The notes under the pieces were generated by a model that was not told the DNA's origin, did not search any database, and saw only the letters and a program-made list of their open reading frames with translations. A program made the translations under genes and the position numbers. DNA of 64,000 bases from an uncultured Bacteroidales bacterium (GTDB lineage: Bacteria; Bacteroidota; Bacteroidia; Bacteroidales; Paludibacteraceae), in the NCBI GenBank assembly GCA_902785605.1, contig CACZZL010000008.1, positions 8,538 through 72,537 of the forward strand, read 5' to 3'. Each line of letters begins with the position of its first letter. Position 1 is the stretch's first letter. Positions 1 through 64,000 of the stretch are shown here, piece by piece.

Positions 1-462
1 GTGACCCTGACCGGAGGCAGCTTCGACCCATTTGTGGTTGAGCAGTTCCCGTGTCTCGGTGCGGTATCCGTATCCTCCGCCGACGTAGGCGAAGAGCGGA
101 ATACCCATTCGGCAGGAGAGTCCGACGGTTCCGGAAAAGCGGTTATAAGCGCGCTTGCCGGAATAGAAAGGCATCATTCCCGCGTTGTCCCCGTCCAGCA
201 GCCGTCCGTTGTCGTCTGCGTGGAAGTCGGTTTTGAGGTGCATGTTACCCAAGCCGATCATGAAATTGGCATAGTAGCCCAATTGCCCTTGACGGGAAAC
301 GGTGAAACCGAGTGCAGGGGACTTGCAATCCGAAACGGCCGCATTGAAAATGAGCGATGTGTGCATAGGGTATTGGGCGAACAAGTTCTTCTCTTGCCCA
401 TACGCGCACAGACTCAGTGTGCACAGCAACACGATCGTACTATGTCTTAACCAAGCGTTCAT
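1..462 (-). CDS. signal-peptide protein with outer-membrane beta-barrel-like text, N-terminal part (gene runs off the left edge)
   Basis: Not in the ORF track because there is no stop in the window. The reverse complement from ATG 462-460 reads MNAWLRHSTIVLLCTLSLCAYGQEKNLFAQYPMHTSLIFNAAVSDCKSPALGFTVSRQGQLGYYANFMIGLGN...GGGYGYRTE. That is a signal peptide followed by Gly/Tyr/Phe-rich strand-like text. The + ORF 1..450 is its antisense shadow. A TACCTTTG -7 box lies on the minus strand at 483-490. Confidence 0.5.
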   Translation of the reverse strand, partial: MNAWLRHSTIVLLCTLSLCAYGQEKNLFAQYPMHTSLIFNAAVSDCKSPALGFTVSRQGQLGYYANFMIGLGNMHLKTDFHADDNGRLLDGDNAGMMPFYSGKRAYNRFSGTVGLSCRMGIPLFAYVGGGYGYRTETRELLNHKWVEAASGQGH

Positions 463-480
463 TCGGATAACCTTTGCGGC

Positions 481-552
481 TGCAAAGGTACTACATTTTT
501 ACGAAATATACAAGAAAAATTTGCATATTTGCAAAAAAAGCAGTAATTTTGC
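481..552. promoter_or_regulatory. divergent Bacteroidota sigma-A promoters (minus: OMP-like gene; plus: murI)
   Basis: Minus strand has TACCTTTG at 483-490. Plus strand has TTG at 521-523 and TAATTTTG at 544-551, with about 20 nt spacing. Both match the TTG/TAnnTTTG consensus known for Bacteroides. Confidence 0.65.
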
Positions 553-560
553 AGCGGATT

Positions 561-1457
561 ATGGCAAAGATTGGTGTTTTTGACAGCGGTTACGGCGGAC
601 TGACGATCCTGCGTGAGATCCGTAAGCAGTTACCCGAGTACGACTATCTGTACCTGGGCGACAATGCGCGTGCTCCTTATGGCACGCACTCGTTTGATGT
701 CATTTATCACTATACGCTTCAGGCTGTCCAGTACTTGTTAGAGCAGGACTGCGCCCTCGTGATCTTGGCCTGCAACACCGCGTCTGCCAAAGCGCTACGG
801 ACGATCCAGCAACGGGATTTGCCGATTATTAACGGTGAGAGGTTACGGGTTACGGGTTACGGGAAAAGGAATGTGTTGGGTGTGATTCGTCCGACGGTAG
901 AGGTTGTGCCGGCGATCACGAAGAGCGGACATGTGGGTATCTTGGCGACACCGGCGACGGTTAGTTCGGAGAGTTATGTGCTGGAGTTGGAAAAGATATC
1001 GGAGGGGTTACAGGTGACCCAACAGGCGTGTCCGATGTGGGTGCCGCTGATCGAAGCGGGGGAGCACAACAGCGACGGGGCGAAGTTTTTTGTGGGCAAG
1101 TATCTGCGTGAGATCTTGGCGAAAGATCCGCAAATAGATACTTTGGTTTTGGGTTGTACGCACTATCCGCTTTTGAAAGAGAAGATTGAAGGTTGGCTTC
1201 GCTATCATGAGGAGATTGAGGAGTCGGAGTTTCCGGTAGCGATTCATACCGAACATATTCAGATCATCGCACAAGGTGATCTTGTGGCTAAATCGTTGGC
1301 GGATTATTTGCAGCGTCATTCGGAATACCGCGACCAGCTCTCGCAAAACGGCACGTGCGTCTATCTGACGACAGAAAATGCGGACCGCTTTGCGCAATCC
1401 GCGGAGCAATTCTTGGGCTTGCCTATTCAGGCGAGGAGTATTCAACTAGGAAACTAG
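561..1457 (+). CDS. murI: glutamate racemase
   Basis: ORF 474..1457. The first ATG after the -7 box is 561 (MAKIGVFDSGYGGLTILREI). DSGxGGL and LACNTAS/GCTHYP racemase motifs are present. It carries an in-frame GGTTACG x3 insert at 841-863. Confidence 0.9.
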   Translation: MAKIGVFDSGYGGLTILREIRKQLPEYDYLYLGDNARAPYGTHSFDVIYHYTLQAVQYLLEQDCALVILACNTASAKALRTIQQRDLPIINGERLRVTGYGKRNVLGVIRPTVEVVPAITKSGHVGILATPATVSSESYVLELEKISEGLQVTQQACPMWVPLIEAGEHNSDGAKFFVGKYLREILAKDPQIDTLVLGCTHYPLLKEKIEGWLRYHEEIEESEFPVAIHTEHIQIIAQGDLVAKSLADYLQRHSEYRDQLSQNGTCVYLTTENADRFAQSAEQFLGLPIQARSIQLGN

Positions 1458-1465
1458 GAGACAAG

Positions 1466-2914
1466 TTAGCCAACTGAACCCTCCAGAGAGACCTGGAGGA
1501 GTTTTTGTGCTTCGACGGCAAACTCCATCGGCAGTTTGTCCATGACTTCTTTGGCGTATCCGTTGACGATTAGTCCGACGGCATCTTCGATGCCAATTCC
1601 GCGTTGCCGGCAGTAGAAGAGTTGGTCCTCGTTGATCTTACTGGTCGTTGCTTCGTGCTCTACGGTTGCAGTCGGGTTGGAGATGATCATGTCGGGGAAG
1701 GTGTGCGCGCCGCATTGGTCGCCCAGCAGCAGGCTGTCGCATTGGCTGTAGTTGCGGGCATTCTCTGCCTTGACGCCCATTTTGACCAGTCCGCGGTAGG
1801 CGTTCTGGCTGTGACCGGCCGAGATACCTTTGCTGATGATACGCGAGCGGGTGTTCTTGCCGATATGAATCATTTTCGTTCCCGTGTCGGCCTGCTGGTA
1901 GTTGTTGGTGACGGCTACCGAGTAGAACTCGGCGGTCGAGTTGTCACCGCGCAGGATACAACTCGGGTATTTCCACGTGATGGCGGAGCCTGTTTCTACT
2001 TGCGTCCAGCTGAGGCGCGCGTTCTCGTGCGTGATACCGCGTTTGGTGACGAAGTTATAGATTCCGCCTTTGCCGTTCTTGTCTCCCGGGTACCAGTTCT
2101 GCACGGTCGAATACTTGACTTCCGCATTCGCGCGAACTACTATTTCCACAATGGCTGCGTGGAGTTGGTTCTCGTCCCGCATGGGTGCGGTACATCCCTC
2201 GAGATAAGAGAGATAGGCGCCTTCGTCGGCAATGAGGAGTGTGCGCTCGAACTGACCGGTCTTACCGGCATTGATGCGGAAATAAGTGCTTAGTTCCATC
2301 GGGCAGCGTACGCCCTTTGGCACATAGACGAACGAACCGTCGGAGAAGACAGCCGAGTTGAGGGCAGCATAGAAATTATCCGTTGGAGGAACGACCGAAC
2401 CGAGGTATTCTTTGACCAAGTCGGGGTACTCGCGCACGGCTTCGGAGATGGAGCAGAAGATGATGCCTTTCTCCGCCAGCGTCTCGCGGAAAGTGGTCTT
2501 GACGGAAACCGAGTCCATGACGGCATCGACGGCCATGTTCCCTGCCAACGCTGCCCGTTCTTCCAAGGGAATACCGAGCTTGTCGAAGGTCTTCATGATC
2601 TCGGCATCGATCTCATCCCTTTCGCCTTTCGTCCCTTCGCCTTTCGCCTTGGTATTCGGCGCTGCGTAGTAGGAGATGGCTTGGAAGTCTATCTCGGGGA
2701 TATCCAGATGTGCCCAAGTGGGGACAGGCATGGTCTGCCATTTGCGGAAGGCTTTGAGGCGGAACTCCAGGAGCCATTCGGGTTCCCCTTTCTTCGCAGA
2801 AATAAGCCGAACGATGTCCTCGTTCAGTCCTGCCGGTACAATATCGGTCTCGACATCGGTCGTGAAGCCGTACTTGTACTCTTGGTTCGTTATGTCCTTG
2901 ATCAGTTCGTCCAT
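1466..2914 (-). CDS. sufB: Fe-S cluster assembly protein SufB
   Basis: ORF 1466..2965. The likely start is ATG 2914 ([17 protein letters not shown]). SufB/UPF0051 text runs throughout ([31 protein letters not shown]). Confidence 0.9.
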
Positions 2915-3035
2915 AAAAATAAGCCGCCCTTTTACAGGCGGCTTGGAGGCCGGTAGCGGAGTCAAACCGCTCTAAACGGTTTTGCAGACCGCTGACTAAG
3001 TCGCTCATCCAACCGGCCGTTATGTCAAAAGCGGG

Positions 3036-3072
3036 TGCAAAGGTACAACAAATTTTTTACATGACCAAATTT
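3036..3072 (-). promoter_or_regulatory. sigma-A promoter upstream of sufB
   Basis: The minus strand reads TTTGGTCATGTAAAAAATTTGTTGTACCTTTGCA, giving a TTG box and a TACCTTTG -7 box. Confidence 0.55.
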
Positions 3073-3097
3073 TTTTGCACTTTTTTGACAAAAATGC

Positions 3098-4000
3098 TTA
3101 AAAAAGGCTCAAATCGGCATCAGAGATCGTTCCTTTGGAGCGTTTTTTGCCTCGTGAAGGGGTCTTAGGGGTTACGGGTGAAGGGGTCTTTGGGGTTACG
3201 GGTGAGGGGTTATGGGTTACGGGTGTTGACTTTTTGCGTCCCAGATATGGGCCGATGATATCCCGGGTCTGGTCGTCGGTCCATTGACATTTGTCGATGA
3301 TCCATTCCAGATAGGACGGGTCAAAGCGCATCATGGACTCGATGGACTCGCCTTTGTGTGCACCTTGGGTGAGGTAGAAGTAATTGCCTTTCTTGGTCAA
3401 CCAGCGGTCGAAGCAGATGAATCCGAACTCGTCCCGTTGTGCCCATTCCCATCCGTGTGCGGCTACTTGTGCTTTGAACACCTCAATGGTTGCCATCACA
3501 TCGTCGAACGAGTTGTGCGCGCCCTCGAACGGGTGTCCGTAATACCGCGTATAGGCGGCGGTGAGGTTGTTGTGCACTTTCTCTCCGTTCTCATCAACCA
3601 TACCGGTCGTGTGAATACGCTCCAGCAGCAGCGCGTCGTACCATGTGCGACCCTCAAAATCGAAGGTCAGGCCGAGGCGTTGGAGGTTATAGTGCAAGAT
3701 GGGGGCATCGTATCCGTTGCCGTTGTACGAGAGGAAATCGCAGCCCCGGGTGAAAGCGATGAAATCATCGTAGACGCTGCGCAGGCTCACGCCGTTCTCC
3801 AGCAGGAACGACTTGCTGATATGGTGTACCGCTTCGGCTTCGGCGGGGATGGTGAAGGGTCCTTCCGGCAGGATGTACCAGTCGCGTTGGTCGATGGTCT
3901 GCCAGGTATCTGTGTCGAACTTAACGAGCGACAGTTGGATGATATGCTCTTTCTGCACATCCAGACCTGTGGTCTCTGTATCAAAACAAACGAGGGTCAT
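3098..4000 (-). CDS. DEDDh 3'-5' exonuclease (DnaQ/epsilon-like) with a repeat-encoded Pro/Thr-rich tail
   Basis: Exo motifs CFDTETTGL, GYDAPILHYN and HNSFDDVMAT are present. The C-terminal THNPSPVTPKTPSPVTPKTPSRGKKRSKG is encoded by the 3154-3233 repeats. Confidence 0.75.
   Translation of the reverse strand: MTLVCFDTETTGLDVQKEHIIQLSLVKFDTDTWQTIDQRDWYILPEGPFTIPAEAEAVHHISKSFLLENGVSLRSVYDDFIAFTRGCDFLSYNGNGYDAPILHYNLQRLGLTFDFEGRTWYDALLLERIHTTGMVDENGEKVHNNLTAAYTRYYGHPFEGAHNSFDDVMATIEVFKAQVAAHGWEWAQRDEFGFICFDRWLTKKGNYFYLTQGAHKGESIESMMRFDPSYLEWIIDKCQWTDDQTRDIIGPYLGRKKSTPVTHNPSPVTPKTPSPVTPKTPSRGKKRSKGTISDADLSLF
3154..3233. repeat. about 24-27 nt tandem repeat built from GGGGTTACGGGTG units inside the exonuclease 3' end
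   Basis: gtgaaggggtcttaggggttacgg, then gtgaaggggtctttggggttacgg, then gtgaggggttatgggttacgg, read directly from the sequence. Confidence 0.85.
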
Positions 4001-4058
4001 ATGGGTTATGGGTTATGGGTTATGGGTTATGGGTTACGGGTTATGGGTTACGGGTTAC
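4001..4058. repeat. (GGGTTAT/C)x8 heptamer array filling the whole rlmI-exonuclease spacer
   Basis: atgggttatgggttatgggttatgggttatgggttacgggttatgggttacgggttac. The exonuclease ATG (3998-4000) abuts one end. The rlmI stop (4055-4057) lies in the last unit. Confidence 0.95.
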
Positions 4059-5275
4059 TCCACGTAGAGGACTAAGCCTTTGAGGTATTCCCCTTCGGGG
4101 TGATAGATGTTGATCGGGTGGTCCTGGGGTTGGTGCAGTTGGTGGAGGATGCGCACCTTACGTCCCACTTGGGCGGCCGCGCTGAAGACGGCGAGGCGGA
4201 AGGCCTCTTTGTCCACGGCTTGGGAGCAGGAGAAGGTGAACAGGATACCACCCGGACGAATCATCTCGATCGCTTTGGCGTTGATGCGCTGGTATCCGCG
4301 CAAGGCGTTCTTGACCGCATCGCGGTGCTTGGCAAAAGCCGGCGGGTCGAGGATGATGAGGTCGAACGTACGTTTCTGCTCGCGCTGTTGAGTCAGGTAT
4401 TCAAACGCATCGGCAGCTACAGCTGTATGGTTGGTGGCCTGCGGGAAGTTACGTGCTACGTTGACGTTCACGAGTTCAATGGCTTTCTGGCTGACATCGA
4501 CCGAATCGACCGTCTTGGCTCCGCCTCGTAGGGCATATAACGAGAACCCTCCGGTGTAACAGAACATGTTGAGCACATCTTTGTCTTTCGCATAGCGCTC
4601 CACGAGTGCGCGGTTCTCCCGCTGGTCAATGAAGAAACCCGTTTTCTGTCCCCGCAACCAGTCGATGCGGAAAGAAAGACCGTTCTCGGTGGACCAGAAC
4701 TCATTGGTCATTGGTAATTGGTCATTGGTAATTAGCCAGCCTGTTTTCTCTCCTTCGATCGGGGCTTTGAAGGGCAGGGTATCGTCGGACTTGTAATAGA
4801 CGTTGTTCACCTGCGGCACTTCGGCCAGAACGGCCTTGGCGATCTCGTGCCGGCACACGTGCATGCCGACCGAGTGCGCTTGGATGACGGCCGTGTCGGC
4901 ATAGACATCAATGATCAGTCCCGGCAGGAAATCTCCTTCTCCGTGGATGAGGCGGAAGGTGTTATTGTCGGGTTGAATGAGTCCGATGGACTCGCGCACT
5001 CGGTATGCTGCCCGGATCCGTTCGTTCCAGAAATCGGCCGGTAATGTGTCCACACCGAACGCCAGAATGCGCACGGCAATCGAACCGACTTGCCAATGTC
5101 CGACACCCAGCACCTCATTGGACGCCGAATGTACGCAGACCAGTTCGCCTTCTTCCGGCGCAGCCGCCTTGTGCGACGCGTCCAGCACGACCCGCGCAAT
5201 CGCCCCCGAGAATACCCACGGGTGAAAACGCTTGAGCGATTCCTCTTTATGCGGTTTTAAATAGATCGTTGTCAT
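4055..5275 (-). CDS. rlmI: SAM-dependent 23S rRNA (cytosine-C5) methyltransferase, RlmI-like (PUA + class I MTase)
   Basis: N-terminal KRFHPWVFSGAI (PUA-like). MTase core LNMFCYTGGFS ... ILDPPAFAK. In-frame heptamer repeat at 4701-4735 encodes ITNDQLPMTNE. Confidence 0.8.
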   Translation of the reverse strand: MTTIYLKPHKEESLKRFHPWVFSGAIARVVLDASHKAAAPEEGELVCVHSASNEVLGVGHWQVGSIAVRILAFGVDTLPADFWNERIRAAYRVRESIGLIQPDNNTFRLIHGEGDFLPGLIIDVYADTAVIQAHSVGMHVCRHEIAKAVLAEVPQVNNVYYKSDDTLPFKAPIEGEKTGWLITNDQLPMTNEFWSTENGLSFRIDWLRGQKTGFFIDQRENRALVERYAKDKDVLNMFCYTGGFSLYALRGGAKTVDSVDVSQKAIELVNVNVARNFPQATNHTAVAADAFEYLTQQREQKRTFDLIILDPPAFAKHRDAVKNALRGYQRINAKAIEMIRPGGILFTFSCSQAVDKEAFRLAVFSAAAQVGRKVRILHQLHQPQDHPINIYHPEGEYLKGLVLYVE

Positions 5276-5763
5276 TCCACTCCGTGTGTTAAATCGTGAT
5301 ACGCGTGCAGCGACAGGTTATCGCTCACGTACTTGAAACTATGCAAGTGCTTGAACCCCAGCGCGGCAATGAATGCCAGCTCCATGTCGAACACGCAGTC
5401 CTTGTAATCCGACGTGAGCACAAAATCGCAGTTTGAGTAACAGATGGCCTGACGGCAATTGGAAATTGGCAATTGGAGATTTGAAATTTTCAACTCCGGT
5501 TCCGGATAGGTCACATTCGGATGGTAGAGGCGTACTTCCGTCACTTCGACCCATGTGCCCAGGTCAAAATTGGCACTGCCGGCGTAGCCGATGTTATACA
5601 GCTCTGCCTCGCGGTCGAGGTGTTGCAGACTCCTTATAACATTAGTCGCGCCTACGCCCGTGTACACGAGCTGCGCGTCGCTCAGATCCAGCCCCAGCGC
5701 TTCATGTGCCTGCTCGAGCAACACACGTTCGCCTTCTTCGGCCATGATGATATATTTCGCCAT
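5272..5763 (-). CDS. short nucleosidase / nucleoside phosphorylase-like protein (PNP_UDP_1-like)
   Basis: ORF 5272..6111. The start is taken at ATG 5763 (MAKYIIMAEEGE), just below the -7 box. IMAEEGE, TGVGATNV and NIGYAGS resemble MTA/SAH nucleosidase motifs. There is a 4-nt overlap with the rlmI start. Confidence 0.55.
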   Translation of the reverse strand: MAKYIIMAEEGERVLLEQAHEALGLDLSDAQLVYTGVGATNVIRSLQHLDREAELYNIGYAGSANFDLGTWVEVTEVRLYHPNVTYPEPELKISNLQLPISNCRQAICYSNCDFVLTSDYKDCVFDMELAFIAALGFKHLHSFKYVSDNLSLHAYHDLTHGVE

Positions 5764-5782
5764 AATTATTCGAATTTGGGCG

Positions 5783-5831
5783 CAAAGGTACAAAAAAATT
5801 TGCACATGTGCAAAAAAAATAGTACTTTTGC
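5783..5831. promoter_or_regulatory. back-to-back promoters sharing a palindromic -33 element TTGCACATGTGCAA
   Basis: Minus -7 TACCTTTG at 5783-5790. Plus -7 TACTTTTG at 5823-5830. The palindrome at 5800-5813 supplies a TTG box in both directions. Confidence 0.65.
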
Positions 5832-5848
5832 ACGCAATTTGGTTGGAT

Positions 5849-7549
5849 ATGGTTATGCGGCGTATAATTTTAGGCATACTACTGTTGGTTTTGTGCGCGT
5901 CTGTGTGGGCGGATGCGTTGTTGTCGGGTGCGTCGATAGGGCCGGGTGACCAATGGAAAGGACTGTCGTTTAACCAACCGCAGGTGATCACGATCGTAGG
6001 ATGGAAACCGACTAACTCCAAGGATGTGTTGCTGGGTATTTTTGAAGGCGCTAATCGTGCCGATTTCATGGATGCTGTGCCGCTGACGATCATCAGTAAG
6101 ACCACTATCAATCAGATGAATTACCTGTCCGTCGACTGTTCGCGCGGGTTCAGGTATGTGCGATTGGTTGCTCCAAGCGGGGGGAGCCTGTCGAATGTGA
6201 ACTTGGAGTTCTACGGCGAGCAGGGAACGGGTAATGATTCGCACCTGTGTCAGTTGACGAACCTGCCGGTGGTATATATCCACACGGTCAATAATGAGAT
6301 TCCGTACGACAAGGAGCACGAGATCGACTGTTTCATTTCTATCATTTCCAATGACGGGCAGACGATCTTATCGGACACCGCCACGATCCGCGAACGGGGT
6401 AATGCCTCGCGCGGATTTCCGAAGAAACCTTATCGTATCAAGTTCGCCCATAAGCACCAAGTGCTGGGTTCGCCGGCTAATGCGAAGAAATGGACGCTGA
6501 TTAATAACTATGGGGATAAAACGCTGATGCGCAATCAGTTGGCGTTCGAGTTGAGTCGTCGTCTCGGCATGCCGTATACTCCTTTTTGCGCCTACGTGGA
6601 TGTGGTGCTCAACGGCGATTACAAGGGATGTTATCAACTGTGCGACCAGATCGAGGTACGTAAGAATCGGGTGGATATCACGGAGATGAAACCTTCCGAT
6701 AACAGCGGTGAAGCGCTCACGGGCGGATACCTGATCGAGGCCGATGCCTATGCCGGCTCGGAGCAGTCGATGTTCTGGTCGGACTATGGAACGGGGGTGA
6801 CTATCAAGTCACCGAATGAGGACAGTATCACGTGGGAGCAGAGTGAGTACATCCGCAAGCACTACAGCAAGATGGAGAAGAACTGGAAGAAGTACCTCGA
6901 TCTTAACACGTTCCTGCGCCATTTTATTGTGGGCGAATTGTCCGGAAACACCGATACGTATTGGAGCATGTACCTGTACAAACACCGTTCGAATGACACG
7001 CTCTTTGTGGGTCCGGTGTGGGATTTTGATTTGGCGTTTGAGAACGACAATCGCACGTATCCGATTCGCAATCTGAACGATTACATCTACCGCACCAACG
7101 GTAGTACGACCGGTTATCTGCGTTCGCTGGTGGATAAGATTGTCATCAACGATGCTGCGGCCAAACTGCAGTTACTCGCTATTTGGGAGCAGGCGCGTAA
7201 AGCAGGACTGACCGAGGAGTCGATGCTTCAGTATGTGGACGAGCAGGAAGCGATGCTTCAGCAGTCGCAACAGCTCAATTTTATGCGGTGGCCGATCATG
7301 ACGCAGTACGTTCACCAGAACCCGCGGATATGGGGTTCGTACGAGGCGGAAGTGGAGAACGTGCGTAATTACATCAAACAGCGTATCCCGTGGATGGATA
7401 ACAAGATCGGATTCGATGTGTCCAAGTTGGATATCGACGAGACGCAGGTGCCTCAAACGGGGGAGGTGAAGAAGGTTTGGCAGGACGGACAACTGTTTAT
7501 CATTCGTGACGGCAAACGCTATACTTTGACCGGAATACAGGTCGAATAA
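5849..7549 (+). CDS. CotH kinase-family secreted protein with conserved C-terminal tail
   Basis: ORF 5591..7549. The start is taken at 5849 (MVMRRIILGILLLVLCASVWA signal peptide). CotH-like core (RNQLAFELSRRLGMPYTPFCAYVDVVLNGDYKGCYQLCDQIEV). Tail is KKVWQDGQLFIIRDGKRYTLTGIQVE. Confidence 0.7.
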   Translation: MVMRRIILGILLLVLCASVWADALLSGASIGPGDQWKGLSFNQPQVITIVGWKPTNSKDVLLGIFEGANRADFMDAVPLTIISKTTINQMNYLSVDCSRGFRYVRLVAPSGGSLSNVNLEFYGEQGTGNDSHLCQLTNLPVVYIHTVNNEIPYDKEHEIDCFISIISNDGQTILSDTATIRERGNASRGFPKKPYRIKFAHKHQVLGSPANAKKWTLINNYGDKTLMRNQLAFELSRRLGMPYTPFCAYVDVVLNGDYKGCYQLCDQIEVRKNRVDITEMKPSDNSGEALTGGYLIEADAYAGSEQSMFWSDYGTGVTIKSPNEDSITWEQSEYIRKHYSKMEKNWKKYLDLNTFLRHFIVGELSGNTDTYWSMYLYKHRSNDTLFVGPVWDFDLAFENDNRTYPIRNLNDYIYRTNGSTTGYLRSLVDKIVINDAAAKLQLLAIWEQARKAGLTEESMLQYVDEQEAMLQQSQQLNFMRWPIMTQYVHQNPRIWGSYEAEVENVRNYIKQRIPWMDNKIGFDVSKLDIDETQVPQTGEVKKVWQDGQLFIIRDGKRYTLTGIQVE

Positions 7550-7612
7550 GTCCTTTAAAAGGCTGCTTTTGGCATAAAATGATGTTTTTTAGCACTTTTT
7601 TTGGCAAAAAAT

Positions 7613-7644
7613 TTGCGTATGTCAAAAAAAAGCAGTACTTTTGC
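7613..7644 (+). promoter_or_regulatory. sigma-A promoter for tRNA-fMet and the downstream nuclease gene
   Basis: TTG at 7613-7615 and TACTTTTG at 7636-7643, within TTTGCGTATGTCAAAAAAAAGCAGTACTTTTGCA. Confidence 0.7.
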
Positions 7645-7681
7645 AGTCCCATTTGAAAAAAATGGTGTATATCGCGGAGTA

Positions 7682-7753
<72 letters not shown>

Positions 7754-7759
7754 TTTAAT

Positions 7760-9055
7760 ATGTTTAAGCATAGATTAGTAGTAATCATTGAGTTGGTTTT
7801 CACGCTCTCCGCATTCGCGGTGGAGCGTGTTTCGTTAGAACAACTCCAATCCGATTGGTCGCGTTATTCGAACCAAACGGTAGTCATCACCACACCGCTT
7901 GTTGTGTGTGGCAGTTTTTACGACAGTCTTATTCTGGCTCCCGAGCGTCTCTTCTGTCCGGAAGAGCGTGCACTTGGCTTGGCCGATGGCGACAGTACGA
8001 TGTACGAGCAGATCGAGGCGCACAATCGGGCTGCGTCTGTTTGTCTGCATTGCCGCAATCAGTATTACAGGGTGCGTACGGGCGATATCGTGCGCGGGTT
8101 ACAGGCTCGTGTGACGGGGGAGCGGCAACTGTTGACCGGTAAGTCGATCACGACCCGTCATTTGCCTCAGGACCGTTTGGCGCGACCCAAGAAGAACGAA
8201 CTGCGGATTGTGGGAGCGAATATTGAGAATTACTTTGCGGACTTGGGCGGGTATGCCACCAAACGTACAACGCCGGAACAGCAGGCACTCAAGACCCGCA
8301 AGTTGGTGTCGGCTATGCGTGCGATGCATGCCCATATCTTCGCGCTGTGCGAGATGCAGGTAGGGGATAAGGCGCCGCAGATGCTATTGAACGAGCTGAA
8401 TCGACACGGCGGACACTATGCGTTTGTGTCGATGCCGATGGCTAACATGGACCGTATCGGAGGCTGTTTTGTCTACGATACGCTGCGTGTGCGGCCGTAC
8501 TTGGCTCCGCTGTCGGCCTATCAGGATACCACCAGCCATTACCATGCGCGTATGTTCGCTGTCGGGTTTGAGGAGATACAGACGGGGGAGCGGTTCATCA
8601 TCAGTTTGAATCACTTCAAGTCCAAGCGTCCGGGGCGCAATCAGTACGACACCAACGCACGTCGTATGCAGAACACCGATTCGCTGATGGCGCTGTTGCC
8701 GCAAGCGGTGGCATGGTTCGCGGATGATGATATACTGCTGCTGGGGGATTACAACTGCTACACGCAGGAGCAGCCGATACAGACCATCGTGCGTGCAGGT
8801 TTGGCGGATATGCTGCCGCTCGGCAGTGCGAAGGACTATTCGTACAGTTTCAAAGGCGAGGCGGGTTATCTGGACCGCTGTTTTGCCAGCCCGTCCATGT
8901 CGAGTCAGATTGTTCGGGTTCGCCCGTGGCATATCAATGCCGACTGGTACTACCAGCACGGCGCGTATCGGATGAAAGACAAGACGCTTCACCGCTACGC
9001 GGACCACGATCCTATAGTCGTAGATGTACAACTACAAAAAAACGAGCAACTTTGA
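7760..9055 (+). CDS. secreted endonuclease/exonuclease/phosphatase (EEP) family nuclease
   Basis: ORF 7721..9055 begins inside the tRNA. The first ATG is 7760 (MFNMFKHRLVVIIELVFTLSAFA). EEP-like text (LRIVGANIENYF, LLLGDYNCY, HRYADHDPIVV). Confidence 0.7.
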   Translation: MFKHRLVVIIELVFTLSAFAVERVSLEQLQSDWSRYSNQTVVITTPLVVCGSFYDSLILAPERLFCPEERALGLADGDSTMYEQIEAHNRAASVCLHCRNQYYRVRTGDIVRGLQARVTGERQLLTGKSITTRHLPQDRLARPKKNELRIVGANIENYFADLGGYATKRTTPEQQALKTRKLVSAMRAMHAHIFALCEMQVGDKAPQMLLNELNRHGGHYAFVSMPMANMDRIGGCFVYDTLRVRPYLAPLSAYQDTTSHYHARMFAVGFEEIQTGERFIISLNHFKSKRPGRNQYDTNARRMQNTDSLMALLPQAVAWFADDDILLLGDYNCYTQEQPIQTIVRAGLADMLPLGSAKDYSYSFKGEAGYLDRCFASPSMSSQIVRVRPWHINADWYYQHGAYRMKDKTLHRYADHDPIVVDVQLQKNEQL

Positions 9056-9070
9056 TAGTTGCTCGTTTTT
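9036..9070. terminator. bidirectional intrinsic terminator between convergent units
   Basis: An A-run, then stem CGAGCAAC (9043-9050) paired with GTTGCTCG (9058-9065), then a T-run at 9066-9070. The nuclease stop codon (9053-9055) sits in the loop. Confidence 0.75.
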
Positions 9071-9072
9071 CG

Positions 9073-9146
9073 TGACCCCGCTGGGGCTCAAACCCAGAAC
9101 CTTCAGAACCGGAATCTGACACTCTATTCAATTGAGCTACGGGGCC
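9073..9146 (-). tRNA. tRNA-Arg (CCG)
   Basis: The reverse complement GGCCCCGTAGCTCAATTGAATAGAGTGTCAGATTCCGGTTCTGAAGGTTCTGGGTTTGAGCCCCAGCGGGGTCA folds as a cloverleaf. The anticodon loop is TTCCGGT. Confidence 0.9.
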
Positions 9147-9154
9147 GGTGGGAG

Positions 9155-9862
9155 TTATCGTCTGCGTCCTCCCATAAAAATTAGTACGTAGTAGAGCAGT
9201 GTGGCTAAGGAGCTGAGTGCTGCCACCACATAAGTGTATGCTGCGCTGTGCAGTGCGTCACTGGCCATCTTGGTTGTGTCGCGGTCGGTGATACCTGCTT
9301 CCTGTAACCAGTTGACCGCGCGTTGGCTGGCGTTCACTTCTACCGGCAGGGTGATGAACGAGAACAGCGTTGTCATAGCGAACAGGCCTATTCCGATGAG
9401 CATCAGTTGCGGAAAGGCGTTGATGGTCAGCATACCGATCAGCAAGATCCACATGACCCATTTGCTGGCGAACGATACGACCGGAACCAATGCCGAGCGC
9501 ATCTTAAGCGGTGCATAGGCTTCCTGGTGTTGTACGGCATGTCCGCACTCGTGTGCTGCTACCGCTGCGGCTGCTACGTTCGCACCGTTATAGACGGCTT
9601 CTGACAAATTGACAGTCTTTGTGGTCGGGTTATAGTGGTCGGTCAGTTGTCCGCTGATGGATGTCACCTTCACATCGTAGATGTCATTGTCTCGCAACAT
9701 TTTCTCTGCCACCTCGCGTCCTGTCAGTTTGAGCGGCTGTTGGGAGTATTTCTTGAACTTACGCTCCAACGCAGCCGATACTGCCCAACTGGCGATAGCT
9801 ATACCGATAAAAATGATCCAGTATATAGCGGTCGGTGATAATACGATTTGTCCTTCTTCCAT
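9155..9862 (-). CDS. membrane zinc metallopeptidase (YpfJ / Zn_peptidase_2-like)
   Basis: HECGHAVQH zinc motif. One N-terminal and several C-terminal hydrophobic segments. Confidence 0.75.
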   Translation of the reverse strand: MEEGQIVLSPTAIYWIIFIGIAIASWAVSAALERKFKKYSQQPLKLTGREVAEKMLRDNDIYDVKVTSISGQLTDHYNPTTKTVNLSEAVYNGANVAAAAVAAHECGHAVQHQEAYAPLKMRSALVPVVSFASKWVMWILLIGMLTINAFPQLMLIGIGLFAMTTLFSFITLPVEVNASQRAVNWLQEAGITDRDTTKMASDALHSAAYTYVVAALSSLATLLYYVLIFMGGRRR

Positions 9863-9866
9863 GTTG

Positions 9867-10322
9867 TCAGTCTTTTATTTTGCGGCATACCCGGCATTCA
9901 CCATACACGAACAGCGAGTATTGGCGCGGTGTGAAGTTGATAAATTTCCGTTCTTGTATCAACCGCACGATCGCTTGGTCTTGAAATTCTGTCACGCGTC
10001 CGCACTTGTCGCATATAAACTCCATGCGTACGGGGCTTGCGCTAATCAGTGCGTATCTCATGACTCCCTTGCCGCGTTGCCGTTCTACTGCATACAAAAT
10101 CTGTGCCATAGTGAACAGACGGAGACAATTATATACCGTTGCTGTTGATATGCGTTCGCTTAAGCAGGCCTCTTCCAGTTGCGCGGCTGTGAACGGTTGG
10201 GGCAGTTGACAGGCTCGCTCCAACACCATGTTCCGTACTCTGGACGGACGCATGTTGTGTGTCCGTAAGTATGCGCGCAAACGATCTGACGCGAGTTTAT
10301 ATGTTCGCTGCGGTACAGGCAT
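9867..10322 (-). CDS. fur: Fur-family transcriptional regulator
   Basis: Winged-helix text (RVRNMVLERACQLPQPFTAAQLEE ... STATVYNCLRLF) plus CDKCG ... CRVC metal-site cysteines. Confidence 0.75.
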   Translation of the reverse strand: MPVPQRTYKLASDRLRAYLRTHNMRPSRVRNMVLERACQLPQPFTAAQLEEACLSERISTATVYNCLRLFTMAQILYAVERQRGKGVMRYALISASPVRMEFICDKCGRVTEFQDQAIVRLIQERKFINFTPRQYSLFVYGECRVCRKIKD

Positions 10323-10324
10323 GG

Positions 10325-11452
10325 TCAGATGGCTTTGATATACGCGCGGTGACGCTTGTGCACCTTGTGGTCAAACTGCGTGAAGTTGGCAATGTTCTTC
10401 GTGTTCGTCTCCAGGATATTGGTCGTCTCCATTCGTTTGATTCCGTATTGGTTGATGTACGGGATCCAGTCTTGGAAGAACAGAGCGTTCAGACCCTTGT
10501 CCTGATAGTCGGGGCGAACAGCAATGAGCAACATGTCAAACGCCTCCATCTTCTTCGCTTTCAGCGCCTTGAGCAGGTAATACCATCCTAACGGGAAGAG
10601 TTTTCCTCCGCATTTTCGCAAGGCTTCCGAGATGTCGGGCATACCCAAACCGACTGCCACGATCTCGTCCTTCTCGTTCACCACCACTGTCACGAAATCG
10701 AAGTTCAGCATCGGGAAATACATCTTCATGTAATACCGTTTCTGGGCTTCGGTCATCGGTTGGAAATTATACAGTTTCTGGTACGCTTCGTCGATCACGT
10801 CCATGTACTCGATGCCGTATTTCTTGACCAGTTCGCGCGAATTCTTTATTTTATCCACGCGCACGTGCGAACGCTCTTTGACGATGTTGGCGATGCGGTC
10901 CAGACGCTCCGGGCAAGCCTTGGGCGGATAGACCTGAATCTCAATCCAGTCTGCCTCTTTGGTCAAGCCGTACGCATCGATATGCTTCACGTAGTACGGG
11001 TAGTTGTACAGGCTGGCCATGGCCGGCAAGTAATCGTATCCCTCCAACAGCAGACCTTCGTGATCAAAGTCCGTGAACCCGACCGGTCCGTTCAGGCCGT
11101 CCATGCCACGTGCCTTACCCCAGGCAGCCACGGTGTCCAGCAGTGCCTTGCTCACCTCAAGATCATCGATGAAATCGAACCAACCGAAACGGACATGCTT
11201 GTAGTTCCATTTCTCATTGGCACGATGGTTGATGATGCCGGCGATACGTCCGACAGGTTTGCCGTCACGATAGGCCATCCATAACTGATAATCACACACT
11301 TCCAGCGCAGGGTTCTTCTCTGAGTTGAAGCAGTTCATCTCGTCGAAGAACAAGGGAGGACAGTAATACGGACAGTCCGCATACAAGTCATTAGCGAACT
11401 GAATGAATCGTTTCAGTTCTCTCTTCGTATGTATTTCTCGTATTTCTACCAT
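10325..11452 (-). CDS. GNAT-fold acyltransferase, uncharacterised
   Basis: ORF 10325..11527 has its first 25 codons running through tRNA-Ala. The real start is ATG 11452 (MVEIREIHTKRELKRFIQF). The C-terminal IAVRPDYQDKGLNALF resembles the GNAT acetyl-CoA loop. Confidence 0.55.
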   Translation of the reverse strand: MVEIREIHTKRELKRFIQFANDLYADCPYYCPPLFFDEMNCFNSEKNPALEVCDYQLWMAYRDGKPVGRIAGIINHRANEKWNYKHVRFGWFDFIDDLEVSKALLDTVAAWGKARGMDGLNGPVGFTDFDHEGLLLEGYDYLPAMASLYNYPYYVKHIDAYGLTKEADWIEIQVYPPKACPERLDRIANIVKERSHVRVDKIKNSRELVKKYGIEYMDVIDEAYQKLYNFQPMTEAQKRYYMKMYFPMLNFDFVTVVVNEKDEIVAVGLGMPDISEALRKCGGKLFPLGWYYLLKALKAKKMEAFDMLLIAVRPDYQDKGLNALFFQDWIPYINQYGIKRMETTNILETNTKNIANFTQFDHKVHKRHRAYIKAI

Positions 11453-11469
11453 GTGACTTACGCCTTTTG

Positions 11470-11542
11470 TGGAGCATAGGGGAGTCGAACCCCTGACCTC
11501 AACATTGCGAACGTTGCGCTCTACCAACTGAGCTAATACCCC
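11470..11542 (-). tRNA. tRNA-Ala (CGC)
   Basis: The reverse complement GGGGTATTAGCTCAGTTGGTAGAGCGCAACGTTCGCAATGTTGAGGTCAGGGGTTCGACTCCCCTATGCTCCA carries the G3:U70 alanine identity pair. The anticodon is CGC. Confidence 0.9.
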
Positions 11543-11543
11543 G

Positions 11544-11933
11544 TGGAGCTAACGGGAGTCGAACCCGTGTCCAAACAAGGAATACTTGTGCTTTCTACAC
11601 GCTTATCTTGGCTTTGATTTTCGTCCGTCGGCAAGACCCAAGCCACCAACCGCCGGCTTATCTGCTAAAGTTTCGGTATCGCATCGCAGCCTGCGATCCC
11701 TATTCTGTGAATTTCCGCACCGCTATATCCATTGAGCCCACAGACTCGGCTTGGAGCGATGTCTCGTTCAGACGCCTTGCATCCGAAAAAAGCTAATCTA
11801 CTGTACTTCGATTAGGCAGCGAGAGCATACTCATAGTTGCCAGTTATATTTTGAAGCGAGATTTACGAGCGTTGCATCATTGCTCGGCGTGCTTACACAA
11901 CCATTCTACCTGCTGTCAAAACCAAATAGCCCC
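11544..11933 (-). ncRNA. ssrA: tmRNA (SsrA)
   Basis: 5' end GGGGCTATTTGGTTTTGACAGCAGG. 3' tRNA-like end GGACACGGGTTCGACTCCCGTTAGCTCCA. The internal tag frame GGC AAC TAT GAG TAT GCT CTC GCT GCC TAA encodes GNYEYALAA, the Bacteroidota -YALAA type. Confidence 0.9.
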
Positions 11934-11951
11934 TTTTGTCAAAAAAGTGTG

Positions 11952-11983
11952 CAAAATTACTGCTTTTTTATGAAATATGCAAG
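11952..11983 (-). promoter_or_regulatory. sigma-A promoter of ssrA
   Basis: The minus strand reads CTTGCATATTTCATAAAAAAGCAGTAATTTTGCA. The -7 box ends about 18 nt before the mature 5' end. Confidence 0.7.
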
Positions 11984-12010
11984 AAAAAATGCAAAAAAAT
12001 GCAAAAATAT

Positions 12011-12042
12011 TTGCACGAATGCCAAAAATGTTGTACCTTTGC
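12011..12042 (+). promoter_or_regulatory. sigma-A promoter of rpsO
   Basis: TTG at 12011-12013 and TACCTTTG at 12034-12041. It leaves a leader of about 120 nt containing the hairpin GGCATTAATGCC. Confidence 0.65.
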
Positions 12043-12170
12043 ACGCTTTTTCTTAACGAAGTACGATTATTACTGCGTAATTTTCTGTTGAAAAAGGCAT
12101 TAATGCCACGAAGTCGTGATGGCATATCCGGCTTTGGTGGTGATTGTAAAACGTTAAAAACAAATCAGAA

Positions 12171-12440
12171 ATGTATTTAACTCCTGAAAAGAAAGCTGAG
12201 TTGTTCGCTAAGTACGGCAACGACGCAAAGAACACGGGTTCTGCTGAGAGCCAAATCGCATTGTTCACCTTCCGTATCAACCACCTGACCGAGCACCTGA
12301 AAGAGAACCGTAAGGACTTCGGTACAGAGCGCGCACTGACTACTCTGGTAGGTAAGCGTCGTCGTATGTTGGATTACCTGAAGGCAAAAGACATCGAGCG
12401 CTACCGCGCAATCATCAAAGAACTCGGTATCCGTAAGTAA
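12171..12440 (+). CDS. rpsO: 30S ribosomal protein S15
   Basis: 89 aa. MYLTPEKKAELFAKYG ... HLKENRKDFGTERALTTLVGKRRRMLDYL is typical uS15 text. Confidence 0.95.
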   Translation: MYLTPEKKAELFAKYGNDAKNTGSAESQIALFTFRINHLTEHLKENRKDFGTERALTTLVGKRRRMLDYLKAKDIERYRAIIKELGIRK

Positions 12441-12483
12441 GTTTCACGTTTTTTACGTAAACAACGAAATCTACGAAAACAAC

Positions 12484-12512
12484 AAAAAAACGTCCGATGG
12501 GACGTTTTTTTT
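12484..12512 (+). terminator. intrinsic terminator after rpsO
   Basis: AAAAAAACGTCCGATGGGACGTTTTTTTT. The stem is CGTCC/GGACG with a GATG loop and a T8 run. Confidence 0.85.
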
Positions 12513-12789
12513 GCATATGGCATTTTGATGTATAATTTACTCCAACCCTGCTTCCCGCCGCATTCCTCGAAGGATCTCGGTGTACATCCATCCGTAGAAA
12601 TGCTTGTAGCACGTGCTTCCTTTCGGGATCGTTGACATAATTTTCGGACTAAAAGCGGTATTATGTAAGTATAAAGTAATGGGTATCCTAGACTTTACCC
12701 CTTATCTTCTACTACTCTCACCGTAACCTCATCCTTCCTATCCCTAAAACATCGTCCATTAGGTCGGATGTCATCCGACAATATTTCAC

Positions 12790-12884
12790 GTGGCACTTTG
12801 GCACTTTGACACTTTCCTTTATAAACAACTACATATCAATTATTTACAAATATTCCGGAAAGTGCCAAAGTGTCAAAGTGTCAT
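12790..12884. repeat. imperfect inverted pair of 8-nt tandem micro-repeats
   Basis: GTGGCACTTTGGCACTTTGACACTTTCC (12790-12817) faces GGAAAGTGCCAAAGTGTCAAAGTGTCA (12858-12884). The DUF3987 stop codon (12881-12883) lies in the second arm. Confidence 0.8.
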
Positions 12885-14173
12885 CCTACTTTTTTATAAT
12901 TGCCGTGATTTAACTTTATAACCATCCCGTTTTCCTGCCAGCTGTCATTCCAACGGATAGCACTTCTGCGTGAAACACCTTGACTTTTCGCCTCGTTGAT
13001 CAGTTCTTGAAGTTTATACTCTGCCTTCAGTTGTTCAAACAGTACTTTCCGTTGATCCAAAGGCTTAATCTCCGGCACGCACTCTTGCGCCTCTCCATCT
13101 ATCATCTGGTAAGCCGTCGCTATGTGCAGCAACATCTTATTCCCGATAATCTCCGCGGTCTCATAATCCTCATCCGTACAAAGAATGACTTTGTACATTG
13201 CGTCCGGAGTGTATCCGTACATCCCCTCTTCGTTGGCTGCTCGTCGCGTCAGCGTCGAGTCTCCCCTCATCGCTGTTAATATCATCGCAATACGCTCTAT
13301 TTGTACCGCCATTCGTATTACCGCCGAGTGAAAGTTGTCGCCTAATAATCCGATGAGCGTCCCGTATTCCGTCTCTAAATGTGCGCCAAGACGGACTTTC
13401 TGGTCGTCGGTGAGAGACCATTCGCGCTCACCCGCATTCAATAACTGTTCGTACACGCGCAAGAGATGACGACCGACTTGTTTGGGGATAAAAGACTGCG
13501 CACCTTTGGACGAGACATAGGCCTTGTTGAACGGGTGGGTTCCGCGGATGACCATGGTCATCAGACGCGAGAAATAGCCGTTCTCAACACCCGGAACCAA
13601 CGTACGGTATTGGCTGAACGTGCCGGTAAGGAGCATTGATAGCCGAGGAGACGGTATCTCCGACGCACCCCGGACACGGTTACGGCTAATCGCCTCATGC
13701 TCCGCCGCTTTGCGGAGCGCCGTGTTGTAGTTAGCCGCGGAGTTACGCCAGATGTCGGTGATAACCGAACCTTCAGACTCATGCATGTAGCCGCAACCGT
13801 TCTGCTCTTTGAGCGCCTTGAAGAAAGCCGGCAAGGTACTATCGCCTGCAATCAACATCGGATACTGCTCATCGATGACGCGTACCATCTCAAGGGCTTG
13901 GTTCGCGATGCCTTTGCCCGAAGCCGCAGCAGCTAAGATGAAACATTGCAGGTTCGCGTAGTACTTCTTACCCGTCGGACCGTAGTGAAAATACAGATTC
14001 GGCACGCAGGCAGAGGCGGCTGTGAGCGTCGCCATCAGCAGCATGTCCTGTTCTTCGGGCGTAGTAGCCAAAGACAGCATTTGTTGTAAACTCTCAGGAA
14101 GTTTTTGCATGTCGAGATGCTCAACGATGCGGAGGTTCTCCTGTTCCTCCGAAAAAGAATGAATTCTTTCCAT
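12881..14173 (-). CDS. DUF3987-like protein (typical of Bacteroidales integrative/mobilisable elements)
   Basis: 430 aa. The text MLLMATLTAASACVPNLYFHYGPTGKKYYANLQCFILAAAASGKGIANQ resembles the DUF3987 family as I remember it. This is a memory-based call. Confidence 0.55.
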   Translation of the reverse strand: MERIHSFSEEQENLRIVEHLDMQKLPESLQQMLSLATTPEEQDMLLMATLTAASACVPNLYFHYGPTGKKYYANLQCFILAAAASGKGIANQALEMVRVIDEQYPMLIAGDSTLPAFFKALKEQNGCGYMHESEGSVITDIWRNSAANYNTALRKAAEHEAISRNRVRGASEIPSPRLSMLLTGTFSQYRTLVPGVENGYFSRLMTMVIRGTHPFNKAYVSSKGAQSFIPKQVGRHLLRVYEQLLNAGEREWSLTDDQKVRLGAHLETEYGTLIGLLGDNFHSAVIRMAVQIERIAMILTAMRGDSTLTRRAANEEGMYGYTPDAMYKVILCTDEDYETAEIIGNKMLLHIATAYQMIDGEAQECVPEIKPLDQRKVLFEQLKAEYKLQELINEAKSQGVSRRSAIRWNDSWQENGMVIKLNHGNYKKVG

Positions 14174-14501
14174 AATGTAAAAAGGTTTATTTGGTTATTT
14201 AATGAGGGAAATAATCCGGTGGATTAGTAAATGTACTCCCTCTATATATTATAAGAAAAAGTCAAGCTATGCCCGAAAACGCACATTTCCAATTTAAAAA
14301 AACGCGACAATTAGACGCCTATTTCGACGCTGACAATCAGCATGTTACAAAAAGCTATGGAAATACTGTCGCATTTTTTATCTCACGCAAAATGTAGGTC
14401 TTCGTTTTCCGATTCCGACGACAAAGATACGATAAACATTTTGTGTTTTCCAAATTTTTTGACAAGAAAATGCAATTTTACGTTGTTTTTTATCAAAATC
14501 C

Positions 14502-14533
14502 TTGTATATTCCAAATATTTGTTGTAATTTTGC
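14502..14533 (+). promoter_or_regulatory. sigma-A promoter of the KilA-N remnant
   Basis: TTG at 14502-14504 and TAATTTTG at 14525-14532. Confidence 0.6.
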
Positions 14534-14549
14534 AACGCAAAATCATTTT

Positions 14550-14989
14550 ATGGCAAAGCAAAAAGAAATAATCGTCAAGGACACAACTATCCGCTCGTTT
14601 TCGCAGAACGGGTGGGACTATATTTGTATCACGGATATTGCAAGGCAGAAGAATGCCCTTGAACCGAAAGATGTTGTAAAGAATTGGATGCGGCTCAAAA
14701 ATACGATTGAGTATCTTGGTATGTGGGAGGCATTGAATAACCCGCAGTTCAAAGGGGTCGAATTCGATCCCCTTTTGCGAGAGGCTGGTAGTAATGCCTT
14801 CACTTTGATATCCGCGACTACGCGACGATTAACCAGTTGATTTGTTTGAGTAATATGGAGAACCTGAATGCAGTATTCATTAACGAAGGTCTGCCACAAG
14901 GAGAACGCCTCCAGAAACTCAACCAAATAGCGATCCAACAAATGACCGTGTTGGAGAATGTGGAAAGCAAGCATATATTGAAAGCATAA
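14550..14989 (+). pseudogene. KilA-N domain gene with internal deletion and frameshift
   Basis: Frame 1 (14550-14840) gives MAKQKEIIVKDTTIRSFSQNGWDYICITDIARQKN...NWMRLKNTIEYLGMWEALNNPQFKGVEFD...AGSNAFTL, then ISATTRRLTS and a stop. A different frame from about 14807 reads DIRDYATINQLICLSNMENLNAVFINEGLPQGERLQKLNQIAIQQMTVLENVESKHILKA and a stop at 14987-14989. That is the usual C-terminus of such proteins. The middle of the gene is missing. Confidence 0.65.
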
Positions 14990-15110
14990 AACAGAATCCG
15001 CTGGCACCGACAGCGTAAAAAAGCGGTGAAAAAAATTCCGAACGAAAAGTCATTTGTCTGTGCTAAACAGATAAAATTTCATTTTATTTTTCAAAAAAAT
15101 GCCCGAATGT

Positions 15111-15142
15111 TTGCATATGTGCAAAATTTGTAGTATCTTTGC
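15111..15142 (+). promoter_or_regulatory. sigma-A promoter upstream of the structured leader / LRR gene
   Basis: TTG at 15111-15113 and TATCTTTG at 15134-15141, within TTTGCATATGTGCAAAATTTGTAGTATCTTTGCA. Confidence 0.7.
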
Positions 15143-15149
15143 AGCGCAA

Positions 15150-15466
15150 AATGAATCGTGCCCCTGTGGCTAAGAAAGTTTTGCAGTATTTAGCCCACGC
15201 CGAGGGTATATGTCTTTCGGGTGGGGATAAATACAGGACATATTGAAAAAGGCGTCTTAAGCGCTTTGTTTTGGCTCTTCAGAATCTGGTAAATTCACAA
15301 ATTCCAAAACATTGCGACACAAGATGCCCATTGGTATGTAATTAATGTAGGCGCATACTGCGCGCATTTATACATACGGCGTGGGCTTCAGTGTTGTTGT
15401 TTGGAATTGAGGGCAATACCAGAGCCTTGAAGAGCGGAACAGCAAGATTGCAGTCCCGCTTTTTTA
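15150..15466 (+). ncRNA. candidate structured small RNA or 5' leader (about 315 nt, promoter to terminator)
   Basis: There is no ORF here. Complementary pairs: 11-nt perfect AGCCCACGCCG (15192-15202) with CGGCGTGGGCT (15377-15387); GCTCTTCA (15274-15281) with TGAAGAGC (15428-15435); CTGGT (15286-15290) with ACCAG (15418-15422); ATTCCAAAACA (15301-15311) with TGTTGTTTGGAAT (15394-15406). It ends in a hairpin plus T6. Confidence 0.35.
15433..15466 (+). terminator. terminator-like hairpin + T6 inside the LRR gene leader
   Basis: AGCGGAAC (15433-15440) pairs with GTCCCGCT (15453-15460) at 7 of 8 positions. TTTTTT follows at 15461-15466, 112 nt before the LRR start codon. Confidence 0.5.
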
Positions 15467-15577
15467 TTGTACCTATCGGGGCACATAGCATCTAATGCTG
15501 AAAACTATTCATGAAAAGAAATTATTATAATTAACCGAGGGGCAACCCTCACAGTATTAACTAAAACTCAAATTATT

Positions 15578-18082
15578 ATGAGAAAAACATTCACTATGTT
15601 GATTGCCCTTCTGGCGCTCACTGTCAGCACATGGGCACAAGTACCGACTGTCACTTGGGAGAACACAAACCTTCAGAGTGTTGAAGTAGATGGCAGGACT
15701 GACAATTGGAAAACTCAAACAGTCGACAACATCACAATCACAGCCGATGCTCCTGACGAAGGGGATGCAAGTGAGTTATATACTCTATCTGGCAACACTA
15801 CTATCCACATTGCGAACGGTGGAACGCTGACCTTTAGCACTTCTTTAGGCAACTTTACAAGCATTGTTATCACCTGTAACAGTATTTCTAATGCTGAAGG
15901 TAGAGACAGCGGGTGGGCAATGGATGATTCCCACGGTGCCATAGAACTTTCTTGGTCAGGCAACGCTTCATCCGTTACGTTGGCTTCCAATGGTTCTTCG
16001 GCCGATTTCCAAATGAACAATATAATGTTAATTGAGTTTTTCGTGGATGACTCTGGTGCCCCAACTCCATCGGGAACAAGTATCCTTTGGGAAGCACGGC
16101 AAGTAAGCCATGTGTTGTTAGATTGTAGGAATAATGTGACAACACAAAGCACGCATGTAATAAAGAATATTATTACTACATTAGAGAATAAAAATGCTTC
16201 GGCGAATTGTTCATTCTATGAAGGAACCGTTATACTGGAATATACAGGAGAAGAACATGACCAAATTTCTTTCCAATCCATTGTGGGAGAGCTCACCGAG
16301 ATCGTCATCACATGTAATGCAGTCGCGAGTGCAACTGATCTTTCTACCGGTTGGAATTATGATGATGATAAAACCATTACGTGGAATGGTTCTGCATCTG
16401 AAAGCGTAACCCTCTCAGGAAATCTTAATTTCTCAATAGAGTCTATTGAGTTCTCCTACTCCCCAGCAGAGGCTCCGAATCTGGGCGATAGGTTTATAGG
16501 TCCGTATAATGTGGCTTACAAAGTTACAGGTGCACACACGGTTTCTGTACCAGCACAAACATTTGAAGGTACATTGCAGATATCTGAGACCGTAACTTAT
16601 TTAGGCGATACCTACTATGTGACTGAGATTGAAGAGAATGCTTTCTACAATAAAAACGTATCTAATATTTTGTATGGCGCGAACATTGCCAAAATCGGAG
16701 CACATGCTTTTGATGGCTGTACCCATATGACCGATGTTCTATTAACCAGCGAGGTATTGGATGAAATCGGCGAAGCAGCATTCAATAACTGCCACTTGAT
16801 GGCTAACTTTGATTGCTATACCCAACTGCCGCCTGTACTTGGCAACTACGCTTTTAACGGTACAACATATTTGAACCGTATTCGTGTTATAAACTCAGAT
16901 GCAGTAACTGCTTATCAGGCTACCAATTGGTCTAATTACGGTGCCACGATTTGTGCAAATTATGTTGCTCCTTCTATCAATGAACAGTTCTTCTGGACTA
17001 ATCAGACGACTGCCAATTGGTTTGCTGTCTCACAAGTATCGCCAACTAAAGAGGTAAAGGTAATGCAGTATCCTGCTGCTGTAAGCACTATCTATCCTGT
17101 CACGCGCACAGGTACACTGATTATTCCTGAAGAAGTACAGTATCTGTACAACGCATACCAGGTAACATGTATCGGTGAAAATGCATATAAAGATGAAACA
17201 GAAATAGACATGGTAATAATACCGCTTGCCGTAACATCCATCGAAGCCGGCGCATTCCAAGGCTGTAGCGGCGTTACTACCGTGCAGTTCTTGTCGAGCA
17301 ATCCGAACTCTATCACTTGGGCGGACAAAGGCGTAGGCGCAGAGTTCAAGACTGCTGCTAACGGAGGTACAAAGATTGTTGTTCCGGAAGGATCATTAGA
17401 CGCTTATAAGGCATGGGCTCCCGCATGGGCAGCCTGCATGACAGAAGGCGCAATCGTGGATGTTACAGCCGCTGCTCCGGACGCAGAAGACACCGAGCAT
17501 ATCGGACGCTTCTATCGCACATTCTATGATGGTTCTACCGACTACATGTTGCCTCCAAGCGTTTGGGCACACGTAGGCTATGTGCGGAACAACGAATTCA
17601 TCCTGCGTCCTATCGCTTTCGACGGACAGATTGTACCTCGCGGAACAGCGGTTGTGTTGGAGTCTGAAACACCGACTTACCGCTTGATTCCTATGGGCAA
17701 TAGTGCTCCTCTATATAACGATGAAAACGAACTCGAGGGTACGGATGTGGACATCGAAGTAAGTTCGCTTGGCGCAGATGCAGATAAAGTCTATGTACTC
17801 AATAGGGAGGCTACTCTCGGTGGCAACCGTCAAGTGGGTATGGGTATGTACCGCTATACAGGTTCAACCCTTGGCGCACATAAAGCATACTTGATTTATG
17901 ATGCACCCTCTGGTCCTAACTCTGCTCCGGCACGTTTCGTCTTCAAACATGAACAAACTACGACGGACGTTGAGAATGTACAAAGTGACAAGGTACAATG
18001 TACAAAGGTTATTCGTGACGGTCAGTTGGTTATTATCAAAGACGGCAAGGAGTATAACGCACAAGGTCAAAAACTTCGTTAA
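15578..18082 (+). CDS. BspA-type leucine-rich-repeat surface protein with conserved C-terminal tail
   Basis: Signal peptide MRKTFTMLIALLALTVSTWAQ. LRR_5-like repeats (ENAFYNKNVSNILYGANIAKIGAHAFDGCTHMTDV, IGENAYKDETEIDMVIIPLAVTSIEAGAFQGCSGV). Tail is VQCTKVIRDGQLVIIKDGKEYNAQGQKLR. Confidence 0.8.
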   Translation: MRKTFTMLIALLALTVSTWAQVPTVTWENTNLQSVEVDGRTDNWKTQTVDNITITADAPDEGDASELYTLSGNTTIHIANGGTLTFSTSLGNFTSIVITCNSISNAEGRDSGWAMDDSHGAIELSWSGNASSVTLASNGSSADFQMNNIMLIEFFVDDSGAPTPSGTSILWEARQVSHVLLDCRNNVTTQSTHVIKNIITTLENKNASANCSFYEGTVILEYTGEEHDQISFQSIVGELTEIVITCNAVASATDLSTGWNYDDDKTITWNGSASESVTLSGNLNFSIESIEFSYSPAEAPNLGDRFIGPYNVAYKVTGAHTVSVPAQTFEGTLQISETVTYLGDTYYVTEIEENAFYNKNVSNILYGANIAKIGAHAFDGCTHMTDVLLTSEVLDEIGEAAFNNCHLMANFDCYTQLPPVLGNYAFNGTTYLNRIRVINSDAVTAYQATNWSNYGATICANYVAPSINEQFFWTNQTTANWFAVSQVSPTKEVKVMQYPAAVSTIYPVTRTGTLIIPEEVQYLYNAYQVTCIGENAYKDETEIDMVIIPLAVTSIEAGAFQGCSGVTTVQFLSSNPNSITWADKGVGAEFKTAANGGTKIVVPEGSLDAYKAWAPAWAACMTEGAIVDVTAAAPDAEDTEHIGRFYRTFYDGSTDYMLPPSVWAHVGYVRNNEFILRPIAFDGQIVPRGTAVVLESETPTYRLIPMGNSAPLYNDENELEGTDVDIEVSSLGADADKVYVLNREATLGGNRQVGMGMYRYTGSTLGAHKAYLIYDAPSGPNSAPARFVFKHEQTTTDVENVQSDKVQCTKVIRDGQLVIIKDGKEYNAQGQKLR

Positions 18083-18125
18083 TCGTGCGTAAGCTAAGAA
18101 ATCATAAAATAAGGAGGACACTACT

Positions 18126-18275
18126 ATGACAAAAAATGTGTATATACAGCCATCCGTCAAGGTTACGGAGATGGTAATGATTCAAACACTCTGCGCCAGT
18201 GGAGGAGGAAACACTCAGAATCCCGGAGTTCCGCTTTCTACCTTTACAAACGCAACAACGGATATACAACTATAA
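18126..18275 (+). CDS. candidate 49-aa small ORF with Shine-Dalgarno-like AAGGAGG
   Basis: Below the track cutoff. AAGGAGG at 18111-18117, 8 nt before the ATG. The ORF reads MTKNVYIQPSVKVTEMVMIQTLCASGGGNTQNPGVPLSTFTNATTDIQL. A terminator follows at 18339-18366. Confidence 0.3.
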   Translation: MTKNVYIQPSVKVTEMVMIQTLCASGGGNTQNPGVPLSTFTNATTDIQL

Positions 18276-18338
18276 CCGAGGCTCTTTATTTCCTCAGGGA
18301 GACCTCGACGGAGGGGAAACACAATCCCAAGTAACGAA

Positions 18339-18366
18339 AGCACTCGCAATTTGCGGGTGCTTTTTA
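18339..18366 (+). terminator. intrinsic terminator after the LRR gene / small ORF
   Basis: AGCACTCGCA, then ATT, then TGCGGGTGCT (9 of 10 paired), followed by TTTTT. Confidence 0.65.
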
Positions 18367-18441
18367 CGTGAAGATGAGGGCTGCGAATCATAAAAATTTT
18401 CTTATCCTAAAATAAGTTGACACTAATAAAGGTGTCATTAC

Positions 18442-18464
18442 AAAGTGACCAAGTAACTAAGTAC
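18442..18464. repeat. 23-nt direct repeat, copy 1
   Basis: AAAGTGACCAAGTAACTAAGTAC is identical to 18873-18895. Confidence 0.9.
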
Positions 18465-18550
18465 AAAGAAACAAATCGGGCGGCTCAATGAATGAGCCGC
18501 CCGTGTGTTGTGTCCAGATAATCATAGATGTATTGCTTAAACATCTTATA

Positions 18551-18620
18551 AGTGCTGAAAATGTGTAAAAATCACAAAATATAGTGCCAAAAATGTGTAA
18601 AATTACACAAAAATAGTACC
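18551..18620. repeat. 32-nt tandem repeat x2.2, each unit holding a TGTGTA..TACACA-type dyad
   Basis: AGTGCTGAAAATGTGTAAAAATCACAAAATAT, then AGTGCCAAAAATGTGTAAAATTACACAAAAAT, then AGTACC. Confidence 0.8.
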
Positions 18621-18872
18621 GTAGAGGTCAAATCGGCCACACGTATCAGCGGAGGAAGTCTCGCATCTTATACAAGCCGTTATAATCCTTCCCTGCGTGT
18701 ACGTTTATCAATGAATAATCTGCAATATAATGGAGGCTTGATAAGTATTCCTCTTCCGTTAGCAGACTGGATTATACGATTAATAGTAATGATATAATAT
18801 TTTTTTCCATAATAGATAATAGATCTTCATCCTCCGCGGCGAGAAGGTTTACAATGCACAGGGCGCGTTAGT

Positions 18873-18895
18873 AAAGTGACCAAGTAACTAAGTAC
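18873..18895. repeat. 23-nt direct repeat, copy 2
   Basis: AAAGTGACCAAGTAACTAAGTAC is identical to 18442-18464. Confidence 0.9.
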
Positions 18896-18906
18896 CAAGT
18901 ACATAG

Positions 18907-18934
18907 AAAAAACGTCACTTCGGTGGCGTTTTTT
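18907..18934. terminator. bidirectional terminator-like hairpin with no gene to terminate
   Basis: AAAAAACGTCACTTCGGTGGCGTTTTTT. The stem is ACGTCAC/GTGGCGT with a TTCG loop, an A-run before and a T-run after. Confidence 0.6.
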
Positions 18935-18975
18935 CGTGCGAAGAGAAATAAATTGGAAGATTTATTCACTAAAAC

Positions 18976-19007
18976 TTGCACATGTCATTTTTTTGTTGTA
19001 CCTTTGT
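18976..19007 (+). promoter_or_regulatory. sigma-A promoter of hflX
   Basis: TTG at 18976-18978 and TACCTTTG at 18999-19006. The ATG at 19021 follows, so the leader is very short. Confidence 0.7.
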
Positions 19008-19020
19008 ACCCGAATAATTT

Positions 19021-20247
19021 ATGATAGAAATAAAACCATACATAGAACATGCCGTTTTGGTGGGATTGATCACGCCTAACCAACCGGAAGATAGGACGAA
19101 GGAGTACCTGGATGAGTTGGCGTTTTTGGCTGATACACACGGTATTGTGCCCGTTAAGCGCTTCACCCAGCGGTTGAATCTGCCTATTACGGCCACCTAT
19201 GTGGGTGAAGGTAAGTTGGAAGAGATAGACCAGTATATCCAAGAGCATCATCCGATTGATGTGGTCATCTTTGATGACGAGTTGAGTCCGCGGCAGATAC
19301 GTAATATTGAGAAAGCGCTGAATCATAAAGGGCAGCCTGACGTGCGCGTCATTGACCGGACGATTCTTATATTGGAGATCTTCTTGCAGCGTGCCCAGAC
19401 GAGTTACGCCAAGACGCAGGTGGAAATGGCGCACTTGCAGTATATGCTTCCTCGCTTGACGCGTATGTGGTCGCACTTGGACCGTCAGCGAGGCGGTGGT
19501 GGCACCAACCGAGGTATGGGTGAGACCCAGATAGAGGCGGATAAACGGGTTATCGGACAGCGTATCGCGTTGTTGCGGGAGCAACTCAAGACGATTGATA
19601 AGCAGATGGCTACGCAGCGGCAACATCGCGGTAAGATGGTGCGCGTAGCGTTGGTCGGATATACCAACGTCGGCAAATCGACGCTGATGAACCTGCTGAG
19701 TAAGAGCGATGTGTTCGCGGAGAACAAACTGTTCGCGACCCTCGATACCACTGTCCGCAAAGTGACCATTGAGAACCTGCCTTTCCTGCTGAGTGATACG
19801 GTAGGATTCATTCGTAAGTTACCTCACCATTTGGTGGAATCGTTCAAATCCACGCTGGACGAGGTGCGCGAAGCCGACCTGCTGATCCATGTGGTGGACA
19901 TCAGCCATCCGAATTTTGAGGAGCAGTACGAAGTGGTGCAACAGACGATTGCGGACATCTGCAAAGAGGACAAACCGACGATCGTGATCTTCAATAAGAT
20001 TGATAATTTTACGTATGTGCCCAAAGAGGAAGATGACCTTACGCCTATCCAACGGGAGAACCTGTCGCTGGAGGACTTGGAGAAGACCTGGATGTCCCGT
20101 CTGGGCGATGACTGCATCTTCATCTCGGCCAAGAACAAGAATAATATAGACGCCTTGCGTGCGCTGATGTATGAACGCATCAAAGCGATACACGTGAAGC
20201 GTTATCCGTATAATGATTTTCTTTTTCAACAGTATGAGAACGATTGA
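19021..20247 (+). CDS. hflX: GTPase HflX
   Basis: HflX N-domain text (YAKTQVEMAHLQYMLPRLTRMWSHLDRQRGG). G-domain motifs GYTNVGKST, DTVGF and NKID. Confidence 0.9.
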   Translation: MIEIKPYIEHAVLVGLITPNQPEDRTKEYLDELAFLADTHGIVPVKRFTQRLNLPITATYVGEGKLEEIDQYIQEHHPIDVVIFDDELSPRQIRNIEKALNHKGQPDVRVIDRTILILEIFLQRAQTSYAKTQVEMAHLQYMLPRLTRMWSHLDRQRGGGGTNRGMGETQIEADKRVIGQRIALLREQLKTIDKQMATQRQHRGKMVRVALVGYTNVGKSTLMNLLSKSDVFAENKLFATLDTTVRKVTIENLPFLLSDTVGFIRKLPHHLVESFKSTLDEVREADLLIHVVDISHPNFEEQYEVVQQTIADICKEDKPTIVIFNKIDNFTYVPKEEDDLTPIQRENLSLEDLEKTWMSRLGDDCIFISAKNKNNIDALRALMYERIKAIHVKRYPYNDFLFQQYEND

Positions 20248-20776
20248 CGAACAAGGCTATCATTTTGAAGAATGGCTGACTCCGAAAGAGATTGCGAAGG
20301 ACGTGCAGCAAGTAGCAGACAAGATTAGTGCGGATTATAAAGACAAAGAGCCGCTCTTTGTGGTGGTGCTTAACGGCGCGTTTGTGTTCGCGTCTGATCT
20401 GCTTCGTGCGTTGGATAACGTGCGCTGCGAAGTCACTTTCATTCGCGTCAGTTCGTATTGGGGCATGTCCTCTACCGGACAGCTGGAGTTTATTGTTCCG
20501 CTGCAGCAGGTAGTGGACAACCGCGATGTGATCATTGTGGAAGACATCGTGGATACCGGTTTGACCATTCACCAGCTCAAAGCGCACCTGCGCGGACTCG
20601 GCGCTACGTCCGTTCGCGTGGCTTCTATGCTGTTCAAACCCAATAAGTTGGAGTACGAAGATGCCAAACCCGACTATGTCGGACATGAGATAACGGATGA
20701 GTTCGTCATTGGCTACGGCCTTGATTTTGACGGCTTCGTCCGTAACTTAGATGCAATCTATAAAGTCAAAGAATAG
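20234..20776 (+). CDS. hpt: hypoxanthine phosphoribosyltransferase
   Basis: ATG 20234 (MRTIDEQGY). PRPP motif VIIVEDIVDTGLT. It overlaps the hflX end by 14 nt. Confidence 0.85.
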   Translation: MRTIDEQGYHFEEWLTPKEIAKDVQQVADKISADYKDKEPLFVVVLNGAFVFASDLLRALDNVRCEVTFIRVSSYWGMSSTGQLEFIVPLQQVVDNRDVIIVEDIVDTGLTIHQLKAHLRGLGATSVRVASMLFKPNKLEYEDAKPDYVGHEITDEFVIGYGLDFDGFVRNLDAIYKVKE

Positions 20777-20800
20777 TTTAACAATTTAACTTTTAACACC

Positions 20801-22582
20801 ATGAACGAAGAATTGAAAAAAGTAATGGAAGTCGCTGAGGTGTGGACTCGCGAACCGTTTGATGCACAGACACGCGCAGAGGTGAAAGCCCTCATGGACG
20901 CAGAGGACAAGACCGAACTCATTGACGCATTCTATCGTACCCTCGAATTCGGTACCGGCGGTTTGCGCGGTATCATGGGAGTAGGTACCAACCGAATGAA
21001 CAAATACATTGTGGCACAGGCTACCCAGGGTTATGCGAACTACCTGCTCAAGGTGCAGCGTGAAGGTGGTTTTGAGCACGTACAGAACGGCCAGGTGGCT
21101 GTTGTGGTAGGTCACGATTGCCGTAACAACGGTCGTCTCTTCGCAGAGACCGTAGCCAACGTCTTCTCGGCTAACGGTATCAAGGTGTACCTGTTCGAGT
21201 CGCTCCGTCCGACTCCGGAGGTTAGTTTCGCTATCCGTCACCTCAAATGTCAAGGTGGTGTGAACGTAACCGCTTCGCACAACCCGAAAGAGTACAACGG
21301 ATACAAGGCTTACTGGGAGGATGGTTCGCAGGTGCTCCAACCGCACGATCAGGGTATCATCGACGAGGTGAACAAAGTGCGCATGGAGGATGTGAAGTGG
21401 GAGGCTAACAAGGACCTCATCGAGATCATCGGTGGTGAGATGGATTACGATTACATGATGGCAGTTAAGGATGTTATGATCGACCAAGACTCAATCCTCC
21501 GTCAGAAAGACCTCAATATCGTTTATACCCCGATGCACGGAGCAGGCCGTCAGATTGTGCCGATGTGTCTCCGCAGTTGGGGATTCCAGAACATCCACGT
21601 AGTGCCTGAGCAGATGGTGATTGACGGTAATTTCTCGACCGTTGTATCTCCGAACCCCGAGAACGCTGAGGCTATGACGCTGGGTATGAAACTGGGTACG
21701 AAACTGGGTGCTGACCTCGTGATCGCTTCCGACCCGGATGCTGACCGTATCGCTATCGTTTGCCGCGACAACAAGGGCGAGTGGGTGATCATCAATGGTA
21801 ACCAAACCAACATCATGTACCACTACTACATTATCAATAACATGAAGCGTCTGGGCAAGTTGCGCGATGACATGTACATCGTGAAGACCATCGTAACCTC
21901 AGAGCTCATTCGTAAGATTGCTGATGCACAGGGTGTTACGCTGACCGATGAGTACACGGGCTTCAAGTGGATTGCGAACCGTATTCGTATGTGGGAAGGC
22001 AAACGCAAATATATCGGTGGTGGTGAGGAGAGTTTCGGCTTCCTGCCGTACGACGCTGTTCGCGATAAATGTTCGCCTTCGGCTATCTGCCTCATCTGCG
22101 AGATCGCTGCGTATGCGAAAGACAACGGCATGACGCTGTATGACTACCTGCTCAAGATCTACGAGGACTACGGCTTCCAGCGTGAGACGACGATCAACGT
22201 CGTTCGTCCGGGTAAGAGCGGTGCAGAAGAGATTGCACAAATGATGGTGGACTATCGTGCGAATGCTCCGAAGGAGATCGCAGGCGAGAAAGTAGTGAAG
22301 ATCAAAGACTTCAAGTTGCTCAAGCAACAGGAACTCAAGGACGGTAAGTGGGTTGAGAGCGCTATCGAGATGCCGCTCAACGCAACGAGCAACGTACTCC
22401 AGTACTTCACCGAAGGTGGTCTGAAAGTATCTGTTCGTCCTTCCGGAACTGAGCCGAAGATCAAGTTCTACTTCGAGATCCCGGTGAAGAGCGGCAAGCC
22501 GTTCACGGGTGCAGACTACGAGCGTTGCACCGCCGAAGCCGAAGCCCGCGTTCCCGCTATCAAAGCTTCGCTTGGTTTGTAA
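20801..22582 (+). CDS. phosphoglucomutase/phosphomannomutase-family phosphosugar mutase
   Basis: Active-site TASHNPKEYNGYK. Metal loop ASDPDADR. GGEESFG sugar-binding loop. Confidence 0.85.
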   Translation: MNEELKKVMEVAEVWTREPFDAQTRAEVKALMDAEDKTELIDAFYRTLEFGTGGLRGIMGVGTNRMNKYIVAQATQGYANYLLKVQREGGFEHVQNGQVAVVVGHDCRNNGRLFAETVANVFSANGIKVYLFESLRPTPEVSFAIRHLKCQGGVNVTASHNPKEYNGYKAYWEDGSQVLQPHDQGIIDEVNKVRMEDVKWEANKDLIEIIGGEMDYDYMMAVKDVMIDQDSILRQKDLNIVYTPMHGAGRQIVPMCLRSWGFQNIHVVPEQMVIDGNFSTVVSPNPENAEAMTLGMKLGTKLGADLVIASDPDADRIAIVCRDNKGEWVIINGNQTNIMYHYYIINNMKRLGKLRDDMYIVKTIVTSELIRKIADAQGVTLTDEYTGFKWIANRIRMWEGKRKYIGGGEESFGFLPYDAVRDKCSPSAICLICEIAAYAKDNGMTLYDYLLKIYEDYGFQRETTINVVRPGKSGAEEIAQMMVDYRANAPKEIAGEKVVKIKDFKLLKQQELKDGKWVESAIEMPLNATSNVLQYFTEGGLKVSVRPSGTEPKIKFYFEIPVKSGKPFTGADYERCTAEAEARVPAIKASLGL

Positions 22583-23225
22583 TATCGGAAATAACGAGCG
22601 ATGTGAGTGTCATGCCAAACACGGCAGTCACTTGCATCAATGAACCTCGTGTCTCACAGCGCTGTGCCTGTTCTAAGGAATAGACACAGCGTATTTTTTT
22701 GGAGGGATAGCGATCTAACTTTTTCATGCGTGCCCGTACCGCTTTGGCAAGTGCGTCACCTTTGATGGACATCAGTTCACCGGTAGTGACCTGCGTGGGA
22801 TCCAGACGCAGCGCGGCTCCCAGGGAGCAGAAGATCTTGAGCCCGCGCACGCGCGACGCGTATAGTATAAGGTCGGTCTTGGCCTGTACATCATCGATAG
22901 CATCGATGACGTAGTTGAAAGTTGAAAGTTGAAAGTTGAAAGAACCGTCTTTCGACATCCCTTTCTCGCCGTAGTAAGCGTGTATCGCCTCGATCTCGGC
23001 ATCGGGATTGATCTCCAGAAGGCGCGCTTTGAGGGCTTCCACTTTGGGCATGCCCAGGGAGGCTTGGGTAGCAGGCAGTTGTCGGTTCAGGTTAGAGGCT
23101 TGGACGGTGTCGCCATCCACGATGGTGAGATGAGTCAGACCGGTACGAATCAACGCTTCGGCGCACCAGGATCCCACACCGCCGATACCAAAAAGTATGA
23201 CACGTTTGCTTTGCAGCAGTGTCAT
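22560..23225 (-). CDS. tcdA: tRNA threonylcarbamoyladenosine dehydratase (ThiF-family)
   Basis: Start at ATG 23225 (MTLLQSKRVILFGIGGVGSWCAEAL ... DGDTVQASNLNRQ). It carries the in-frame GTTGAAA x4 repeat. Confidence 0.8.
   Translation of the reverse strand: MTLLQSKRVILFGIGGVGSWCAEALIRTGLTHLTIVDGDTVQASNLNRQLPATQASLGMPKVEALKARLLEINPDAEIEAIHAYYGEKGMSKDGSFNFQLSTFNYVIDAIDDVQAKTDLILYASRVRGLKIFCSLGAALRLDPTQVTTGELMSIKGDALAKAVRARMKKLDRYPSKKIRCVYSLEQAQRCETRGSLMQVTAVFGMTLTSLVISDITNQAKL
22914..22941. repeat. GTTGAAA x4 heptamer repeat inside tcdA
   Basis: gttgaaagttgaaagttgaaagttgaaa, encoding FNFQLSTFN on the minus strand. Confidence 0.9.
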
Positions 23226-23268
23226 ACTTTTTTCGCCCAATAGGGCTGTAGTTCTACTAAACATAGAA

Positions 23269-23463
23269 TTACATATCGTCGTGAGCGTGCAACGACTGCA
23301 CATACTTCGCATGCGCCATCTTAACTCGTTTGAGCTCGCTCGGTTTGTCGAATTGTTGACGACGACGGAGTTCTTTTACGACACCCGTCTTATCGAATTT
23401 GCGTTTGAATTTCTTAATCGCGCGCTCGATGTTCTCACCTTCTTTAACAGGAACGATAATCAT
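23269..23463 (-). CDS. rpsU: 30S ribosomal protein S21
   Basis: Start at ATG 23463. MIIVPVKEGENIERAIKKFKRKFDKTGVVKELRRRQQFDKPSELKR is typical bS21 text. Confidence 0.9.
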   Translation of the reverse strand: MIIVPVKEGENIERAIKKFKRKFDKTGVVKELRRRQQFDKPSELKRVKMAHAKYVQSLHAHDDM

Positions 23464-23562
23464 TGCATTCACCTCCTTTCTTGTACCCAGGGCCGGGATC
23501 GAACCGGCACGGTTTCCCATTGGTGTTTGAAGTACTGCTTTTTTTTGGAATACGCAAATTTT
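23464..23562 (-). promoter_or_regulatory. rpsU promoter and leader with a perfect Shine-Dalgarno and a tRNA T-arm-like hairpin
   Basis: The minus strand reads TTTGCGTATTCCAAAAAAAAGCAGTACTTCAAACACCAATGGGAAACCGTGCCGGTTCGATCCCGGCCCTGGGTACAAGAAAGGAGGTGAATGCAATG. AAGGAGGTGA lies 5 nt before the ATG. GCCGGTTCGATCCCGGC is a canonical T-arm. Confidence 0.6.
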
Positions 23563-23593
23563 TTTGTATTTTTTTTTGCAGAAAGTGTTATTT

Positions 23594-25696
23594 TTAGCTT
23601 ATTTCGCTCCAATTCTGCGGCATTTCTGCCCGTTTGAGGTCTAATTGGCGCTTGTAGATGCGGTTTATCTCATCTTCGAGCAACGGGTCCTTGTCCAGAA
23701 TGTCGAGTGCTGCTTGACGTGCCAAGGCGAGTAACTGTCCGTCGGTGGCGAGGTTCGCTATCTTGAGGTCAAACGGTATACCGGACTGCTGCGTGCCTTC
23801 CAGGTCACCCGCTCCTCGCAGACGCAGATCCTCTTCGGCGATACGGAAACCGTCGTTGGTCGCCACCATGATATCCATCCGTTTGCGAGTGTCGGTACTG
23901 AGTTCCATGTCGGTTAACAGGATACAGAAACTCTGATCACCGCCTCGTCCGACACGACCGCGGAGCTGATGGAGCTGACTCAAACCGAATCGCTCGGCGT
24001 TCTGGATGATCATTACCGTTGCGTTGGGTACATTGACCCCCACCTCGATGACTGTAGTAGCGACTAAGATCTGGGTCTCGCCATTGGCAAAACGGGTCAT
24101 CTGTAGATCTTTGTCTGCCGCTTTCATCTGACCGTGCACCATGGAAATCTTGTACTCGGGGAACGCTTCGCACAGTTCGTTGAACCCGTTCTCCAGATCC
24201 TGCAAATCCATTTTTTCGTTCTCTTTGATGAGTGGGAAAACGACATAGATCTGCCTGCCTTTCTGAATTTGCTCGCGCACGAACGCGTACACCTGCGCGC
24301 GTTTCTTTATAGAATAATGTATAGTCTGTACGGGTTTACGTCCCGGCGGCAGTTCGTCGATGATGGAGACGCGTAAGTCTCCGTACACGGTCATGGCCAG
24401 CGTACGCGGGATCGGGGTCGCTGACATGACGAGCACATGGGGGGGCATCTGGTTCTTCGTCCACAATTTAGCACGCTGCGCGACACCGAACCGGTGTTGC
24501 TCGTCGATCACTACGAAACCGAGGTTCTGCCATTGTACCGTATCTTCGAGCAGCGCGTGTGTTCCGACCAGAATATGAATCGTACCGTTCATCAGGCCGT
24601 TGTGTATCGGCACACGGTTCTTCGCACTCGTTGAACCGGTCAGCAAGGCTATATGGACCGCGTCGCCCAGCGGAGCCAGGAACGCTTTGAGGGTCTCATA
24701 GTGTTGGTTCGCCAAGATCTCCGTCGGAGCCATGATACAGGCCTGATAGCCGTTATCGACCGCCAGCAGACAGCACATGAGCGCTACCATGGTCTTACCA
24801 GAACCCACATCGCCTTGCAGCAGACGGTTCATCTGATGCCCCGACTTGAGATCATCGTGAATCTCGTGAATGACGCGTTTCTGGGCGCTGGTCAGGTCAA
24901 ACGGCAAGGCTTTGTACAAGGCGTGAAAACGACTACCGACCATCGGCATCGCGAAGCCCGGGTTCTGCTCCCGACGCTTCATCTGACGTAAGAGATGGAG
25001 CTGCACGTAGAACAGTTCTTCGAACTTAAGTCGTGCCCGTGCGTTCTGCATGGACAGCGTGTCTTTGGGGAAGTGGACGTTGATCAGCGCCTCGGTCAGG
25101 CTCATCAAACGGTATTTTTGCAGAACGTCTGCCCCGATGGTGTCGGGCACTCCCATTTTCAGGTCCGGTAGCAATTCGGCGATGATGTTACGCATCGCTT
25201 TGGAGTTCAACCCGACGCGTTTCATCTTCTCCGTCGTGTTGTAGTACGGCTCCAGACCTTGCGTCATCTCCGGGGTCACCTTGTCCCAAGGTGTCAGTTC
25301 CGGGTGAACGAAGTTATAGATATGGTTGAACCGGCTCGGCTTGCCGAACAGCAGGTATTTGATGTTCCGCTGCAACTTGACGTATTTTACCCCTTGGAAC
25401 CACACCAACTCGCATTGGTGTGTGCCGTCAAAGAACGTCGCACTCAACCGCTGTGCCTTGCCGATTCCGATTGTGTGCCATTCGGTCACTTCACCGATGA
25501 TCTGCACGTACGTGTCCTCGTCGTCCAGCTCTGCGATGCGGTAGAAACGGCTGCGGTCGATGTACTTGTACGGGAATTGCCGCACCATATCGAGCGCGGT
25601 CCGGACATCGAGTTCATGACGAAGAATGTCGGCACGCTTGGCACCGACATTCTTACAATATGCTATATCTCTATAGGCTAATTCCATTGGCCGCAT
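23594..25696 (-). CDS. recG: ATP-dependent DNA helicase RecG
   Basis: 700 aa. Wedge domain followed by SF2 motifs GDVGSGKT, VIDEQHRFGV, MSATPIPRT and QLHQLRGRVGRG. Confidence 0.9.
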   Translation of the reverse strand: MRPMELAYRDIAYCKNVGAKRADILRHELDVRTALDMVRQFPYKYIDRSRFYRIAELDDEDTYVQIIGEVTEWHTIGIGKAQRLSATFFDGTHQCELVWFQGVKYVKLQRNIKYLLFGKPSRFNHIYNFVHPELTPWDKVTPEMTQGLEPYYNTTEKMKRVGLNSKAMRNIIAELLPDLKMGVPDTIGADVLQKYRLMSLTEALINVHFPKDTLSMQNARARLKFEELFYVQLHLLRQMKRREQNPGFAMPMVGSRFHALYKALPFDLTSAQKRVIHEIHDDLKSGHQMNRLLQGDVGSGKTMVALMCCLLAVDNGYQACIMAPTEILANQHYETLKAFLAPLGDAVHIALLTGSTSAKNRVPIHNGLMNGTIHILVGTHALLEDTVQWQNLGFVVIDEQHRFGVAQRAKLWTKNQMPPHVLVMSATPIPRTLAMTVYGDLRVSIIDELPPGRKPVQTIHYSIKKRAQVYAFVREQIQKGRQIYVVFPLIKENEKMDLQDLENGFNELCEAFPEYKISMVHGQMKAADKDLQMTRFANGETQILVATTVIEVGVNVPNATVMIIQNAERFGLSQLHQLRGRVGRGGDQSFCILLTDMELSTDTRKRMDIMVATNDGFRIAEEDLRLRGAGDLEGTQQSGIPFDLKIANLATDGQLLALARQAALDILDKDPLLEDEINRIYKRQLDLKRAEMPQNWSEIS

Positions 25697-25722
25697 CGTT
25701 AAGCGGGTGTCGAGCCGCTCGA

Positions 25723-26403
25723 CTATTGGAGTTTGAAGCTAACAGGAACCGTGAACTTAACACGTACCGGTTTACCACGTTGCTTACCCGGTTTCCACTT
25801 CGGCATCGTCTTGATGACGCGAACGGCCTCTTTGTCCAACGACGGGTCACCACCCGAACGAACAACCTCGATATCTACGATCGAACCGTCTTTGTTCACC
25901 GTGAACTGGCAGATAACACGACCCTGGATACCGTTCTCTTGTGCGATAACCGGATACTTGATGTTATCACTCAGGTACTTGAACAGCGCCTGCTGGCCAC
26001 CCGGGAATTCCGGCATGGACTCAACGACCACGAAGACAACCTCTTCTTCCTCTTCCTCAACCGGAGCCTCAACCGGAGCAGCGATAACGATCTCTTCGGT
26101 CTTGTCATCTTCGGTGTTTACCTCGATGGACTCGGTCTCGACGTTATCCTCTACGACGTTCAGCACCTCAACCTCTTGTACGGCAGGGGGTGGGGGAGGG
26201 GGAGGAGTCTCTTGACTCGTTTGCTGAATCTCAATCTCTTCCTCGAAGAACAGATCGGTGTCTGTCACTTCGTACTTCGTGACCTCTTTCTCGGTCCACT
26301 CCAATGCTACATAGCAAAGGCTGAGCACAATCACCAAACCCATCAAAACATAGATGAGTTTGTCTTTCTCTAGACTGGCTTTTTCTGATTTCTTGACTTG
26401 CAT
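25723..26403 (-). CDS. tonB: energy transducer TonB
   Basis: N-terminal TM segment. Pro/Glu-rich spacer (ETPPPPPPPAVQEVE). TonB C-terminal domain (FPGGQQALFKYLSDNIKYP...GIQGRVICQFTVNKDGSI). Confidence 0.85.
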   Translation of the reverse strand: MQVKKSEKASLEKDKLIYVLMGLVIVLSLCYVALEWTEKEVTKYEVTDTDLFFEEEIEIQQTSQETPPPPPPPAVQEVEVLNVVEDNVETESIEVNTEDDKTEEIVIAAPVEAPVEEEEEEVVFVVVESMPEFPGGQQALFKYLSDNIKYPVIAQENGIQGRVICQFTVNKDGSIVDIEVVRSGGDPSLDKEAVRVIKTMPKWKPGKQRGKPVRVKFTVPVSFKLQ

Positions 26404-26428
26404 ATCTTGTGTTTTTTAGGTCGTTGAA

Positions 26429-27238
26429 CTAAAATCGGCTACAAAGGTACAACTTTTTTTTGAATTGTGCAAATAAAAAGTAAAAATTTTGCCATAAGTA
26501 CCATAAAATCGCCTTATCCCACCTGAAATGAAAGTGATTTGGGTATTTTTTATCGAGCCAATGCCACATTCGGATGCGTTCTTTGCGGTAACGCAACCGT
26601 GCTTTGGCACTCCCGGCTTGAGACACTGATTCATGGGACCGCCAGACGGCAGTAGGTTGATCGAGATAGCCGAAAAGAGTCTTTTGGGAGAAGACACCGT
26701 ACAGCGGATAATCGAGTACCGGAAAATGCTGCTGCTCGATCTCTTGGAGTTCGTTCTCGTCCAGCAATTCCGTTTGGAACACCACCGTACAATTGGTCTG
26801 TCGTGCTCCGGTCAGGTTATATTGCTCGCGCAAATCTCCCGTCGGAATGGTCTCTGCGCTCTGTCCTTCTACGGCGGTATGCACCAAGCCTACTTCTGAA
26901 TGAGACCGCAGATAATCGACCTGTAGTTGCAATTTGTGGATTTCTGTCCAATAGTCATCCCCGTCCAGCATTGCGATGTATTCACATCCGTCTGCCAGAA
27001 TACGCCGGTATAGATCAATCGTGTTGGCCGTTAACCCGATATTGGTGGCGCGATGCACATACACAATGCACTCATTCTTAGCCGCATAGCGTTCGCAGAT
27101 AGCACCGGTGCCATCGGTCGATGCGTCATCACCGATATAGATGCGAATGGGCTCATCACACACCTGCGCCAGCACACTATCTATCGCTTGTGCAATAAAC
27201 GCTTCGTGGTTATATGTCGCTATGCAAACAGCTATCAT
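26429..27238 (-). CDS. family 2 glycosyltransferase
   Basis: MIAVCIATYNHEAFIAQAIDSVLAQ ... IYIGDDASTDGT ... DGDDYW, the GT2 DXD-type signature. Confidence 0.8.
   Translation of the reverse strand: MIAVCIATYNHEAFIAQAIDSVLAQVCDEPIRIYIGDDASTDGTGAICERYAAKNECIVYVHRATNIGLTANTIDLYRRILADGCEYIAMLDGDDYWTEIHKLQLQVDYLRSHSEVGLVHTAVEGQSAETIPTGDLREQYNLTGARQTNCTVVFQTELLDENELQEIEQQHFPVLDYPLYGVFSQKTLFGYLDQPTAVWRSHESVSQAGSAKARLRYRKERIRMWHWLDKKYPNHFHFRWDKAILWYLWQNFYFLFAQFKKKLYLCSRF
26442..26474 (-). promoter_or_regulatory. sigma-A promoter of tonB embedded in the 3' end of the upstream glycosyltransferase gene
   Basis: The minus strand reads TTTGCACAATTCAAAAAAAAGTTGTACCTTTGTAG. Confidence 0.6.
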
Positions 27239-28271
27239 ACACTACTTTCAGTTTCTTTCCTATCGCTTCCGCACTAAACCGCTCTGTGCTCTCCTGATTC
27301 CTGACTTCTGACTCTTGATTCCACAGGATCGTCTCCATGAACTGCGCAAACGTACCGGCTTTGTGTTGGGCGATCTCTTGCGGTACGATGAGGGCATCCA
27401 GGTCCTGTGCAATGCCTACCGGTGTACTCAAAATCGGTAAGCCGGCTACAGCCGCTTCCGCGAGCACCACTCCGTAGGTCTCGTATCGGCTGCTGAGCAC
27501 CAACGCGTCTGCGTGGTGCATTCGCTCGGCTACTTGTTCCGGAGTCAATTCGCCGGTCCATTCCAACACCTTTTCCGGGATGTTAAGATTTGTGGCAAAG
27601 TTACGAACCTCCTGATAATCAACACCTGTTCCTACGAGAACCAGTTTCCAGTCCTGACGTTTCTCACTCAGCATCTTCGCTGCCCGAAGCAGCCCCTTCA
27701 CGTTCTTCGCACGCTCGTCAAAACAGCTGACATGAAGCAGCGTCTTGGTCCTTTGTCCATTGTCCTTTAGCGAAGCGGTCTTTTGTCCACAGAAGAAATC
27801 ATCCACCACATTATCGATCAGTCCCCACTTCTTCGCCTGCAAGCCTGCCTGTTGCATGGCTTCTAGGAGCGGACGACTGACGGGCAACACCTGTTCCGCT
27901 TCGCGGCAAACGCGCTGCACAAAACTCTGTTTTAGGGCCGACATCCGTTTGTACTGTCCGTTCTGCGGCAGAAAACCGCTCCAGTGTTCTATTATTATAT
28001 AAGGTATATGGTAGTGCTCCTTCAGCCAAAGTGCCAGCGCGCCTTGTTTTTGAATCACGTTCAGTTGCACTACGTCGGGTAGCCCCCAACTGCGCTGCAG
28101 CGTTTTCCACTGCCGCCATGTGTCCCGCCAGCCTTGCGAACAGATAACGCGCACGTCAACGCCCTGTGCGCGCACCGCTTCTACGTGCTTCTGAACAAAA
28201 AGCCCGCTCATTGCGTCCTTCTCGGACGGATACCAGGGAGTAAGAAAAAGAACTTTCACCGAAACCTCCAT
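27210..28271 (-). CDS. family 4 (GT-B) glycosyltransferase
   Basis: VLFLTPWYPS start and C-terminal SSRYETYGVVLAEAAVAGLPILSTPVG (EX7E-like). In-frame heptamer repeat at 27294-27321 encodes NQESEVRNQES. Confidence 0.75.
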   Translation of the reverse strand: MEVSVKVLFLTPWYPSEKDAMSGLFVQKHVEAVRAQGVDVRVICSQGWRDTWRQWKTLQRSWGLPDVVQLNVIQKQGALALWLKEHYHIPYIIIEHWSGFLPQNGQYKRMSALKQSFVQRVCREAEQVLPVSRPLLEAMQQAGLQAKKWGLIDNVVDDFFCGQKTASLKDNGQRTKTLLHVSCFDERAKNVKGLLRAAKMLSEKRQDWKLVLVGTGVDYQEVRNFATNLNIPEKVLEWTGELTPEQVAERMHHADALVLSSRYETYGVVLAEAAVAGLPILSTPVGIAQDLDALIVPQEIAQHKAGTFAQFMETILWNQESEVRNQESTERFSAEAIGKKLKVVYDSCLHSDI

Positions 28272-29215
28272 TCCTTCAGTTTCTGGAACCAGATCGCCAA
28301 GCGGAAGAGCGGCTTGTAGTATTTTTCGACCGCATAATACTTGGTGGGCGTCGAACCGAACTGACGGTAGTGCTCTGCGGTGCCTTTGTCCATCGAACCC
28401 TCGAAATCAAAACGAACGCCTTTCTCCTTGGCGAATTTCATGGCCTCCAATGCCAGCAAAGCCCCTGCTCCCGAGTCGCTGAACGCAGGGTCGTACGCAG
28501 GAATGAGGTAATACAGATAGTGCTTGTCCCACACCAGGAACGCTGCTGCATAGACCTGTCCGTCCGCATTGCAGATACTGAGAATCTGACACTGCTTGGC
28601 GCGGCGTGCTTTGCGCTCGAGAACCAGCAGGAACTCACGCGTGTAACTGATTCGGCGTTTGCGGGCTGCCAGACAATCCGCATGGAAGCGATAAAAATCC
28701 TCCACTTCCATCGTCCGCTCCACATGCAGCGAGGCCGCTTTTTTCAGTTGCCGCTGTTTATTCTTGCTGAACGATGCCTTCAGTGCCTCTATATCGCTCA
28801 GATCATCGACCCGGTACGTTGTCCGCTGTCTGGTCTTGAATCCCAACGCACGCATCGCATCCACGCACAGACTGCCGGGCATGAACTGCTGGTAGTAGTA
28901 CGCCAGATTCATCTGGTCCAGCCGCTCTTTGATCTGACGGCATACCTCTGCCGTTCTCCATTTGTCGGCTGTCACTTCCGGGGTCACCCATATGCCGCCT
29001 ATGTGCGACAGTTGGGGCATGAGGATGTATCGGAATCGGGCGCGCTTGCGTAGCAAGAACGGCATCGCTCCTTGGATGTTACCCTTCTCGTCTTCCACCA
29101 CAATAGCGTCCCACTCCTTGCCTGCGCACACCGCATCCATCCACCACGGCATCATCGTGACGGGCATGTATTCCTGCTCATTCGCCCACGCAATATAGCG
29201 TTCTTTTTCGGTCAT
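28256..29215 (-). CDS. FemAB-like / GNAT-fold acyltransferase
   Basis: 319 aa. ILMPQLSHIGGIW ... YAAAFLVWDKHYLYYLIPAYDPAFSDSGAGALLALEAMKFAKEKG resembles FemAB / Acetyltransf_6 proteins. Confidence 0.5.
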   Translation of the reverse strand: MTEKERYIAWANEQEYMPVTMMPWWMDAVCAGKEWDAIVVEDEKGNIQGAMPFLLRKRARFRYILMPQLSHIGGIWVTPEVTADKWRTAEVCRQIKERLDQMNLAYYYQQFMPGSLCVDAMRALGFKTRQRTTYRVDDLSDIEALKASFSKNKQRQLKKAASLHVERTMEVEDFYRFHADCLAARKRRISYTREFLLVLERKARRAKQCQILSICNADGQVYAAAFLVWDKHYLYYLIPAYDPAFSDSGAGALLALEAMKFAKEKGVRFDFEGSMDKGTAEHYRQFGSTPTKYYAVEKYYKPLFRLAIWFQKLKEWRFR

Positions 29216-29673
29216 TAGAAAATATCATTAAAGAAACCGCCTTTTCTGCCCTCTTCCGGCTCCTGTACAACTTGTGCCTCGTCGTTCTGATCCTCTACAG
29301 GCTGACTGTTGGCGGCTGAATTCTGATTTCTGTATATCTCCGGACGGTAGAGAATCTGTACGTTCTCTGCAATCACCTCTGTTTTGCGACGAATCTGTCC
29401 GTCTTTCTCCCATGTACGGGTTTTGAGCTTGCCCTCCACATACACTTTCATGCTCTTTTTCAGGTACTGCTGTGCCCACTCGGCCAGATTGCGCCAAAGG
29501 ACAATACTGTGCCACTCCGTCACGTCCGGTACTTGAGTACCGTTTTGCATAATGTAACCACGCTCGGTTGTTGCCAAATTGAAGTTTGCGATAGCCACGC
29601 CGCGATCTAAATAACGTACTTCCGGATCTGCACCGACGTTGCCAATAAGAATAACTTTGTTTACGCTTGACAT
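29215..29673 (-). CDS. ssb: single-stranded DNA-binding protein
   Basis: MSSVNKVILIGNVGADPEVRY ... TEWHSIVLWRNLAE is an OB fold, with an acidic/aromatic C-terminal tip. Confidence 0.9.
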   Translation of the reverse strand: MSSVNKVILIGNVGADPEVRYLDRGVAIANFNLATTERGYIMQNGTQVPDVTEWHSIVLWRNLAEWAQQYLKKSMKVYVEGKLKTRTWEKDGQIRRKTEVIAENVQILYRPEIYRNQNSAANSQPVEDQNDEAQVVQEPEEGRKGGFFNDIF

Positions 29674-29744
29674 AATTAATTAGATTTGTTTGTTAAATGT
29701 GTTATTGTGTGTTTTGATTGTTGCGTCTCAAACCTTTGCGAGTG

Positions 29745-29834
29745 CAAAGGTACAATAATTTTTCCACATCTGCAAATTTTTAGGTGTTTTTTTCAAAAAA
29801 TCTTGCATATGTCATTTTTTTTCTGTAATTTTGC
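29745..29834. promoter_or_regulatory. divergent promoters (minus: ssb operon; plus: toxin-antitoxin pair)
   Basis: Minus TACCTTTG at 29745-29752 with a TTTGCAG -33. Plus TTG at 29803-29805 and TAATTTTG at 29826-29833. Confidence 0.65.
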
Positions 29835-29859
29835 ACCGCAAAATAGAAAGGAGGCTATT

Positions 29860-30105
29860 ATGACCGCTTTACAACTAAATGCAGAACTATATCGCAACTT
29901 GGCGCTTATCGCTGAGGACGAGACCATGTATGATAAACTCGTCAAGTACGTTCGTCGTTTGGCTAAACAGATGACGAACGATCCTACGTTGATGTCGAAA
30001 GAAGAGTACTTCCAGCGACTTGACGAGGCTGAAAAAGGACCAAAGTATAAGATGTTGCCTAACGAATCATTAGACGATATGTTAACACGTCTTGGCTATG
30101 TATGA
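29860..30105 (+). CDS. antitoxin of a YoeB/Txe-type pair
   Basis: 81 aa (MTALQLNAELYRNLALIAEDE...). AAGGAGG lies 6 nt upstream. An 8-nt overlap with the toxin gene gives typical type II TA architecture. Confidence 0.55.
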   Translation: MTALQLNAELYRNLALIAEDETMYDKLVKYVRRLAKQMTNDPTLMSKEEYFQRLDEAEKGPKYKMLPNESLDDMLTRLGYV

Positions 30106-30370
30106 AATTGAATATCAAGAGCAAGCGTTGTTAGACATCGCTAAACTCAAAAGAGACGAACCTGCTGCCTATAAGAAAGTTGTATCGTTTATTCAAGAGT
30201 TAAAAGAGCATCCCAAAACCGGCACAGGACACCCCGAACCGTTAAAAGGACAGCCGGAAGGCAGATGGTCGAGGCAAATTAGCAAAAAACACAGACTCGT
30301 TTATCGTATTTTCGAAACAGAAGTCGTGGTGCTTGTTATTGCGGCCTACGGTCATTACGATGACAAATAA
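30098..30370 (+). CDS. Txe/YoeB-family (RelE/ParE superfamily) toxin
   Basis: MYEIEYQEQALLDIAKLKRDEPAAYKKV...HPKTGTGHPEPLKG...WSRQISKKHRLVYRI...VVVLVIAAYGHY is family-typical text. Confidence 0.8.
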   Translation: MYEIEYQEQALLDIAKLKRDEPAAYKKVVSFIQELKEHPKTGTGHPEPLKGQPEGRWSRQISKKHRLVYRIFETEVVVLVIAAYGHYDDK

Positions 30371-30750
30371 AACCCCTCGTGCTTGCCGCGGAGCGTTCTC
30401 CCGACAAACGGGAGAAGCGGCCTCCGCCTAAGAGGGCATAGAAAATAATGCTGGCCTTGACAGCATAACAAATAAAGCAAGGACATATTGAAATAACGGG
30501 CGCAAAGTGTTGCGCTGACAAAATAACATATTAATAGCATATCTATTATTTCGTGTCAACCGAAACCACTGCAAATCGTTTTAAGGATAAGACTCAGAAA
30601 TAATAAGAAAGGGTAGCTGTTTAGGGTTACTCTCCACCTCAATAATAGATGCTCACAGTATTGTGGGTTTCTTAGAGGTGTATGAGTAAGGTCCTATTGC
30701 AGTGGTGCCTTGGTTAGACATGATAAGAAACTCACTTTTCTTATCGTTCG

Positions 30751-30782
30751 GATTGATAGTTATGCAAAAATGACTATCAATC
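30751..30782. promoter_or_regulatory. perfect 10-bp inverted repeat abutting the methyltransferase start codon
   Basis: GATTGATAGT, 12 nt spacer, ACTATCAATC. It ends 1 nt before ATG 30784. Confidence 0.5.
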
Positions 30783-30783
30783 T

Positions 30784-31809
30784 ATGCCACAAGTAGCTCT
30801 TAACGCTGCGCAAGAAGCAAGAAAGGATGAGTTCTATACCAAATTGGACGACATTGCCAAAGAACTCAAGTATTACAAGCAATACTTTAAAGACAAAGTA
30901 GTGCTTTGTAATTGCGACGACCCGTACGAAAGCAATTTCTTCAAATACTTTGCGCTTAATTTCAATCTATTAGGACTCAGGAAACTCATAGCAACCTGCT
31001 ATGATGGTTCGCCTATTGCCGGAGATGAATTGCCCTTACTGTTTGAAATAGAAGAAACAGAGCCGAAGAAGATTGCTTACAAGGTAGAAATTACAGAAGT
31101 TGGAGACTACAATAATGATGGCGCGGTAAATATGACGGATGTTCAGTGGCTCATTCAGAACGATAAGAATGCGCTATCTCTACTCAAAGGGAACGGCTCA
31201 TTTGATAGTCCCGAATGTATCGAATTACTCAAAGAAGCCGATATAGTAGTTACAAATCCACCTTTCTCTTTGTTCCGTGAGTACCTTGCATTGTTAGAAA
31301 AATACGAAAAGCAATTTATCATTATTGGCAACACAAACGCACTTACATATAAAGAAACTTTCCGCATGTTCCAACAGGACAAAATTCGCACAGGTTATAC
31401 CAATTTTAATGTGGGAATGTTTTTCCAAGTGCCAGATAATTGGGAAAAGTTCCATCATATAGAAAACGGCAAAAAGATGGCTCGTGTTTCTACCTCTTGC
31501 TGGTTTACGAATCTCCCTGTTACACGTCACAATGAAGACTTGATCCTTTATAAACATTATACGCCGGAGGAGTATCCCAAATATGACAACTTTGATGCAA
31601 TCAATGTAAAAACATATACGGACATCCCTTGTGATTATGAAGGAATAATGGGAGTGCCTGTAACTTTCTTAGATAAATTTAATCCAGATCAATTTGAAAT
31701 AGTAGGAAATGAGTATAGCCTGAATATTCCTAAAGGAAGAGGATATATTAATGGCGAGAAACAGTATTCTCGCGTGTTTATTCGTAATAAAAAACCACAA
31801 AAGCCATGA
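30784..31809 (+). CDS. N6-adenine DNA methyltransferase (EcoRI-methylase-like) with an inserted dockerin/EF-hand-like loop
   Basis: Catalytic IVVTNPPFSLF (NPPF motif). N-terminal KDEFYT. Insert reads GDYNNDGAVNMTDVQWLIQ. Confidence 0.7.
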   Translation: MPQVALNAAQEARKDEFYTKLDDIAKELKYYKQYFKDKVVLCNCDDPYESNFFKYFALNFNLLGLRKLIATCYDGSPIAGDELPLLFEIEETEPKKIAYKVEITEVGDYNNDGAVNMTDVQWLIQNDKNALSLLKGNGSFDSPECIELLKEADIVVTNPPFSLFREYLALLEKYEKQFIIIGNTNALTYKETFRMFQQDKIRTGYTNFNVGMFFQVPDNWEKFHHIENGKKMARVSTSCWFTNLPVTRHNEDLILYKHYTPEEYPKYDNFDAINVKTYTDIPCDYEGIMGVPVTFLDKFNPDQFEIVGNEYSLNIPKGRGYINGEKQYSRVFIRNKKPQKP

Positions 31810-32927
31810 AAATAGATTTACATGAAGTATGCGTGCGGGAGTTGTGCGCGGGGTATAATGATTTGAGTATTCAGGAAGAAGGCATCGTCGGCTACGGCGG
31901 ACGACTCAATATCCGTCCTAAATATCAGCGCGAGTTCGTCTATGATGAGAAGAAACGCAACGCTGTCATGGATACCGTTTGGCAAAACTTTCCGCTCAAC
32001 GTCATGTATTGGGTGAAGACCGACGGTGCGGATGGTATTGAGTACGAGGTCTTAGATGGTCAGCAGCGTACGATTTCTATCTGCTCGTTCATCGCAGGCG
32101 AATATATGATGGAGTTTGACGGTAACTTGCTCGGTTTTAATAACATGACCCAAGAGCAGCAAAATCGTATCCTAGATTACAAGCTCCAAGTCTATATATG
32201 CGAGGGCACCGACGAAGAGAAAATCAAATGGTTTCAGCGTATCAATATAGCCGGCGAGAAACTGACCGACCAAGAGATTTTGAACGCTATTTATGCGGGT
32301 TCGTGGACGACGCAAGCCAAGCGCCGTTTCTCCAAGACAGGCTGTGTGGCTTATCGTATCGCCTCGGATTTCATGTCCGGTTCGCCGATTCGTCAGGACT
32401 ATTTTGAGACCGCGCTTCAGTGGATAGGTGACGCGCAAGACAAGTCGCTTCGTCAATACATGGCGGATCATCAGCACGACACCGATGCCGACGAACTCTG
32501 GCAGTATTTTCAGGACGTCATTCATTGGGTAGACAAACTCTTCGGACGTAAATACAAGAAAGAGATGAAAGGCGTTGAATGGGGTTTACTCTACAACAAA
32601 CACCGCGACACCAAACTCACGGCAACTGCTATCGGCGAACAAATGGCAAAACTGATGGCGGACTCCGACGTGCAGAAGAAATCCGGTATCTTTGCTTATA
32701 TTCTGGATGGCGACATTCACCATTTAGGTATTCGTGCATTTGATGCTAACACCCGTCGTGAAGTCTATGAGCGGCAAGGCGGCAAGTGCGCTATCTGCGG
32801 CAAGCCGTTTGACATCGAAGTCATGGAAGCCGATCATATTACACCGTGGGTTGAAGGCGGTCGTACTATCGCGAGCAACTGCCAAATGTTGTGTAGGGAG
32901 TGTAATCGGAGAAAGAGCAGTAAATAA
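31806..32927 (+). CDS. DUF262 (ParB-like, DGQQR) - HNH nuclease fusion
   Basis: LDGQQRTISI, the DUF262 signature. C-terminal CAICGKPF...ADHITPWVEGGRT..NCQMLCRECNRRK, an HNH motif. ATGA overlap with the methyltransferase gene. Confidence 0.75.
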   Translation: MKIDLHEVCVRELCAGYNDLSIQEEGIVGYGGRLNIRPKYQREFVYDEKKRNAVMDTVWQNFPLNVMYWVKTDGADGIEYEVLDGQQRTISICSFIAGEYMMEFDGNLLGFNNMTQEQQNRILDYKLQVYICEGTDEEKIKWFQRINIAGEKLTDQEILNAIYAGSWTTQAKRRFSKTGCVAYRIASDFMSGSPIRQDYFETALQWIGDAQDKSLRQYMADHQHDTDADELWQYFQDVIHWVDKLFGRKYKKEMKGVEWGLLYNKHRDTKLTATAIGEQMAKLMADSDVQKKSGIFAYILDGDIHHLGIRAFDANTRREVYERQGGKCAICGKPFDIEVMEADHITPWVEGGRTIASNCQMLCRECNRRKSSK

Positions 32928-32939
32928 TTATGCAAACAC

Positions 32940-32971
32940 TTGCATATATCAGAAAAAAGCAGTAACTTTGC
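32940..32971 (+). promoter_or_regulatory. sigma-A promoter driving only a 47-codon ORF
   Basis: CTTGCATATATCAGAAAAAAGCAGTAACTTTGCA. TTG at 32940-32942 and TAACTTTG at 32963-32970. Confidence 0.65.
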
Positions 32972-32987
32972 ACAAAATTTAATCGTT

Positions 32988-33131
32988 ATGGACGCTGTAG
33001 GTGGAATTCTTCTTGTTTGTTTTGCTTTAGGATGGATTGTATTGTCATTCCATTATTCTATTGAATATTGGCAGGAATATAACTGGGCGAGGGGAATATT
33101 TATCTTTATATTCCATTACAGGGCAATCTGA
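32988..33131 (+). CDS. candidate 47-aa hydrophobic peptide
   Basis: MDAVGGILLVCFALGWIVLSFHYSIEYWQEYNWARGIFIFIFHYRAI. It starts 18 nt after the -7 box and has two hydrophobic stretches. Confidence 0.3.
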   Translation: MDAVGGILLVCFALGWIVLSFHYSIEYWQEYNWARGIFIFIFHYRAI

Positions 33132-33410
33132 TTGCCCGCTCATGGCTGTCCACTTTTTGGCGCTTCCTCGCCAAACTCTCTCATCCGAGACGCTCCCTGC
33201 GCCTCGGATTTTTTCGTATGTCCATTCTCCGGCATTGTAAGCCGATCGGTCTCGTTTAGCAGTCTATCAATAAATTTTTGCATGGCGATATTGACGTTTT
33301 TGGCGATATCGCCAATATCGCCACTCTCGCCAGTGCATTTTTTCTTTCTGACATCTGACCTATGATATCTATAGTATTATATACGTAGTATATAATACAG
33401 AGCGTTCAAC

Positions 33411-33454
33411 CGTTAGTTGTTCTTAGTCATTCTTAGTTATTCTTAATCATTCTC
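33411..33454. repeat. 10-nt tandem repeat x4 (TCTTAGTCAT family)
   Basis: cgttagttgt tcttagtcat tcttagttat tcttaatcat tctc. An 11-bp-arm palindrome GTATTATATAC-GTA-GTATATAATAC sits just upstream at 33374-33398. Confidence 0.8.
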
Positions 33455-33776
33455 GAACCCTTTTCGGACTCTTCTCGAACTAATCCTAGACTTTAGTCGC
33501 TCCATTGTCCTAAAAACTTTCTTCTAATGTGCCGTTGTCTCTCACACTCGCCTTGGCGGCATGTACTCAATTAAAAGCGTTGCGGAGCGTGTTGGGGACG
33601 CGGAGCACGAGTCGGGGCAGACGTCTTTTAATGAGTAGCATCCGCCACATCACATGTTATCTGCATGGTCTAAAGCTTTCTATCATCGCAAAGTTTCACT
33701 TTGCCCGTAAAAATGCCTAAAACCGTCTTTTCTTACTGCGTTCAAACGATTAATTTTAATAAAAATATTAAAACCC

Positions 33777-33808
33777 TTGCATATGTCAGAAAAAAGTAGT
33801 AAATTCGG
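33777..33808 (+). promoter_or_regulatory. orphan promoter-like element with no ORF downstream
   Basis: CTTGCATATGTCAGAAAAAAGTAGTAAATTCGG. It has the same extended grammar as the other promoters, but the -7 is TAAATTCG. Confidence 0.4.
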
Positions 33809-34055
33809 CACGCCCCTTCCCATTCGGGGTGGGTTCTCCGCCGCTTCGCTCTGTCGATTAGTGCTAAAGCAATTCTCCCTCCGAATTTATGTTCGCATTG
33901 TGCAGCAAATACACAAATTATCAGGATGCTTTTTGCCGACGAACAGCGTCTTGTTTTTGTTCGCCTATCGGTCATTATATGCCAGCATATATGCCCCATA
34001 GACGACCTAAAAACATAGAATTTTATTCTATTTGGCAAAAAAGCACCCTAAAAAT

Positions 34056-34087
34056 TTGCGTATTTGCAAAATTTGTAGTAAATTTGC
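34056..34087 (+). promoter_or_regulatory. sigma-A promoter of the EEP-DUF4290-prs-QC-sufCD unit
   Basis: TTG at 34056-34058 and TAAATTTG at 34079-34086. Confidence 0.65.
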
Positions 34088-34129
34088 ACCCGATTTTGAA
34101 ATATGCTTATCGCAAAAACAAAATATTCT

Positions 34130-35212
34130 ATGAAACGCACACTGTTGATGGTGGCAGCTATGCTGCTGGTTTTTAGCGCAAACATGAGCGCGAAGAACAA
34201 CAAAAAAGAGGCGGGCGAAGATGTCTATGTTCGCTGTATCGCTTTCTATAACCTCGAGAACCTCTTCGACACAATCCATGACGAAGGAAAGAATGACTAC
34301 GAGTATCTGCCTGACGGTGGTATGAAATGGACCTCGTTTAAATACGAGAACAAGATCAAGAACATGGCCTATGCTGTGGCGCAGCTCGGTACAGACTACG
34401 ACCCGCGTGGTGCTGTCTGCGTCGGTGTGGCTGAGGTGGAGAACATCGGTTGCTTGTATGACCTTTGCGCAGAGACCAACAAGACCTACGGTCGCCGTTA
34501 CAAACCGATTCTGATTGAAGGTCCGGACCGCCGTGGTGTGGATGTGGGTCTGCTGTATGACACCGTTCTGTTCAAACCGTCCAAGGTGAACGGTTTCGAA
34601 CTCAAGGCACATTATGCCGACGGAGGTGAGATCAAGACCCGTCTCCAACTCTGTGTCTCGGGTTACCTCATGGAGGACGGCAAACCGGAGAAGATTCATA
34701 TGATCGTCAACCACTGGCCGAGCCGTTATGGCGGTGAACTCTCTTCTCGTCCGGGACGTGATACGGCTGCGATGCTGTCAATGCATATCTGTGACTCCAT
34801 TCGCATGAAAGAGCCGCAGGCGAAGATCATTATCATGGGTGACTTGAACGATGATCCGGATAACCACAGTTGCAAGGACGTGCTCCAGGCACGCAAGAAA
34901 CCGAAACAGGTAGAGAAGGGCGGATACTACAACACCATGTGGATTCACCTTTCCAACGGAACCGGTACGCTGTTCTACAACGGCGGATGGAACCTGTTCG
35001 ACCAGATCATCATCACCGAGTCTCTGCTCAACGAGAAAAAAGACAGCGGTAAGTGGGCGTACTGGAAATCGCAGGTGTTCAACAAACCGTTCCTCACCGT
35101 GCAGGAAGGTAAGGACAAAGGTGCGCCGCTGCGTACACATAAAGCAGGTGTTTGGCAGAACGGATACGGAGACCACTTCCCGACCATGATTTATCTCATT
35201 CGCAAAAAGTAA
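34130..35212 (+). CDS. secreted endonuclease/exonuclease/phosphatase family protein
   Basis: ATG 34130 (MKRTLLMVAAMLLVFSANMSA). FYNLENLFD, IIIMGDLNDDP and GYGDHFP are EEP motifs. Confidence 0.75.
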   Translation: MKRTLLMVAAMLLVFSANMSAKNNKKEAGEDVYVRCIAFYNLENLFDTIHDEGKNDYEYLPDGGMKWTSFKYENKIKNMAYAVAQLGTDYDPRGAVCVGVAEVENIGCLYDLCAETNKTYGRRYKPILIEGPDRRGVDVGLLYDTVLFKPSKVNGFELKAHYADGGEIKTRLQLCVSGYLMEDGKPEKIHMIVNHWPSRYGGELSSRPGRDTAAMLSMHICDSIRMKEPQAKIIIMGDLNDDPDNHSCKDVLQARKKPKQVEKGGYYNTMWIHLSNGTGTLFYNGGWNLFDQIIITESLLNEKKDSGKWAYWKSQVFNKPFLTVQEGKDKGAPLRTHKAGVWQNGYGDHFPTMIYLIRKK

Positions 35213-35218
35213 GACATC

Positions 35219-35530
35219 ATGACATTGCAACTCAATCGAAATACCGCTCCCATTCGCATGCGCAACTACGGTCGTATTGTGCAGGATATGATTGCGCATG
35301 CAGCGAAGATGGAGCCGGGTCTGGAACGTGACTCGCTGGAGGTATATATCGCACAATGTATGCGCCAGCGTAACTTGGTGTGGAACCGGGATCAGGAAGC
35401 TGGTATCAACCGGGTTAAGGAGGATATCATCCGTCTCTCGGACGGTAAGTTGACCTGCAGTTCGCCTGCATTCGAGCGTCTGTTGGCGCAGCCGAATGCA
35501 CAGATGGGACAGAAAAGAAAGAAAAAATAA
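35219..35530 (+). CDS. DUF4290-like protein
   Basis: 103 aa. NTAPIRMRNYGRIVQDMIAHA ... YIAQCMRQRNLVWNRDQ is a family-typical Bacteroidota small protein. This is a memory-based call. Confidence 0.6.
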   Translation: MTLQLNRNTAPIRMRNYGRIVQDMIAHAAKMEPGLERDSLEVYIAQCMRQRNLVWNRDQEAGINRVKEDIIRLSDGKLTCSSPAFERLLAQPNAQMGQKRKKK

Positions 35531-35541
35531 TCGTGTTAACG

Positions 35542-36501
35542 ATGGAAACAATGAATCAGTACAAAGTGTTCGCCGGCTCTAAAGGCGAAGCATTAGCACA
35601 ACGCGTCTGCGATGAGTTGGGCTGCCAGTTGGGTAAAGTGCATGTGGACCGCTTCTCGGACGGTGAGTTCTGTACCTATTTCGAAGAGTCCGTTCGCGGA
35701 CAATCGGTTTATCTGGTACAATCAACCTGCCCGTCCAGCGACAATCTGATGGAGCTGCTCCTAATGATCGATGCCGCCAAACGTGCGAGCGCGTACAAAG
35801 TGATCGCTGTCATTCCGTATTTCGGATGGGCGCGTCAGGACCGCAAGGACAAACCGCGTGTCTCGATTGGTGCCAAGTTGGTGGCGAACATGTTGCAGAC
35901 AGCCGGCGCAGACCGTGTCATCACCGTTGATCTGCATGCGGACCAGATTCAGGGCTTCTTCGATATCCCGGTCGATCATATCTACGGTTCCAATGTGCTG
36001 GCTCCTTATGTGGCAGCACTCAACCTCAAGAAACTGATTGTTGCTTCTCCTGATGTCGGCGGTTCCAAACGCGCCTCTAACTTCGCCAAGAAACTGCACG
36101 TCATGACCGACCGCGAAGTGCCGATGGTCATCTGCTACAAGAACCGTCCTGACTTTAACAAAGTGTCTGAGATTCGTGTCCTCGGTGACGTGTATGGCAA
36201 GGATGTGGTCATCTTCGACGACATGGCCGACACCGCCGGAACACTCTGCAAAGCAGCCGAAGTGATGAAAGAGGGTGGTGCCAAATCCGTACGCGCCGTA
36301 GTGACACACGGTGTGCTCAGCGGAAACGCTTGTCAGCGCATTGAAGAGTCGTCGCTCGAAGAACTCATCTGCACGGACTCCCTGCCGATTGACCCGAATT
36401 GCTGCTCCAAACTGCATATCGAGTCTCTGGCACTCTCTATCGCACATACTATCCGAGCTATCCAAAACCACACATCCGTCAGCGAAACCAATATCAAATA
36501 A
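35542..36501 (+). CDS. prs: ribose-phosphate pyrophosphokinase
   Basis: FSDGEF, RQDRK and DLHADQIQGFF motifs, plus PRPP loop VVIFDDMADTAGT. The start is uncertain (GTG 35533, ATG 35542 or ATG 35551). Confidence 0.9.
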   Translation: METMNQYKVFAGSKGEALAQRVCDELGCQLGKVHVDRFSDGEFCTYFEESVRGQSVYLVQSTCPSSDNLMELLLMIDAAKRASAYKVIAVIPYFGWARQDRKDKPRVSIGAKLVANMLQTAGADRVITVDLHADQIQGFFDIPVDHIYGSNVLAPYVAALNLKKLIVASPDVGGSKRASNFAKKLHVMTDREVPMVICYKNRPDFNKVSEIRVLGDVYGKDVVIFDDMADTAGTLCKAAEVMKEGGAKSVRAVVTHGVLSGNACQRIEESSLEELICTDSLPIDPNCCSKLHIESLALSIAHTIRAIQNHTSVSETNIK

Positions 36502-37478
36502 TGAGAAAAAATCTTTTTCTGGGTTTCCTAGGTGTCCTAGGATTCCTAGGTGTCCTAGTATCTTGTAATAAAAAAACTACAGCGGTAGATCGACCGGCCT
36601 TCAGCGCCGACTCTGCATATGCCTATATAGAGAAACAGATGGCGTTTGGTCCGCGTGTGCCGAACAGTGTGGCACATACGCAATGTGCCGTTTGGCTCAT
36701 TGAGCAACTCCGTGCCTGCGGTGCGGAAGTGGAACTGCAGAAAGGGTTCATGCCTGACTATCGCGGTAACAACCAGCAGATTTATAACATCATCGGTCAT
36801 TTTGGCACGCAGGCAGTAGTTGCGCGCCCGCGTATATTATTAGGTGCACACTACGACACCCGTCCCTGGTGCGATGAAGAACCCGATTACGAGAATCGGT
36901 TTTACAACGTCCCGGGTGCCAATGATGGCGCGTCCGGAGTAGCTGTTCTTCTGGAGATCGCCCGCCAACTCGGCTTGCGCGATAGTCTGTCCACACCTGT
37001 GGATATCATCTTCTTCGATTGCGAGGATTCGGGTTCGCCGAAGATGTACACAGGGGCAGAGCGTGAAGACACTTGGTGTCTCGGTTCCCAACTGTGGGCA
37101 ACCAACTACGCCAAGAAACAGCCGACGATCCATTACCAATACGGAATGGTGCTCGATATGGTGGGTGCACCCGATGCCGTCTTCCCCTTGGAGATGTACT
37201 CGACCCAGTACGCGGAGAACTACCAGCAGAAGATCTGGCGTTCGGCGCAGAAGTTGGGACATGGCGCTAAGTTCTCCAGCGAACGCTCGTACCCGATCAC
37301 CGATGACCACTATTACATCAACGAGATAGCCGGTATCCCCTGTGTGGATATCATCCACTACGACATGCGCAACGCAACGGGTTTCCCCTTCTGGTGGCAT
37401 ACACGGCAGGATAATATGGACAATATCTCTAAATCCACTTTGCAAGCTGTTGGCGAAGTGGTAATGTCTCAACTATGA
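36501..37478 (+). CDS. lipoprotein glutaminyl-peptide cyclotransferase (M28-fold)
   Basis: MRKNLFLGFLGVLGFLGVLVSC lipobox. M28/QC text (GAHYDTRPWCDE, GANDGASGVAVLLE, FFDCEDSG). TAATG junction with prs and ATGA overlap with sufC. Confidence 0.75.
   Translation: MRKNLFLGFLGVLGFLGVLVSCNKKTTAVDRPAFSADSAYAYIEKQMAFGPRVPNSVAHTQCAVWLIEQLRACGAEVELQKGFMPDYRGNNQQIYNIIGHFGTQAVVARPRILLGAHYDTRPWCDEEPDYENRFYNVPGANDGASGVAVLLEIARQLGLRDSLSTPVDIIFFDCEDSGSPKMYTGAEREDTWCLGSQLWATNYAKKQPTIHYQYGMVLDMVGAPDAVFPLEMYSTQYAENYQQKIWRSAQKLGHGAKFSSERSYPITDDHYYINEIAGIPCVDIIHYDMRNATGFPFWWHTRQDNMDNISKSTLQAVGEVVMSQL
36526..36561. repeat. 9-nt tandem repeat x4 encoding the signal-peptide h-region
   Basis: tcctaggtg tcctaggat tcctaggtg tcctagtat, encoding LGVLGFLGVLV. 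Confidence 0.9.
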
Positions 37479-38218
37479 AACCATTATTAGTCATAAAAGA
37501 TCTGCACGCCTCGATAGGCGGCAAAGAGATACTCAAAGGGGTTAACCTCGTCATCAACGAAGGCGAGGTGCACGCGATCATGGGACCGAACGGAGCCGGT
37601 AAATCGACGCTCTCCGCGGTGCTCACCGGAAACCCAGCCTACGAAGTGACGAGCGGAGAAGTGTATCTGCGCGGACAGAACCTGCTGACGATGGAGCCCG
37701 AAGTGCGCGCACGCGCAGGCGTGTTCCTTAGTTTTCAATATCCCGTCGAGATTCCCGGTGTAAGCATGACCAATTTTATGCGTACCGCTTTGAACGAAAA
37801 ACGGGCGTACGAAGGAAAGGAACCGCTCTCGGCCAAGGAGTTCCTTGCGCTCATGCGCGAGAAGAAACGGATGCTCGAACTGCCGGACAAACTGAACAAC
37901 CGTTCGGTCAACGAAGGCTTCTCGGGCGGTGAGAAGAAGAAGAACGAGATCTTCCAGATGGCGATGCTCGAACCGTGCCTGGCTATTCTTGACGAGACCG
38001 ATTCAGGTCTCGATATCGATGCGCTGCGTATTGTGGCAGAGGGTGTGAACAAACTCAAGACGCCGCAGAACGCTTCTATCGTCATCACCCACTACCAGCG
38101 TCTGCTCGATTACATCGTGCCTGACTTCGTGCACGTGCTGGCAGACGGTAAGATCGTTAAGACGGGAGACAAGACACTCGCGTTGGAACTGGAAGAGAAA
38201 GGCTATGAGGGTTTCTAA
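37475..38218 (+). CDS. sufC: Fe-S cluster assembly ATPase SufC
   Basis: GPNGAGKST (Walker A). NEGFSGGEKKK (signature). LAILDETDSGLD (Walker B). Confidence 0.9.
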   Translation: MKPLLVIKDLHASIGGKEILKGVNLVINEGEVHAIMGPNGAGKSTLSAVLTGNPAYEVTSGEVYLRGQNLLTMEPEVRARAGVFLSFQYPVEIPGVSMTNFMRTALNEKRAYEGKEPLSAKEFLALMREKKRMLELPDKLNNRSVNEGFSGGEKKKNEIFQMAMLEPCLAILDETDSGLDIDALRIVAEGVNKLKTPQNASIVITHYQRLLDYIVPDFVHVLADGKIVKTGDKTLALELEEKGYEGF

Positions 38219-38849
38219 AGGCGACATATTCGAGCGCGTGTTCATCAACGAACCCGGGGTCAACTTGCTCATTGAGCAAGAGGCCGGTTCCCGCGTGAAG
38301 ATCGTGATTGTGAATCTCGAAATCTCGAAATCTCGAGGTCTCGAGGTCTCAAACAATATCACCATCTCCCAACTCGGTGAAGGCTGCTCCACCGAGATCT
38401 ACGCGCTCGCCTTCCTCCACGGTTCCGACTCCGTCACCACCGAGACGCATGTGACGCACGCTGTCGGCGGAGGCACTTCTGTGCAACTCATTAAGTTTGT
38501 GCTCGATGACAACAGCCGCGGACGATTCATCGGGGACCTCAAGATCGCTCCCGATGCCCAGCAGACCGAGGCGCATCAGACCAACCGTAACCTGCTGCTC
38601 TCCGAAACGGCCGAGATGCGTACGCAGCCGCAACTGGAGATCTATGCCGATGATGTCAAAGCGACACACGGTGCTTCCACCGGACAACTCGACGAGTCGG
38701 CCCTCTTCTACATGCAACAGCGCGGTATCGACAAACAAAAAGCGCGTCAACTGCTCGTTAACGCGTTTATGAAAGAAGTGCTCAATACGATTGGAGATGA
38801 GCGAGTTAGGGAACAATTACTGAACTCTATTGATGGCGTAGTCGAGTAG
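38205..38849 (+). CDS. sufD: SufD-like Fe-S assembly protein, unusually short (214 aa)
   Basis: C-terminal SufD text (NRNLLLSETAEMRTQPQLEIYADDVKATHGASTGQLDESALFYMQQRGI). In-frame 8-mer repeat at 38313-38350. Confidence 0.75.
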   Translation: MRVSKGDIFERVFINEPGVNLLIEQEAGSRVKIVIVNLEISKSRGLEVSNNITISQLGEGCSTEIYALAFLHGSDSVTTETHVTHAVGGGTSVQLIKFVLDDNSRGRFIGDLKIAPDAQQTEAHQTNRNLLLSETAEMRTQPQLEIYADDVKATHGASTGQLDESALFYMQQRGIDKQKARQLLVNAFMKEVLNTIGDERVREQLLNSIDGVVE

Positions 38850-39812
38850 CGCCAGCAGACTCTTCTTCTGTTCACAGTCATGGAACACACTCAGTGCTTC
38901 CGTGGCTTTTTTCTTATATTCCAACATGCGCTGTACGGCATATTCGTCTCCTTTGAATCGCAGCACGAAGGACTTAATCTCTTCGAGCACGCGCGCTTCC
39001 TCTTCTTCCGAATACTCTTTCGCCATTAGCCTTTCGCCCTTCGCCTTTATTGCCTCCGCTTCGGGTTGTGGGGCACGCTCCAGGGCAATGATAAGCGGCA
39101 GGGTCACTTTGCCGTCTCGCAGATCACTCATCGTCGGCTTGCCGATCTCTTCGAGATCGCTGTAATCGAAGATGTCATCTTTGATCTGGAAGCACAGACC
39201 TAATAGGTTGCCGTAGTTACGCAGCGCAGTCCGTTGACGCGGGGTACAACCTGCACTCTCGGCTCCCGCTTCTGCACAGGCTTGGAACAGTTGGGCGGTC
39301 TTTTGGTCAATGACCCGCAGATAACGCGCTTCGTCGATCCACATGCTCTGCCCGACGTGTAACTGTAGGATCTCACCGCTACTAAGGTTACGGGTCATCT
39401 CGGATGCGATCTCCAGAATGCGGATATTGCGTATCTCCGCTATCAGACCAATCACTTTCGCCAGCATATAATCGCCCATCAGCACCGCCACTTTGTTGGT
39501 CCACAGTGCATGAACGGCAGGCTTGCCGCGGCGTGTGTCGGAGTGGTCCACGACATCGTCGTGAATGAGCGTGGCATTGTGCAGCAGGTCCAACGCAACC
39601 GCGGACTTCAAGGTCTTGTCCGTCACCGGATTACAGATCTGCGCACACAGCAGCACCACCAACGGACGCATCTGTTTGCCACGCTGCGCCATGACATAGT
39701 CCAACACCGCTTGTTGCACTTTGTCGTCCGAACGCAAGGTCTCGTGCAGCACTTTCTCGTACCGCTTCCACTCGCCCTCAATAGGTCTTCGTATGTCCGC
39801 TAAACTGGCCAT
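38817..39812 (-). CDS. polyprenyl diphosphate synthase (IspB-like)
   Basis: Start at ATG 39812 (MASLADIRRPIEGE). First DDxxD is LIHDDVVDHSD. Second is FQIKDDIFDY. Confidence 0.85.
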   Translation of the reverse strand: MASLADIRRPIEGEWKRYEKVLHETLRSDDKVQQAVLDYVMAQRGKQMRPLVVLLCAQICNPVTDKTLKSAVALDLLHNATLIHDDVVDHSDTRRGKPAVHALWTNKVAVLMGDYMLAKVIGLIAEIRNIRILEIASEMTRNLSSGEILQLHVGQSMWIDEARYLRVIDQKTAQLFQACAEAGAESAGCTPRQRTALRNYGNLLGLCFQIKDDIFDYSDLEEIGKPTMSDLRDGKVTLPLIIALERAPQPEAEAIKAKGERLMAKEYSEEEEARVLEEIKSFVLRFKGDEYAVQRMLEYKKKATEALSVFHDCEQKKSLLALLDYAINRVQ

Positions 39813-39829
39813 AATCTTCAAATCGGCGA

Positions 39830-39866
39830 CAAAGGTACTACTTTTTTTTGAATTATACAACAAAAA
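39830..39866 (-). promoter_or_regulatory. sigma-A promoter of the polyprenyl synthase gene
   Basis: The minus strand reads TTGTTGTATAATTCAAAAAAAAGTAGTACCTTTGTCG. Confidence 0.6.
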
Positions 39867-39976
39867 TCGCAAAATGTGGACTATTTGCGTCAATTTTTAC
39901 ACACGCGGTTGTGAAATTTTTAGTAATTTTGCACCGTGATAAAACGCGTAAATCATTTAACTTAAAAAATAATCTT

Positions 39977-41395
39977 ATGATGAAGCCTTTCATGGACAAA
40001 GATTTCCTGCTGCAAACTCCGACCGCGCAGGAGCTCTATCACGAGCATGCTGAGCACATGCCGATTATCGATTATCACTGTCACCTTATTCCGCAGATGG
40101 TTGCCGAGAACAAACGTTTTGAGTCGATCGCACAGATTTGGCTCATGGGCGACCACTACAAATGGCGCGCTATGCGTTCCAACGGCGTAGATGAGAAGTA
40201 CTGTACCGGTAAGGATACCACCGATTGGGAGAAGTTTGAGAAATGGGCTGAGACCGTGCCTTATACTTTCCGCAATCCGTTGTACCACTGGACCCATCTG
40301 GAGCTCAAGACCGCTTTCGGTATCGAGGAGCGTCTGAATCCCGAGACCGCACGTGCCATCTATGACAAGTGCAATGACCTCATTGCCAACGATCCCAAGT
40401 TCTGTCCGCGTGGTTTGATGAAGCACTACCACGTAGAGCTCGTTTGTACGACTGATGATCCGGCAGACAGCCTCGAATGGCACAAGATGGTCAAGGAAGA
40501 CCCGACCGCAGAGGTTCGTATGTTGCCTACTTGGCGTCCCGATGCCGGTATGAATATTGAGGCTGCAACCTGGAAAGCATACATCGAGAAACTGGCTAAG
40601 GTAGCCGGCATGGAGATTCGTAACTTCGCTGACCTCGTAGCTGCCTTGCAGAAACGCCATGACTTCTTCGAGTCCATGGGTTGCCGTCTCTCCGACCACG
40701 GTATCGAGGAGTTCTACGACGAGCCGTACACGGACGCAGAGATCAACGCGATCTTCGAGAAAGCACTGGCCGGCAAGGCACTGAGCACACTCGAGATTCG
40801 TCAGTACAAGCACGCTTATCTGCACGCTCAGGCGGAGATGGACTACGCTTCGGGTTGGACCCAGCAATACCACTACGGCGCAATCCGTAATAATAACAGC
40901 AAGATGTTCGCTCAACTCGGCGCAGACACCGGTTTCGACTCCATCGGTGAGTTCACAACCGCGAAAGCCATGAGCCATTTCCTCGATGAGATGAATAGCG
41001 AAGGACATCTGGCTAAGACCATCCTATATAACCTCAACCCGTGTGCCAACGAAGTAATCGCTACGATGCTGGGTAACTTCCAGGACGGCAGTGTACCGGG
41101 TAAGATCCAGTTCGGTTCCGGTTGGTGGTTCCTCGATCAGAAAGACGGAATGGAGAAGCAGATGATGGCGCTTTCGAACCTCGGTCTGTTGAGTCGCATG
41201 GTAGGTATGCTGACCGACAGCCGTTCGTTCCTGAGCTATCCGCGTCATGAGTACTTCCGTCGTACGCTCTGTAACGTCCTCGGCAATGACATCGAGAACG
41301 GTATGATTCCGTACACCGGTTACGAGAAAGCCCGCGTTCAACAGATGGTAGAAGACATCTGCTACAACAACGCGAAGAATTACTTCAAGTTCTAA
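39977..41395 (+). CDS. uxaC: glucuronate isomerase
   Basis: MMKPFMDKDFLLQTPTAQELYHEHAEHMPIIDYHCHL is a classic UxaC N-terminus. Length is about 472 aa. Confidence 0.9.
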   Translation: MMKPFMDKDFLLQTPTAQELYHEHAEHMPIIDYHCHLIPQMVAENKRFESIAQIWLMGDHYKWRAMRSNGVDEKYCTGKDTTDWEKFEKWAETVPYTFRNPLYHWTHLELKTAFGIEERLNPETARAIYDKCNDLIANDPKFCPRGLMKHYHVELVCTTDDPADSLEWHKMVKEDPTAEVRMLPTWRPDAGMNIEAATWKAYIEKLAKVAGMEIRNFADLVAALQKRHDFFESMGCRLSDHGIEEFYDEPYTDAEINAIFEKALAGKALSTLEIRQYKHAYLHAQAEMDYASGWTQQYHYGAIRNNNSKMFAQLGADTGFDSIGEFTTAKAMSHFLDEMNSEGHLAKTILYNLNPCANEVIATMLGNFQDGSVPGKIQFGSGWWFLDQKDGMEKQMMALSNLGLLSRMVGMLTDSRSFLSYPRHEYFRRTLCNVLGNDIENGMIPYTGYEKARVQQMVEDICYNNAKNYFKF

Positions 41396-41442
41396 ATGAT
41401 TATACGCTCCCGTCTGCTGCTCTTTATGGGTGGCAGACGGTG

Positions 41443-42270
41443 ATGGTTAATGAAACGAAGAGAAACATGTTAGGTTTTATTAGCATTCTTATTCTGCTTC
41501 TCATTGTACAAATGTTCCCTTATTGGGTTATTGCGTACGGAGTATCAATGGCACTACTTTGTCCCGTTGCTTTCTTTAGTATCTGGGAACATAATATTGA
41601 TTTTATTCTCGCGTGCGTAGTGCTAAGTATAGCATTTGTTTTTGCTCTTCTGATTATTGCAACCTTTGTTGTTGCCATCATAAAGAAACAATATCGCAAT
41701 GCCGGGAGAATCGTGGGAATAGGTGGATTGTTGATAATTTATACATTTATTGTATTTCTGTTCGCTGGAATGGGGGAAGGGGCATTTGATAATTTTGGGA
41801 AGCGTCATCCTATTCCAGAAGGAATGGAATATGAAGAAACTAATGTTGCAGAAGGGTGGTATTCTTGTTACCGTACTCAGCAAGAATGGGATAGTGTAAT
41901 AAGTGAGCGCAAGTTCCTGCTCACAGGAGGAAATGGAATTTATCGTTATATGGCATATTTACCTCCGATGGATGAAGAAGGAGATATTTATTTGAAAATG
42001 TATGAAGCAACGACTAATCTCCCCTTATCGGAGGTAGTTGTAAAAAATAGGTCTAAGATCCATATTCTCCCTTCTGATACAGCTATAATCTATCAAATGA
42101 AAGAAAATAGTTCGTGGTCAGAGAATATGAGTGAGGCTCTTGTTATAGATGAAGGATCTTGGGGGGATTACTATGCTGCGCGTACTGAATTGTGGTTCCG
42201 GCCTACCAAAGGTGGTGAGGAACGACTTATTTATAGTAAGATATTCCGTATCGATGGTTATTCAAGATAA
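41443..42270 (+). CDS. hypothetical multi-pass membrane protein (AT-rich gene)
   Basis: Four hydrophobic segments in the first 110 aa and no recognisable motif. The composition is visibly AT-rich relative to its neighbours. Confidence 0.5.
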   Translation: MVNETKRNMLGFISILILLLIVQMFPYWVIAYGVSMALLCPVAFFSIWEHNIDFILACVVLSIAFVFALLIIATFVVAIIKKQYRNAGRIVGIGGLLIIYTFIVFLFAGMGEGAFDNFGKRHPIPEGMEYEETNVAEGWYSCYRTQQEWDSVISERKFLLTGGNGIYRYMAYLPPMDEEGDIYLKMYEATTNLPLSEVVVKNRSKIHILPSDTAIIYQMKENSSWSENMSEALVIDEGSWGDYYAARTELWFRPTKGGEERLIYSKIFRIDGYSR

Positions 42271-42404
42271 AATGGGATAATACGTATGTGTAGCAAATGA
42301 AAGCGAAGTGGGTGAATATTGTGTATAGTTTGCAGGGAATGTGGATCAGAGGCATTATGTGAGAGCTACTACCGAGGATTGCTCGGTAATTCGATAGAGA
42401 AGAT

Positions 42405-43544
42405 ATGAAACCGGAATTTATACATAGAGACGGGATGATAGCTAGTACAGATTATGTGCAATGGTTGTCCGACCTCAAGCAACGCTACCGTCAGAGCCAA
42501 ATCAAAGCGGTAGTACGCATCAATCAGTCCATGCTTGAATTCTATTGGAGCTTGGGACGTGATATTGTTGCCCTCAAAGCGGAAAGCAAATGGGGAAGTG
42601 GAGTGTTGCAACAACTGAGCATTGATTTGCAGCAGATATTCCCTGAAGAGAAGGGCTTCTCGTATAGGAATATTCGCTACATGAAACAATGGTATCTGTT
42701 TTATTGTGAGCAAGTTACAAAATGGCAACAACTTGTTGCCAAATTAGATGATTCAAATAGCCAGCAGCCTGTTGGCGAATTTTGGCAGCAACTTGTTGCC
42801 AAATTAGAAACGCCTAATTGCCACCAAGTTGGTGGCGCATTAGAGATGCCTACTGATTTTGCATTAGTTCCTTGGGGACATCATATAGAAATCGTTTCAA
42901 AATCCAATTCGCTTGACGAGGCTATATTCTATATCAATCAGACGATTGCCGGGAATTGGAGCCGGAAGAGGCTGGAAGATGAGATAAAAAGCGGCTTATA
43001 TAAACGGCAGGGAAAGGCTATAACGAATTTCTCCACTACACTTGCTCTGCCGGAACAACAGTTGGCGCAAGAAATACTCAAAGACCCGTTGGACCTTAAT
43101 TTCTTGCATCTCAAAAAAGGATACGATGAGCATGTATTGGAAGAAGCTTTGGTGACAAACATTACCAATTTTCTGCTTGAACTTGGCAAAGGTTTTTCGT
43201 ATGTGGGCAGACAAATGGAGTTACAGATGCCGGGCGGACAGACTTTTTTCCCAGACTTGATTTTCTACCATATTCCGCAACACCGATATGTAGTTGTAGA
43301 ACTGAAGGCGGTAAAGTATATTCCAGAGTTTGCAGGCAAATTGAATTTTTACGTTACTGCCGTAGATGAGTTGATGCGTGGAGAACATGACAACCCGACG
43401 GTCGGCTTGGTGATTTGCAAATCCTCGGACAAGACGGTAGTTGAATGGTCACTCAAAGATATTCAGAAACCGCTTGGCGTAGCAACTTATCAGTTAGAGG
43501 AAGTTGTTGAGCGTACAGTAAAAGAGATTGAAAACAGGAAATAG
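42405..43544 (+). CDS. yhcG: YhcG/DUF1016-family PDDEXK nuclease
   Basis: N-terminal YVQWLSDLKQRYRQSQIKAVVRINQSMLEFYWSLGRDIV and C-terminal PDLIFYHIPQHRYVVVELK (D..E.K). Internal duplication WQQLVAKLDDSNSQQPVGEFWQQLVAKLETPN. Confidence 0.75.
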   Translation: MKPEFIHRDGMIASTDYVQWLSDLKQRYRQSQIKAVVRINQSMLEFYWSLGRDIVALKAESKWGSGVLQQLSIDLQQIFPEEKGFSYRNIRYMKQWYLFYCEQVTKWQQLVAKLDDSNSQQPVGEFWQQLVAKLETPNCHQVGGALEMPTDFALVPWGHHIEIVSKSNSLDEAIFYINQTIAGNWSRKRLEDEIKSGLYKRQGKAITNFSTTLALPEQQLAQEILKDPLDLNFLHLKKGYDEHVLEEALVTNITNFLLELGKGFSYVGRQMELQMPGGQTFFPDLIFYHIPQHRYVVVELKAVKYIPEFAGKLNFYVTAVDELMRGEHDNPTVGLVICKSSDKTVVEWSLKDIQKPLGVATYQLEEVVERTVKEIENRK

Positions 43545-43676
43545 GAAAGTCAATGAAAGCAAAGTGGTGAGGGAATAAATGAGGGAATAAATGAGGGAAT
43601 AAATAATGCTCCTCTAAAATGATATTATGAAACTAACTAAATTAACACAAATATAAATCATTTAATTTTTAGATCT

Positions 43677-44702
43677 ATGGCTAAAATTATTACGTTGGGC
43701 GAGATCATGCTCCGCCTCAGTCCCGAAGGACAAGATCGTTTCATTCAGTCTGATCATTTCCGCATCATCCCCGGTGGTGGTGAGGCTAACGTGGCTATCT
43801 CGTGTGCTAACTACGGTCACGAGGCTTATCTGGTGACCAAACTGCCGAAACATGAGATCGGTCAGATTGCTGTTAACTCGCTGCGTCGTTATGGTGTGAA
43901 GGACGATTATATCGTTCGTGGCGGTGACCGCGTAGGTCTGTACTACTGCGAGACCGGTGCTTCTATGCGTCCGTCGAAAGTCATCTACGACCGCGCTCAC
44001 TCGGCTATCGCTGAGGCTGATCCGAAGGATTTTGACTTCGATAAGATCATGGAAGGTGCAGCTTGGTTCCACTGGTCCGGTATCACGCCGGCTATCTCGG
44101 ACAAGGCTGCTGAGATCACGAAGCTCGCTTGCGAGGCTGCAAAGCGTCACGGTGTAACCGTATCGGTTGACCTCAACTTCCGTAAGAAACTGTGGACCAG
44201 CGAGAAAGCTATCTCGATCATGCGTCCGCTGATGAAGTACGTGGACGTTTGTATCGGTAATGAAGAAGACGCTGAACTCTGCCTCGGCTTCAAGCCCGAT
44301 GCAGACGTAGAAGGCGGCGAGACCAACGCTGAGGGCTACAAGGGCATCTTCGAGCAGATGATGAAAGAGTTCGGCTTCAAGTACGTTGTTTCGACGCTTC
44401 GCGAGAGCTACAGCGCTACCTTCAACGGCTGGAAAGCGATGATCTACAACGGCAAGGAGTTCTACCAGAGCAAGCGTTACGAGATCAACCCGATCATCGA
44501 CCGCGTAGGTGGTGGTGACTCGTTCTCCGGTGGTCTGATTCATGGTATGCTCAAGTATCCGGGCGACCAAGGCGCAGCTCTTGAGTTCGCAGTAGCTGCT
44601 TCGGCTCTCAAGCACACTATCAACGGCGACTACAACCTCGTTTCGGAGGACGAAGTGCTCAGCCTCGCAGGTGGTAATGCGAATGGTCGCGTTCAACGTT
44701 AA
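43677..44702 (+). CDS. kdgK: 2-dehydro-3-deoxygluconokinase (PfkB family)
   Basis: MAKIITLGEIMLRLSPEG start. GGGDSFSGGLIHG is the PfkB signature. Confidence 0.85.
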   Translation: MAKIITLGEIMLRLSPEGQDRFIQSDHFRIIPGGGEANVAISCANYGHEAYLVTKLPKHEIGQIAVNSLRRYGVKDDYIVRGGDRVGLYYCETGASMRPSKVIYDRAHSAIAEADPKDFDFDKIMEGAAWFHWSGITPAISDKAAEITKLACEAAKRHGVTVSVDLNFRKKLWTSEKAISIMRPLMKYVDVCIGNEEDAELCLGFKPDADVEGGETNAEGYKGIFEQMMKEFGFKYVVSTLRESYSATFNGWKAMIYNGKEFYQSKRYEINPIIDRVGGGDSFSGGLIHGMLKYPGDQGAALEFAVAASALKHTINGDYNLVSEDEVLSLAGGNANGRVQR

Positions 44703-44751
44703 CCTTTCGCAATAACGATATAACGTAATAACGATATAACGAGAAAAATTT

Positions 44752-45420
44752 ATGGCAAGATTTGATAAATTTGAGGTGATGGCCAAGATTAAGGCCGCTC
44801 CGATGGTTCCTGTGTTCTACCACAAAGATGTGGAGGTTTGCAAGAACGTGATTAAGGCTTGTTACGAAGGCGGTGTACGCGCGTTCGAGTTCACCAACCG
44901 CGGTGATTTCGCACACGAGGTGTTCGGCGAACTGAGCAAGTGGGTAGCTAAAGAGTGCCCGGAATTGGCACTCGGTATCGGTAGCGTCGTAGACGCTCCG
45001 ACCGCTTCGCTGTACTTGCAGTTGGGCGCTAACTTCGTCGTAGGTCCGTTGTTCAACAAGGATATCGCAGTTGTCTGCAACCGTCGTTGTGTGACGTATT
45101 GTCCGGGTTGCTTGACGCCGAGCGAGATCGGTCTGGCACAGGAAGTAGGCTGCGACTTCACGAAAGTGTTCCCGGGTGACGTAGTAGGTCCGAACCTCGT
45201 CAAAGGTCTGATGGCTCCGATGCCGTGGTCGAAGATCATGGTGACCGGTGGCGTTGCTCCCGAGAAAGAGAACTTGGAAAAGTGGTTCGCTGCAGGTGTT
45301 TACTGCGTAGGTATGGGCTCCAAACTGTTCCCGTCCGACAAGGTAAAAGCCGGCGATTGGAAGTACGTAACCGACAAGTGCAAAGAATGCTTCGACATTA
45401 TTTCCGCGTGCAAGAAATAA
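44752..45420 (+). CDS. eda: KDPG / 4-hydroxy-2-oxoglutarate aldolase
   Basis: 222 aa. [11 protein letters not shown] ... [10 protein letters not shown] is Eda-type text. It sits between kdgK and the transporter gene. Confidence 0.8.
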
Positions 45421-45464
45421 ATCGTACATCGTACATTTGTAAATCGTAAATAAATTTGTTTTTT

Positions 45465-47033
45465 ATGAGTAAAAAAGAAATTATGACCAACTGGCGTTGG
45501 GTCATGTGTGCCATGCTCTTCTTCGCCACGACCGTCAATTACATGGACCGTCAGGTTCTCTCGTTGACGTGGAAAGAGTTCATTCAACCGGAGTTCCACT
45601 GGTCGAATGAGCAGTACGGTGACATCACAGCGTATTTCTCGATCGCGTATGCCATCTTCTGCCTCTTCGCCGGTAAGTTCATCGATTGGATGGGCACGAA
45701 GAAGGGTTATATGATTGCGATCATCGTGTGGTCGTTAGGTGCAGTTATGCACGCAGGCTGCGGTATCGTGACGGAGCATTATGTAGGTGTGGCAGACAAG
45801 GCTGCTCTCATTAATGCGGTGGGTGATACAGCGAGTACGATTGCGATGGTGAGTGTGTATCTGTTCCTTGCCTGTCGTCTCATCTTGGGACTTGGTGAGG
45901 CAGGTAACTTCCCTGCTGCTATCAAAGTGACGGCCGAGTATTTCCCGAAGAAAGACCGTGCGTTCGCAACTTCGATCTTCAACGCCGGAGCATCGGTAGG
46001 TGCACTCGCAGCTCCCGCTACGATTCCTCTGCTTGCGAAAGCGATGGGATGGGAGTGGGCGTTCATCATTATCGGTGCGCTCGGTTTCCTCTGGGCCGGT
46101 GTCTGGATCTTTGTCTATGACAAACCGCGCGAGTCCAAGCACGTCAACCAAGCTGAGTTGGATTATATTCACCAAGACGACGCTGAGGCGCCGAAACAGA
46201 AAGTGAAAGAGGAGAAGCAGATGTCGTTCATTGAGGCGTTCAAACACCGTCAGACCTGGTCGTTCGCGTTCGGTAAGTTCATGACCGACGGCGTATGGTG
46301 GTTCTTCCTCTTCTGGGCTCCTGCTTACTTCCAGGATCAGTTCCTCATCAAAGCATCTGACCCGCAAGGCGTTGTGCTGATCTTCACCCTCTATGCGATC
46401 GTAACCATCGTATCGCTCTTTGGCGGATACCTGCCGAAGATCTTCGTGGAGAAGAAAGGCATGGAGCCGTATTCGGGACGTATGTTGGCTATGCTCATTT
46501 TCGCCTTCTTCCCGCTGTTGGCACTCGGCGCACAACCCTTAGGCGGCATCTGGGGACCTTGGGCTGTTGCTATCATCATCGGTATCGTAGGTGCGGCACA
46601 CCAGAGTTGGAGTGCGAACATCTTCTCGACGGTAGGAGATATGTTCCCTAAGTCGGCGATTGCAACCATCACCGGTATCGGAGCGATGGCCGGTGGTATC
46701 GGTTCGTTCCTGATCAACAAAGGTTCGGGTAAACTGTTTGACTACGCGGCGGGTGAGTTCACGTTCAACGGCAATGAGTTTGTCATGAACGCTACCGGCC
46801 TGAAAGAGGCTTTCGGCATCGAGATCAACAAGGTCTTTGAGGCGAAAGACTATGTGGATGCGGTGGTAGCTCAAGGCGGTGAGGTCGTTCGTCAACCGAT
46901 GGAGGCGCTGGGCTTTGCCGGAACTCCTGCAGGTTACATGATCATCTTCTGCATCTGTGCAGTAGCTTATCTGATCGGTTGGACCGTAATGAAGAGCCTT
47001 GTTCCGAAATATGAACCTGTCAAGGTTTCATAA
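45465..47033 (+). CDS. MFS transporter, hexuronate-type (ExuT-like)
   Basis: TTVNYMDRQVLS is an MFS/ACS-family motif. About 12 hydrophobic segments. It sits in an operon context with uxaC, kdgK and eda. Confidence 0.7.
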   Translation: MSKKEIMTNWRWVMCAMLFFATTVNYMDRQVLSLTWKEFIQPEFHWSNEQYGDITAYFSIAYAIFCLFAGKFIDWMGTKKGYMIAIIVWSLGAVMHAGCGIVTEHYVGVADKAALINAVGDTASTIAMVSVYLFLACRLILGLGEAGNFPAAIKVTAEYFPKKDRAFATSIFNAGASVGALAAPATIPLLAKAMGWEWAFIIIGALGFLWAGVWIFVYDKPRESKHVNQAELDYIHQDDAEAPKQKVKEEKQMSFIEAFKHRQTWSFAFGKFMTDGVWWFFLFWAPAYFQDQFLIKASDPQGVVLIFTLYAIVTIVSLFGGYLPKIFVEKKGMEPYSGRMLAMLIFAFFPLLALGAQPLGGIWGPWAVAIIIGIVGAAHQSWSANIFSTVGDMFPKSAIATITGIGAMAGGIGSFLINKGSGKLFDYAAGEFTFNGNEFVMNATGLKEAFGIEINKVFEAKDYVDAVVAQGGEVVRQPMEALGFAGTPAGYMIIFCICAVAYLIGWTVMKSLVPKYEPVKVS

Positions 47034-47085
47034 ATCGTTTGAACGAAGTGAGATAAGAAGTATAGCCCGGTAGAGGTTAAGTAAT

Positions 47086-48783
47086 ATGAAACGAATTTCT
47101 CTCATGATTGTAGCGGGCTTAATGTCCGCTACAATTGCATGGGGAGCCGGAATTAATTATAACGGTACCTCGCTCACGGAAAACAATGAGTTCACCCGCA
47201 CGGAATGTGGTACTTCGTCTAAGAATGTGATGAAGGAGGTGAGTGGGCTCGCGTGCTCGCGTACTACGCCCGGTTACCTCTGGGCGCACGGCGATGAGAA
47301 CACCGGCACCAATCGTAAGATTGTCGCTATTCAGCCTTCCGGCGCGCTCGCAATGACGGTTAATCTGACCACACCGAACAATACCCGTGACGATTGGGAG
47401 GATGTCTGTACCGGCGTGTACAACAATACCAATTATCTGTTTGTCGGCGCGATCGGTGACAATGATCTGGCGTTCAACGACCAGTACTACATCTACTATT
47501 TCGAAGAACCCGCCATCACTTCCGGGACACAGACAATCACCGTAAACATCATTCACTACGGTTATCCGGACAACCAGGCGCACAATACCGAAACGCTCAT
47601 GTACGACAATGTGGAGCAGATGTTCTATATTGCCGACAAAGTGGAAGGTGTGTGTCATCTGTACAAACTGCCATTCCGTACGGACTACGGCTCAGATATC
47701 CAACGCCTCACCGAAGTGTGCGCGTTAGGTAGCGGCAGTAAGTTCAAACTCGCGAACGGCGGGGATATATCGCCTGACGGGCGGTGTATGGCTATCAAGA
47801 GTGAGAAATATGTGCTGCTGTGGGAGCGACAGGGTTCGGAGAGCCTGAGTGCCACCGCACAGCGTCTGCCGGTACAGGTCATGGCGTATCAGACAGAAGA
47901 GCAGGGTGAGTCGCTCGCTTGGTATAACGACTCCATCTTCTACACCACCAGCGATTCTAAGAAGGATACTCCTATTTACAAATACGTGCGCGGGAACAAC
48001 TCTTCCACGCCGGATCCGACTCCGGACCCAGAACCCGAACCGACTCCCGGGGTGGTAATCAACGAGATTTTCATGACCAACCACTACCAGGCGTATATCA
48101 CGGAGAGTGATACAACGACCATACATGCATATTACCTGGCAGGCGAGGCTGAACCTGCGGTGGACAGTTGTACGCTCAATGTAGGCACGACATGGGAGCA
48201 GAGCGGTAATACGCTTACGTTCGTCGGCGCGGACAGCACACAACGCATCTGTACGCTGGATTTACAGCCTGTACAACCGGTTGCTTTTACTTCTACCGAG
48301 ATCGTTTTTGATGGCACGGAGACATGGGTGAAAGGGGCGTGTGGTTTTGATGCAACCAAGAAATGGCGCATTGCCAAAACCGACGATGACTACAGCCGTG
48401 AGATGGCAGGAAAGACGCACTTGGAAATGTTTCTTCCTTCCTGCGACACCGTGGAGATAACCTCCTCTATCACCAATTACGATCGTGCCATTCGCGTCTA
48501 TGTGAATGGGGAACCGATAGGAGATAAAGTAACGCTGAAGAAAAACGGAACGCTGACATTCGCTGTAAATCAGTCTGCTGCGTTCATGTTCACGATTGCC
48601 TCGGCACAGAGTAGCGGTGACGCGGGAATTAAATCCGTCCGCATGGCGCGTAAAGGCTGGGCAACAGACATCGAAAATGTTCAAAATGTCTCTGTACAAT
48701 GTGCCAAGATCTTGCGCGACGGACAGATCTATATCGTTCGAGGAGAGCAGATCTTTACCCTAACAGGTCAATTAGTGCGATAG
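47086..48783 (+). CDS. secreted hypothetical protein with the conserved C-terminal tail
   Basis: Signal peptide MKRISLMIVAGLMSATIAWGA. Pro/Thr/Asp linker TPDPTPDPEPEPTPG. Tail VQCAKILRDGQIYIVRGEQIFTLTGQLVR. Confidence 0.55.
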   Translation: MKRISLMIVAGLMSATIAWGAGINYNGTSLTENNEFTRTECGTSSKNVMKEVSGLACSRTTPGYLWAHGDENTGTNRKIVAIQPSGALAMTVNLTTPNNTRDDWEDVCTGVYNNTNYLFVGAIGDNDLAFNDQYYIYYFEEPAITSGTQTITVNIIHYGYPDNQAHNTETLMYDNVEQMFYIADKVEGVCHLYKLPFRTDYGSDIQRLTEVCALGSGSKFKLANGGDISPDGRCMAIKSEKYVLLWERQGSESLSATAQRLPVQVMAYQTEEQGESLAWYNDSIFYTTSDSKKDTPIYKYVRGNNSSTPDPTPDPEPEPTPGVVINEIFMTNHYQAYITESDTTTIHAYYLAGEAEPAVDSCTLNVGTTWEQSGNTLTFVGADSTQRICTLDLQPVQPVAFTSTEIVFDGTETWVKGACGFDATKKWRIAKTDDDYSREMAGKTHLEMFLPSCDTVEITSSITNYDRAIRVYVNGEPIGDKVTLKKNGTLTFAVNQSAAFMFTIASAQSSGDAGIKSVRMARKGWATDIENVQNVSVQCAKILRDGQIYIVRGEQIFTLTGQLVR

Positions 48784-49726
48784 CCGTCATGGCTTCAACG
48801 ACAGGCACGGCGCGTGTGGCAACACAGGCGTCGTGTCTTCCTTTTACGCCGGCTTTTGGTGTGGATGGAGTGGGTTTGAACACGCAGCGGAACACCACTT
48901 CCGTGCCATCGGAGATGCCTCCGGAGATGCCGCCGCTGATGGCATTAATCGCACTTCCCGGTTGGGTCACACCGCCAAATCCTGTGCCGTACTCAAAACC
49001 TTTGCAGGCATTGATGCTCATGACCGCAAAGGCCAATTCGGCTTGTAACTTATTGAAAATGGGCTCGCCTACACCGGGTGGCAGACCGGTGATACGGCAC
49101 TCGATGATGCCGCCGATCGAGTCGCCGTCGCGTTGGTAAGAGGCGATCGTATCGTTGAACTTAGCGGGGTCGGTCTCGGAGCCTACTTGGATCAGTTCGG
49201 CATGAATCGTAATACCTTTCTCGGCCAACTGCTGCTTGGCGACACAGCCTGCGACCACACGTCCTGCTGTCTCGCGGGCAGAAGCTCTGCCGCCGCCTCT
49301 CCAATCGCGAATGCCGTATTTTTGCTCATACACCTTGTCGGCATGTCCGACGCGGTACGTCGTCTTCAGCCACTCGTAGTCTTCCGGCCGCGCGTCCTTG
49401 TTCCGAATAATGAACGCAATCGGCGTACCAAGGGAGACTAACTCATGATCGGAAGCGTCTTCATTTTTAATTTTTAATTTTTCATTTTTAATTACTCCCG
49501 ACAGCCACTCGACTTCGTCGGGTTCGCGCAAAGCCCGCGGCGAAACGCCCGTAACCTGTAACCCGTCACCCGTAACCCCTTTTCCCGCTCGTCTCTCTAA
49601 CTCGCGTCGGATAAGGTTCATGTCAATAACAAGCCCTGCCGGCACACCGTCCAGCACGCCGCCTATCGCTGCTCCGTGTGACTCCCCGAAGCTGGTAAAC
49701 GTCCATTTATCGCCAAAACTGTTCAT
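48755..49726 (-). CDS. aroC: chorismate synthase
   Basis: ATG 49726 (MNSFGDKWTFTSFGESHG). RPGHAD-like VGHADKVY and GGGRASARETA motifs. It holds two in-frame heptamer repeats, at 49461-49495 and 49548-49580. Confidence 0.85.
   Translation of the reverse strand: MNSFGDKWTFTSFGESHGAAIGGVLDGVPAGLVIDMNLIRRELERRAGKGVTGDGLQVTGVSPRALREPDEVEWLSGVIKNEKLKIKNEDASDHELVSLGTPIAFIIRNKDARPEDYEWLKTTYRVGHADKVYEQKYGIRDWRGGGRASARETAGRVVAGCVAKQQLAEKGITIHAELIQVGSETDPAKFNDTIASYQRDGDSIGGIIECRITGLPPGVGEPIFNKLQAELAFAVMSINACKGFEYGTGFGGVTQPGSAINAISGGISGGISDGTEVVFRCVFKPTPSTPKAGVKGRHDACVATRAVPVVEAMTAIALIDLLG
49461..49495. repeat. TTTTTAA-type heptamer repeat x5 inside aroC
   Basis: tcatttttaatttttaatttttcatttttaattac, encoding IKNEKLKIKNE on the minus strand. 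Confidence 0.9.
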
Positions 49727-49732
49727 CGCCTG

Positions 49733-49765
49733 CAAAATTACTGCTTTTTTTTGGAATACGCAAGG
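49733..49765 (-). promoter_or_regulatory. sigma-A promoter of aroC (predicts a leaderless or near-leaderless mRNA)
   Basis: The minus strand reads CTTGCGTATTCCAAAAAAAAGCAGTAATTTTGCAGGCGATG. The -7 box ends 6 nt before the ATG. Confidence 0.6.
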
Positions 49766-49810
49766 ATTTGGTGCAAAAACGAGAAAAATTGACTAATTTT
49801 GTGGATAAAT

Positions 49811-49842
49811 TTGTATAATTCAAAAAAAAATGTTACCTTTGC
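49811..49842 (+). promoter_or_regulatory. orphan sigma-A promoter with no credible ORF for about 320 nt
   Basis: TTG at 49811-49813 and TACCTTTG at 49834-49841. Confidence 0.6.
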
Positions 49843-49861
49843 AGCCGCTTTGGGTGCAAAG

Positions 49862-49886
49862 GCGTACGCACGCACGTATATGTGTG
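49862..49886. other. 25-nt perfect alternating purine-pyrimidine tract
   Basis: GCGTACGCACGCACGTATATGTGTG. Every step alternates R and Y. Confidence 0.95.
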
Positions 49887-50107
49887 AGCCCGCCCATTCG
49901 ACCCAATATCGGACCAATCACGGAGGTGTATCGGACCAATATCGTATCCCACCACACTCTATATATACTATGTATATATCCCGTGATTTTGAAATTGAGC
50001 AAAAAAATGACCAAGTGAAAATGATATAGCCCGCTTTCTCAAGGCTTAAAAGAGAGGCAAAAAGATCTTTGATATATTGAAAAAGACTGAAAAAATGTAG
50101 GCAAGTC

Positions 50108-50139
50108 TTGCATATGTCGTAAAAAAGCAGTACCTTTGC
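50108..50139 (+). promoter_or_regulatory. sigma-A promoter of the PIN toxin-antitoxin pair
   Basis: CTTGCATATGTCGTAAAAAAGCAGTACCTTTGCA. Confidence 0.7.
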
Positions 50140-50167
50140 AGCGTCAAAGGTAAAACAACAACGATAT

Positions 50168-50362
50168 ATGGAAGATGTAGTATTAAAAATGCCGACCACA
50201 GACGTAGCGCTGATAATGCAGTTTGCTAGTCGTATGGGGTGGACGATAGAGAGTCGTCGCAACCCTGTAGCGCGTTTCATTGAGGCGTGCTCCAGAAACA
50301 ATGCCGCGCTGACCGATGAAGAAATTCAAGCAGAGGTAAATGCCGTTCGATATAACAAGTAA
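50168..50362 (+). CDS. putative antitoxin of the PIN pair
   Basis: 64 aa. Its stop is 1 nt before the PIN start codon. Confidence 0.5.
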   Translation: MEDVVLKMPTTDVALIMQFASRMGWTIESRRNPVARFIEACSRNNAALTDEEIQAEVNAVRYNK

Positions 50363-50363
50363 T

Positions 50364-50780
50364 ATGAACGTCATATTAGATACCAATATTTGGATTTCCT
50401 TCCTGTTCGGGAAGCAGTTGCAGAGTGTTGCATCTGTATTTGACAATGCGAACATTAAGGTTTATGTGTCTCCGGAGCAAGTAGCGGAGATACAATCCGT
50501 ATTGTCTCGTCCCAAGATTCGCGAACATATATCCCATGAGTCGATAGAAACAATGTGGGAGTTAATGCGCACACGATGCTATCCAATTGAGGACTATCCC
50601 GCGGTTGAATCATCTATCCGCGATGTCAAGGATGCATATCTGCTGGCTATGGCAGAAGCCATACCTGCGAGTGCGATAGTAACCGGAGATAAGGATTTGC
50701 TGGTGCTTAAACAGCATAAAGAGACAGCAATAATGACCTATCAAGAGTTCTTGGTATTATTGTCCGAAATTAGACTTTAG
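50364..50780 (+). CDS. PIN-domain toxin
   Basis: MNVILDTNIWISFLFG holds the first acidic residue. DAYLLAMAEA and VTGDKDLL are typical of PIN proteins. Confidence 0.75.
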   Translation: MNVILDTNIWISFLFGKQLQSVASVFDNANIKVYVSPEQVAEIQSVLSRPKIREHISHESIETMWELMRTRCYPIEDYPAVESSIRDVKDAYLLAMAEAIPASAIVTGDKDLLVLKQHKETAIMTYQEFLVLLSEIRL

Positions 50781-50809
50781 GTGTAATATTCCTACATTTA
50801 TAAATTCAG

Positions 50810-50846
50810 TCTGACACGTTACGAAAGTTTCGTGTCAGATTTTGTT
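50810..50846 (+). terminator. intrinsic terminator after the PIN gene
   Basis: TCTGACACG (50810-50818) pairs perfectly over 9 bp with CGTGTCAGA (50831-50839). TTTTGTT follows. Confidence 0.75.
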
Positions 50847-50931
50847 ATAGTCTTTTTCAATATGGTAAATGATTTAAAGTGCAAAAAGTGCAAAGCAAAA
50901 AACGAATAATAACATAAAAACACATATAGTT

Positions 50932-51411
50932 ATGGGGAAGACAAAACTTATTGTCATTAGAGACACCCAAAATCAAGGTAAGAGTACAACCATTTGGTTG
51001 TTGTTAAAGGAATTGTTGGCTCAGGAGGCAAAGGTTATAGAATTATATAACCTTAATGAGGATCATGCTATTGAGATCCCGGATGAGATGCCACCTCAAG
51101 GGTTTATCTATGATGTATGGGCTGTGTTAGAATGGCATGAACGAAAAATTGTGTTGGATAGCAGAGGTGATTATGTGAGATATTTGGAGACAGATGTTAG
51201 GTATGCAATAAAGAATTTTGATCCGGACTTTATTGTGTGTGCAGTACAGGAACGTCCTGGCTATAACAATATTTGGAACAACTTCAATAATAAGTTCCCG
51301 AATACAAAGTATGGTCGAATCTGTTTCTGGGTAGAGCGTTCGGAAGGTGAGACCGACGCGCATATGGTTAAGCGGCCTACGATAGAGGCCATAATGAAAT
51401 ATATGGGTTAA
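50932..51411 (+). CDS. small P-loop-like protein of unknown function (protein A)
   Basis: 159 aa. Deviant Walker A RDTQNQGKSTT near the N-terminus. DFIVCAVQE could be a Walker B. The gene is AT-rich. Confidence 0.45.
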   Translation: MGKTKLIVIRDTQNQGKSTTIWLLLKELLAQEAKVIELYNLNEDHAIEIPDEMPPQGFIYDVWAVLEWHERKIVLDSRGDYVRYLETDVRYAIKNFDPDFIVCAVQERPGYNNIWNNFNNKFPNTKYGRICFWVERSEGETDAHMVKRPTIEAIMKYMG

Positions 51412-51443
51412 AGTGAAACTAATATGAAATCATAAATAATATC

Positions 51444-53090
51444 ATGGCAAGAAAATCTCCATATACAGACAAGCAATTTTTGCAACAATTGCATATAGAT
51501 AGATTACGCGGCTTAGAGAATATTGAATTGTCTTTCTGCGATAATCCAAACGAGACAAATGTTTTGGGTGTTAACAAGAAGTATATAACTGGTATTTTTG
51601 GTAAGAATGGAAGCGGGAAAACCACATTGTTACAAACAATCCTATGCTTGTATCGTCCTAAATATCATAAAGTTGGTAACGAAGAGAAAGTATTTGCAGG
51701 TGCAACATGGCTCACAAGAATGAGTAGATTTTTTAAGCATATAGATGGTGTACTATGGGGAGAGAGCCAATTCTATGCAATCTATGAGCACGACTTGCTT
51801 AAAGGGGATACCCGTACTTTTGTTACTAAAAAGGTACCTTTCTCAAAAAGTATAACTGGAAAGAAAGATTGGAAACCTCAACAGCCTCAAAAATTTAATA
51901 GAGACATATTTTATGTTCCTATTCAAACGAGTGTCCCAGATATCGAATTTATTGCAAAGGACAAATCAAATGTGTCATATAGATTTACACCAAACAGTCA
52001 GCTGAGTCCTAGTATCTTGCAAGCAGCGAGTGCTATAACAAATATTGATTATCAACTTGTAGAGGTGGGCACTACGGCTGGATTCCATAGTTACAGAGTG
52101 ACTAAACAGATAAATGGTGTATCTGTTAGATATCATTCTTTTAATATGGGAGCAGGTGAACAACGTTTATTCCGTATTCTTGATATACTCTATAATGCCC
52201 CCAAATACTCGTTAATCGCGATTGACGAATTAGACATGACCTTGCATTCTGCAGCATTGCGAAAATTAATTGATGTTATTGATGTTAAGGCACAAGAAAA
52301 AAAATTTCAGGTCTTTTTTACATCGCATAGACCAGAATTAATGGATATGCCTCAAGTGCATTCTTATTACATTATGCATAGAGGAGACCAAACTTTATGT
52401 TTAGATAATCCTACTGCAGATTGTTATGAAGAATTAAGTGGAGAACAGAATAAGCCGTTTGTTATATATTTGGAGGACAAGTTTTCTAAAGCCATAACAT
52501 CAAAGGTGCTCTCCGATTTAAACTTAATACAGCGATCAAACATAATGTCCGTTGGCACATACCATAATTGCATTGTAATGCTATATGCGGCTATAACACA
52601 AGTACATGAGAATGAAATAAAATCCAATCCTGTTGATGCCGATGTAAGGGCGGCTAATATCATTAAAGATTATGTGGCTATTTTGGATGGGGATATATCT
52701 CCAGCCATTTTACAGTCCGAAATAAATAAGGTGATAACAGGAGGCGATCCTCTTACTCAAACACGTAAACGTTGGGTACAACAACAGATACTTCAGTATA
52801 ATAGCAAACCATCGCTTATACAACAGGGCAAGAACATGTGTCCTGAAGAGTTTATCCATGAGGCGTTTAAAGCTATACAAAATCCAATGAGCAGCATTGT
52901 TGTTATGTCAAATGGTATAGTGGTTTTGGATAATGACCCACATGGGTACTTTACTACTATTTTAAATGGGAACATATTTAGTATCGAAGGGGTTATTAAT
53001 GAATTTGCGGTCACTCCTGAATGGAGTAATTACGTTGTGACCATTAAGAGTTGGGCCCAAAGTCGAAAAGTGAGCCACCAATATACGTAA
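51444..53090 (+). CDS. OLD-family-like ABC-ATPase + TOPRIM/DUF4435-like fusion (protein B)
   Basis: FGKNGSGKTTLLQ (Walker A). NMGAGEQRLFRIL (signature-like). YSLIAIDELDMTLH (Walker B / D-loop). FFTSHRPE (H-loop). The C-terminal part has PFVIYLEDKFSK (Glu) and YVAILDGDISP (DxD), as in TOPRIM. Confidence 0.6.
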   Translation: MARKSPYTDKQFLQQLHIDRLRGLENIELSFCDNPNETNVLGVNKKYITGIFGKNGSGKTTLLQTILCLYRPKYHKVGNEEKVFAGATWLTRMSRFFKHIDGVLWGESQFYAIYEHDLLKGDTRTFVTKKVPFSKSITGKKDWKPQQPQKFNRDIFYVPIQTSVPDIEFIAKDKSNVSYRFTPNSQLSPSILQAASAITNIDYQLVEVGTTAGFHSYRVTKQINGVSVRYHSFNMGAGEQRLFRILDILYNAPKYSLIAIDELDMTLHSAALRKLIDVIDVKAQEKKFQVFFTSHRPELMDMPQVHSYYIMHRGDQTLCLDNPTADCYEELSGEQNKPFVIYLEDKFSKAITSKVLSDLNLIQRSNIMSVGTYHNCIVMLYAAITQVHENEIKSNPVDADVRAANIIKDYVAILDGDISPAILQSEINKVITGGDPLTQTRKRWVQQQILQYNSKPSLIQQGKNMCPEEFIHEAFKAIQNPMSSIVVMSNGIVVLDNDPHGYFTTILNGNIFSIEGVINEFAVTPEWSNYVVTIKSWAQSRKVSHQYT

Positions 53091-53099
53091 TAATTTAAA

Positions 53100-53215
53100 C
53101 ACAAACAACATATAAAAATTATTGAGCGCGTACACGTACACGCGTACGCGAATGGAATAGAATACTAATAAAAATATAAAATATTAAAACTATCATGAAA
53201 AATTTTAATCTGGAT
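53100..53215 (+). repeat. leader / 5'-end copy 1 of the giant-gene leader family
   Basis: CACAAACAAC...ATTATTGAGCGC, then a 25-nt R/Y tract (53126-53150), then AAAAATATAAAA...ATCATGAAAAATTTTAATC. It is homologous to 53855-54029 and 57376-57560. Confidence 0.75.
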
Positions 53216-53809
53216 TCGGAGAAGTTTGTTCAAGCATTGATTGGGCTTCATGCTGACACCTTCGATATGAACGATCAACAAAGAATAATATCTTTGTCTC
53301 AAAAGTTAGAAAATAACAAAATAGGATGGGTAAACGTCAATATTAACAATCTTGTAAATAATGCTAATATTCTTTCGTATCCGGAAGATATATTGTGTTG
53401 TTACTACCCTTCAATATACCAATACCTTCAAAAAATACCAAGACAATATTGGTTCGTAATAACAATTCCTCAGGGTGTAGATACGGCAGACCCATTCTTA
53501 TATAAAAATTTTGAAAATCACTTTGAGAGTTTCATGTCAATCAAGGAAGAAATTAAGCTATGGGGATTAGGAGAATTATTGTTTTTTAAGATTGAGCAAT
53601 CGCATATTATATCTGTTTTTAATGTAGAACAACCGTGTGTAGACAATGCGAAAAATCTTTCAATTATCTTGCAACAATGGATAAATAAGCAATATTTTGA
53701 TATTTATAATAAGATTAATTATGCTTGGAAAGTAAGATATTCTAAAGTGTATGAATATGAAGATATTCCGGTGACCTTAAATAATATTGAAAAAGGTAGG
53801 ATCGCATAA
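53195..53809 (+). CDS. hypothetical protein (protein C) whose first codons derive from the repeated leader
   Basis: 204 aa and AT-rich, with no motif I recognise. It starts MKNFNL, compared with MKNLNL for the giant gene. Confidence 0.45.
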   Translation: MKNFNLDSEKFVQALIGLHADTFDMNDQQRIISLSQKLENNKIGWVNVNINNLVNNANILSYPEDILCCYYPSIYQYLQKIPRQYWFVITIPQGVDTADPFLYKNFENHFESFMSIKEEIKLWGLGELLFFKIEQSHIISVFNVEQPCVDNAKNLSIILQQWINKQYFDIYNKINYAWKVRYSKVYEYEDIPVTLNNIEKGRIA

Positions 53810-53854
53810 TATAAATTTATCAGGAGCATTGGGTTAGGTTATTCTCAAAAACAC

Positions 53855-54029
53855 CACAAACACCCAATATGAATTATTGAGCGCACACACATGCGCGTGG
53901 AGAGATAAGATAACAAAAACCCAAAAATATAAATCATCATGAAAAAACTTTAAACTTAATCAGTCGGCTATTGTCATATAGCCATGAAAAACAATCACCG
54001 CAGCGCTTCGCCCGCTATGCGGCTATGCT
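53855..54029 (+). repeat. leader / 5'-end copy 2, with a frameshifted start
   Basis: ATTATTGAGCGC, then a 19-nt R/Y tract (53881-53899), then ATGAAAAAACTTTAA (a 2-nt insertion relative to copy 3 gives MKKL-stop). About 90 nt follow that are nearly identical to 57480-57560. Confidence 0.8.
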
Positions 54030-54542
54030 CGCTGGGAAAATTTCCAAGTAGCAATCAATCGGGCAAAAGATGCATGTAACTCGCAAAATATCAATACTGA
54101 TGATCATTTTCGTGACGTCACGAAAACGATACCTATGCCTAAAGGAGCACAAAAAGAAATCAATGATGTTCTACTCTCCCGTTATGCCTGCTATCTAATT
54201 GCACAGAATGGCGATCCAAAGAAAGAAGAGATCGCTTTTGCACAGAGTTATTTTGCTGTACAGACACGCCGTGCGGAACTGATTGCAGAGCGGTTACAAC
54301 TACAGCAACGGTTAGAAAAACGCGAAGAGTTGAGAGCTTCAGAAAAACGTTTATCTCAAAATATCCCCTCTATTACTACAGAACACGTCCAGAACAATCG
54401 CACCGTGAGAGACATGATGGGTCAGCGAGGGATTAAGCCGGAGGAATTGCCGCCTGCAGAGGATATTAAGAAAGTAGAGCGGCGAGTTGCTAAAGAAGAA
54501 AAGGCTTTAGGTGAATCACAAAAACTACCCAGAAAAAAGTAA
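54021..54542 (+). pseudogene. dinD: dinD (DNA-damage-inducible protein D) remnant lacking its 5' end
   Basis: In frame from 54021: GYARWENFQVAINRAKDACN...LLSRYACYLIAQNGDPKKEEIAFAQSYFAVQTRRAELI...IKPEELPPAEDIKKVERR. There is no start codon before ATG 54135. The N-terminal roughly 40 codons are replaced by leader copy 2. The middle of the protein appears shortened. Confidence 0.6.
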
Positions 54543-54662
54543 ACGAACCAAGTCTTAAGTGTCCGAATGACACCATAAGATGGGCCGGTAAAAACAAGAA
54601 CGTAAAAGCACAACACTAACCTCGGTTAAAAGAAGGAAATACCTTAAAACTTATCAAGCAAT

Positions 54663-55562
54663 ATGAGAACAGATGGAAGCAAACTAAAGAAATTTGAATT
54701 TCCTCCCGAAGCTTATGCCATAAGGTTATATTTCAAGTGTGAAGGATGCCAAAATGAAATTGCATTGTATGACATAGAGTGCCCTGCGATTACATTTGAA
54801 CACCCAGAGCCAGATGATCTCAATGATGGAACCTCTCATAAAACATGTAGTTGTAAATACTGTGGGCATCTTTATGACGTAGATTTAAACAACAGATATG
54901 GTGCGGGAATGGGGACTATCAAAGGCTTATATGAAAATGCCTCTGTATATGTAGTCAATCAAGAATCCATAGATACTGTTTTTCAAGAAAAGATTCAGGA
55001 TCAATATTCACACATAGTTAATCAATGTTACGATGCAGACAAAATGCTTCAAGAGATAGATCCTCTGATAATTAATGAAGAAACGCGCCAATACCTCTAT
55101 AAGCTGATATATGTTTCTTTTATAGCATGTATGGAAGAATATCTTTATTTTACTTTAATCAACTTAATAACACTTAGTGAAGATAATAAGGATGCTTTTG
55201 GCGCTAATGCGGAAAAGATAAGAAGAAAAATTGAGAACGAGTTACTTATACCCGGCAAAAGCTACGAGGAGGTATTGAAGTCTATACTATTAAAGAGAAC
55301 TTTTCATCCGACTGAAGAAATTTGCGGGTACTACAATATATATGGAATAGATATATTGGAAGGGATTTCTAAAAAGATACTCGATGACGCAATTGATATT
55401 CGAAATGATATAATGCATCGAAATGGTTTGAATATTCACAATAATATAACCTCTTTAAGCAGAGAAGATATAGATGCATTAAAAAACGAGGTGCTAAAGC
55501 TCATTGGTAATGTTGAAACCCAAGTGGTAAAGTATATTAGAAATATAGAGATCCATGATTGA
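54663..55562 (+). CDS. Zn-ribbon + HEPN-like protein (protein D)
   Basis: 299 aa. CEGC (26-29) and CSCKYC (62-67) form a zinc-ribbon pattern. IDIRNDIMHRNG has R247-x4-H252 (nt 55401-55418), the HEPN Rx4-6H signature in an alpha-helical C-terminal half. Confidence 0.5.
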   Translation: MRTDGSKLKKFEFPPEAYAIRLYFKCEGCQNEIALYDIECPAITFEHPEPDDLNDGTSHKTCSCKYCGHLYDVDLNNRYGAGMGTIKGLYENASVYVVNQESIDTVFQEKIQDQYSHIVNQCYDADKMLQEIDPLIINEETRQYLYKLIYVSFIACMEEYLYFTLINLITLSEDNKDAFGANAEKIRRKIENELLIPGKSYEEVLKSILLKRTFHPTEEICGYYNIYGIDILEGISKKILDDAIDIRNDIMHRNGLNIHNNITSLSREDIDALKNEVLKLIGNVETQVVKYIRNIEIHD

Positions 55563-57216
55563 TCAAAATAAATTTCCGGTATATAGCCGCCAATATGTAG
55601 ACCTAATTAATAACAAGTTTAGGGATGGCGATTTCGTTACGATTTGTAACGATAGGCAGTTCTGCGCTCTGGTGGACGATGAACATGCCGGCGTTTACAT
55701 GCAAGGATATTCATGGGATCTGCATTTTACGGATCCCTCTGAACGAATAAGTGAGCATGATAATAAATTCCTACACTTAGATACATATAATGACGGAATA
55801 ACACCGTTCGTTTATCAAGTTGAATCTCTCGACGAGCGACCTCCATATTACTATATTGATAATGATTTTTTGGCTTTATACAAATTATTTCCACGCTATG
55901 GTGAATACAAAGAAATCTATTATGTGCAAGTGAATGTGGCTTGTGAGGAAACCATAGTAATCAAAGTAGAAGGAAGTGTTGTATCTATTCGGGAAGACTA
56001 TTTATTGGAATATCTGGCTATAAAACAATTAAACTTATTGCTGTTTTTCGATTATATTGTATATGACCCTGCAAAATTAGAAGGAGAACCCCAACGAAAT
56101 ATAGTATATTCAGATAAGGATTCGTTTTTTATTTATTGTGATGTAGAGCCAACCGGTTTGTTTCAAGAGTGGAAGTCAGGTGGCTGGTTCATGGGGAAAG
56201 TGATATATCGCCATAATAATGACATCCGGCATCTTTGGGATCCAATAGATGACAAATATGAAGATTTTATTGTTGGAGTAAAAGAAAATGGAAAACTTGA
56301 GTATAGTACTTGTGAAGAAGATAAGTTGACGAATTTATTTAATTATGAAGGAAAGGGTACTTATACTTTAACACCGGTATATTTTGATAGAGAGGTGTTA
56401 AACAGATATATTCAGAATCCTGACCGATATTCAGTACGAGATGGCTATCTTAGTGCTCCGTCATGGATGTTGAAGATGGATAATGACAGAGCAGATAATA
56501 ATATTGCTGTATTTCTGGTGGATCTGGGGCGTATTCCTTACGCGGAGCAGCAGCACTGGAAAAAATATAATGTGATACCAAAGGGACTGAGTTTGAGTAA
56601 AACTGCGGTTGCAAGAAATATCATAGGGCTATCTACTAATGCTAAAACTAATCCGGCGCACGTATTTAAGCAACAATACATTGATCTCAATCAGAAATGG
56701 GAAGCGAAATACGGTTGGCCGATATTTTTACCTTTTGGATCTCCTGAGGAAAATGAAGAATTCCAAAACTTGGACATTTTAAATACGGACAACAATTTCA
56801 AAGAACTAAAATGTAATATACTTACGATCACTAAAAGTGTTGTTGACTCATTAAATGAAATTAAAATAATTGAAGCTATCAATACTATGGGAATAGATAC
56901 GAAGGAGTATTTGGATAGCGTTAGCAAGAAAATTGGAAAAGAATTAAAGAATGTCTCTGATATATGTGGTGGAATTAATAGGCTTGAATGTCTCCTAATT
57001 ACAACTAAAAACGAAGATGTGGAATTTATTAAAACTCTTCGAAATATCCAAGAATTCCGTTCTGGCGTCATAGCCCATAGAGAACATCGGGATTCAAATA
57101 AAGCTCGCAATGCACTTAGTCTGGATAAATATGATCACCGAACAGCATTAAATCTTATATATATCGAACTGGCAAATGGCTTTGCTCGAATAAATAACGC
57201 CATTTGCAAACCCTAA
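55555..57216 (+). CDS. large uncharacterised protein with C-terminal HEPN-like Rx5H motif (protein E)
   Basis: 553 aa. The ATG overlaps the protein D stop (ATGATTGA). The C-terminus reads LRNIQEFRSGVIAHREH, with R502-x5-H508 (nt 57058-57078). The N-terminal roughly 480 aa has no motif I can name. Confidence 0.45.
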   Translation: MIDQNKFPVYSRQYVDLINNKFRDGDFVTICNDRQFCALVDDEHAGVYMQGYSWDLHFTDPSERISEHDNKFLHLDTYNDGITPFVYQVESLDERPPYYYIDNDFLALYKLFPRYGEYKEIYYVQVNVACEETIVIKVEGSVVSIREDYLLEYLAIKQLNLLLFFDYIVYDPAKLEGEPQRNIVYSDKDSFFIYCDVEPTGLFQEWKSGGWFMGKVIYRHNNDIRHLWDPIDDKYEDFIVGVKENGKLEYSTCEEDKLTNLFNYEGKGTYTLTPVYFDREVLNRYIQNPDRYSVRDGYLSAPSWMLKMDNDRADNNIAVFLVDLGRIPYAEQQHWKKYNVIPKGLSLSKTAVARNIIGLSTNAKTNPAHVFKQQYIDLNQKWEAKYGWPIFLPFGSPEENEEFQNLDILNTDNNFKELKCNILTITKSVVDSLNEIKIIEAINTMGIDTKEYLDSVSKKIGKELKNVSDICGGINRLECLLITTKNEDVEFIKTLRNIQEFRSGVIAHREHRDSNKARNALSLDKYDHRTALNLIYIELANGFARINNAICKP

Positions 57217-57343
57217 CAAAAACCCCTTTTGCATCCTTTTCGCTGCGAGAACCCAAAGCACGGTCCATTGCTGCCGATCAACTCCTACAAACCCCTCTTT
57301 TTGTGAAAAATTGAAAATATTTTTATGTTTTTCGACATTTCCC

Positions 57344-57375
57344 TTGCGGATGTCGAATTTTTTTTGTACCTTTGC
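57344..57375 (+). promoter_or_regulatory. sigma-A promoter of the giant surface-protein gene
   Basis: TTG at 57344-57346 and TACCTTTG at 57367-57374. Confidence 0.7.
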
Positions 57376-57560
57376 GCCCGTTTTATTCGGGCGCGACAGC
57401 GCAACGCATGCGTAGACGCACAAAGGTGCGCAAAAAATGAAAACATAACTAACTAAAAATATAAAACATCATGAAAAATTTAAACTTAATCGAAAGGCTA
57501 TGGACAGATAGCCATGAAAAACAATCGCCGCAGCGGTTCGCCCGCTATGCGGCAATGCTA
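57376..57560 (+). repeat. leader / 5'-end copy 3, the functional copy attached to the giant gene
   Basis: TTTTATTCGGGCGCGACAGCGCAACGCATGCGTAGACGCAC (a degenerate R/Y tract), then AAAAATATAAAACATCATGAAAAATTTAAACTTAATC...CGCTATGCGGCAATGCT. Confidence 0.75.
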
Positions 57561-60500
57561 ATCATGCTCCTCACCCTCGGTGTCGGACAGATGTGGGCGA
57601 CGGACTTGTATGTCATGAACTTCGATGGCAAATGGTCTTACTCAGATGCCAACAAGATGGAAGGCACATCTAGCCCTTGGGTTCACTATGGTTATTGGAA
57701 TACCAGTAAGGAGTTCAAAATTGCCACATCCGATTGGTCTACAGTAAATCTTGGCAAGAAGGATAGCAATCCGACAATTGGAGGCTCTGCAGTTGAAGTA
57801 ACACACGGCAGTGCTACCAATTTAACGTTCCCTACTCCTGCGAGTCAAGGTGGTATCTATAAAATTACCGTCACACTTTCAAGTGGCACTTATAAAGTTA
57901 AAATTGAAGCCGTAGCTACGGAACAAACCACATGGAGACAAATTAGTGCGCCAAAGATTTATTGGAATAACACTGATGCTGGTTACACCAATGTCACCAT
58001 GATAAATGGTCGTTATACCAATTATGGCGGGGATGGAAAAGGAACACTTGCTAGTCCGCTTACCCGCATAACGAATACCAACTTATGGTATAACACATCC
58101 ATCAGCAATGGAACAGGAGATGGCTCGTGGTTTACATCAACTCTTTTTGTCGATGCAAACTGGGATAGTTGGGAGAATAATAATGTACCTACTCAACGTG
58201 CTATGTATGCTGCGTCAAATACGGCAGTTAATACTGCTTCACTAAACAGCAAGACTTTCTTGTTCAGCGCTGCCAACGGCAACCGAGGTGCGACATTAAG
58301 CCGCTCGCAACTCTCAAGTGGCTATTCTGAATTAAACAAAACACAGACAGTCGAGGTATATGTAAAAGTAGGTAGTGGATCGTATACTAAGAGAACGAGT
58401 AGTTGGCCGGGGACACTGACGCCGGATAGATACTATTTGTCTAATGCGACGACTGCTTCGCATGTGAACAACACGGCATTGACCGCCAGTTCGAGCGTAA
58501 CCGTTTCTGCAGTACTTACTTCGGCATTTAGTTTGAGTGAGTCTTCTACAGCTGATGGTTATAATTTTGACGGTTGGGGCACAAGTTCAAGTTCTACCCC
58601 ATCTGGTAAGAATGCTGCATACTCTATTTCGTCCATCACTGGAGCAAATACAATATGCGCTTTTTTCACTGCACCGAGTTACTCTATCACCTATAATTTG
58701 AATGGAGGTACGCAACAAGTAAGTCCGGCTCCAGCGACATCATATACGGTAGAGAGTAGTGCTATTACGCTCCCGACACCGACAAGGGATGGATATGATT
58801 TCGATGGTTGGTTCGACAACTCCAGTTTTACCGGTTCGGCTATAACCACGATTGCTGCTGGTTCTACCGGTAATAAGGAGTATTGGGCGAAATGGACTGA
58901 AGCAAGTACATATTATGATGTTACGTTTGGAGTTCATGAGTCCGGCAATGGTACGTTAACTGCGGTAAAGACAGTCAATTCAGCATCTATCACATCCGGA
59001 GAAGACCTTCTATCCGGAACAGCAATCACTTTTACTGCTACCCCGAGTTCATATTATGAAGTAGAAGGATGGTACACCAACTCTGCTTGTACGTTAGGCA
59101 AACACGATGCAGGTGAAACGACGTACAGCGTTGCTTCACTTGGTAGTGATATAACTGTTTATGTGAAGTTCAAACCGATTACATATAATATTACGTATAA
59201 CTTAAATAGCGGTACGAACAATCCGGGTAACCCTGCTACATATACCTATGAGAGTTCGGCTATTACTTTGCTAGACCCGACAAGGGACGGCTATACGTTT
59301 GGTGGTTGGTACACGGAAGTCGGATTGACGAACCGTGTATATAGTATTGCTGCGGGTTCTAACGGCAATAAAGCTTTCTGGGCTAAATGGACCGAGAAAA
59401 TGACGACCGTTACTGTTAACGTCAGCCCTTCAGGAGCCGGTACATTAACAGTCGGTGGCGCCGCTTTTACGCCTGGCAATACAACTACCGCTGGTGTCAC
59501 GACAAGTCGTACGGTTGTAGCAACTCCGGCGAGTGGAAAAGTGTTCTTAGATTGGTCTGTATCCGGCAATGCAACGGGTACGAATTCTACCAACACTTAC
59601 ACATTGAAAGGTAATGGAAGTGCAGGTACAGGAACCTTGACGGCGAACTTTGGTGTTGCTTCCGGTTGGTATATGGAAGGAACTGCGTTTGGCGGATGGG
59701 TTAGGCCTAATACTGCTACATATCAGTTCGCCCGTCCTTACCGTGGAATGGAGAATGTATTTTACTATCCGGCTTCTCTGGCAGCAAGTAGTTATTGGAA
59801 AGTTAATGATGGAACGAAACCATATAGCATTAGCAACTCAACTACAGCCATAACGAAAAAAACAATCTATTCGCTTACAGAAGAGTGGAGTAATTCAACC
59901 TATGCTTCATCAGCAATGACTAACATCTGGGTTGTTCTTGACAAGAGCAATAAAAAGTTATGGGTGCAGGACCCGCAAACGTATTATAATGTAAATGTGA
60001 GCGGCGCAAATGATTCCAAAGGTCCGGTAAAAGTGACGTTGAAGACAACTTCGGCATTTACCAAGGGAGACAATGTCTTTGAAACTACGCAATTTGCGAA
60101 TGGAGAGACCTTTACTATAACGGTAACACCTGTAACAGGTTACATTCCGACCATTACTATAGGAGGTAATACCCCTGTAACATGGTGGAAAGAGCAAGCA
60201 ACGTATACCGCTGATGGGACGATGAGCACCAGCGATATTACAGTTACTATCTCCTATACTCCGACGCGTGCCGTGCGGTTTGCGAAAACAACTGGTTGTA
60301 AGACATTGACGGCAACTGGCCCGGAGTCTACTAGTGTATCGGATAATACGAAGATCAAAGATGGTACGGAAATCACATTCTCTCAAGAGAATAGTGATGG
60401 TTATACGTTCAGTAAGTGGTATAGTAATAATACCGGAATCAGCGGAACGACATACTCTACGGAAGACGACGATTATACGTTGACCGTTTCTTCTACGGCT

Positions 60501-63500
60501 TATACCATTTATCCGATTTATACGGAGAATATGACTACCGTTAACTTGGTGGCAAGTCCGACGGGTAAGGGAACATTTACCAGTGGAGACGATGCAGTAA
60601 CATCTGTTTCTGCAGGTGTAACGACACACCCGACAGTAACGGCTGTACCTGCTTCCGGATATCGCGTGAACACCAGTGCTACCGTTTGGAGTGAGAGTAG
60701 TGATTATATCACTATTTCGGCAACCAATGCAGCATCTACAACGATTACAGGTAGCGGAACAAGTGGCAATTCGGCTACCTTGACTGCTACGTTTACGCCT
60801 ATAGTATATACTATCACGCTGAATGATAATGAGGGTAGCGGCGGTGTTGGTTCGGCAACGGTTACGTTTGACGATGACAACTTTGCATTCGCTTCTTCTT
60901 TCGTAGCTCCGACGCGTACGGGTTATATCTTCCAAGGATATTATACTTCGTCTTCGATGGATGTTGGTGATCAACTTATTGATAAGGAGGGAAATTGGCA
61001 CTCTGACACGGAGCCATATGTATATATTGATGGCGGCGGTAATTGGATATATCCTAATAATATGACACTCTATGCCGGTTGGACACCGATCACCTTCACT
61101 ATCCACTATGATGCCAATGGCGGTAGCGGATCGATGGACGACCAAGTTGCCAAATATGAAGTAGAAAGTTCGTTAGACGGTCAGAATTCCTTTATATCTA
61201 CGAATGGCTTTACGGCTCCGACCGGGTATGGTATTTATTATCCGGCTCATCCTTGGAACACAAGCGCTGATGGAACAGGAACAGATATTGATGCCGCTAC
61301 TTATCAAAGCACGTTGACAAGTACGAATGGCGCAACTGTTAATTTGTATGCACAATGGAGCGGTAGATTTGCATTGAAGGCTAATTATGATGGCGGTGTA
61401 GATGGATACTTCCGTATTCATTATAATACGTCAATTATTGAAACATTGACCACTCTTTACCCAACCCGTCTCGGATATTTGTGTGATGGATACTATACGG
61501 CAGCAGAGGATGGAACCAAAGTTCTTAACGGTAATGGTACCGTTGTAGATGGAAATGTAAGCGGTTATGTAACCGGTGGTAAATGGACTTACAAAGGAAC
61601 TCAGGACTTCTATGCTCATTGGAACCAAATCAAATATAATCTTGCTTTTGACGGCAACGACTGTGCTGCTTATGTGGGCGAAGCAACCGGTTCTAAAGCA
61701 AGCATGGCCAATGTGGAATACGAGACTGATGTAGATATCACAGCCGGTACATTAGCCCGTGAAGGTTATACATTCGCAGGTTGGTCGAAAACGGCTTGTG
61801 CAACGAGTCCGACCTATGTTGGCAGCACAACGCGTCATATATCCTCCACAGATGGAGATAATGTGACATTGTATGCTGTTTGGAACGCAAAAAATTATAC
61901 CATCTCATTTAATGCTTTGGGTGGTGACTGCTACACTACATCCAAATCCGTTGCTATGGGCGCAAACTATGGATCTTTGCCGACGGCTTATGGTAACTCA
62001 GGTTATGAGTTCGTAGGCTGGTATACGCGTCCGGAAGGTGGTACGTTAGTGACAGAAGAGACCCAAATGGTTACCGCTTCTGACCATACTTTGTACGCGC
62101 ATTATGAAAAGAAAGAACGCGTATATTTCAAGAATACCCTGGGATGGGAGAGTGTATATGTCACATGGGATGCTACTTGGAACTATAATAGTGAAGACAA
62201 GGGAGCTGGTGCTAGGGGCAAGACGCAGGAATTGATGAGTCACATCTACGGAACAGATATCTGGTATAAGGATGTTCCGGCGGCAATTCTCAGCTCTTGG
62301 AAGGGCAACATTGCATTTACCAATATTGCCATGCCAAACTATGATTGGTTCGATGATGGTCAGGCTGTTTATCGTCGTGACTTTGACTCGGATGCAACGA
62401 TGTTCGTTCCAACGCCGAATGATCCTTACAAATATACGAAGAATACACACGATCCTAAACCGGGTACGGTATATTACAGCACGGACATGATTGTGGATGA
62501 GGATGGCTCAGGTAACCCAACCAATTATCGTTATAAGAACGGTTATTGGGTACGCTATGACGAGTTGCAATCCGGTTATACAGTTAAAGGTAGCTGGAAA
62601 TGGGCTGATGACCACTATGTGGAGAGACACAGTTTGGATGACTCTACATATGTATTCACGATTCGTAACTTGTCGGCAAATTCTAATTATTGGTTCAACC
62701 TGTACAAGCACTGTACAACGGATAATGATTACAGCTCTGTCTTCAAACCGGCAGCAGATATGACATCTGCAAGTTCGGATGTTGTATTCAGTGCACAGTA
62801 TGCAGGCGGTGGCGATAAGAAGATGACGACAACTGTAGCCGGTGACTATACGTTCAAGTTCGTCTTCAGCGCGTTAGGTGAAATTCGACTGACGATTGAA
62901 TACCCGTTAGCCGTTAATGACTACCGTGTAGTATATGGTTGGAACGATGGTAGTGCGCAAACTTTCTCGTCTGAGTATATCAAGGCGAAAGCAGATGCAG
63001 TAGATACCATCTCTATGTTCATCCACTCCGGTGATAATGCTACTGATCGTTCGCTCTACATCCAGAAGTGTACCGGTATTACCGCTGGTGTGCCGACCTG
63101 GAATACCACTTACAGCGCTATCACGCTGCCTTCAGAGACGGCAAGCGGTAAGACTTCCGGTGTATATAACTTCCGTATTGCACAAAACGGTAGTGCTGCA
63201 GCTACTGGTGAAAGTATTGGTAAGTACGATGGTAATTATTACATCCGTACGGATAGTGCTGCCGGTGGTTGGGACTTCTATAAAGAGTATCCGTCCAGCC
63301 AGATGACGTTCTCTGAGTACTCGTTATCGCAGACTCTGTCCGCTCCGTATAGCCACTATTATTGCCAATATGTGGGTAATTCCTCAACGGATATCAGTTA
63401 TACGATAGCAACAGACTATAGTCCTGCAATCTGTCCGATTCAGGAAGGTGATGCCACGATCGGTGTAGGTAATAAGACGTTGCCTTCCGGCAAACCGGCA

Positions 63501-64000
63501 TCTGTCCGCTTCACATGGAACGAAGAGACGAATGCTACCTTCCGTTCGTATCTGAAGTCCGCGCAAGGCGACGGCAACAAGCGATTCCTGGTATTGCATG
63601 GTTCGGATACTAAGGTTTTGGATGCTGATGGTGATGAGATTGCAGGCGAAGGTGAAGGAGCAGAGCAGATGCATGCAAACGAGTTGTTATTCAGTGATAC
63701 CGAGAACTGGGTATATGAATTGGCATTTAAGGCGAAACCGGGTGCCAAAGTAAGTATCATTGCTCGATACAATGATGTGGACCGTTATCTAGTAGGTGCA
63801 GCAGATGCATGGGAAACCATTATCTCCGGTGGCGCAGATACGAAATATGACATCGCTGCCGTTTATGACTTCAAGACCAACCGTCTGATTACTACTTGGA
63901 TTCCGAGTGGCACAATTTCAGATCAAATAAAAGAAGTGGATGTGCTCATTGAACGTCATAACCAAGATGGTGCTACCACAATCACCTTCGGTAAGGCGGC
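57471..64000 (+). CDS. giant cell-surface protein with at least 8 Listeria-Bacteroides (Flg_new) repeats, 5' partial (continues past the window)
   Basis: Absent from the ORF track. I translated the frame by hand from ATG 57471 (MKNLNLIERLWTDSHEKQSPQRFARYAAMLIMLLTLGVGQMWA) and found no stop up to 63959. Repeats are of the form YSITYNLNGGT...LPTPTRDGYDFDGWFDNSSFTGSAITTIAAGSTGNKEYWAKWTE, also seen near 59185, 60800, 61090, 61630 and 61870. Confidence 0.8.
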   Translation, partial: MKNLNLIERLWTDSHEKQSPQRFARYAAMLIMLLTLGVGQMWATDLYVMNFDGKWSYSDANKMEGTSSPWVHYGYWNTSKEFKIATSDWSTVNLGKKDSNPTIGGSAVEVTHGSATNLTFPTPASQGGIYKITVTLSSGTYKVKIEAVATEQTTWRQISAPKIYWNNTDAGYTNVTMINGRYTNYGGDGKGTLASPLTRITNTNLWYNTSISNGTGDGSWFTSTLFVDANWDSWENNNVPTQRAMYAASNTAVNTASLNSKTFLFSAANGNRGATLSRSQLSSGYSELNKTQTVEVYVKVGSGSYTKRTSSWPGTLTPDRYYLSNATTASHVNNTALTASSSVTVSAVLTSAFSLSESSTADGYNFDGWGTSSSSTPSGKNAAYSISSITGANTICAFFTAPSYSITYNLNGGTQQVSPAPATSYTVESSAITLPTPTRDGYDFDGWFDNSSFTGSAITTIAAGSTGNKEYWAKWTEASTYYDVTFGVHESGNGTLTAVKTVNSASITSGEDLLSGTAITFTATPSSYYEVEGWYTNSACTLGKHDAGETTYSVASLGSDITVYVKFKPITYNITYNLNSGTNNPGNPATYTYESSAITLLDPTRDGYTFGGWYTEVGLTNRVYSIAAGSNGNKAFWAKWTEKMTTVTVNVSPSGAGTLTVGGAAFTPGNTTTAGVTTSRTVVATPASGKVFLDWSVSGNATGTNSTNTYTLKGNGSAGTGTLTANFGVASGWYMEGTAFGGWVRPNTATYQFARPYRGMENVFYYPASLAASSYWKVNDGTKPYSISNSTTAITKKTIYSLTEEWSNSTYASSAMTNIWVVLDKSNKKLWVQDPQTYYNVNVSGANDSKGPVKVTLKTTSAFTKGDNVFETTQFANGETFTITVTPVTGYIPTITIGGNTPVTWWKEQATYTADGTMSTSDITVTISYTPTRAVRFAKTTGCKTLTATGPESTSVSDNTKIKDGTEITFSQENSDGYTFSKWYSNNTGISGTTYSTEDDDYTLTVSSTAYTIYPIYTENMTTVNLVASPTGKGTFTSGDDAVTSVSAGVTTHPTVTAVPASGYRVNTSATVWSESSDYITISATNAASTTITGSGTSGNSATLTATFTPIVYTITLNDNEGSGGVGSATVTFDDDNFAFASSFVAPTRTGYIFQGYYTSSSMDVGDQLIDKEGNWHSDTEPYVYIDGGGNWIYPNNMTLYAGWTPITFTIHYDANGGSGSMDDQVAKYEVESSLDGQNSFISTNGFTAPTGYGIYYPAHPWNTSADGTGTDIDAATYQSTLTSTNGATVNLYAQWSGRFALKANYDGGVDGYFRIHYNTSIIETLTTLYPTRLGYLCDGYYTAAEDGTKVLNGNGTVVDGNVSGYVTGGKWTYKGTQDFYAHWNQIKYNLAFDGNDCAAYVGEATGSKASMANVEYETDVDITAGTLAREGYTFAGWSKTACATSPTYVGSTTRHISSTDGDNVTLYAVWNAKNYTISFNALGGDCYTTSKSVAMGANYGSLPTAYGNSGYEFVGWYTRPEGGTLVTEETQMVTASDHTLYAHYEKKERVYFKNTLGWESVYVTWDATWNYNSEDKGAGARGKTQELMSHIYGTDIWYKDVPAAILSSWKGNIAFTNIAMPNYDWFDDGQAVYRRDFDSDATMFVPTPNDPYKYTKNTHDPKPGTVYYSTDMIVDEDGSGNPTNYRYKNGYWVRYDELQSGYTVKGSWKWADDHYVERHSLDDSTYVFTIRNLSANSNYWFNLYKHCTTDNDYSSVFKPAADMTSASSDVVFSAQYAGGGDKKMTTTVAGDYTFKFVFSALGEIRLTIEYPLAVNDYRVVYGWNDGSAQTFSSEYIKAKADAVDTISMFIHSGDNATDRSLYIQKCTGITAGVPTWNTTYSAITLPSETASGKTSGVYNFRIAQNGSAAATGESIGKYDGNYYIRTDSAAGGWDFYKEYPSSQMTFSEYSLSQTLSAPYSHYYCQYVGNSSTDISYTIATDYSPAICPIQEGDATIGVGNKTLPSGKPASVRFTWNEETNATFRSYLKSAQGDGNKRFLVLHGSDTKVLDADGDEIAGEGEGAEQMHANELLFSDTENWVYELAFKAKPGAKVSIIARYNDVDRYLVGAADAWETIISGGADTKYDIAAVYDFKTNRLITTWIPSGTISDQIKEVDVLIERHNQDGATTITFGKA

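Follow-up and report, generated by a model that had tools for sequence, protein, structure and literature searches.

Why the leader of a giant gene should recur three times, always on the same strand, among the unrelated genes that precede it is the question raised by this locus of an uncultured Bacteroidales bacterium. The first-pass annotation of the window (the whole stretch of 64,000 nucleotides that was analysed) had read the repetition as repeated insertion or recombination of foreign genes into the 5' end of an adhesin locus, each event regenerating the leader, at an integration hotspot or by a cassette-exchange mechanism. The module is the 5' UTR and 43-residue extended signal peptide of a family of giant secreted Flg_new-repeat proteins of rumen Paludibacteraceae.

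The head of a giant secreted protein family

The 5' UTR contains a G+C-rich palindrome and is followed by approximately 60 nt of unstructured, A-rich leader and then by the signal peptide (MKNLNLIERLWTDSHEKQSPQRFARYAAMLIMLLTLGVGQMWA, 43 residues, ending in MWA or MWG); these parts are here called the head. An exhaustive profile search placed the signal peptide at the start of at least 137 protein clusters at E<=1e-3 (96 at E<=1e-10), the match almost always covering residues 1-48 of proteins of 1,300-3,334 aa. With 137 clusters among 1.84 billion representatives, the distribution of the head is very narrow. Eighteen database proteins were alike solely over their first ~45 residues (74-93% identity). 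At the DNA level, window positions 57435-57600 were matched at 80-93% identity by 56 metagenome loci (given L numbers below), which are contigs of unknown relatedness, so that some apparently independent cases may be orthologous. Homology between family loci ended at the predicted cleavage site. The head therefore belongs not to a single adhesin, as had been assumed, but to a multigene family with the same UTR and signal peptide before unrelated mature parts, and it is kept at the DNA level on these otherwise unrelated proteins.

Family-specific extended signal peptides are known from autotransporters (ESPR) and from Gram-positive bacteria (YSIRK, KxYKxGKxW). The present family resembles them in its long conserved n-region before an ordinary hydrophobic core and type I cleavage site, and in the very large size of the surface proteins, but its sequence is unrelated to theirs. 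Pfam recognised only Flg_new and Flg_new_2 in a 2,176-aa fragment and nothing at the N-terminus, so no curated ESPR-type model applies, and NCBIfam returned nothing for residues 1-300 of the giant protein. The conserved family C-terminus had no NCBIfam match either, and a T9SS sorting domain is therefore not claimed. RNAalifold found a single 5-bp helix (CCGCA/TGCGG) in 41 module copies, with covariation absent, and thus no supported conserved RNA fold; the sole match in an Rfam E-value scan of 49000-58500 was a spurious miRNA-like one on the dinD palindrome. Among GTDB species representatives, in which the best aroC match reached 80% at the amino acid level, none of 80 neighbourhoods contained the island or the giant gene (DNA or protein), the exception being a distant Flg_new gene in L029.

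Three copies of the head and the genes between them

The three same-strand copies that had been annotated were all recovered (Table 1). Copies 2 and 3 align without gaps at 87% over 86 nt (53944-54029 and 57474-57559) and copies 1 and 2 at 77% over 43 nt (53100-53142 and 53855-53897), while copy 1, the weaker one, shares a 30-nt core with both at 73-80%. A profile of the leader alone, made from 36 family loci, scored 47.0, 26.7 and 21.4 bits for the three copies and had no fourth match within the 64-kb window; 738 kb of other Paludibacteraceae DNA, used as a control, gave a single 11-bit match, beside another Flg_new gene. Copy 1 also matched the leaders of L084 (75.7% over 103 nt, E=5e-9) and L151 (82.5% over 80 nt, E=7e-14), the palindrome included in each case. 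The consensus CACAAACA...TTATTGAGCGC proposed earlier holds for copies 1 and 2 only, copy 3 having another upstream UTR, and what had been taken for alternating R/Y tracts are short hairpins formed by G+C-rich palindromes (53127-53150, 53881-53896, and 57399-57413 with 57417-57430).

Table 1. Features of the island and its flanks, in window coordinates
Feature	Position	Strand	Description and evidence
Promoter/5'-UTR-like pieces by aroC	49805..50024	+	-7 box TTACCTTTG at 49834; R/Y tract; stretch CCACCACAC...CCCGTGATTTTGAAA
Antitoxin-like ORF and PIN toxin	50168-50362 and 50364-50780	+	PIN_3 E=1e-15; own promoter at 50131
Hairpin after PIN gene	50810..50863	+	right-hand end of flank common with alternative haplotype
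Leader 0	50876..50931	+	AAGTGC...AAAGCAA element and A-rich leader before p159
p159 and AAA_21/ABC-type ATPase, candidate defence pair	50932-51411 and 51444-53090	+	AAA_21 E=3.5e-21
Copy 1	53097..53212	+	family 5' UTR (palindrome 53127-53150, A-rich leader) and first six codons MKNFNL
Protein C	53195..53809	+	204 aa; no family match; chimaeric N-terminus
Copy 2	53816..54029	+	stem-loop with loop CATTGGGTT; palindrome 53881-53896; leader; frameshifted signal-peptide codons 1-30
Module/dinD junction	54018..54029	+	12-nt overlap; imperfect microhomology TGCGGnnATGC; reading frames +1 apart
dinD (Bro-N/PDC-S13) pseudogene	54030..54542	+	NF008573 2e-60 (profile positions 40-157 of 288); PDC-S13 3e-63
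HEPN-like protein overlapping p553, candidate defence pair	54663-55562 and 55555-57216	+	HEPN_RiboL-PSP 8e-4, below Pfam cut-off
Promoter module	57219..57400	+	terminator-like hairpin 57331-57357; -7 box TACCTTTG 57367-57374; hairpin GCGCCCG...CGGGCGC
Copy 3	57401..57599	+	UTR hairpins; unstructured A-rich leader; 43-codon signal peptide; nhmmer E=1e-61, folding, alignment
Giant secreted repeat protein	57471..64000 (runs past window end)	+	Flg_new E=2.5e-49, 5 stretches

Two more leader-like pieces, overlooked previously, lie at 49805-50024 and 50876-50931. The first resembles L100, L127, L113 and L094 (75-86% over 49805-49886) and, at 90% over 49943-49994, the UTR immediately 5' of the family gene in L086. 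The AAGTGC...AAAGCAA element of the second occurs once in the window, 16 times in family loci (all on the + strand) and not at all in the 738-kb control, and in L140 the same kind of element precedes an RdrA-like gene.

Copy 3 heads a live giant gene, whose full-length product is 2,637 aa as taken from L001, and its coding region contains a hairpin (GGCTAT...ATAGCC, 57496-57513). It alone of the three is preceded by a Bacteroidetes-type -7 box, in agreement with the earlier annotation. All island genes are on the + strand and largely promoterless, the remaining intergenic -7 boxes of the 49.7-57.6 kb interval being those at 49834 and 50131; a sigma-70 scan was not better than shuffles, as expected in Bacteroidota. 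Further copies of the promoter module were present in L083 (two), L091, L104, L118, L123 and L140, the last with two copies, one of which drives a full-length dinD.

Copy 1 had been thought to donate the start MKNFNL to protein C, and homologue comparison shows that this N-terminus is indeed foreign: five homologues of 198-199 aa start with MNEDF or MN(N/K)EEF, and P0019 is identical over the last ~150 residues and diverges over the first ~55. Copy 1 is a family head whose coding part breaks off after codon 6 and runs on into protein C. None of the contigs had a complete family gene behind the AAA ATPase or where copy 1 lies (those of relatives are short and their third genes vary), so that a lost gene as the origin of copy 1 can only be inferred. 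In L151 the protein C homologue is located directly upstream of a family gene and 16 nt from the preceding gene.

Copy 2 was detected by nhmmer at E=2.4e-33 (profile positions 54-192) and carries the 2-nt insertion reported before (ATG AAA AAA CTT TAA). Its translation, KTLNLISRLLSYSHEKQSPQRFARYAAML, is of an 'LLSYS' subfamily variant. Protein C and copy 2 together (53246-54030) are collinear with L151 8034-8807 (89.4% over 791 nt), and there this module stands at the start of a complete gene of 2,934 aa. Copy 2 is what remains, frameshifted and dead, of the head of another paralogue, which formerly lay 3' of protein C. The frameshift is identical in the L140 haplotype and the head is cut elsewhere, after codon 7, as independent decay of an already dead gene would give. 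The suspected microhomology breakpoint at dinD takes the form of the imperfect overlap listed in Table 1, and a small palindrome (CCGC-TAT-GCGG) lies at the copy-2 breakpoint. The dinD gene, rightly described as 5'-truncated, has lost its first 39 codons and, relative to its full-length counterparts (L103, L099, L140), a further ~72 codons by an in-frame internal deletion; thus doubly truncated, it stands out of frame with the copy-2 stump.

Each sub-islet has a counterpart immediately 5' of a family gene at some other locus: the antitoxin/PIN pair (L117, 76% nt), a homologue of the HEPN-like protein (L094), the protein C homologue (L151), dinD (L099, L103, L116) and a p159 homologue (L128, with a module copy on either side of it). 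The 146 ORFs upstream of family genes in 36 related loci were mostly on the same strand and largely formed singleton clusters, the recurrent families being DUF1016/YhcG, Bro-N, ParE, AAA_21 with RloB, PIN, RhuM and HEPN. Defence and toxin-antitoxin genes are thus habitually located shortly 5' of a co-oriented family gene, and at many other loci copies of the module border accessory genes on the same strand. Upstream of the window's own YhcG gene (42405-43544), in the flank 41330-42430, neither a module copy nor a junction element was seen, and the module profile gave no match there. Defence content was judged from profile matches, which in the window comprised PIN, AAA_21 (HEC-04/AriA/AbiL-like; PADLOC matches HEC-04 6e-25, AriA 4e-23 and AbiLi 9e-18), dinD (PDC-S13) and a weak HEPN, and at other loci YhcG, ParE, RloB and RhuM.

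Variable gene content beside a conserved flank

Positions 49463-50863 of the window correspond to L140 1-1401 at 98% identity, and homology ends at 50863. In place of the window cassettes, L140, L141 and L144 carry RdrA/RdrB-like genes, a Csx27-like protein, a full-length dinD and a metallo-beta-lactamase-like gene; the defence matches of this alternative haplotype were RdrA, RdrB, Csx27-like and LmuA-like. Past the left flank, the two haplotypes coincide in the leader-2 relic, in dinD and in the promoter/leader module. The window haplotype was represented by 13 contigs. An exact-protein look-up of aroC with its ATG start returned the window arrangement in all eight of eight contigs, and a look-up from the TTG start gave no match. 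An integration hotspot had been proposed and a comparison across strains suggested; this comparison bears the proposal out, since close strains differ in content at the same position beside a 98%-identical flank, and by profile matches this content includes known or candidate defence and toxin-antitoxin genes.

A second strain pair is informative about the module itself. Over 3,569 nt ending with the signal peptide, L099 and L102 are 99.58% identical; their agreement inside the module falls off beyond ~+55 nt, and the mature parts are unrelated. This pair appears to have recombined inside the module. In a permutation test on site order within the module, 34% of site pairs were incompatible and distance had no effect (p=0.44).

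Core defence hotspots between conserved genes have been described as cDHS1 and cDHS2 in Pseudomonas aeruginosa (PMC10250203), and P2/P4 elements are likewise defence hotspots (PMC9122126). The present locus is like these in its fixed position, conserved flanks and strain-variable mixture of known or candidate defence genes and many unknown genes, the swap seen here being of RADAR-like genes against the AAA_21 pair and the HEPN-p553 pair. It differs in that one flank is a multigene-family head, present many times per genome, and not a single-copy core gene, and in that islets recur before many paralogues and contain relic heads.

Origin of the stack

The best explanation, to which a probability of about two in three is assigned, combines deletion scars with homologous recombination on the dispersed family head, the stumps lying within a strain-variable defence/toxin-antitoxin stack. 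The island would consist of three 5'-flank islets (p159-AAA, then C, then dinD-HEPN-p553), joined through the loss of two giant family genes by illegitimate, microhomology-mediated deletions that left leader stumps fused to the following gene. Homologous recombination in the head/promoter module, a dispersed repeat of 165-300 bp, would swap either side between strains. As head and promoter module form such a repeat, 5' flanks could become defence-gene hotspots without a dedicated recombinase. The earlier idea that leaders are regenerated at each insertion does not fit, because copy 3 matches copies at other loci more closely (91-93%) than it does copy 2 (79-87%), and copy 2 is an LLSYS variant collinear with protein C as in L151. 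Decay had been discounted, and yet the junctions look like decay, with a dinD that is out of frame and truncated twice and with a frameshift present in both haplotypes. Besides the lack of an intact family gene at the copy-1 position, a further observation counts against the deletion-and-recombination explanation: many 'signal-peptide-only' ORFs at other loci end 0-2 codons from the cleavage site, before at least five unrelated downstream sequences, and random deletion does not predict so constant an end. An origin of these ORFs by in-frame deletion as far as the gene's 3' end was considered and rejected, because complete family genes precede a different gene and not the promoter module.

It is conceivable, though doubtful, that the stumps (copies 1 and 2 and leader 0) have also been kept by selection as working translation-initiation or RNA-processing sites for the cytoplasmic cassette genes, whose transcription would come from promoters further upstream; this would be compatible with the main explanation. 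Bacteroidota start translation on unstructured, A-rich leaders and do not use a Shine-Dalgarno sequence. Every stump retains such a stretch around its ATG, protein C uses the family ATG and first six codons, and the lack of a -7 box outside coding DNA between 50131 and 57367 implies that cassette genes need read-through and good leaders. However, the copy-2 ATG reaches a stop after four codons with a pseudogene behind it, and protein C homologues elsewhere do without such a leader (the 16-nt gap of L151).

A site-specific form of the mechanism favoured by the first-pass annotation, an integron- or shufflon-like system in which a dedicated recombinase acts on a core site in the leader or signal-peptide module, inserts or exchanges cassettes at the 5' end of family genes and duplicates that site each time, is unlikely. 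It would account for same-strand cassettes bounded by few repeated elements, for the strikingly constant ...ATGTGGGGA TAA/TAG end of the signal-peptide-only ORFs, for the palindrome at the copy-2 breakpoint and the conserved coding-region hairpin, and for a module/YhcG junction that is identical in L085, L087, L104 and L105. Nevertheless, at least five different breakpoint positions occur in the module (after codon 6, after codon 7, at the ATGAAAAA/CAATC deletion, at codon 30 and at the signal-peptide end), and such heterogeneity, with no recombinase seen, argues against a site-specific mechanism. Copies that share a locus are not most closely related to one another, stump-fused genes are truncated pseudogenes or chimaeras instead of clean cassettes, and nearly all copies are direct, which excludes inversion switching. 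No integrase, IntI-type tyrosine recombinase or transposase was found in the island ORFs with Pfam, nor any recombinase among the upstream-ORF families with at least two of the 146 ORFs (36 loci; among the 25 of 64 families listed).

Integron cassette arrays hold mostly promoterless same-strand genes downstream of a promoter, with a recurring element between them and defence or toxin-antitoxin cargo. The cassettes here were likewise found to be same-strand, largely promoterless and 3' of a promoter; unlike in integrons, the repeat is a gene's 5' UTR and signal peptide, and the junctions vary, some of them involving truncated pseudogenes. The leader, the AAGTGC...AAAGCAA element and the CATTGGGTT stem-loop were unlike attC by eye, and Rfam returned nothing. 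The Mycoplasma vsp, vsa and vpma loci show conserved 5' ends, a neighbouring site-specific recombinase, inverted sites and phase variation. Conserved 5' UTR/signal-peptide DNA before divergent mature parts is common to both, with head-body re-pairing seen here in L099 versus L102, whereas the present copies are direct, a recombinase was not seen and cytoplasmic defence genes lie between heads. A search for the inverted sites and adjacent invertase of a shufflon or phase-variable locus yielded one inverted copy, in L117, and no invertase.

Slightly less probable than the integron- or shufflon-like system is that the head, with its leader and signal-peptide DNA, coding hairpin and sharp 3' edge, is the attachment site of an undescribed Paludibacteraceae cassette-exchange system, the signal-peptide-only ORFs being empty sites; if true, this system would combine expression heads anew with the bodies of giant surface proteins and would also bring captured defence genes under the control of family promoters. 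A resemblance by chance or composition, gene starts in Bacteroidota being A-rich and often starting ATGAAAAA, might be argued from the only ~30-43 nt at 73-80% that copy 1 has in common with the others, but it is highly improbable given 21-47 bits for the three copies against one 11-bit match in the control and the leader matches of copy 1 with palindrome, and for copies 2 and 3 it is already refuted (E=2e-33 for copy 2).

An odd repeat is thus explained: it heads a family of giant secreted proteins, restricted to one lineage of uncultured rumen bacteria and not described before. On the deletion-and-recombination explanation, no mobile-element genes are needed for a defence hotspot to form, a conserved dispersed head supplying portable homology and ready-made expression signals. 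For annotators, short 'MKN...QMWG' ORFs and chimaeric N-termini in this setting would be recombination products. The head also provides a cheap sequence tag for locating, in these genomes, variable islets that hold many uncharacterised candidate defence genes, such as p159 with its AAA ATPase, protein C with its partners, and HEPN with p553.

Three module copies in a low-G+C islet

The window stems from an uncultured Paludibacteraceae bacterium of the ruminant gut. Its chorismate synthase shares at most 80% identity with any GTDB species representative and all of its best matches are rumen MAGs. The G+C content is about 52% in the core DNA versus about 32-41% at 50.0-57.3 kb, the stretch with the genes from the antitoxin-like ORF to the HEPN-like protein and its overlapping partner in the table.

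Features of the window and of comparison contigs (L-numbers), with positions in the respective sequence
Feature	Position	Strand	Remark
DUF1016/YhcG nuclease gene	42405-43544		
Chorismate synthase	48755-49726	-	
Leader-like pieces	49805-50024; 50876-50931		in addition to copies 1-3
Bacteroidetes-type -7 boxes	49834; 50131; 57367		the only intergenic ones at 49.7-57.6 kb
Antitoxin-like ORF and PIN toxin	within 50.0-57.3 kb	+	
p159 and AAA_21/ABC-type ATPase	50.0-57.3 kb	+	ATPase matches PADLOC HEC-04, AriA and AbiL models
AAGTGC(C)AAAGCAA element	50879-50903		16 sites in L085-L105
Copy 1	53097-53212	+	
Protein C	53195-53809	+	no family match
Copy 2	53816-54029	+	
CATTGG(G)TT stem-loop	53816-53850; L093 5922; L097 1040; L103 5928; L131 4607; L138 380; L155 3850; L151 8604		
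Coding-region hairpin	53966-53983; 57496-57513		alignment A3 columns 118-138
dinD fragment	50.0-57.3 kb	+	
dinD palindrome	54103-54130; L088 5928-5958; L085 4320-4376		
Weak HEPN-like protein	50.0-57.3 kb	+	overlaps 553-aa unknown protein
Copy 3	57401-57599	+	
Giant Flg_new-repeat protein	from 57471		2,637 aa in full
Signal-peptide-only ORFs	L083 4414; L085 5310; L087 1175 and 2177; L092 48; L104 1477; L105 142; L118 513; L128 1-84; L140 10971-11073		
RADAR-like system	L140/L141 1552-7574		alternative to window 50864-53900
Third gene after p159 and ATPase	L155/L156 3296-3784; L157/L158 from 3320; L154		
Inverted head pair	L117 807-943; L117 5863	-; +	about 5 kb apart

The first-pass annotation had described a module repeated three times in one orientation, and this repetition is real. 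Copies 2 and 3 are 87% identical over 86 ungapped nt, copies 1 and 2 are 77% identical over 43 nt, and a 30-nt core of copy 1 is 73-80% identical to both other copies. Because every Bacteroidota gene start is A-rich, a profile restricted to the leader was made with 36 related loci; against it the three copies scored 47, 26.7 and 21.4 bits, the rest of the window gave no further match, and 738 kb of other Paludibacteraceae DNA used as control gave a single 11-bit match, adjoining a Flg_new gene. Matches to copy 1 also occur in the L084 leader (E=5e-9) and the L151 leader (82.5% over 80 nt), palindrome included. The alternating R/Y tracts noted earlier are present and correspond to small G+C-rich hairpins or palindromes. 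The 2-nt insertion giving MKKL-stop in copy 2 was likewise verified, as were the 5' truncation of dinD, whose match begins at profile position 40, and the imperfect microhomology (TGCGGnnATGC) at the dinD junction, in a 12-nt overlap where the dinD frame is +1 relative to the signal-peptide frame. The dinD fragment has additionally lost about 72 codons in frame. Its interior holds a near-perfect 28-nt palindrome, ATCATTTTCGTGAC|GTCACGAAAA(C/T)GAT, which produced a spurious Rfam mir-153 match and which in L088 and L085 is the sole dinD remnant, just upstream of family leaders.

The YhcG gene lies in a separate low-G+C islet (41-44 kb) amid sugar-utilisation genes. Its family is the commonest cargo between module copies in other loci, and no module was detected beside the window gene. 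In close relatives of the p159-ATPase pair, a third gene follows after 20-40 nt and varies in kind, its product being either an unknown protein of 162 aa or metallo-beta-lactamase-like; in the window, copy 1 occupies this slot.

The module as the start of a multigene family

Searching with residues 1-300 of the giant protein brought up proteins alike only over their first ~45 residues (74-93% identity), with no similarity beyond the predicted cleavage site after MWA. When 1.84 billion representatives were searched exhaustively with a profile, 137 clusters passed E<=1e-3 and 96 passed E<=1e-10; the match nearly always covers residues 1-48 of proteins of 1,300-3,334 aa. A metagenome scan yielded 56 rumen loci, whose DNA is 80-93% identical to window 57435-57600, made up of 36 nt of UTR and the 129 nt that encode the signal peptide; homology between loci stops at the cleavage site. 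These N-terminal-only matches and the end of homology at the cleavage site indicate that the module is a head shared by the members of a multigene family confined to one lineage. The head matches no signal-peptide model in Pfam or NCBIfam, and a literature search found no paper on the family.

The head is predicted to fold into an upstream G+C hairpin followed by an A-rich leader of about 60 nt, unstructured and surrounding the ATG, with a further hairpin (GGCTAT...ATAGCC) at +25 to +42, in the signal-peptide coding region. The stem of the latter is invariant in at least 30 copies, synonymous sites included, around a hypervariable loop of 6-9 nt; a different N-region variant has CAACTC-TCAAT-GAGTTG at this position, and RNAalifold did not select the GGCTAT/ATAGCC hairpin. 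Several family 5' UTRs open with a stem-loop that is absent from Rfam, with a conserved CATTGG(G)TT loop, a CTCACAA tail and stems that vary in sequence and retain pairing. The AAGTGC(C)AAAGCAA element, intergenic and often doubled, is confined to family-gene islets, always on the family-gene strand, and is absent from the 738 kb of control DNA. Signal-peptide-only ORFs also recur, in which a signal peptide of 40-45 aa (...ATGTGGGGA TAA/TAG) follows the family leader and a stop lies 0-2 codons from the cleavage site; several are annotated as proteins in public sets (P0063, P0127, P0146). Complete family proteins (L083 11616, L086 12015 and the gene end in L117) have a conserved C-terminus, ...DGKAHKFIENGxMYILQNGVxYDAQGKRV(Q/K), which matches nothing in NCBIfam and may serve as a signal for secretion or sorting. 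Next after these complete genes comes a small gene whose product carries a separate signal peptide.

Strain variation and the origin of copies 1 and 2

Sixteen contigs encoding an identical PIN protein were compared. The window arrangement is present in 13, and the other three (L140, L141 and L144) match the window at 98% identity as far as 50863 and diverge beyond it. Their haplotype continues with RdrA-like and RdrB-like genes and a Csx27-like membrane protein, the leader-2 relic, a promoter-module copy driving full-length dinD, a metallo-beta-lactamase-like gene with a 251-aa gene, another signal-peptide relic and, last, the promoter module with a family gene starting MKKINLIE. Within the variable region only the relic head, dinD and the promoter/head module are common to both haplotypes, which are both represented in the ERZ272802xx and STEW/LIJU rumen samples. 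The locus is thus a strain-variable hotspot, as had been proposed. The RADAR-like system of L140/L141 (RdrA-like, 962 aa; RdrB-like adenosine deaminase, 841 aa; Csx27-like, 204 aa) fills the slot taken in the window by p159, the ATPase and protein C.

Genes that precede the family gene in 36 other loci share its strand in the overwhelming majority of cases and lie directly against the leader. The 130 same-strand upstream proteins form 87 clusters, with DUF1016/YhcG, Bro-N, ParE, AAA_21+RloB, PIN, RhuM, HEPN and 23S_rRNA_IVP as recurrent Pfam families, and tandem direct heads with such genes between them occur in L083, L085, L087, L092, L105 and L118. The sole inverted head pair seen, in L117, flanks a PIN toxin-antitoxin pair resembling that of the window. 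Recombination within the head is directly visible in L099 and L102, which are 99.58% identical over 3,569 nt up to the signal-peptide end; identity drops past about +55 nt inside the head, and over the following 4 kb or so the mature parts bear no relation to each other. In the same pair dinD is exchanged for a small ORF right after the common promoter.

Copy 2, which translates as KTLNLISRLLSYSHEKQSPQRFARYAAML, is of the 'LLSYS' variant found in other paralogues, and copy 3 is of the WTD variant and closer to heads of other loci (91-93%) than to copy 2. What decides the matter is L151, where 8034-8807 runs collinear with window 53246-54030 (89.4% over 791 nt), a segment made up of protein C, the UTR after it and copy 2. 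Since the L151 head runs on into an intact 2,934-aa family gene, copy 2 is the stump of a family gene once downstream of protein C. L140 has the same CT insertion with its head cut elsewhere, after codon 7, so that the frameshift predates the split of the two haplotypes found and was present in their common ancestor; a gene that had already died would be expected to decay by independent truncations such as these two. The earlier proposal that each insertion regenerated the leader does not hold, given the collinearity with L151 and the affinity of copy 3 to other loci: the leaders are inherited paralogue stumps.

The five protein C homologues (198-199 aa) start MNEDF or MN(N/K)EEF, and window protein C bears a grafted MKNFNL start. 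Its body is mosaic, with the last ~150 residues identical to the database protein P0019 and the first ~55 diverged. In L151 the homologue closes a compact cluster of four genes (157, 373, 90 and 198 aa), possibly a defence system not described before.

Recombination model and comparable loci

Counterparts of the islet genes lie directly upstream of family genes elsewhere: p159 in L128, protein C in L151, HEPN in L094, dinD in L099, L103 and L116, and the PIN pair in L117. The window island would consist of three such 5'-flank islets joined end to end, and in the simplest history microhomology deletions would have removed two giant genes and thereby joined the islets. No intact gene at the copy-1 position was found among the contigs searched. 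The favoured mechanism is homologous recombination of the ordinary kind between copies of a dispersed repeat (165-300 bp), plus illegitimate deletions. Cassette genes may in addition profit from the stumps as translation leaders, a use that protein C makes of one stump and that is compatible with the recombination model. A dedicated site-specific system is improbable. It could draw on the invariant stem and variable loop of the coding-region hairpin and on the signal-peptide-only ORFs as a regular class followed by at least five unrelated sequences. However, breakpoints fall at five or more module positions, copies at one locus are not each other's nearest relatives, the genes fused to stumps are truncated, and no recombinase was seen in the island or among the recurrent neighbour families listed (25 of 64). 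Of the suggested cassette-exchange hotspot, the variable hotspot with exchange stands and the leaders as regenerated target sites do not.

The locus resembles an integron array in its one-strand cassettes and recurring spacers but differs in that the integrase test was negative. With Mycoplasma vsp/vsa loci it shares a recombining, DNA-conserved 5' UTR and signal peptide, although it has neither inverted sites nor an invertase. In function it is likened to defence hotspots such as cDHS1/2 of P. aeruginosa (PMC10250203) and the P2/P4 hotspots (PMC9122126); whereas those are anchored at a single-copy gene, the anchor here is the repeated head of a gene family.

Follow-up and report, generated by a model that had tools for sequence, protein, structure and literature searches.

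Two overlapping genes in a Bacteroidales island join mostly solo protein families, one with a zinc ribbon and HEPN domain and one with a probable HEPN-like domain

Do two overlapping genes that both encode an RNase-like motif make up one defence system? The question is raised by a locus in a 64,000-nucleotide stretch of DNA from an uncultured Bacteroidales bacterium (contig CACZZL010000008.1; the whole stretch is called the window here). Gene D (54663..55562, plus strand) encodes a 299-aa protein with an N-terminal zinc ribbon and a C-terminal HEPN domain of the RiboL-PSP type. Gene E (55555..57216, plus strand; defined by its ORF, a family search and an AF2 model) encodes a 553-aa member of an unnamed family. 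A first-pass annotation had proposed that they form a two-gene system with a HEPN motif in each protein. Its gene structure is accurate: the stop/start overlap of 8 nt, ATGATTGA, is read directly at 55555..55562 (plus strand), the ORF coordinates are exactly as given, and the junction runs ...ATC CAT GAT TGA / ATG ATT GAT CAA. The identical overlap occurs in two further copies of the pair (loci L008 and L009). Homologues support the start codon of E: their N-termini (MIDSKQYPL...) align with its own (MIDQNKFP...). The cited peptides are all present as well: CEGC...CSCKYC, IDIRNDIMHRNG (R247-x4-H252), LTPVYFDREVLNRY... and LRNIQEFRSGVIAHREH (R502-x5-H508).

The setting is an AT-rich island, with a GC content of 0.32-0.41 at 50-57 kb vs ~0.52 in the flanks. 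The toxin-antitoxin genes reported there are a PIN-type pair at 50168-50780 (TIGR00305, E=1.6e-21). The label "OLD-like" for the neighbour at 51444-53090 is only partly right. The hallmark of OLD-family nucleases used for comparison is an ABC-type ATPase with a C-terminal TOPRIM domain. The gene does encode an ABC-type ATPase (AAA_21, 3.5e-21; AAA_15, 2.4e-11), with HEC-04, AriA and AbiLi as its best PADLOC matches, but a TOPRIM domain was looked for and none was detected. Together with a 159-aa and a 204-aa protein, the PIN pair and this ATPase fill a variable slot (50006..53887, plus strand; recognised from domain matches and comparison with L008). In L008 the slot is swapped for 4.4 kb of unrelated genes, with both flanks 88-98% identical. 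The slot is not part of the D/E unit.

What, then, does travel with D and E? Both lie in a cassette bounded by direct repeats, which also holds a truncated DinD/Bro-N-like gene of 135 aa (54135..54542, plus strand; NF008573 DinD, E=7e-45; PADLOC PDC-S13, E=5e-48). This gene covers only profile positions ~75-156 and has a 216-nt internal deletion relative to L008. The upstream repeat copy (53884..54029, no strand assigned; blastn and repeat search) is a relic, now frameshifted, of the 5' end of the gene downstream of the cassette. The downstream copy (57414..57559, no strand assigned; repeat search) takes in the start of that gene (57472) and its first ~29 codons. The product is a large surface protein; in L008 and L093 it is 2227-2637 aa long and has a Flg_new match. 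The two copies are 87% identical over 53944-54029 vs 57474-57559, and the similarity reaches ~53918/57447. D and E are both intact, and dN/dS values of 0.27 for D (vs the L008 copy) and 0.21 for E indicate purifying selection. The Bacteroidetes -7 promoter motif (TAnnTTTG) does not occur in 53700-54662, upstream of D, and an Rfam scan of 49-58.5 kb returned nothing.

Protein D is the simpler of the two to place. The family alignment comprised 40 relatives with 20-29% identity, linked by HMMER at E values of 1e-21 to 1e-8. The invariant residues are C26, C29, C64, C67, E158, H215, H252 and R253. The four cysteines form the proposed zinc ribbon (C26-x2-C29 ... C64-x2-C67; 54738..54863, plus strand), and several family members match Pfam zinc-ribbon models. 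The HEPN domain (aa 134-288; 55062..55526, plus strand) is defined by its match to PF18735 (HEPN_RiboL-PSP) and by family conservation. D itself matches that profile at E=7.7e-4 over positions 22-189 of 191 with 19.8 bits, short of the gathering score of 28.4, and 28 of the 40 relatives match it, the best at E=2.6e-12. Only one of the 40 touches another HEPN model, HEPN_Apea (E=0.009). The predicted catalytic motif, R247-N-D-I-M-H252-R253 (55401-55421, plus strand), keeps its arginine in 39/40 relatives and its histidine and following arginine in all 40. Position 248 is polar (N in D, H in most relatives), and the family consensus, RHDIVHRNG, is the canonical R-[polar]-x3-H HEPN motif. Both assignments made for D at the outset are thereby borne out: judged by homology, D is a real zinc ribbon joined to a real HEPN domain. 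This ~290-aa architecture is common in Bacteroidota; the relatives fall into 174 representative clusters, mostly ~290 aa long and matched over their full length. As far as the searchable literature shows, the architecture has no characterised member. PDB sequence and profile searches with the D family returned nothing, and the sole match of D in PADLOC-DB 2.0 is REase_II at E=0.0085.

Protein E is a different matter. Its family comprises 112 clusters at 90% identity and at least 577 stretches in metagenomes. Searching a large protein database again with the family profile brought up these 112 clusters once more, and no relative among them was annotated or domain-swapped. The family has no match in Pfam (0/40 members), NCBIfam, PADLOC or PHROGs, and PDB sequence and profile searches found nothing. 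The AF2 model of the full protein (pLDDT 88.5, pTM 0.73) has a beta-rich N-terminus and a helical C-terminus; compared with the PDB and BFVD by Foldseek, it gave no hit with E<0.1. The beta-rich region (aa 1-~240; 55555..56274, plus strand; delimited from the secondary structure of the model) matched no known fold in these databases. The long N-terminal part had been called unassignable, and the searches found neither family nor fold for it. It appears to be dispensable in a set of short relatives, here called mini-E (L191-L193, 280-342 aa), because these match only HMM positions 275-553.

What the mini-E proteins do keep is a conserved central block (aa 272-339; 56368..56571, plus strand; family alignment) with the pattern LTPVYF..EVL..Y ... 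DLG..P..EQ.HW..YN, which is also kept in the distant relative L190. The block, counted together with G246 just upstream, holds 11 of the 19 family-invariant residues, the other ten of these 11 being F277, V281, L282, L321, D323, L324, P328, E331, W335 and N339. Beyond it lies an all-helical C-terminal domain (aa 349-551; 56599..57207, plus strand; domain model), whose AF2 model (aa 343-553; pLDDT 88.4, pTM 0.82) has ten helices and no strands. Within this domain, D431, S432, N434 and E435 of a DSLNE helix (56845-56859, plus strand; family alignment) are invariant or nearly so. They lie at the end of a helix ~70 residues before the R..H motif, and their spacing is not Ex3[KR], the type of second conserved acidic site looked for in an upstream helix of HEPN domains. 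The motif itself, Q499-x2-R502-S503-x4-H508-R509 (57049..57081, plus strand), is the putative RNase active site, and its five named residues are invariant in 40/40 homologues with identity down to 24%. Distant relatives have LRNEIRGH (L190) and LRLWADH (mini-E), which gives an R..H spacing of 4 or 5. The residue after R is polar (S or N) in the E family and L190 and is leucine in mini-E.

Does such a motif mean much? A bare Rx4-6H occurs at least once by chance in 78% of shuffled E sequences and in 60% of shuffled D sequences, and both proteins hold further copies that are unconserved (in E the other Rx6H is R219/H226). The bare motif is therefore not significant. Its conservation does go beyond chance: R502 and H508 are kept in 40/40 members of the E family, and R247 and H252 in 39/40 and 40/40 of the D family, with the further copies unconserved. 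The Rx5H claimed for E is a family feature, set in a confidently predicted all-helical domain. Whether it makes E a HEPN protein is less clear-cut. The invariant motif and the helical fold favour the assignment, but no profile or structure match reaches significance. The best PDB neighbours of the C-terminal domain by Foldseek are chains of MtlR (6kcr_C, 3brj_C, 6kcr_A), which top the hit list by TM-score (0.29-0.38) over ~181 aligned columns at an rmsd of ~10 A and E values of 0.86-5, which are not significant. MtlR is listed as a HEPN family (PMC3710099). At the profile level, hhalign gave E a probability of 0.34% against MtlR and 0.45% against the D-family HEPN domain. The latter value led us to reject, at this sensitivity, the idea that E and D are diverged paralogues with one common HEPN domain. 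A HEPN fold of a diverged RNase type is probable for the C-terminal domain of E.

Alternatively, E might not be an RNase at all. Its Q-R-S...H-R cluster could have a regulatory role or bind a ligand or nucleic acid, as inactive MtlR-type domains do, or the central block could be the real effector; E would then perhaps be accessory cargo of integrative and conjugative elements (ICEs) or restriction-modification (R-M) loci with no part in defence. This fits the absence of any HEPN family with significant similarity to E in sequence or structure, the fact that conservation is strongest in the central block and not at the C-terminus, and the largely non-catalytic nature of MtlR, the only fold neighbour. 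However, R and H are invariant in the family and are kept at a spacing of 4-5 residues in very distant relatives. Moreover, the catalytic HEPN pattern is Rx4-6H with a polar residue after R (PMC3710099), and this is what the E family and L190 have, mini-E with its leucine being the exception.

The genomic contexts of E relatives cut both ways. Most often their neighbours are genes of conjugative elements (PcfJ, tra genes, lysozyme), which suits a non-RNase cargo protein, and one relative lies in a CTnDOT tra region. However, E is also repeatedly embedded in R-M, Abi and toxin-antitoxin neighbourhoods. In L092 the E relative separates hsdS from hsdR in a type I R-M operon, which includes AbiEii as well. 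In L007 and L099 it belongs to a decayed locus of that type together with MNT/HEPN and PIN genes, the MNT (Polbeta) genes being directly upstream of the E relative. Others adjoin AbiEi/AbiEii, methyltransferases or AAA_21. Embedding in type I R-M is absent for the window copy and for most E loci. With both sides counted, we regard the non-RNase reading of E as unlikely. Relatives of D keep similar company: one in B. xylanisolvens follows traQ, and others adjoin AbiE, SIR2_2, STAND and HNH genes. The defence setting proposed for the locus extends to both families, whose members lie mostly in R-M loci, Abi/toxin-antitoxin clusters and mobile, CTnDOT-like elements. That the pair matches no named defence system also stands for PADLOC-DB 2.0, where E has no match and scans of the whole D and E families give only scattered single hits. 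Neither family is described in the searchable literature. E is a candidate for a new defence family.

Are D and E a conserved pair? In the window lineage they always share a contig, and at least six sequence variants are seen. Elsewhere the picture is different. None of 80 D-family loci has an E-family gene within 4 kb, and no D-family gene was found at E loci outside the window lineage (7 first, 93 further loci and 6 extra contexts, ~100 in all). The pair is seen only in copies at least 97% identical, from one lineage. Neither family has a conserved partner of any kind: the commonest neighbour of D occurs in at most 5/80 loci and that of E, the ICE gene PcfJ, in 7/37 dereplicated groups. Most members of both families have no same-strand neighbour within 30 nt. 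The claim of a two-HEPN, two-gene system had been made to depend on the genes being neighbours in other genomes, and it fails on these counts, 0/80 for E at D loci and 0/~100 for D at E loci. The D and E families are independent, mostly solo genes.

Could the two nevertheless be a genuine system of this lineage? They might form a heteromeric RNase with a composite HEPN active site, or a pair of the toxin/antitoxin kind, with one HEPN protein holding the other in check. HEPN RNases are commonly dimeric, with the Rx4-6H motifs at the interface, which would suit such an arrangement. The 8-nt overlap permits translational coupling, and the overlap, the strict co-occurrence in the lineage and the common repeat-flanked cassette may reflect a functional dependence that the two have acquired here. 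Purifying selection on both genes points the same way. In a distant clade of the E family, a PIN toxin gene lies downstream and overlaps the E relative (L007 and L090), which shows that E can be linked to a second RNase (one member of this clade has a weak DUF2281-like tail). However, the pair does not recur at any of the D-family or E-family loci surveyed elsewhere, both families are predominantly solo with changing neighbours, and their profiles are unrelated. The overlap of a D homologue with the conjugation gene traQ shows that overlap alone implies no functional link. A dedicated D-E system is thus improbable in our judgement.

Larger units were considered too. L001 (AAA_21, 197 aa, E) and the window (AAA_21, 204 aa) suggest a three-gene system in which E is joined by an ATPase and a small protein, but both the ATPases and the small proteins are unrelated by BLASTP and the window segment is the one swapped out in L008. 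A trio of Bro-N/DinD-like protein, D and a large protein, as in L025, was rejected likewise: the 609-aa partner there has no relation to E (hhalign 0.12%), nor do the Bro-N proteins show significant similarity.

How do D and E compare with known systems? The C-terminal 155 residues of D align over nearly the whole RiboL-PSP-HEPN profile (PF18735; "Ribo L-PSP-HEPN", Anantharaman et al., 2013, PMC3710099). The typical, though not strictly defining, context of that family is fusion to an L-PSP endoRNase or an operon with ParB (PMC3710099). In contrast, D has an N-terminal C4 zinc ribbon instead and no conserved partner among 80 relatives. For E, one model is PrrC/RloC, anticodon nucleases that are HEPN RNases linked to type I R-M (PMC3710099). 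E relatives lie inside type I R-M operons (L092, and decayed hsd loci in L007 and L099), as described for PrrC, and both have a C-terminal domain with an R..H motif and a large N-terminal regulatory part, putative in E. However, neither E nor 40 relatives have an ABC-ATPase or P-loop, the N-terminus of E is beta-rich, sequence and profile similarity is absent, and the window copy is outside any R-M operon. Another model is the single-gene HEPN Abi proteins (AbiD/AbiF/Abi_2, AbiJ, AbiU2, ApeA). These are solo genes in defence islands or R-M operons with a variable N-terminal part and a C-terminal HEPN domain, an architecture that E and D would appear to share, but their Pfam/PADLOC models match none of 40 E members. 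The mannitol repressor MtlR/YggD (HEPN fold; pdb 3brj, 3c8g, 6kcr), which provides the best, non-significant structural neighbour of the E C-terminal domain, differs in being mostly non-catalytic and found in mannitol operons. Finally, HEPN-MNT and VapBC-type toxin-antitoxin pairs have an overlapping two-gene layout with an RNase toxin, as D/E putatively does. Unlike them, the window pair has no MNT, antitoxin-like small protein or DNA-binding domain, and putative RNase motifs occur in both D and E.

On balance, we lean towards the view that D and E are unrelated, individually mobile single-protein modules of the toxin or abortive-infection type, joined into one operon in one Bacteroidales-like lineage as a cassette in a variable defence-island slot. 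In this lineage they would be co-transcribed from a putative stop/start-overlapping operon. The C4 zinc ribbon of D may be a sensor or anchor that binds nucleic acid or protein, and its HEPN domain is predicted to be a metal-independent endoRNase acting through R247 and H252 with E158, H215 and R253. In E, the beta-rich N-terminal region may be an accessory sensor or regulatory part, and the core would consist of the central block (aa ~272-339) and the helical C-terminal domain, which is most likely an HEPN-like RNase that has diverged. If D and E work as PrrC and other HEPN Abi proteins do, each might be kept inactive until a cue related to infection or damage appears. It would then cut RNA of the cell or of the phage and bring growth to a halt. 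These RNase activities and triggers, the defence function and any D-E interaction are what we infer; the gene structure, the membership of the D family, the residue conservation, the absence of conserved pairing and the contexts are direct observations.

More tentatively, and somewhat against the odds, the E family as a whole might be a set of novel solo RNase guardians, with a previously unseen central domain, a diverged HEPN-like domain and a beta-rich sensor region of no known fold. They would travel as cargo of Bacteroidales conjugative elements and be inserted into type I R-M operons, where they would act as a PrrC-like second-line abortive-infection RNase without an ATPase. Coupling to another RNase would be possible as well, to PIN downstream in one clade and to D upstream here.

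Judging from database and literature searches, the E family is undescribed, while the D architecture matches the known PF18735 family but with a zinc ribbon. Current annotation pipelines do not see the E family, because Pfam, NCBIfam and PADLOC all lack it. The family is common in mobile elements of gut Bacteroidales, with at least 577 metagenomic occurrences. The locus also illustrates that a stop/start overlap with common short motifs is insufficient for calling a two-gene system. The D-E junction is a ready-made natural test case for the question whether two HEPN proteins that are unrelated can be combined. If E is an RNase, its recurrent insertion between hsdS and hsdR would make it a second "R-M guardian" in the style of PrrC, this one free of an ATPase. 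If it is an active RNase and also protects against phage, the family would be a new addition to single-gene defence, and its sensor fold is an uncharacterised one.

Both open reading frames lie on the plus strand at precisely the coordinates claimed by the first-pass annotation, 54663..55562 for D (299 aa) and 55555..57216 for E (553 aa). Read directly, D ends ...ATC CAT GAT TGA and E begins ATG ATT GAT CAA, the overlap being ATGATTGA. The N-termini of E and its homologues align, which makes the E start credible. The pair had been proposed as a two-HEPN system from Rx4-6H motifs. On its own this motif has little meaning. At least one copy occurs in 78% of shuffled E and 60% of shuffled D sequences, and D and E each hold further copies without conservation. 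The signal lies in conservation.

A k-mer-limited search for D relatives returned only two, both near-identical, and an exhaustive HMMER search returned 174 representative clusters, mostly of ~290 aa and matched end to end. Bacteroides xylanisolvens, Phocaeicola, Alistipes, Prevotella, Odoribacter and Flavobacteriia all have full-length relatives. Across 40 aligned relatives (20-29% identity) C26, C29, C64, C67, E158, H215, H252 and R253 are invariant, R247 is kept in 39 and the motif consensus is RHDIVHRNGK. D covers nearly the whole Pfam HEPN_RiboL-PSP model (PF18735), at 19.8 bits against a gathering score of 28.4, and 28 of the 40 relatives match it (best E-value 2.6e-12). From the invariant residues and the matches in relatives, D is predicted to combine a zinc ribbon with a HEPN domain of the RiboL-PSP type. 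As an ordinary new member it joins a HEPN clade that was already described (Anantharaman et al., 2013; PMC3710099); its N-terminal fusion is absent from the fusions listed for that clade.

E belongs to a new unannotated family. Its 112 relatives (clusters at 90% identity) are without a Pfam domain, a profile search with the family returned the same 112 clusters, and no member consistently matched a Pfam, NCBIfam, PADLOC or PHROG family. A pattern scan found at least 577 E-encoding metagenome stretches, and viral contigs gave 13. Invariant positions are W54, K215, G246, F277, V281, L282, L321, D323, L324, P328, E331, W335 and N339, together with S432, Q499, R502, S503, H508 and R509. The AlphaFold2 model is confident (pLDDT 88.5, pTM 0.73): aa 1-345 are beta-rich, and ten helices span aa 349-551. 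Foldseek found nothing at E<0.1 in the PDB or BFVD. When the C-terminal domain was modelled by itself (pLDDT 88.4, pTM 0.82), its nearest neighbours were MtlR chains 6kcr_C, 3brj_C and 6kcr_A, at TM scores of 0.29-0.38 (the highest listed) and non-significant E-values of 0.86-5. MtlR counts among the HEPN families (PMC3710099). Comparison of the E family with MtlR and with the D family by hhalign was negative.

The R and H are kept across divergent E relatives at a spacing of 4-5 residues. The motif is LRNEIRGH in a distant 572-aa homologue (L190) and LRLWADH in mini-E, short relatives on IMG/VR contigs (L191 4851-5879; L192 1455-2297; L193 5040-5882). In the E family, as in L190, the residue after the R is polar, which matches the description of active HEPN domains (PMC3710099). 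The divergent relatives support a catalytic-type motif. We regard E as a probable HEPN-like RNase, and as a reasonable candidate defence gene. Mini-E proteins (280-342 aa) retain just two parts, the conserved central block and the C-terminal helical domain, and their motif is R-x4-H where that of E is R-x5-H. They mark out the minimal core of the family, to which the N-terminal beta-rich region is accessory.

Are D and E a two-gene system? HMM scans of all ORFs within ±4 kb found an E-family protein in 0 of 80 D-family loci, and a D-family protein is absent from the first seven E loci, from 93 further E loci and from six more contexts. Neighbour clustering revealed no conserved partner for D (maximum 5 of 80 loci) or for E (maximum 7 of 37 dereplicated groups, the neighbour being PcfJ, a conjugative-element gene), and in both families most members lie more than 30 nt from any neighbour on the same strand. 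D and E are not neighbours outside the window lineage, an outcome that the first-pass annotation had counted against its own proposal of a conserved two-HEPN operon. The ORFs and their overlap, the HEPN assignment of D and the unannotated status of E stand; the conserved two-gene system does not. The pair is confined to this lineage, where at least six sequence variants occur, always together and with an identical overlap. Counts are small, but dN/dS is 0.27 for D and 0.21 for E, and both genes appear functional. Perhaps the two proteins interact as a two-component system in this lineage, but we consider this unlikely.

The island around the pair (50-57 kb) has a GC content of 0.32-0.41 versus ~0.52 in the flanks. 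Upstream of D and E lie a PIN-type toxin-antitoxin pair, a 159-aa protein, an AAA_21/AAA_15 ATPase, a 204-aa protein and a truncated DinD-like gene. The ATPase had been called OLD-like; its ATPase part agrees with this, but a TOPRIM domain was not detected. The first four items occupy 3.9 kb (50006-53887), which on the same backbone in L008, a locus from the same lineage, is swapped for 4.4 kb of unrelated genes (4596-9001) including a 23S_rRNA_IVP-like protein and four unknown ORFs, with flanks 88-98% identical. The slot, part of a defence island and variable between strains, is flanked by the chorismate synthase gene and a giant surface-protein gene, and no integrase or tRNA lies near it. 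The 159-aa protein (weak P-loop/nSTAND3 match), the 548-aa ATPase (top PADLOC matches HEC-04, AriA and AbiLi; C-terminal 230 aa unassigned) and the 204-aa protein (no match) form an operon-like trio at 50932-53809, possibly another uncharacterised defence module.

L008 shares 97.6% identity over the segment that carries the DinD-like gene, D and E. This segment is bracketed by a direct repeat of ~115-145 bp (87% identity over 86-113 nt). The upstream copy (53884-54029) is a frameshifted relic, and the downstream copy (57414-57559) covers the large surface-protein gene from its upstream region through its start to about codon 29. Shorter junction repeats with a GC-rich palindrome (53100-53142/53855-53897; 53179-53208/53923-53952/57455-57484) also precede the 204-aa gene. 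Together the repeats suggest serial cassette insertion at the 5' end of the surface-protein gene, duplicating that end. The DinD/Bro-N-like gene (54135-54542, 135 aa) is probably decaying. Its product matches the DinD model and PADLOC candidate PDC-S13 (E=5e-48) over their middle part only, and it has a 216-nt internal deletion versus the 226-aa L008 copy, itself short. Elsewhere in the window, on the minus strand at 11469-11933, ARAGORN places a tRNA-Ala (anticodon cgc, 11469-11542) against the tmRNA gene (11543-11933, tag GNYEYALAA); this could be a real juxtaposition or a mis-call of the tRNA-like part of the tmRNA.

Relatives of E occupy a range of settings. One sits between hsdS and hsdR in a type I R-M operon whose other genes include AbiEii (L092), and others are found at hsd loci that have decayed, alongside MNT/HEPN and an overlapping PIN gene (L007, L090, L099; in L099, which is syntenic, no PIN gene was called). 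Still others adjoin AbiEi/AbiEii, methyltransferases or AAA_21 ATPases, lie amid IS elements, or, in CTnDOT-like elements, come after traQ and a lysozyme gene. The most divergent clade of E (L007 6001-8129, L090 6001-8216; proteins P0107-P0110; contigs of 4.4-5.1 Mb) has a C-terminal extension of ~45 aa, in P0107 weakly DUF2281-like (E=0.001, below threshold), and an E stop overlapping the start of the PIN-domain gene. E of this clade may act on a VapC-like toxin, as its fused antitoxin or its regulator.

D relatives adjoin AbiE, SIR2_2, STAND and HNH genes, and in B. xylanisolvens one comes after traQ, in a slot that corresponds to that of E. In B. xylanisolvens XB1A (L010 1612-5849) and in L003/L004 (3330-7671), D-family and E-family genes respectively take corresponding cargo positions immediately after DUF4138(TraN)/TraO/TraQ in conjugative elements of the CTnDOT-like kind; the L010 D homologue overlaps traQ, and an HNH_5 protein is next. 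Three D homologues adjoin related SIR2-like (SIR2_2) proteins of 413-434 aa (L014, L017, L019), and another overlaps a 609-aa unknown protein whose C-terminus is PD-(D/E)xK-like in look (DH..VVFFVEKCK; L025 4870-6699). D-family genes may be repeatedly associated with differing effector-type neighbours.

E homologues that sit inside R-M operons form a parallel to PrrC, except that they have no ATPase. D and E would each combine a sensor and an RNase module of abortive-infection type, with R247 and H252 in D and R502 and H508 in E as the putative RNase residues. The contexts that they share (defence genes, mobile elements and the post-traQ slot) show both families behaving as interchangeable cargo of defence and mobile hot spots.
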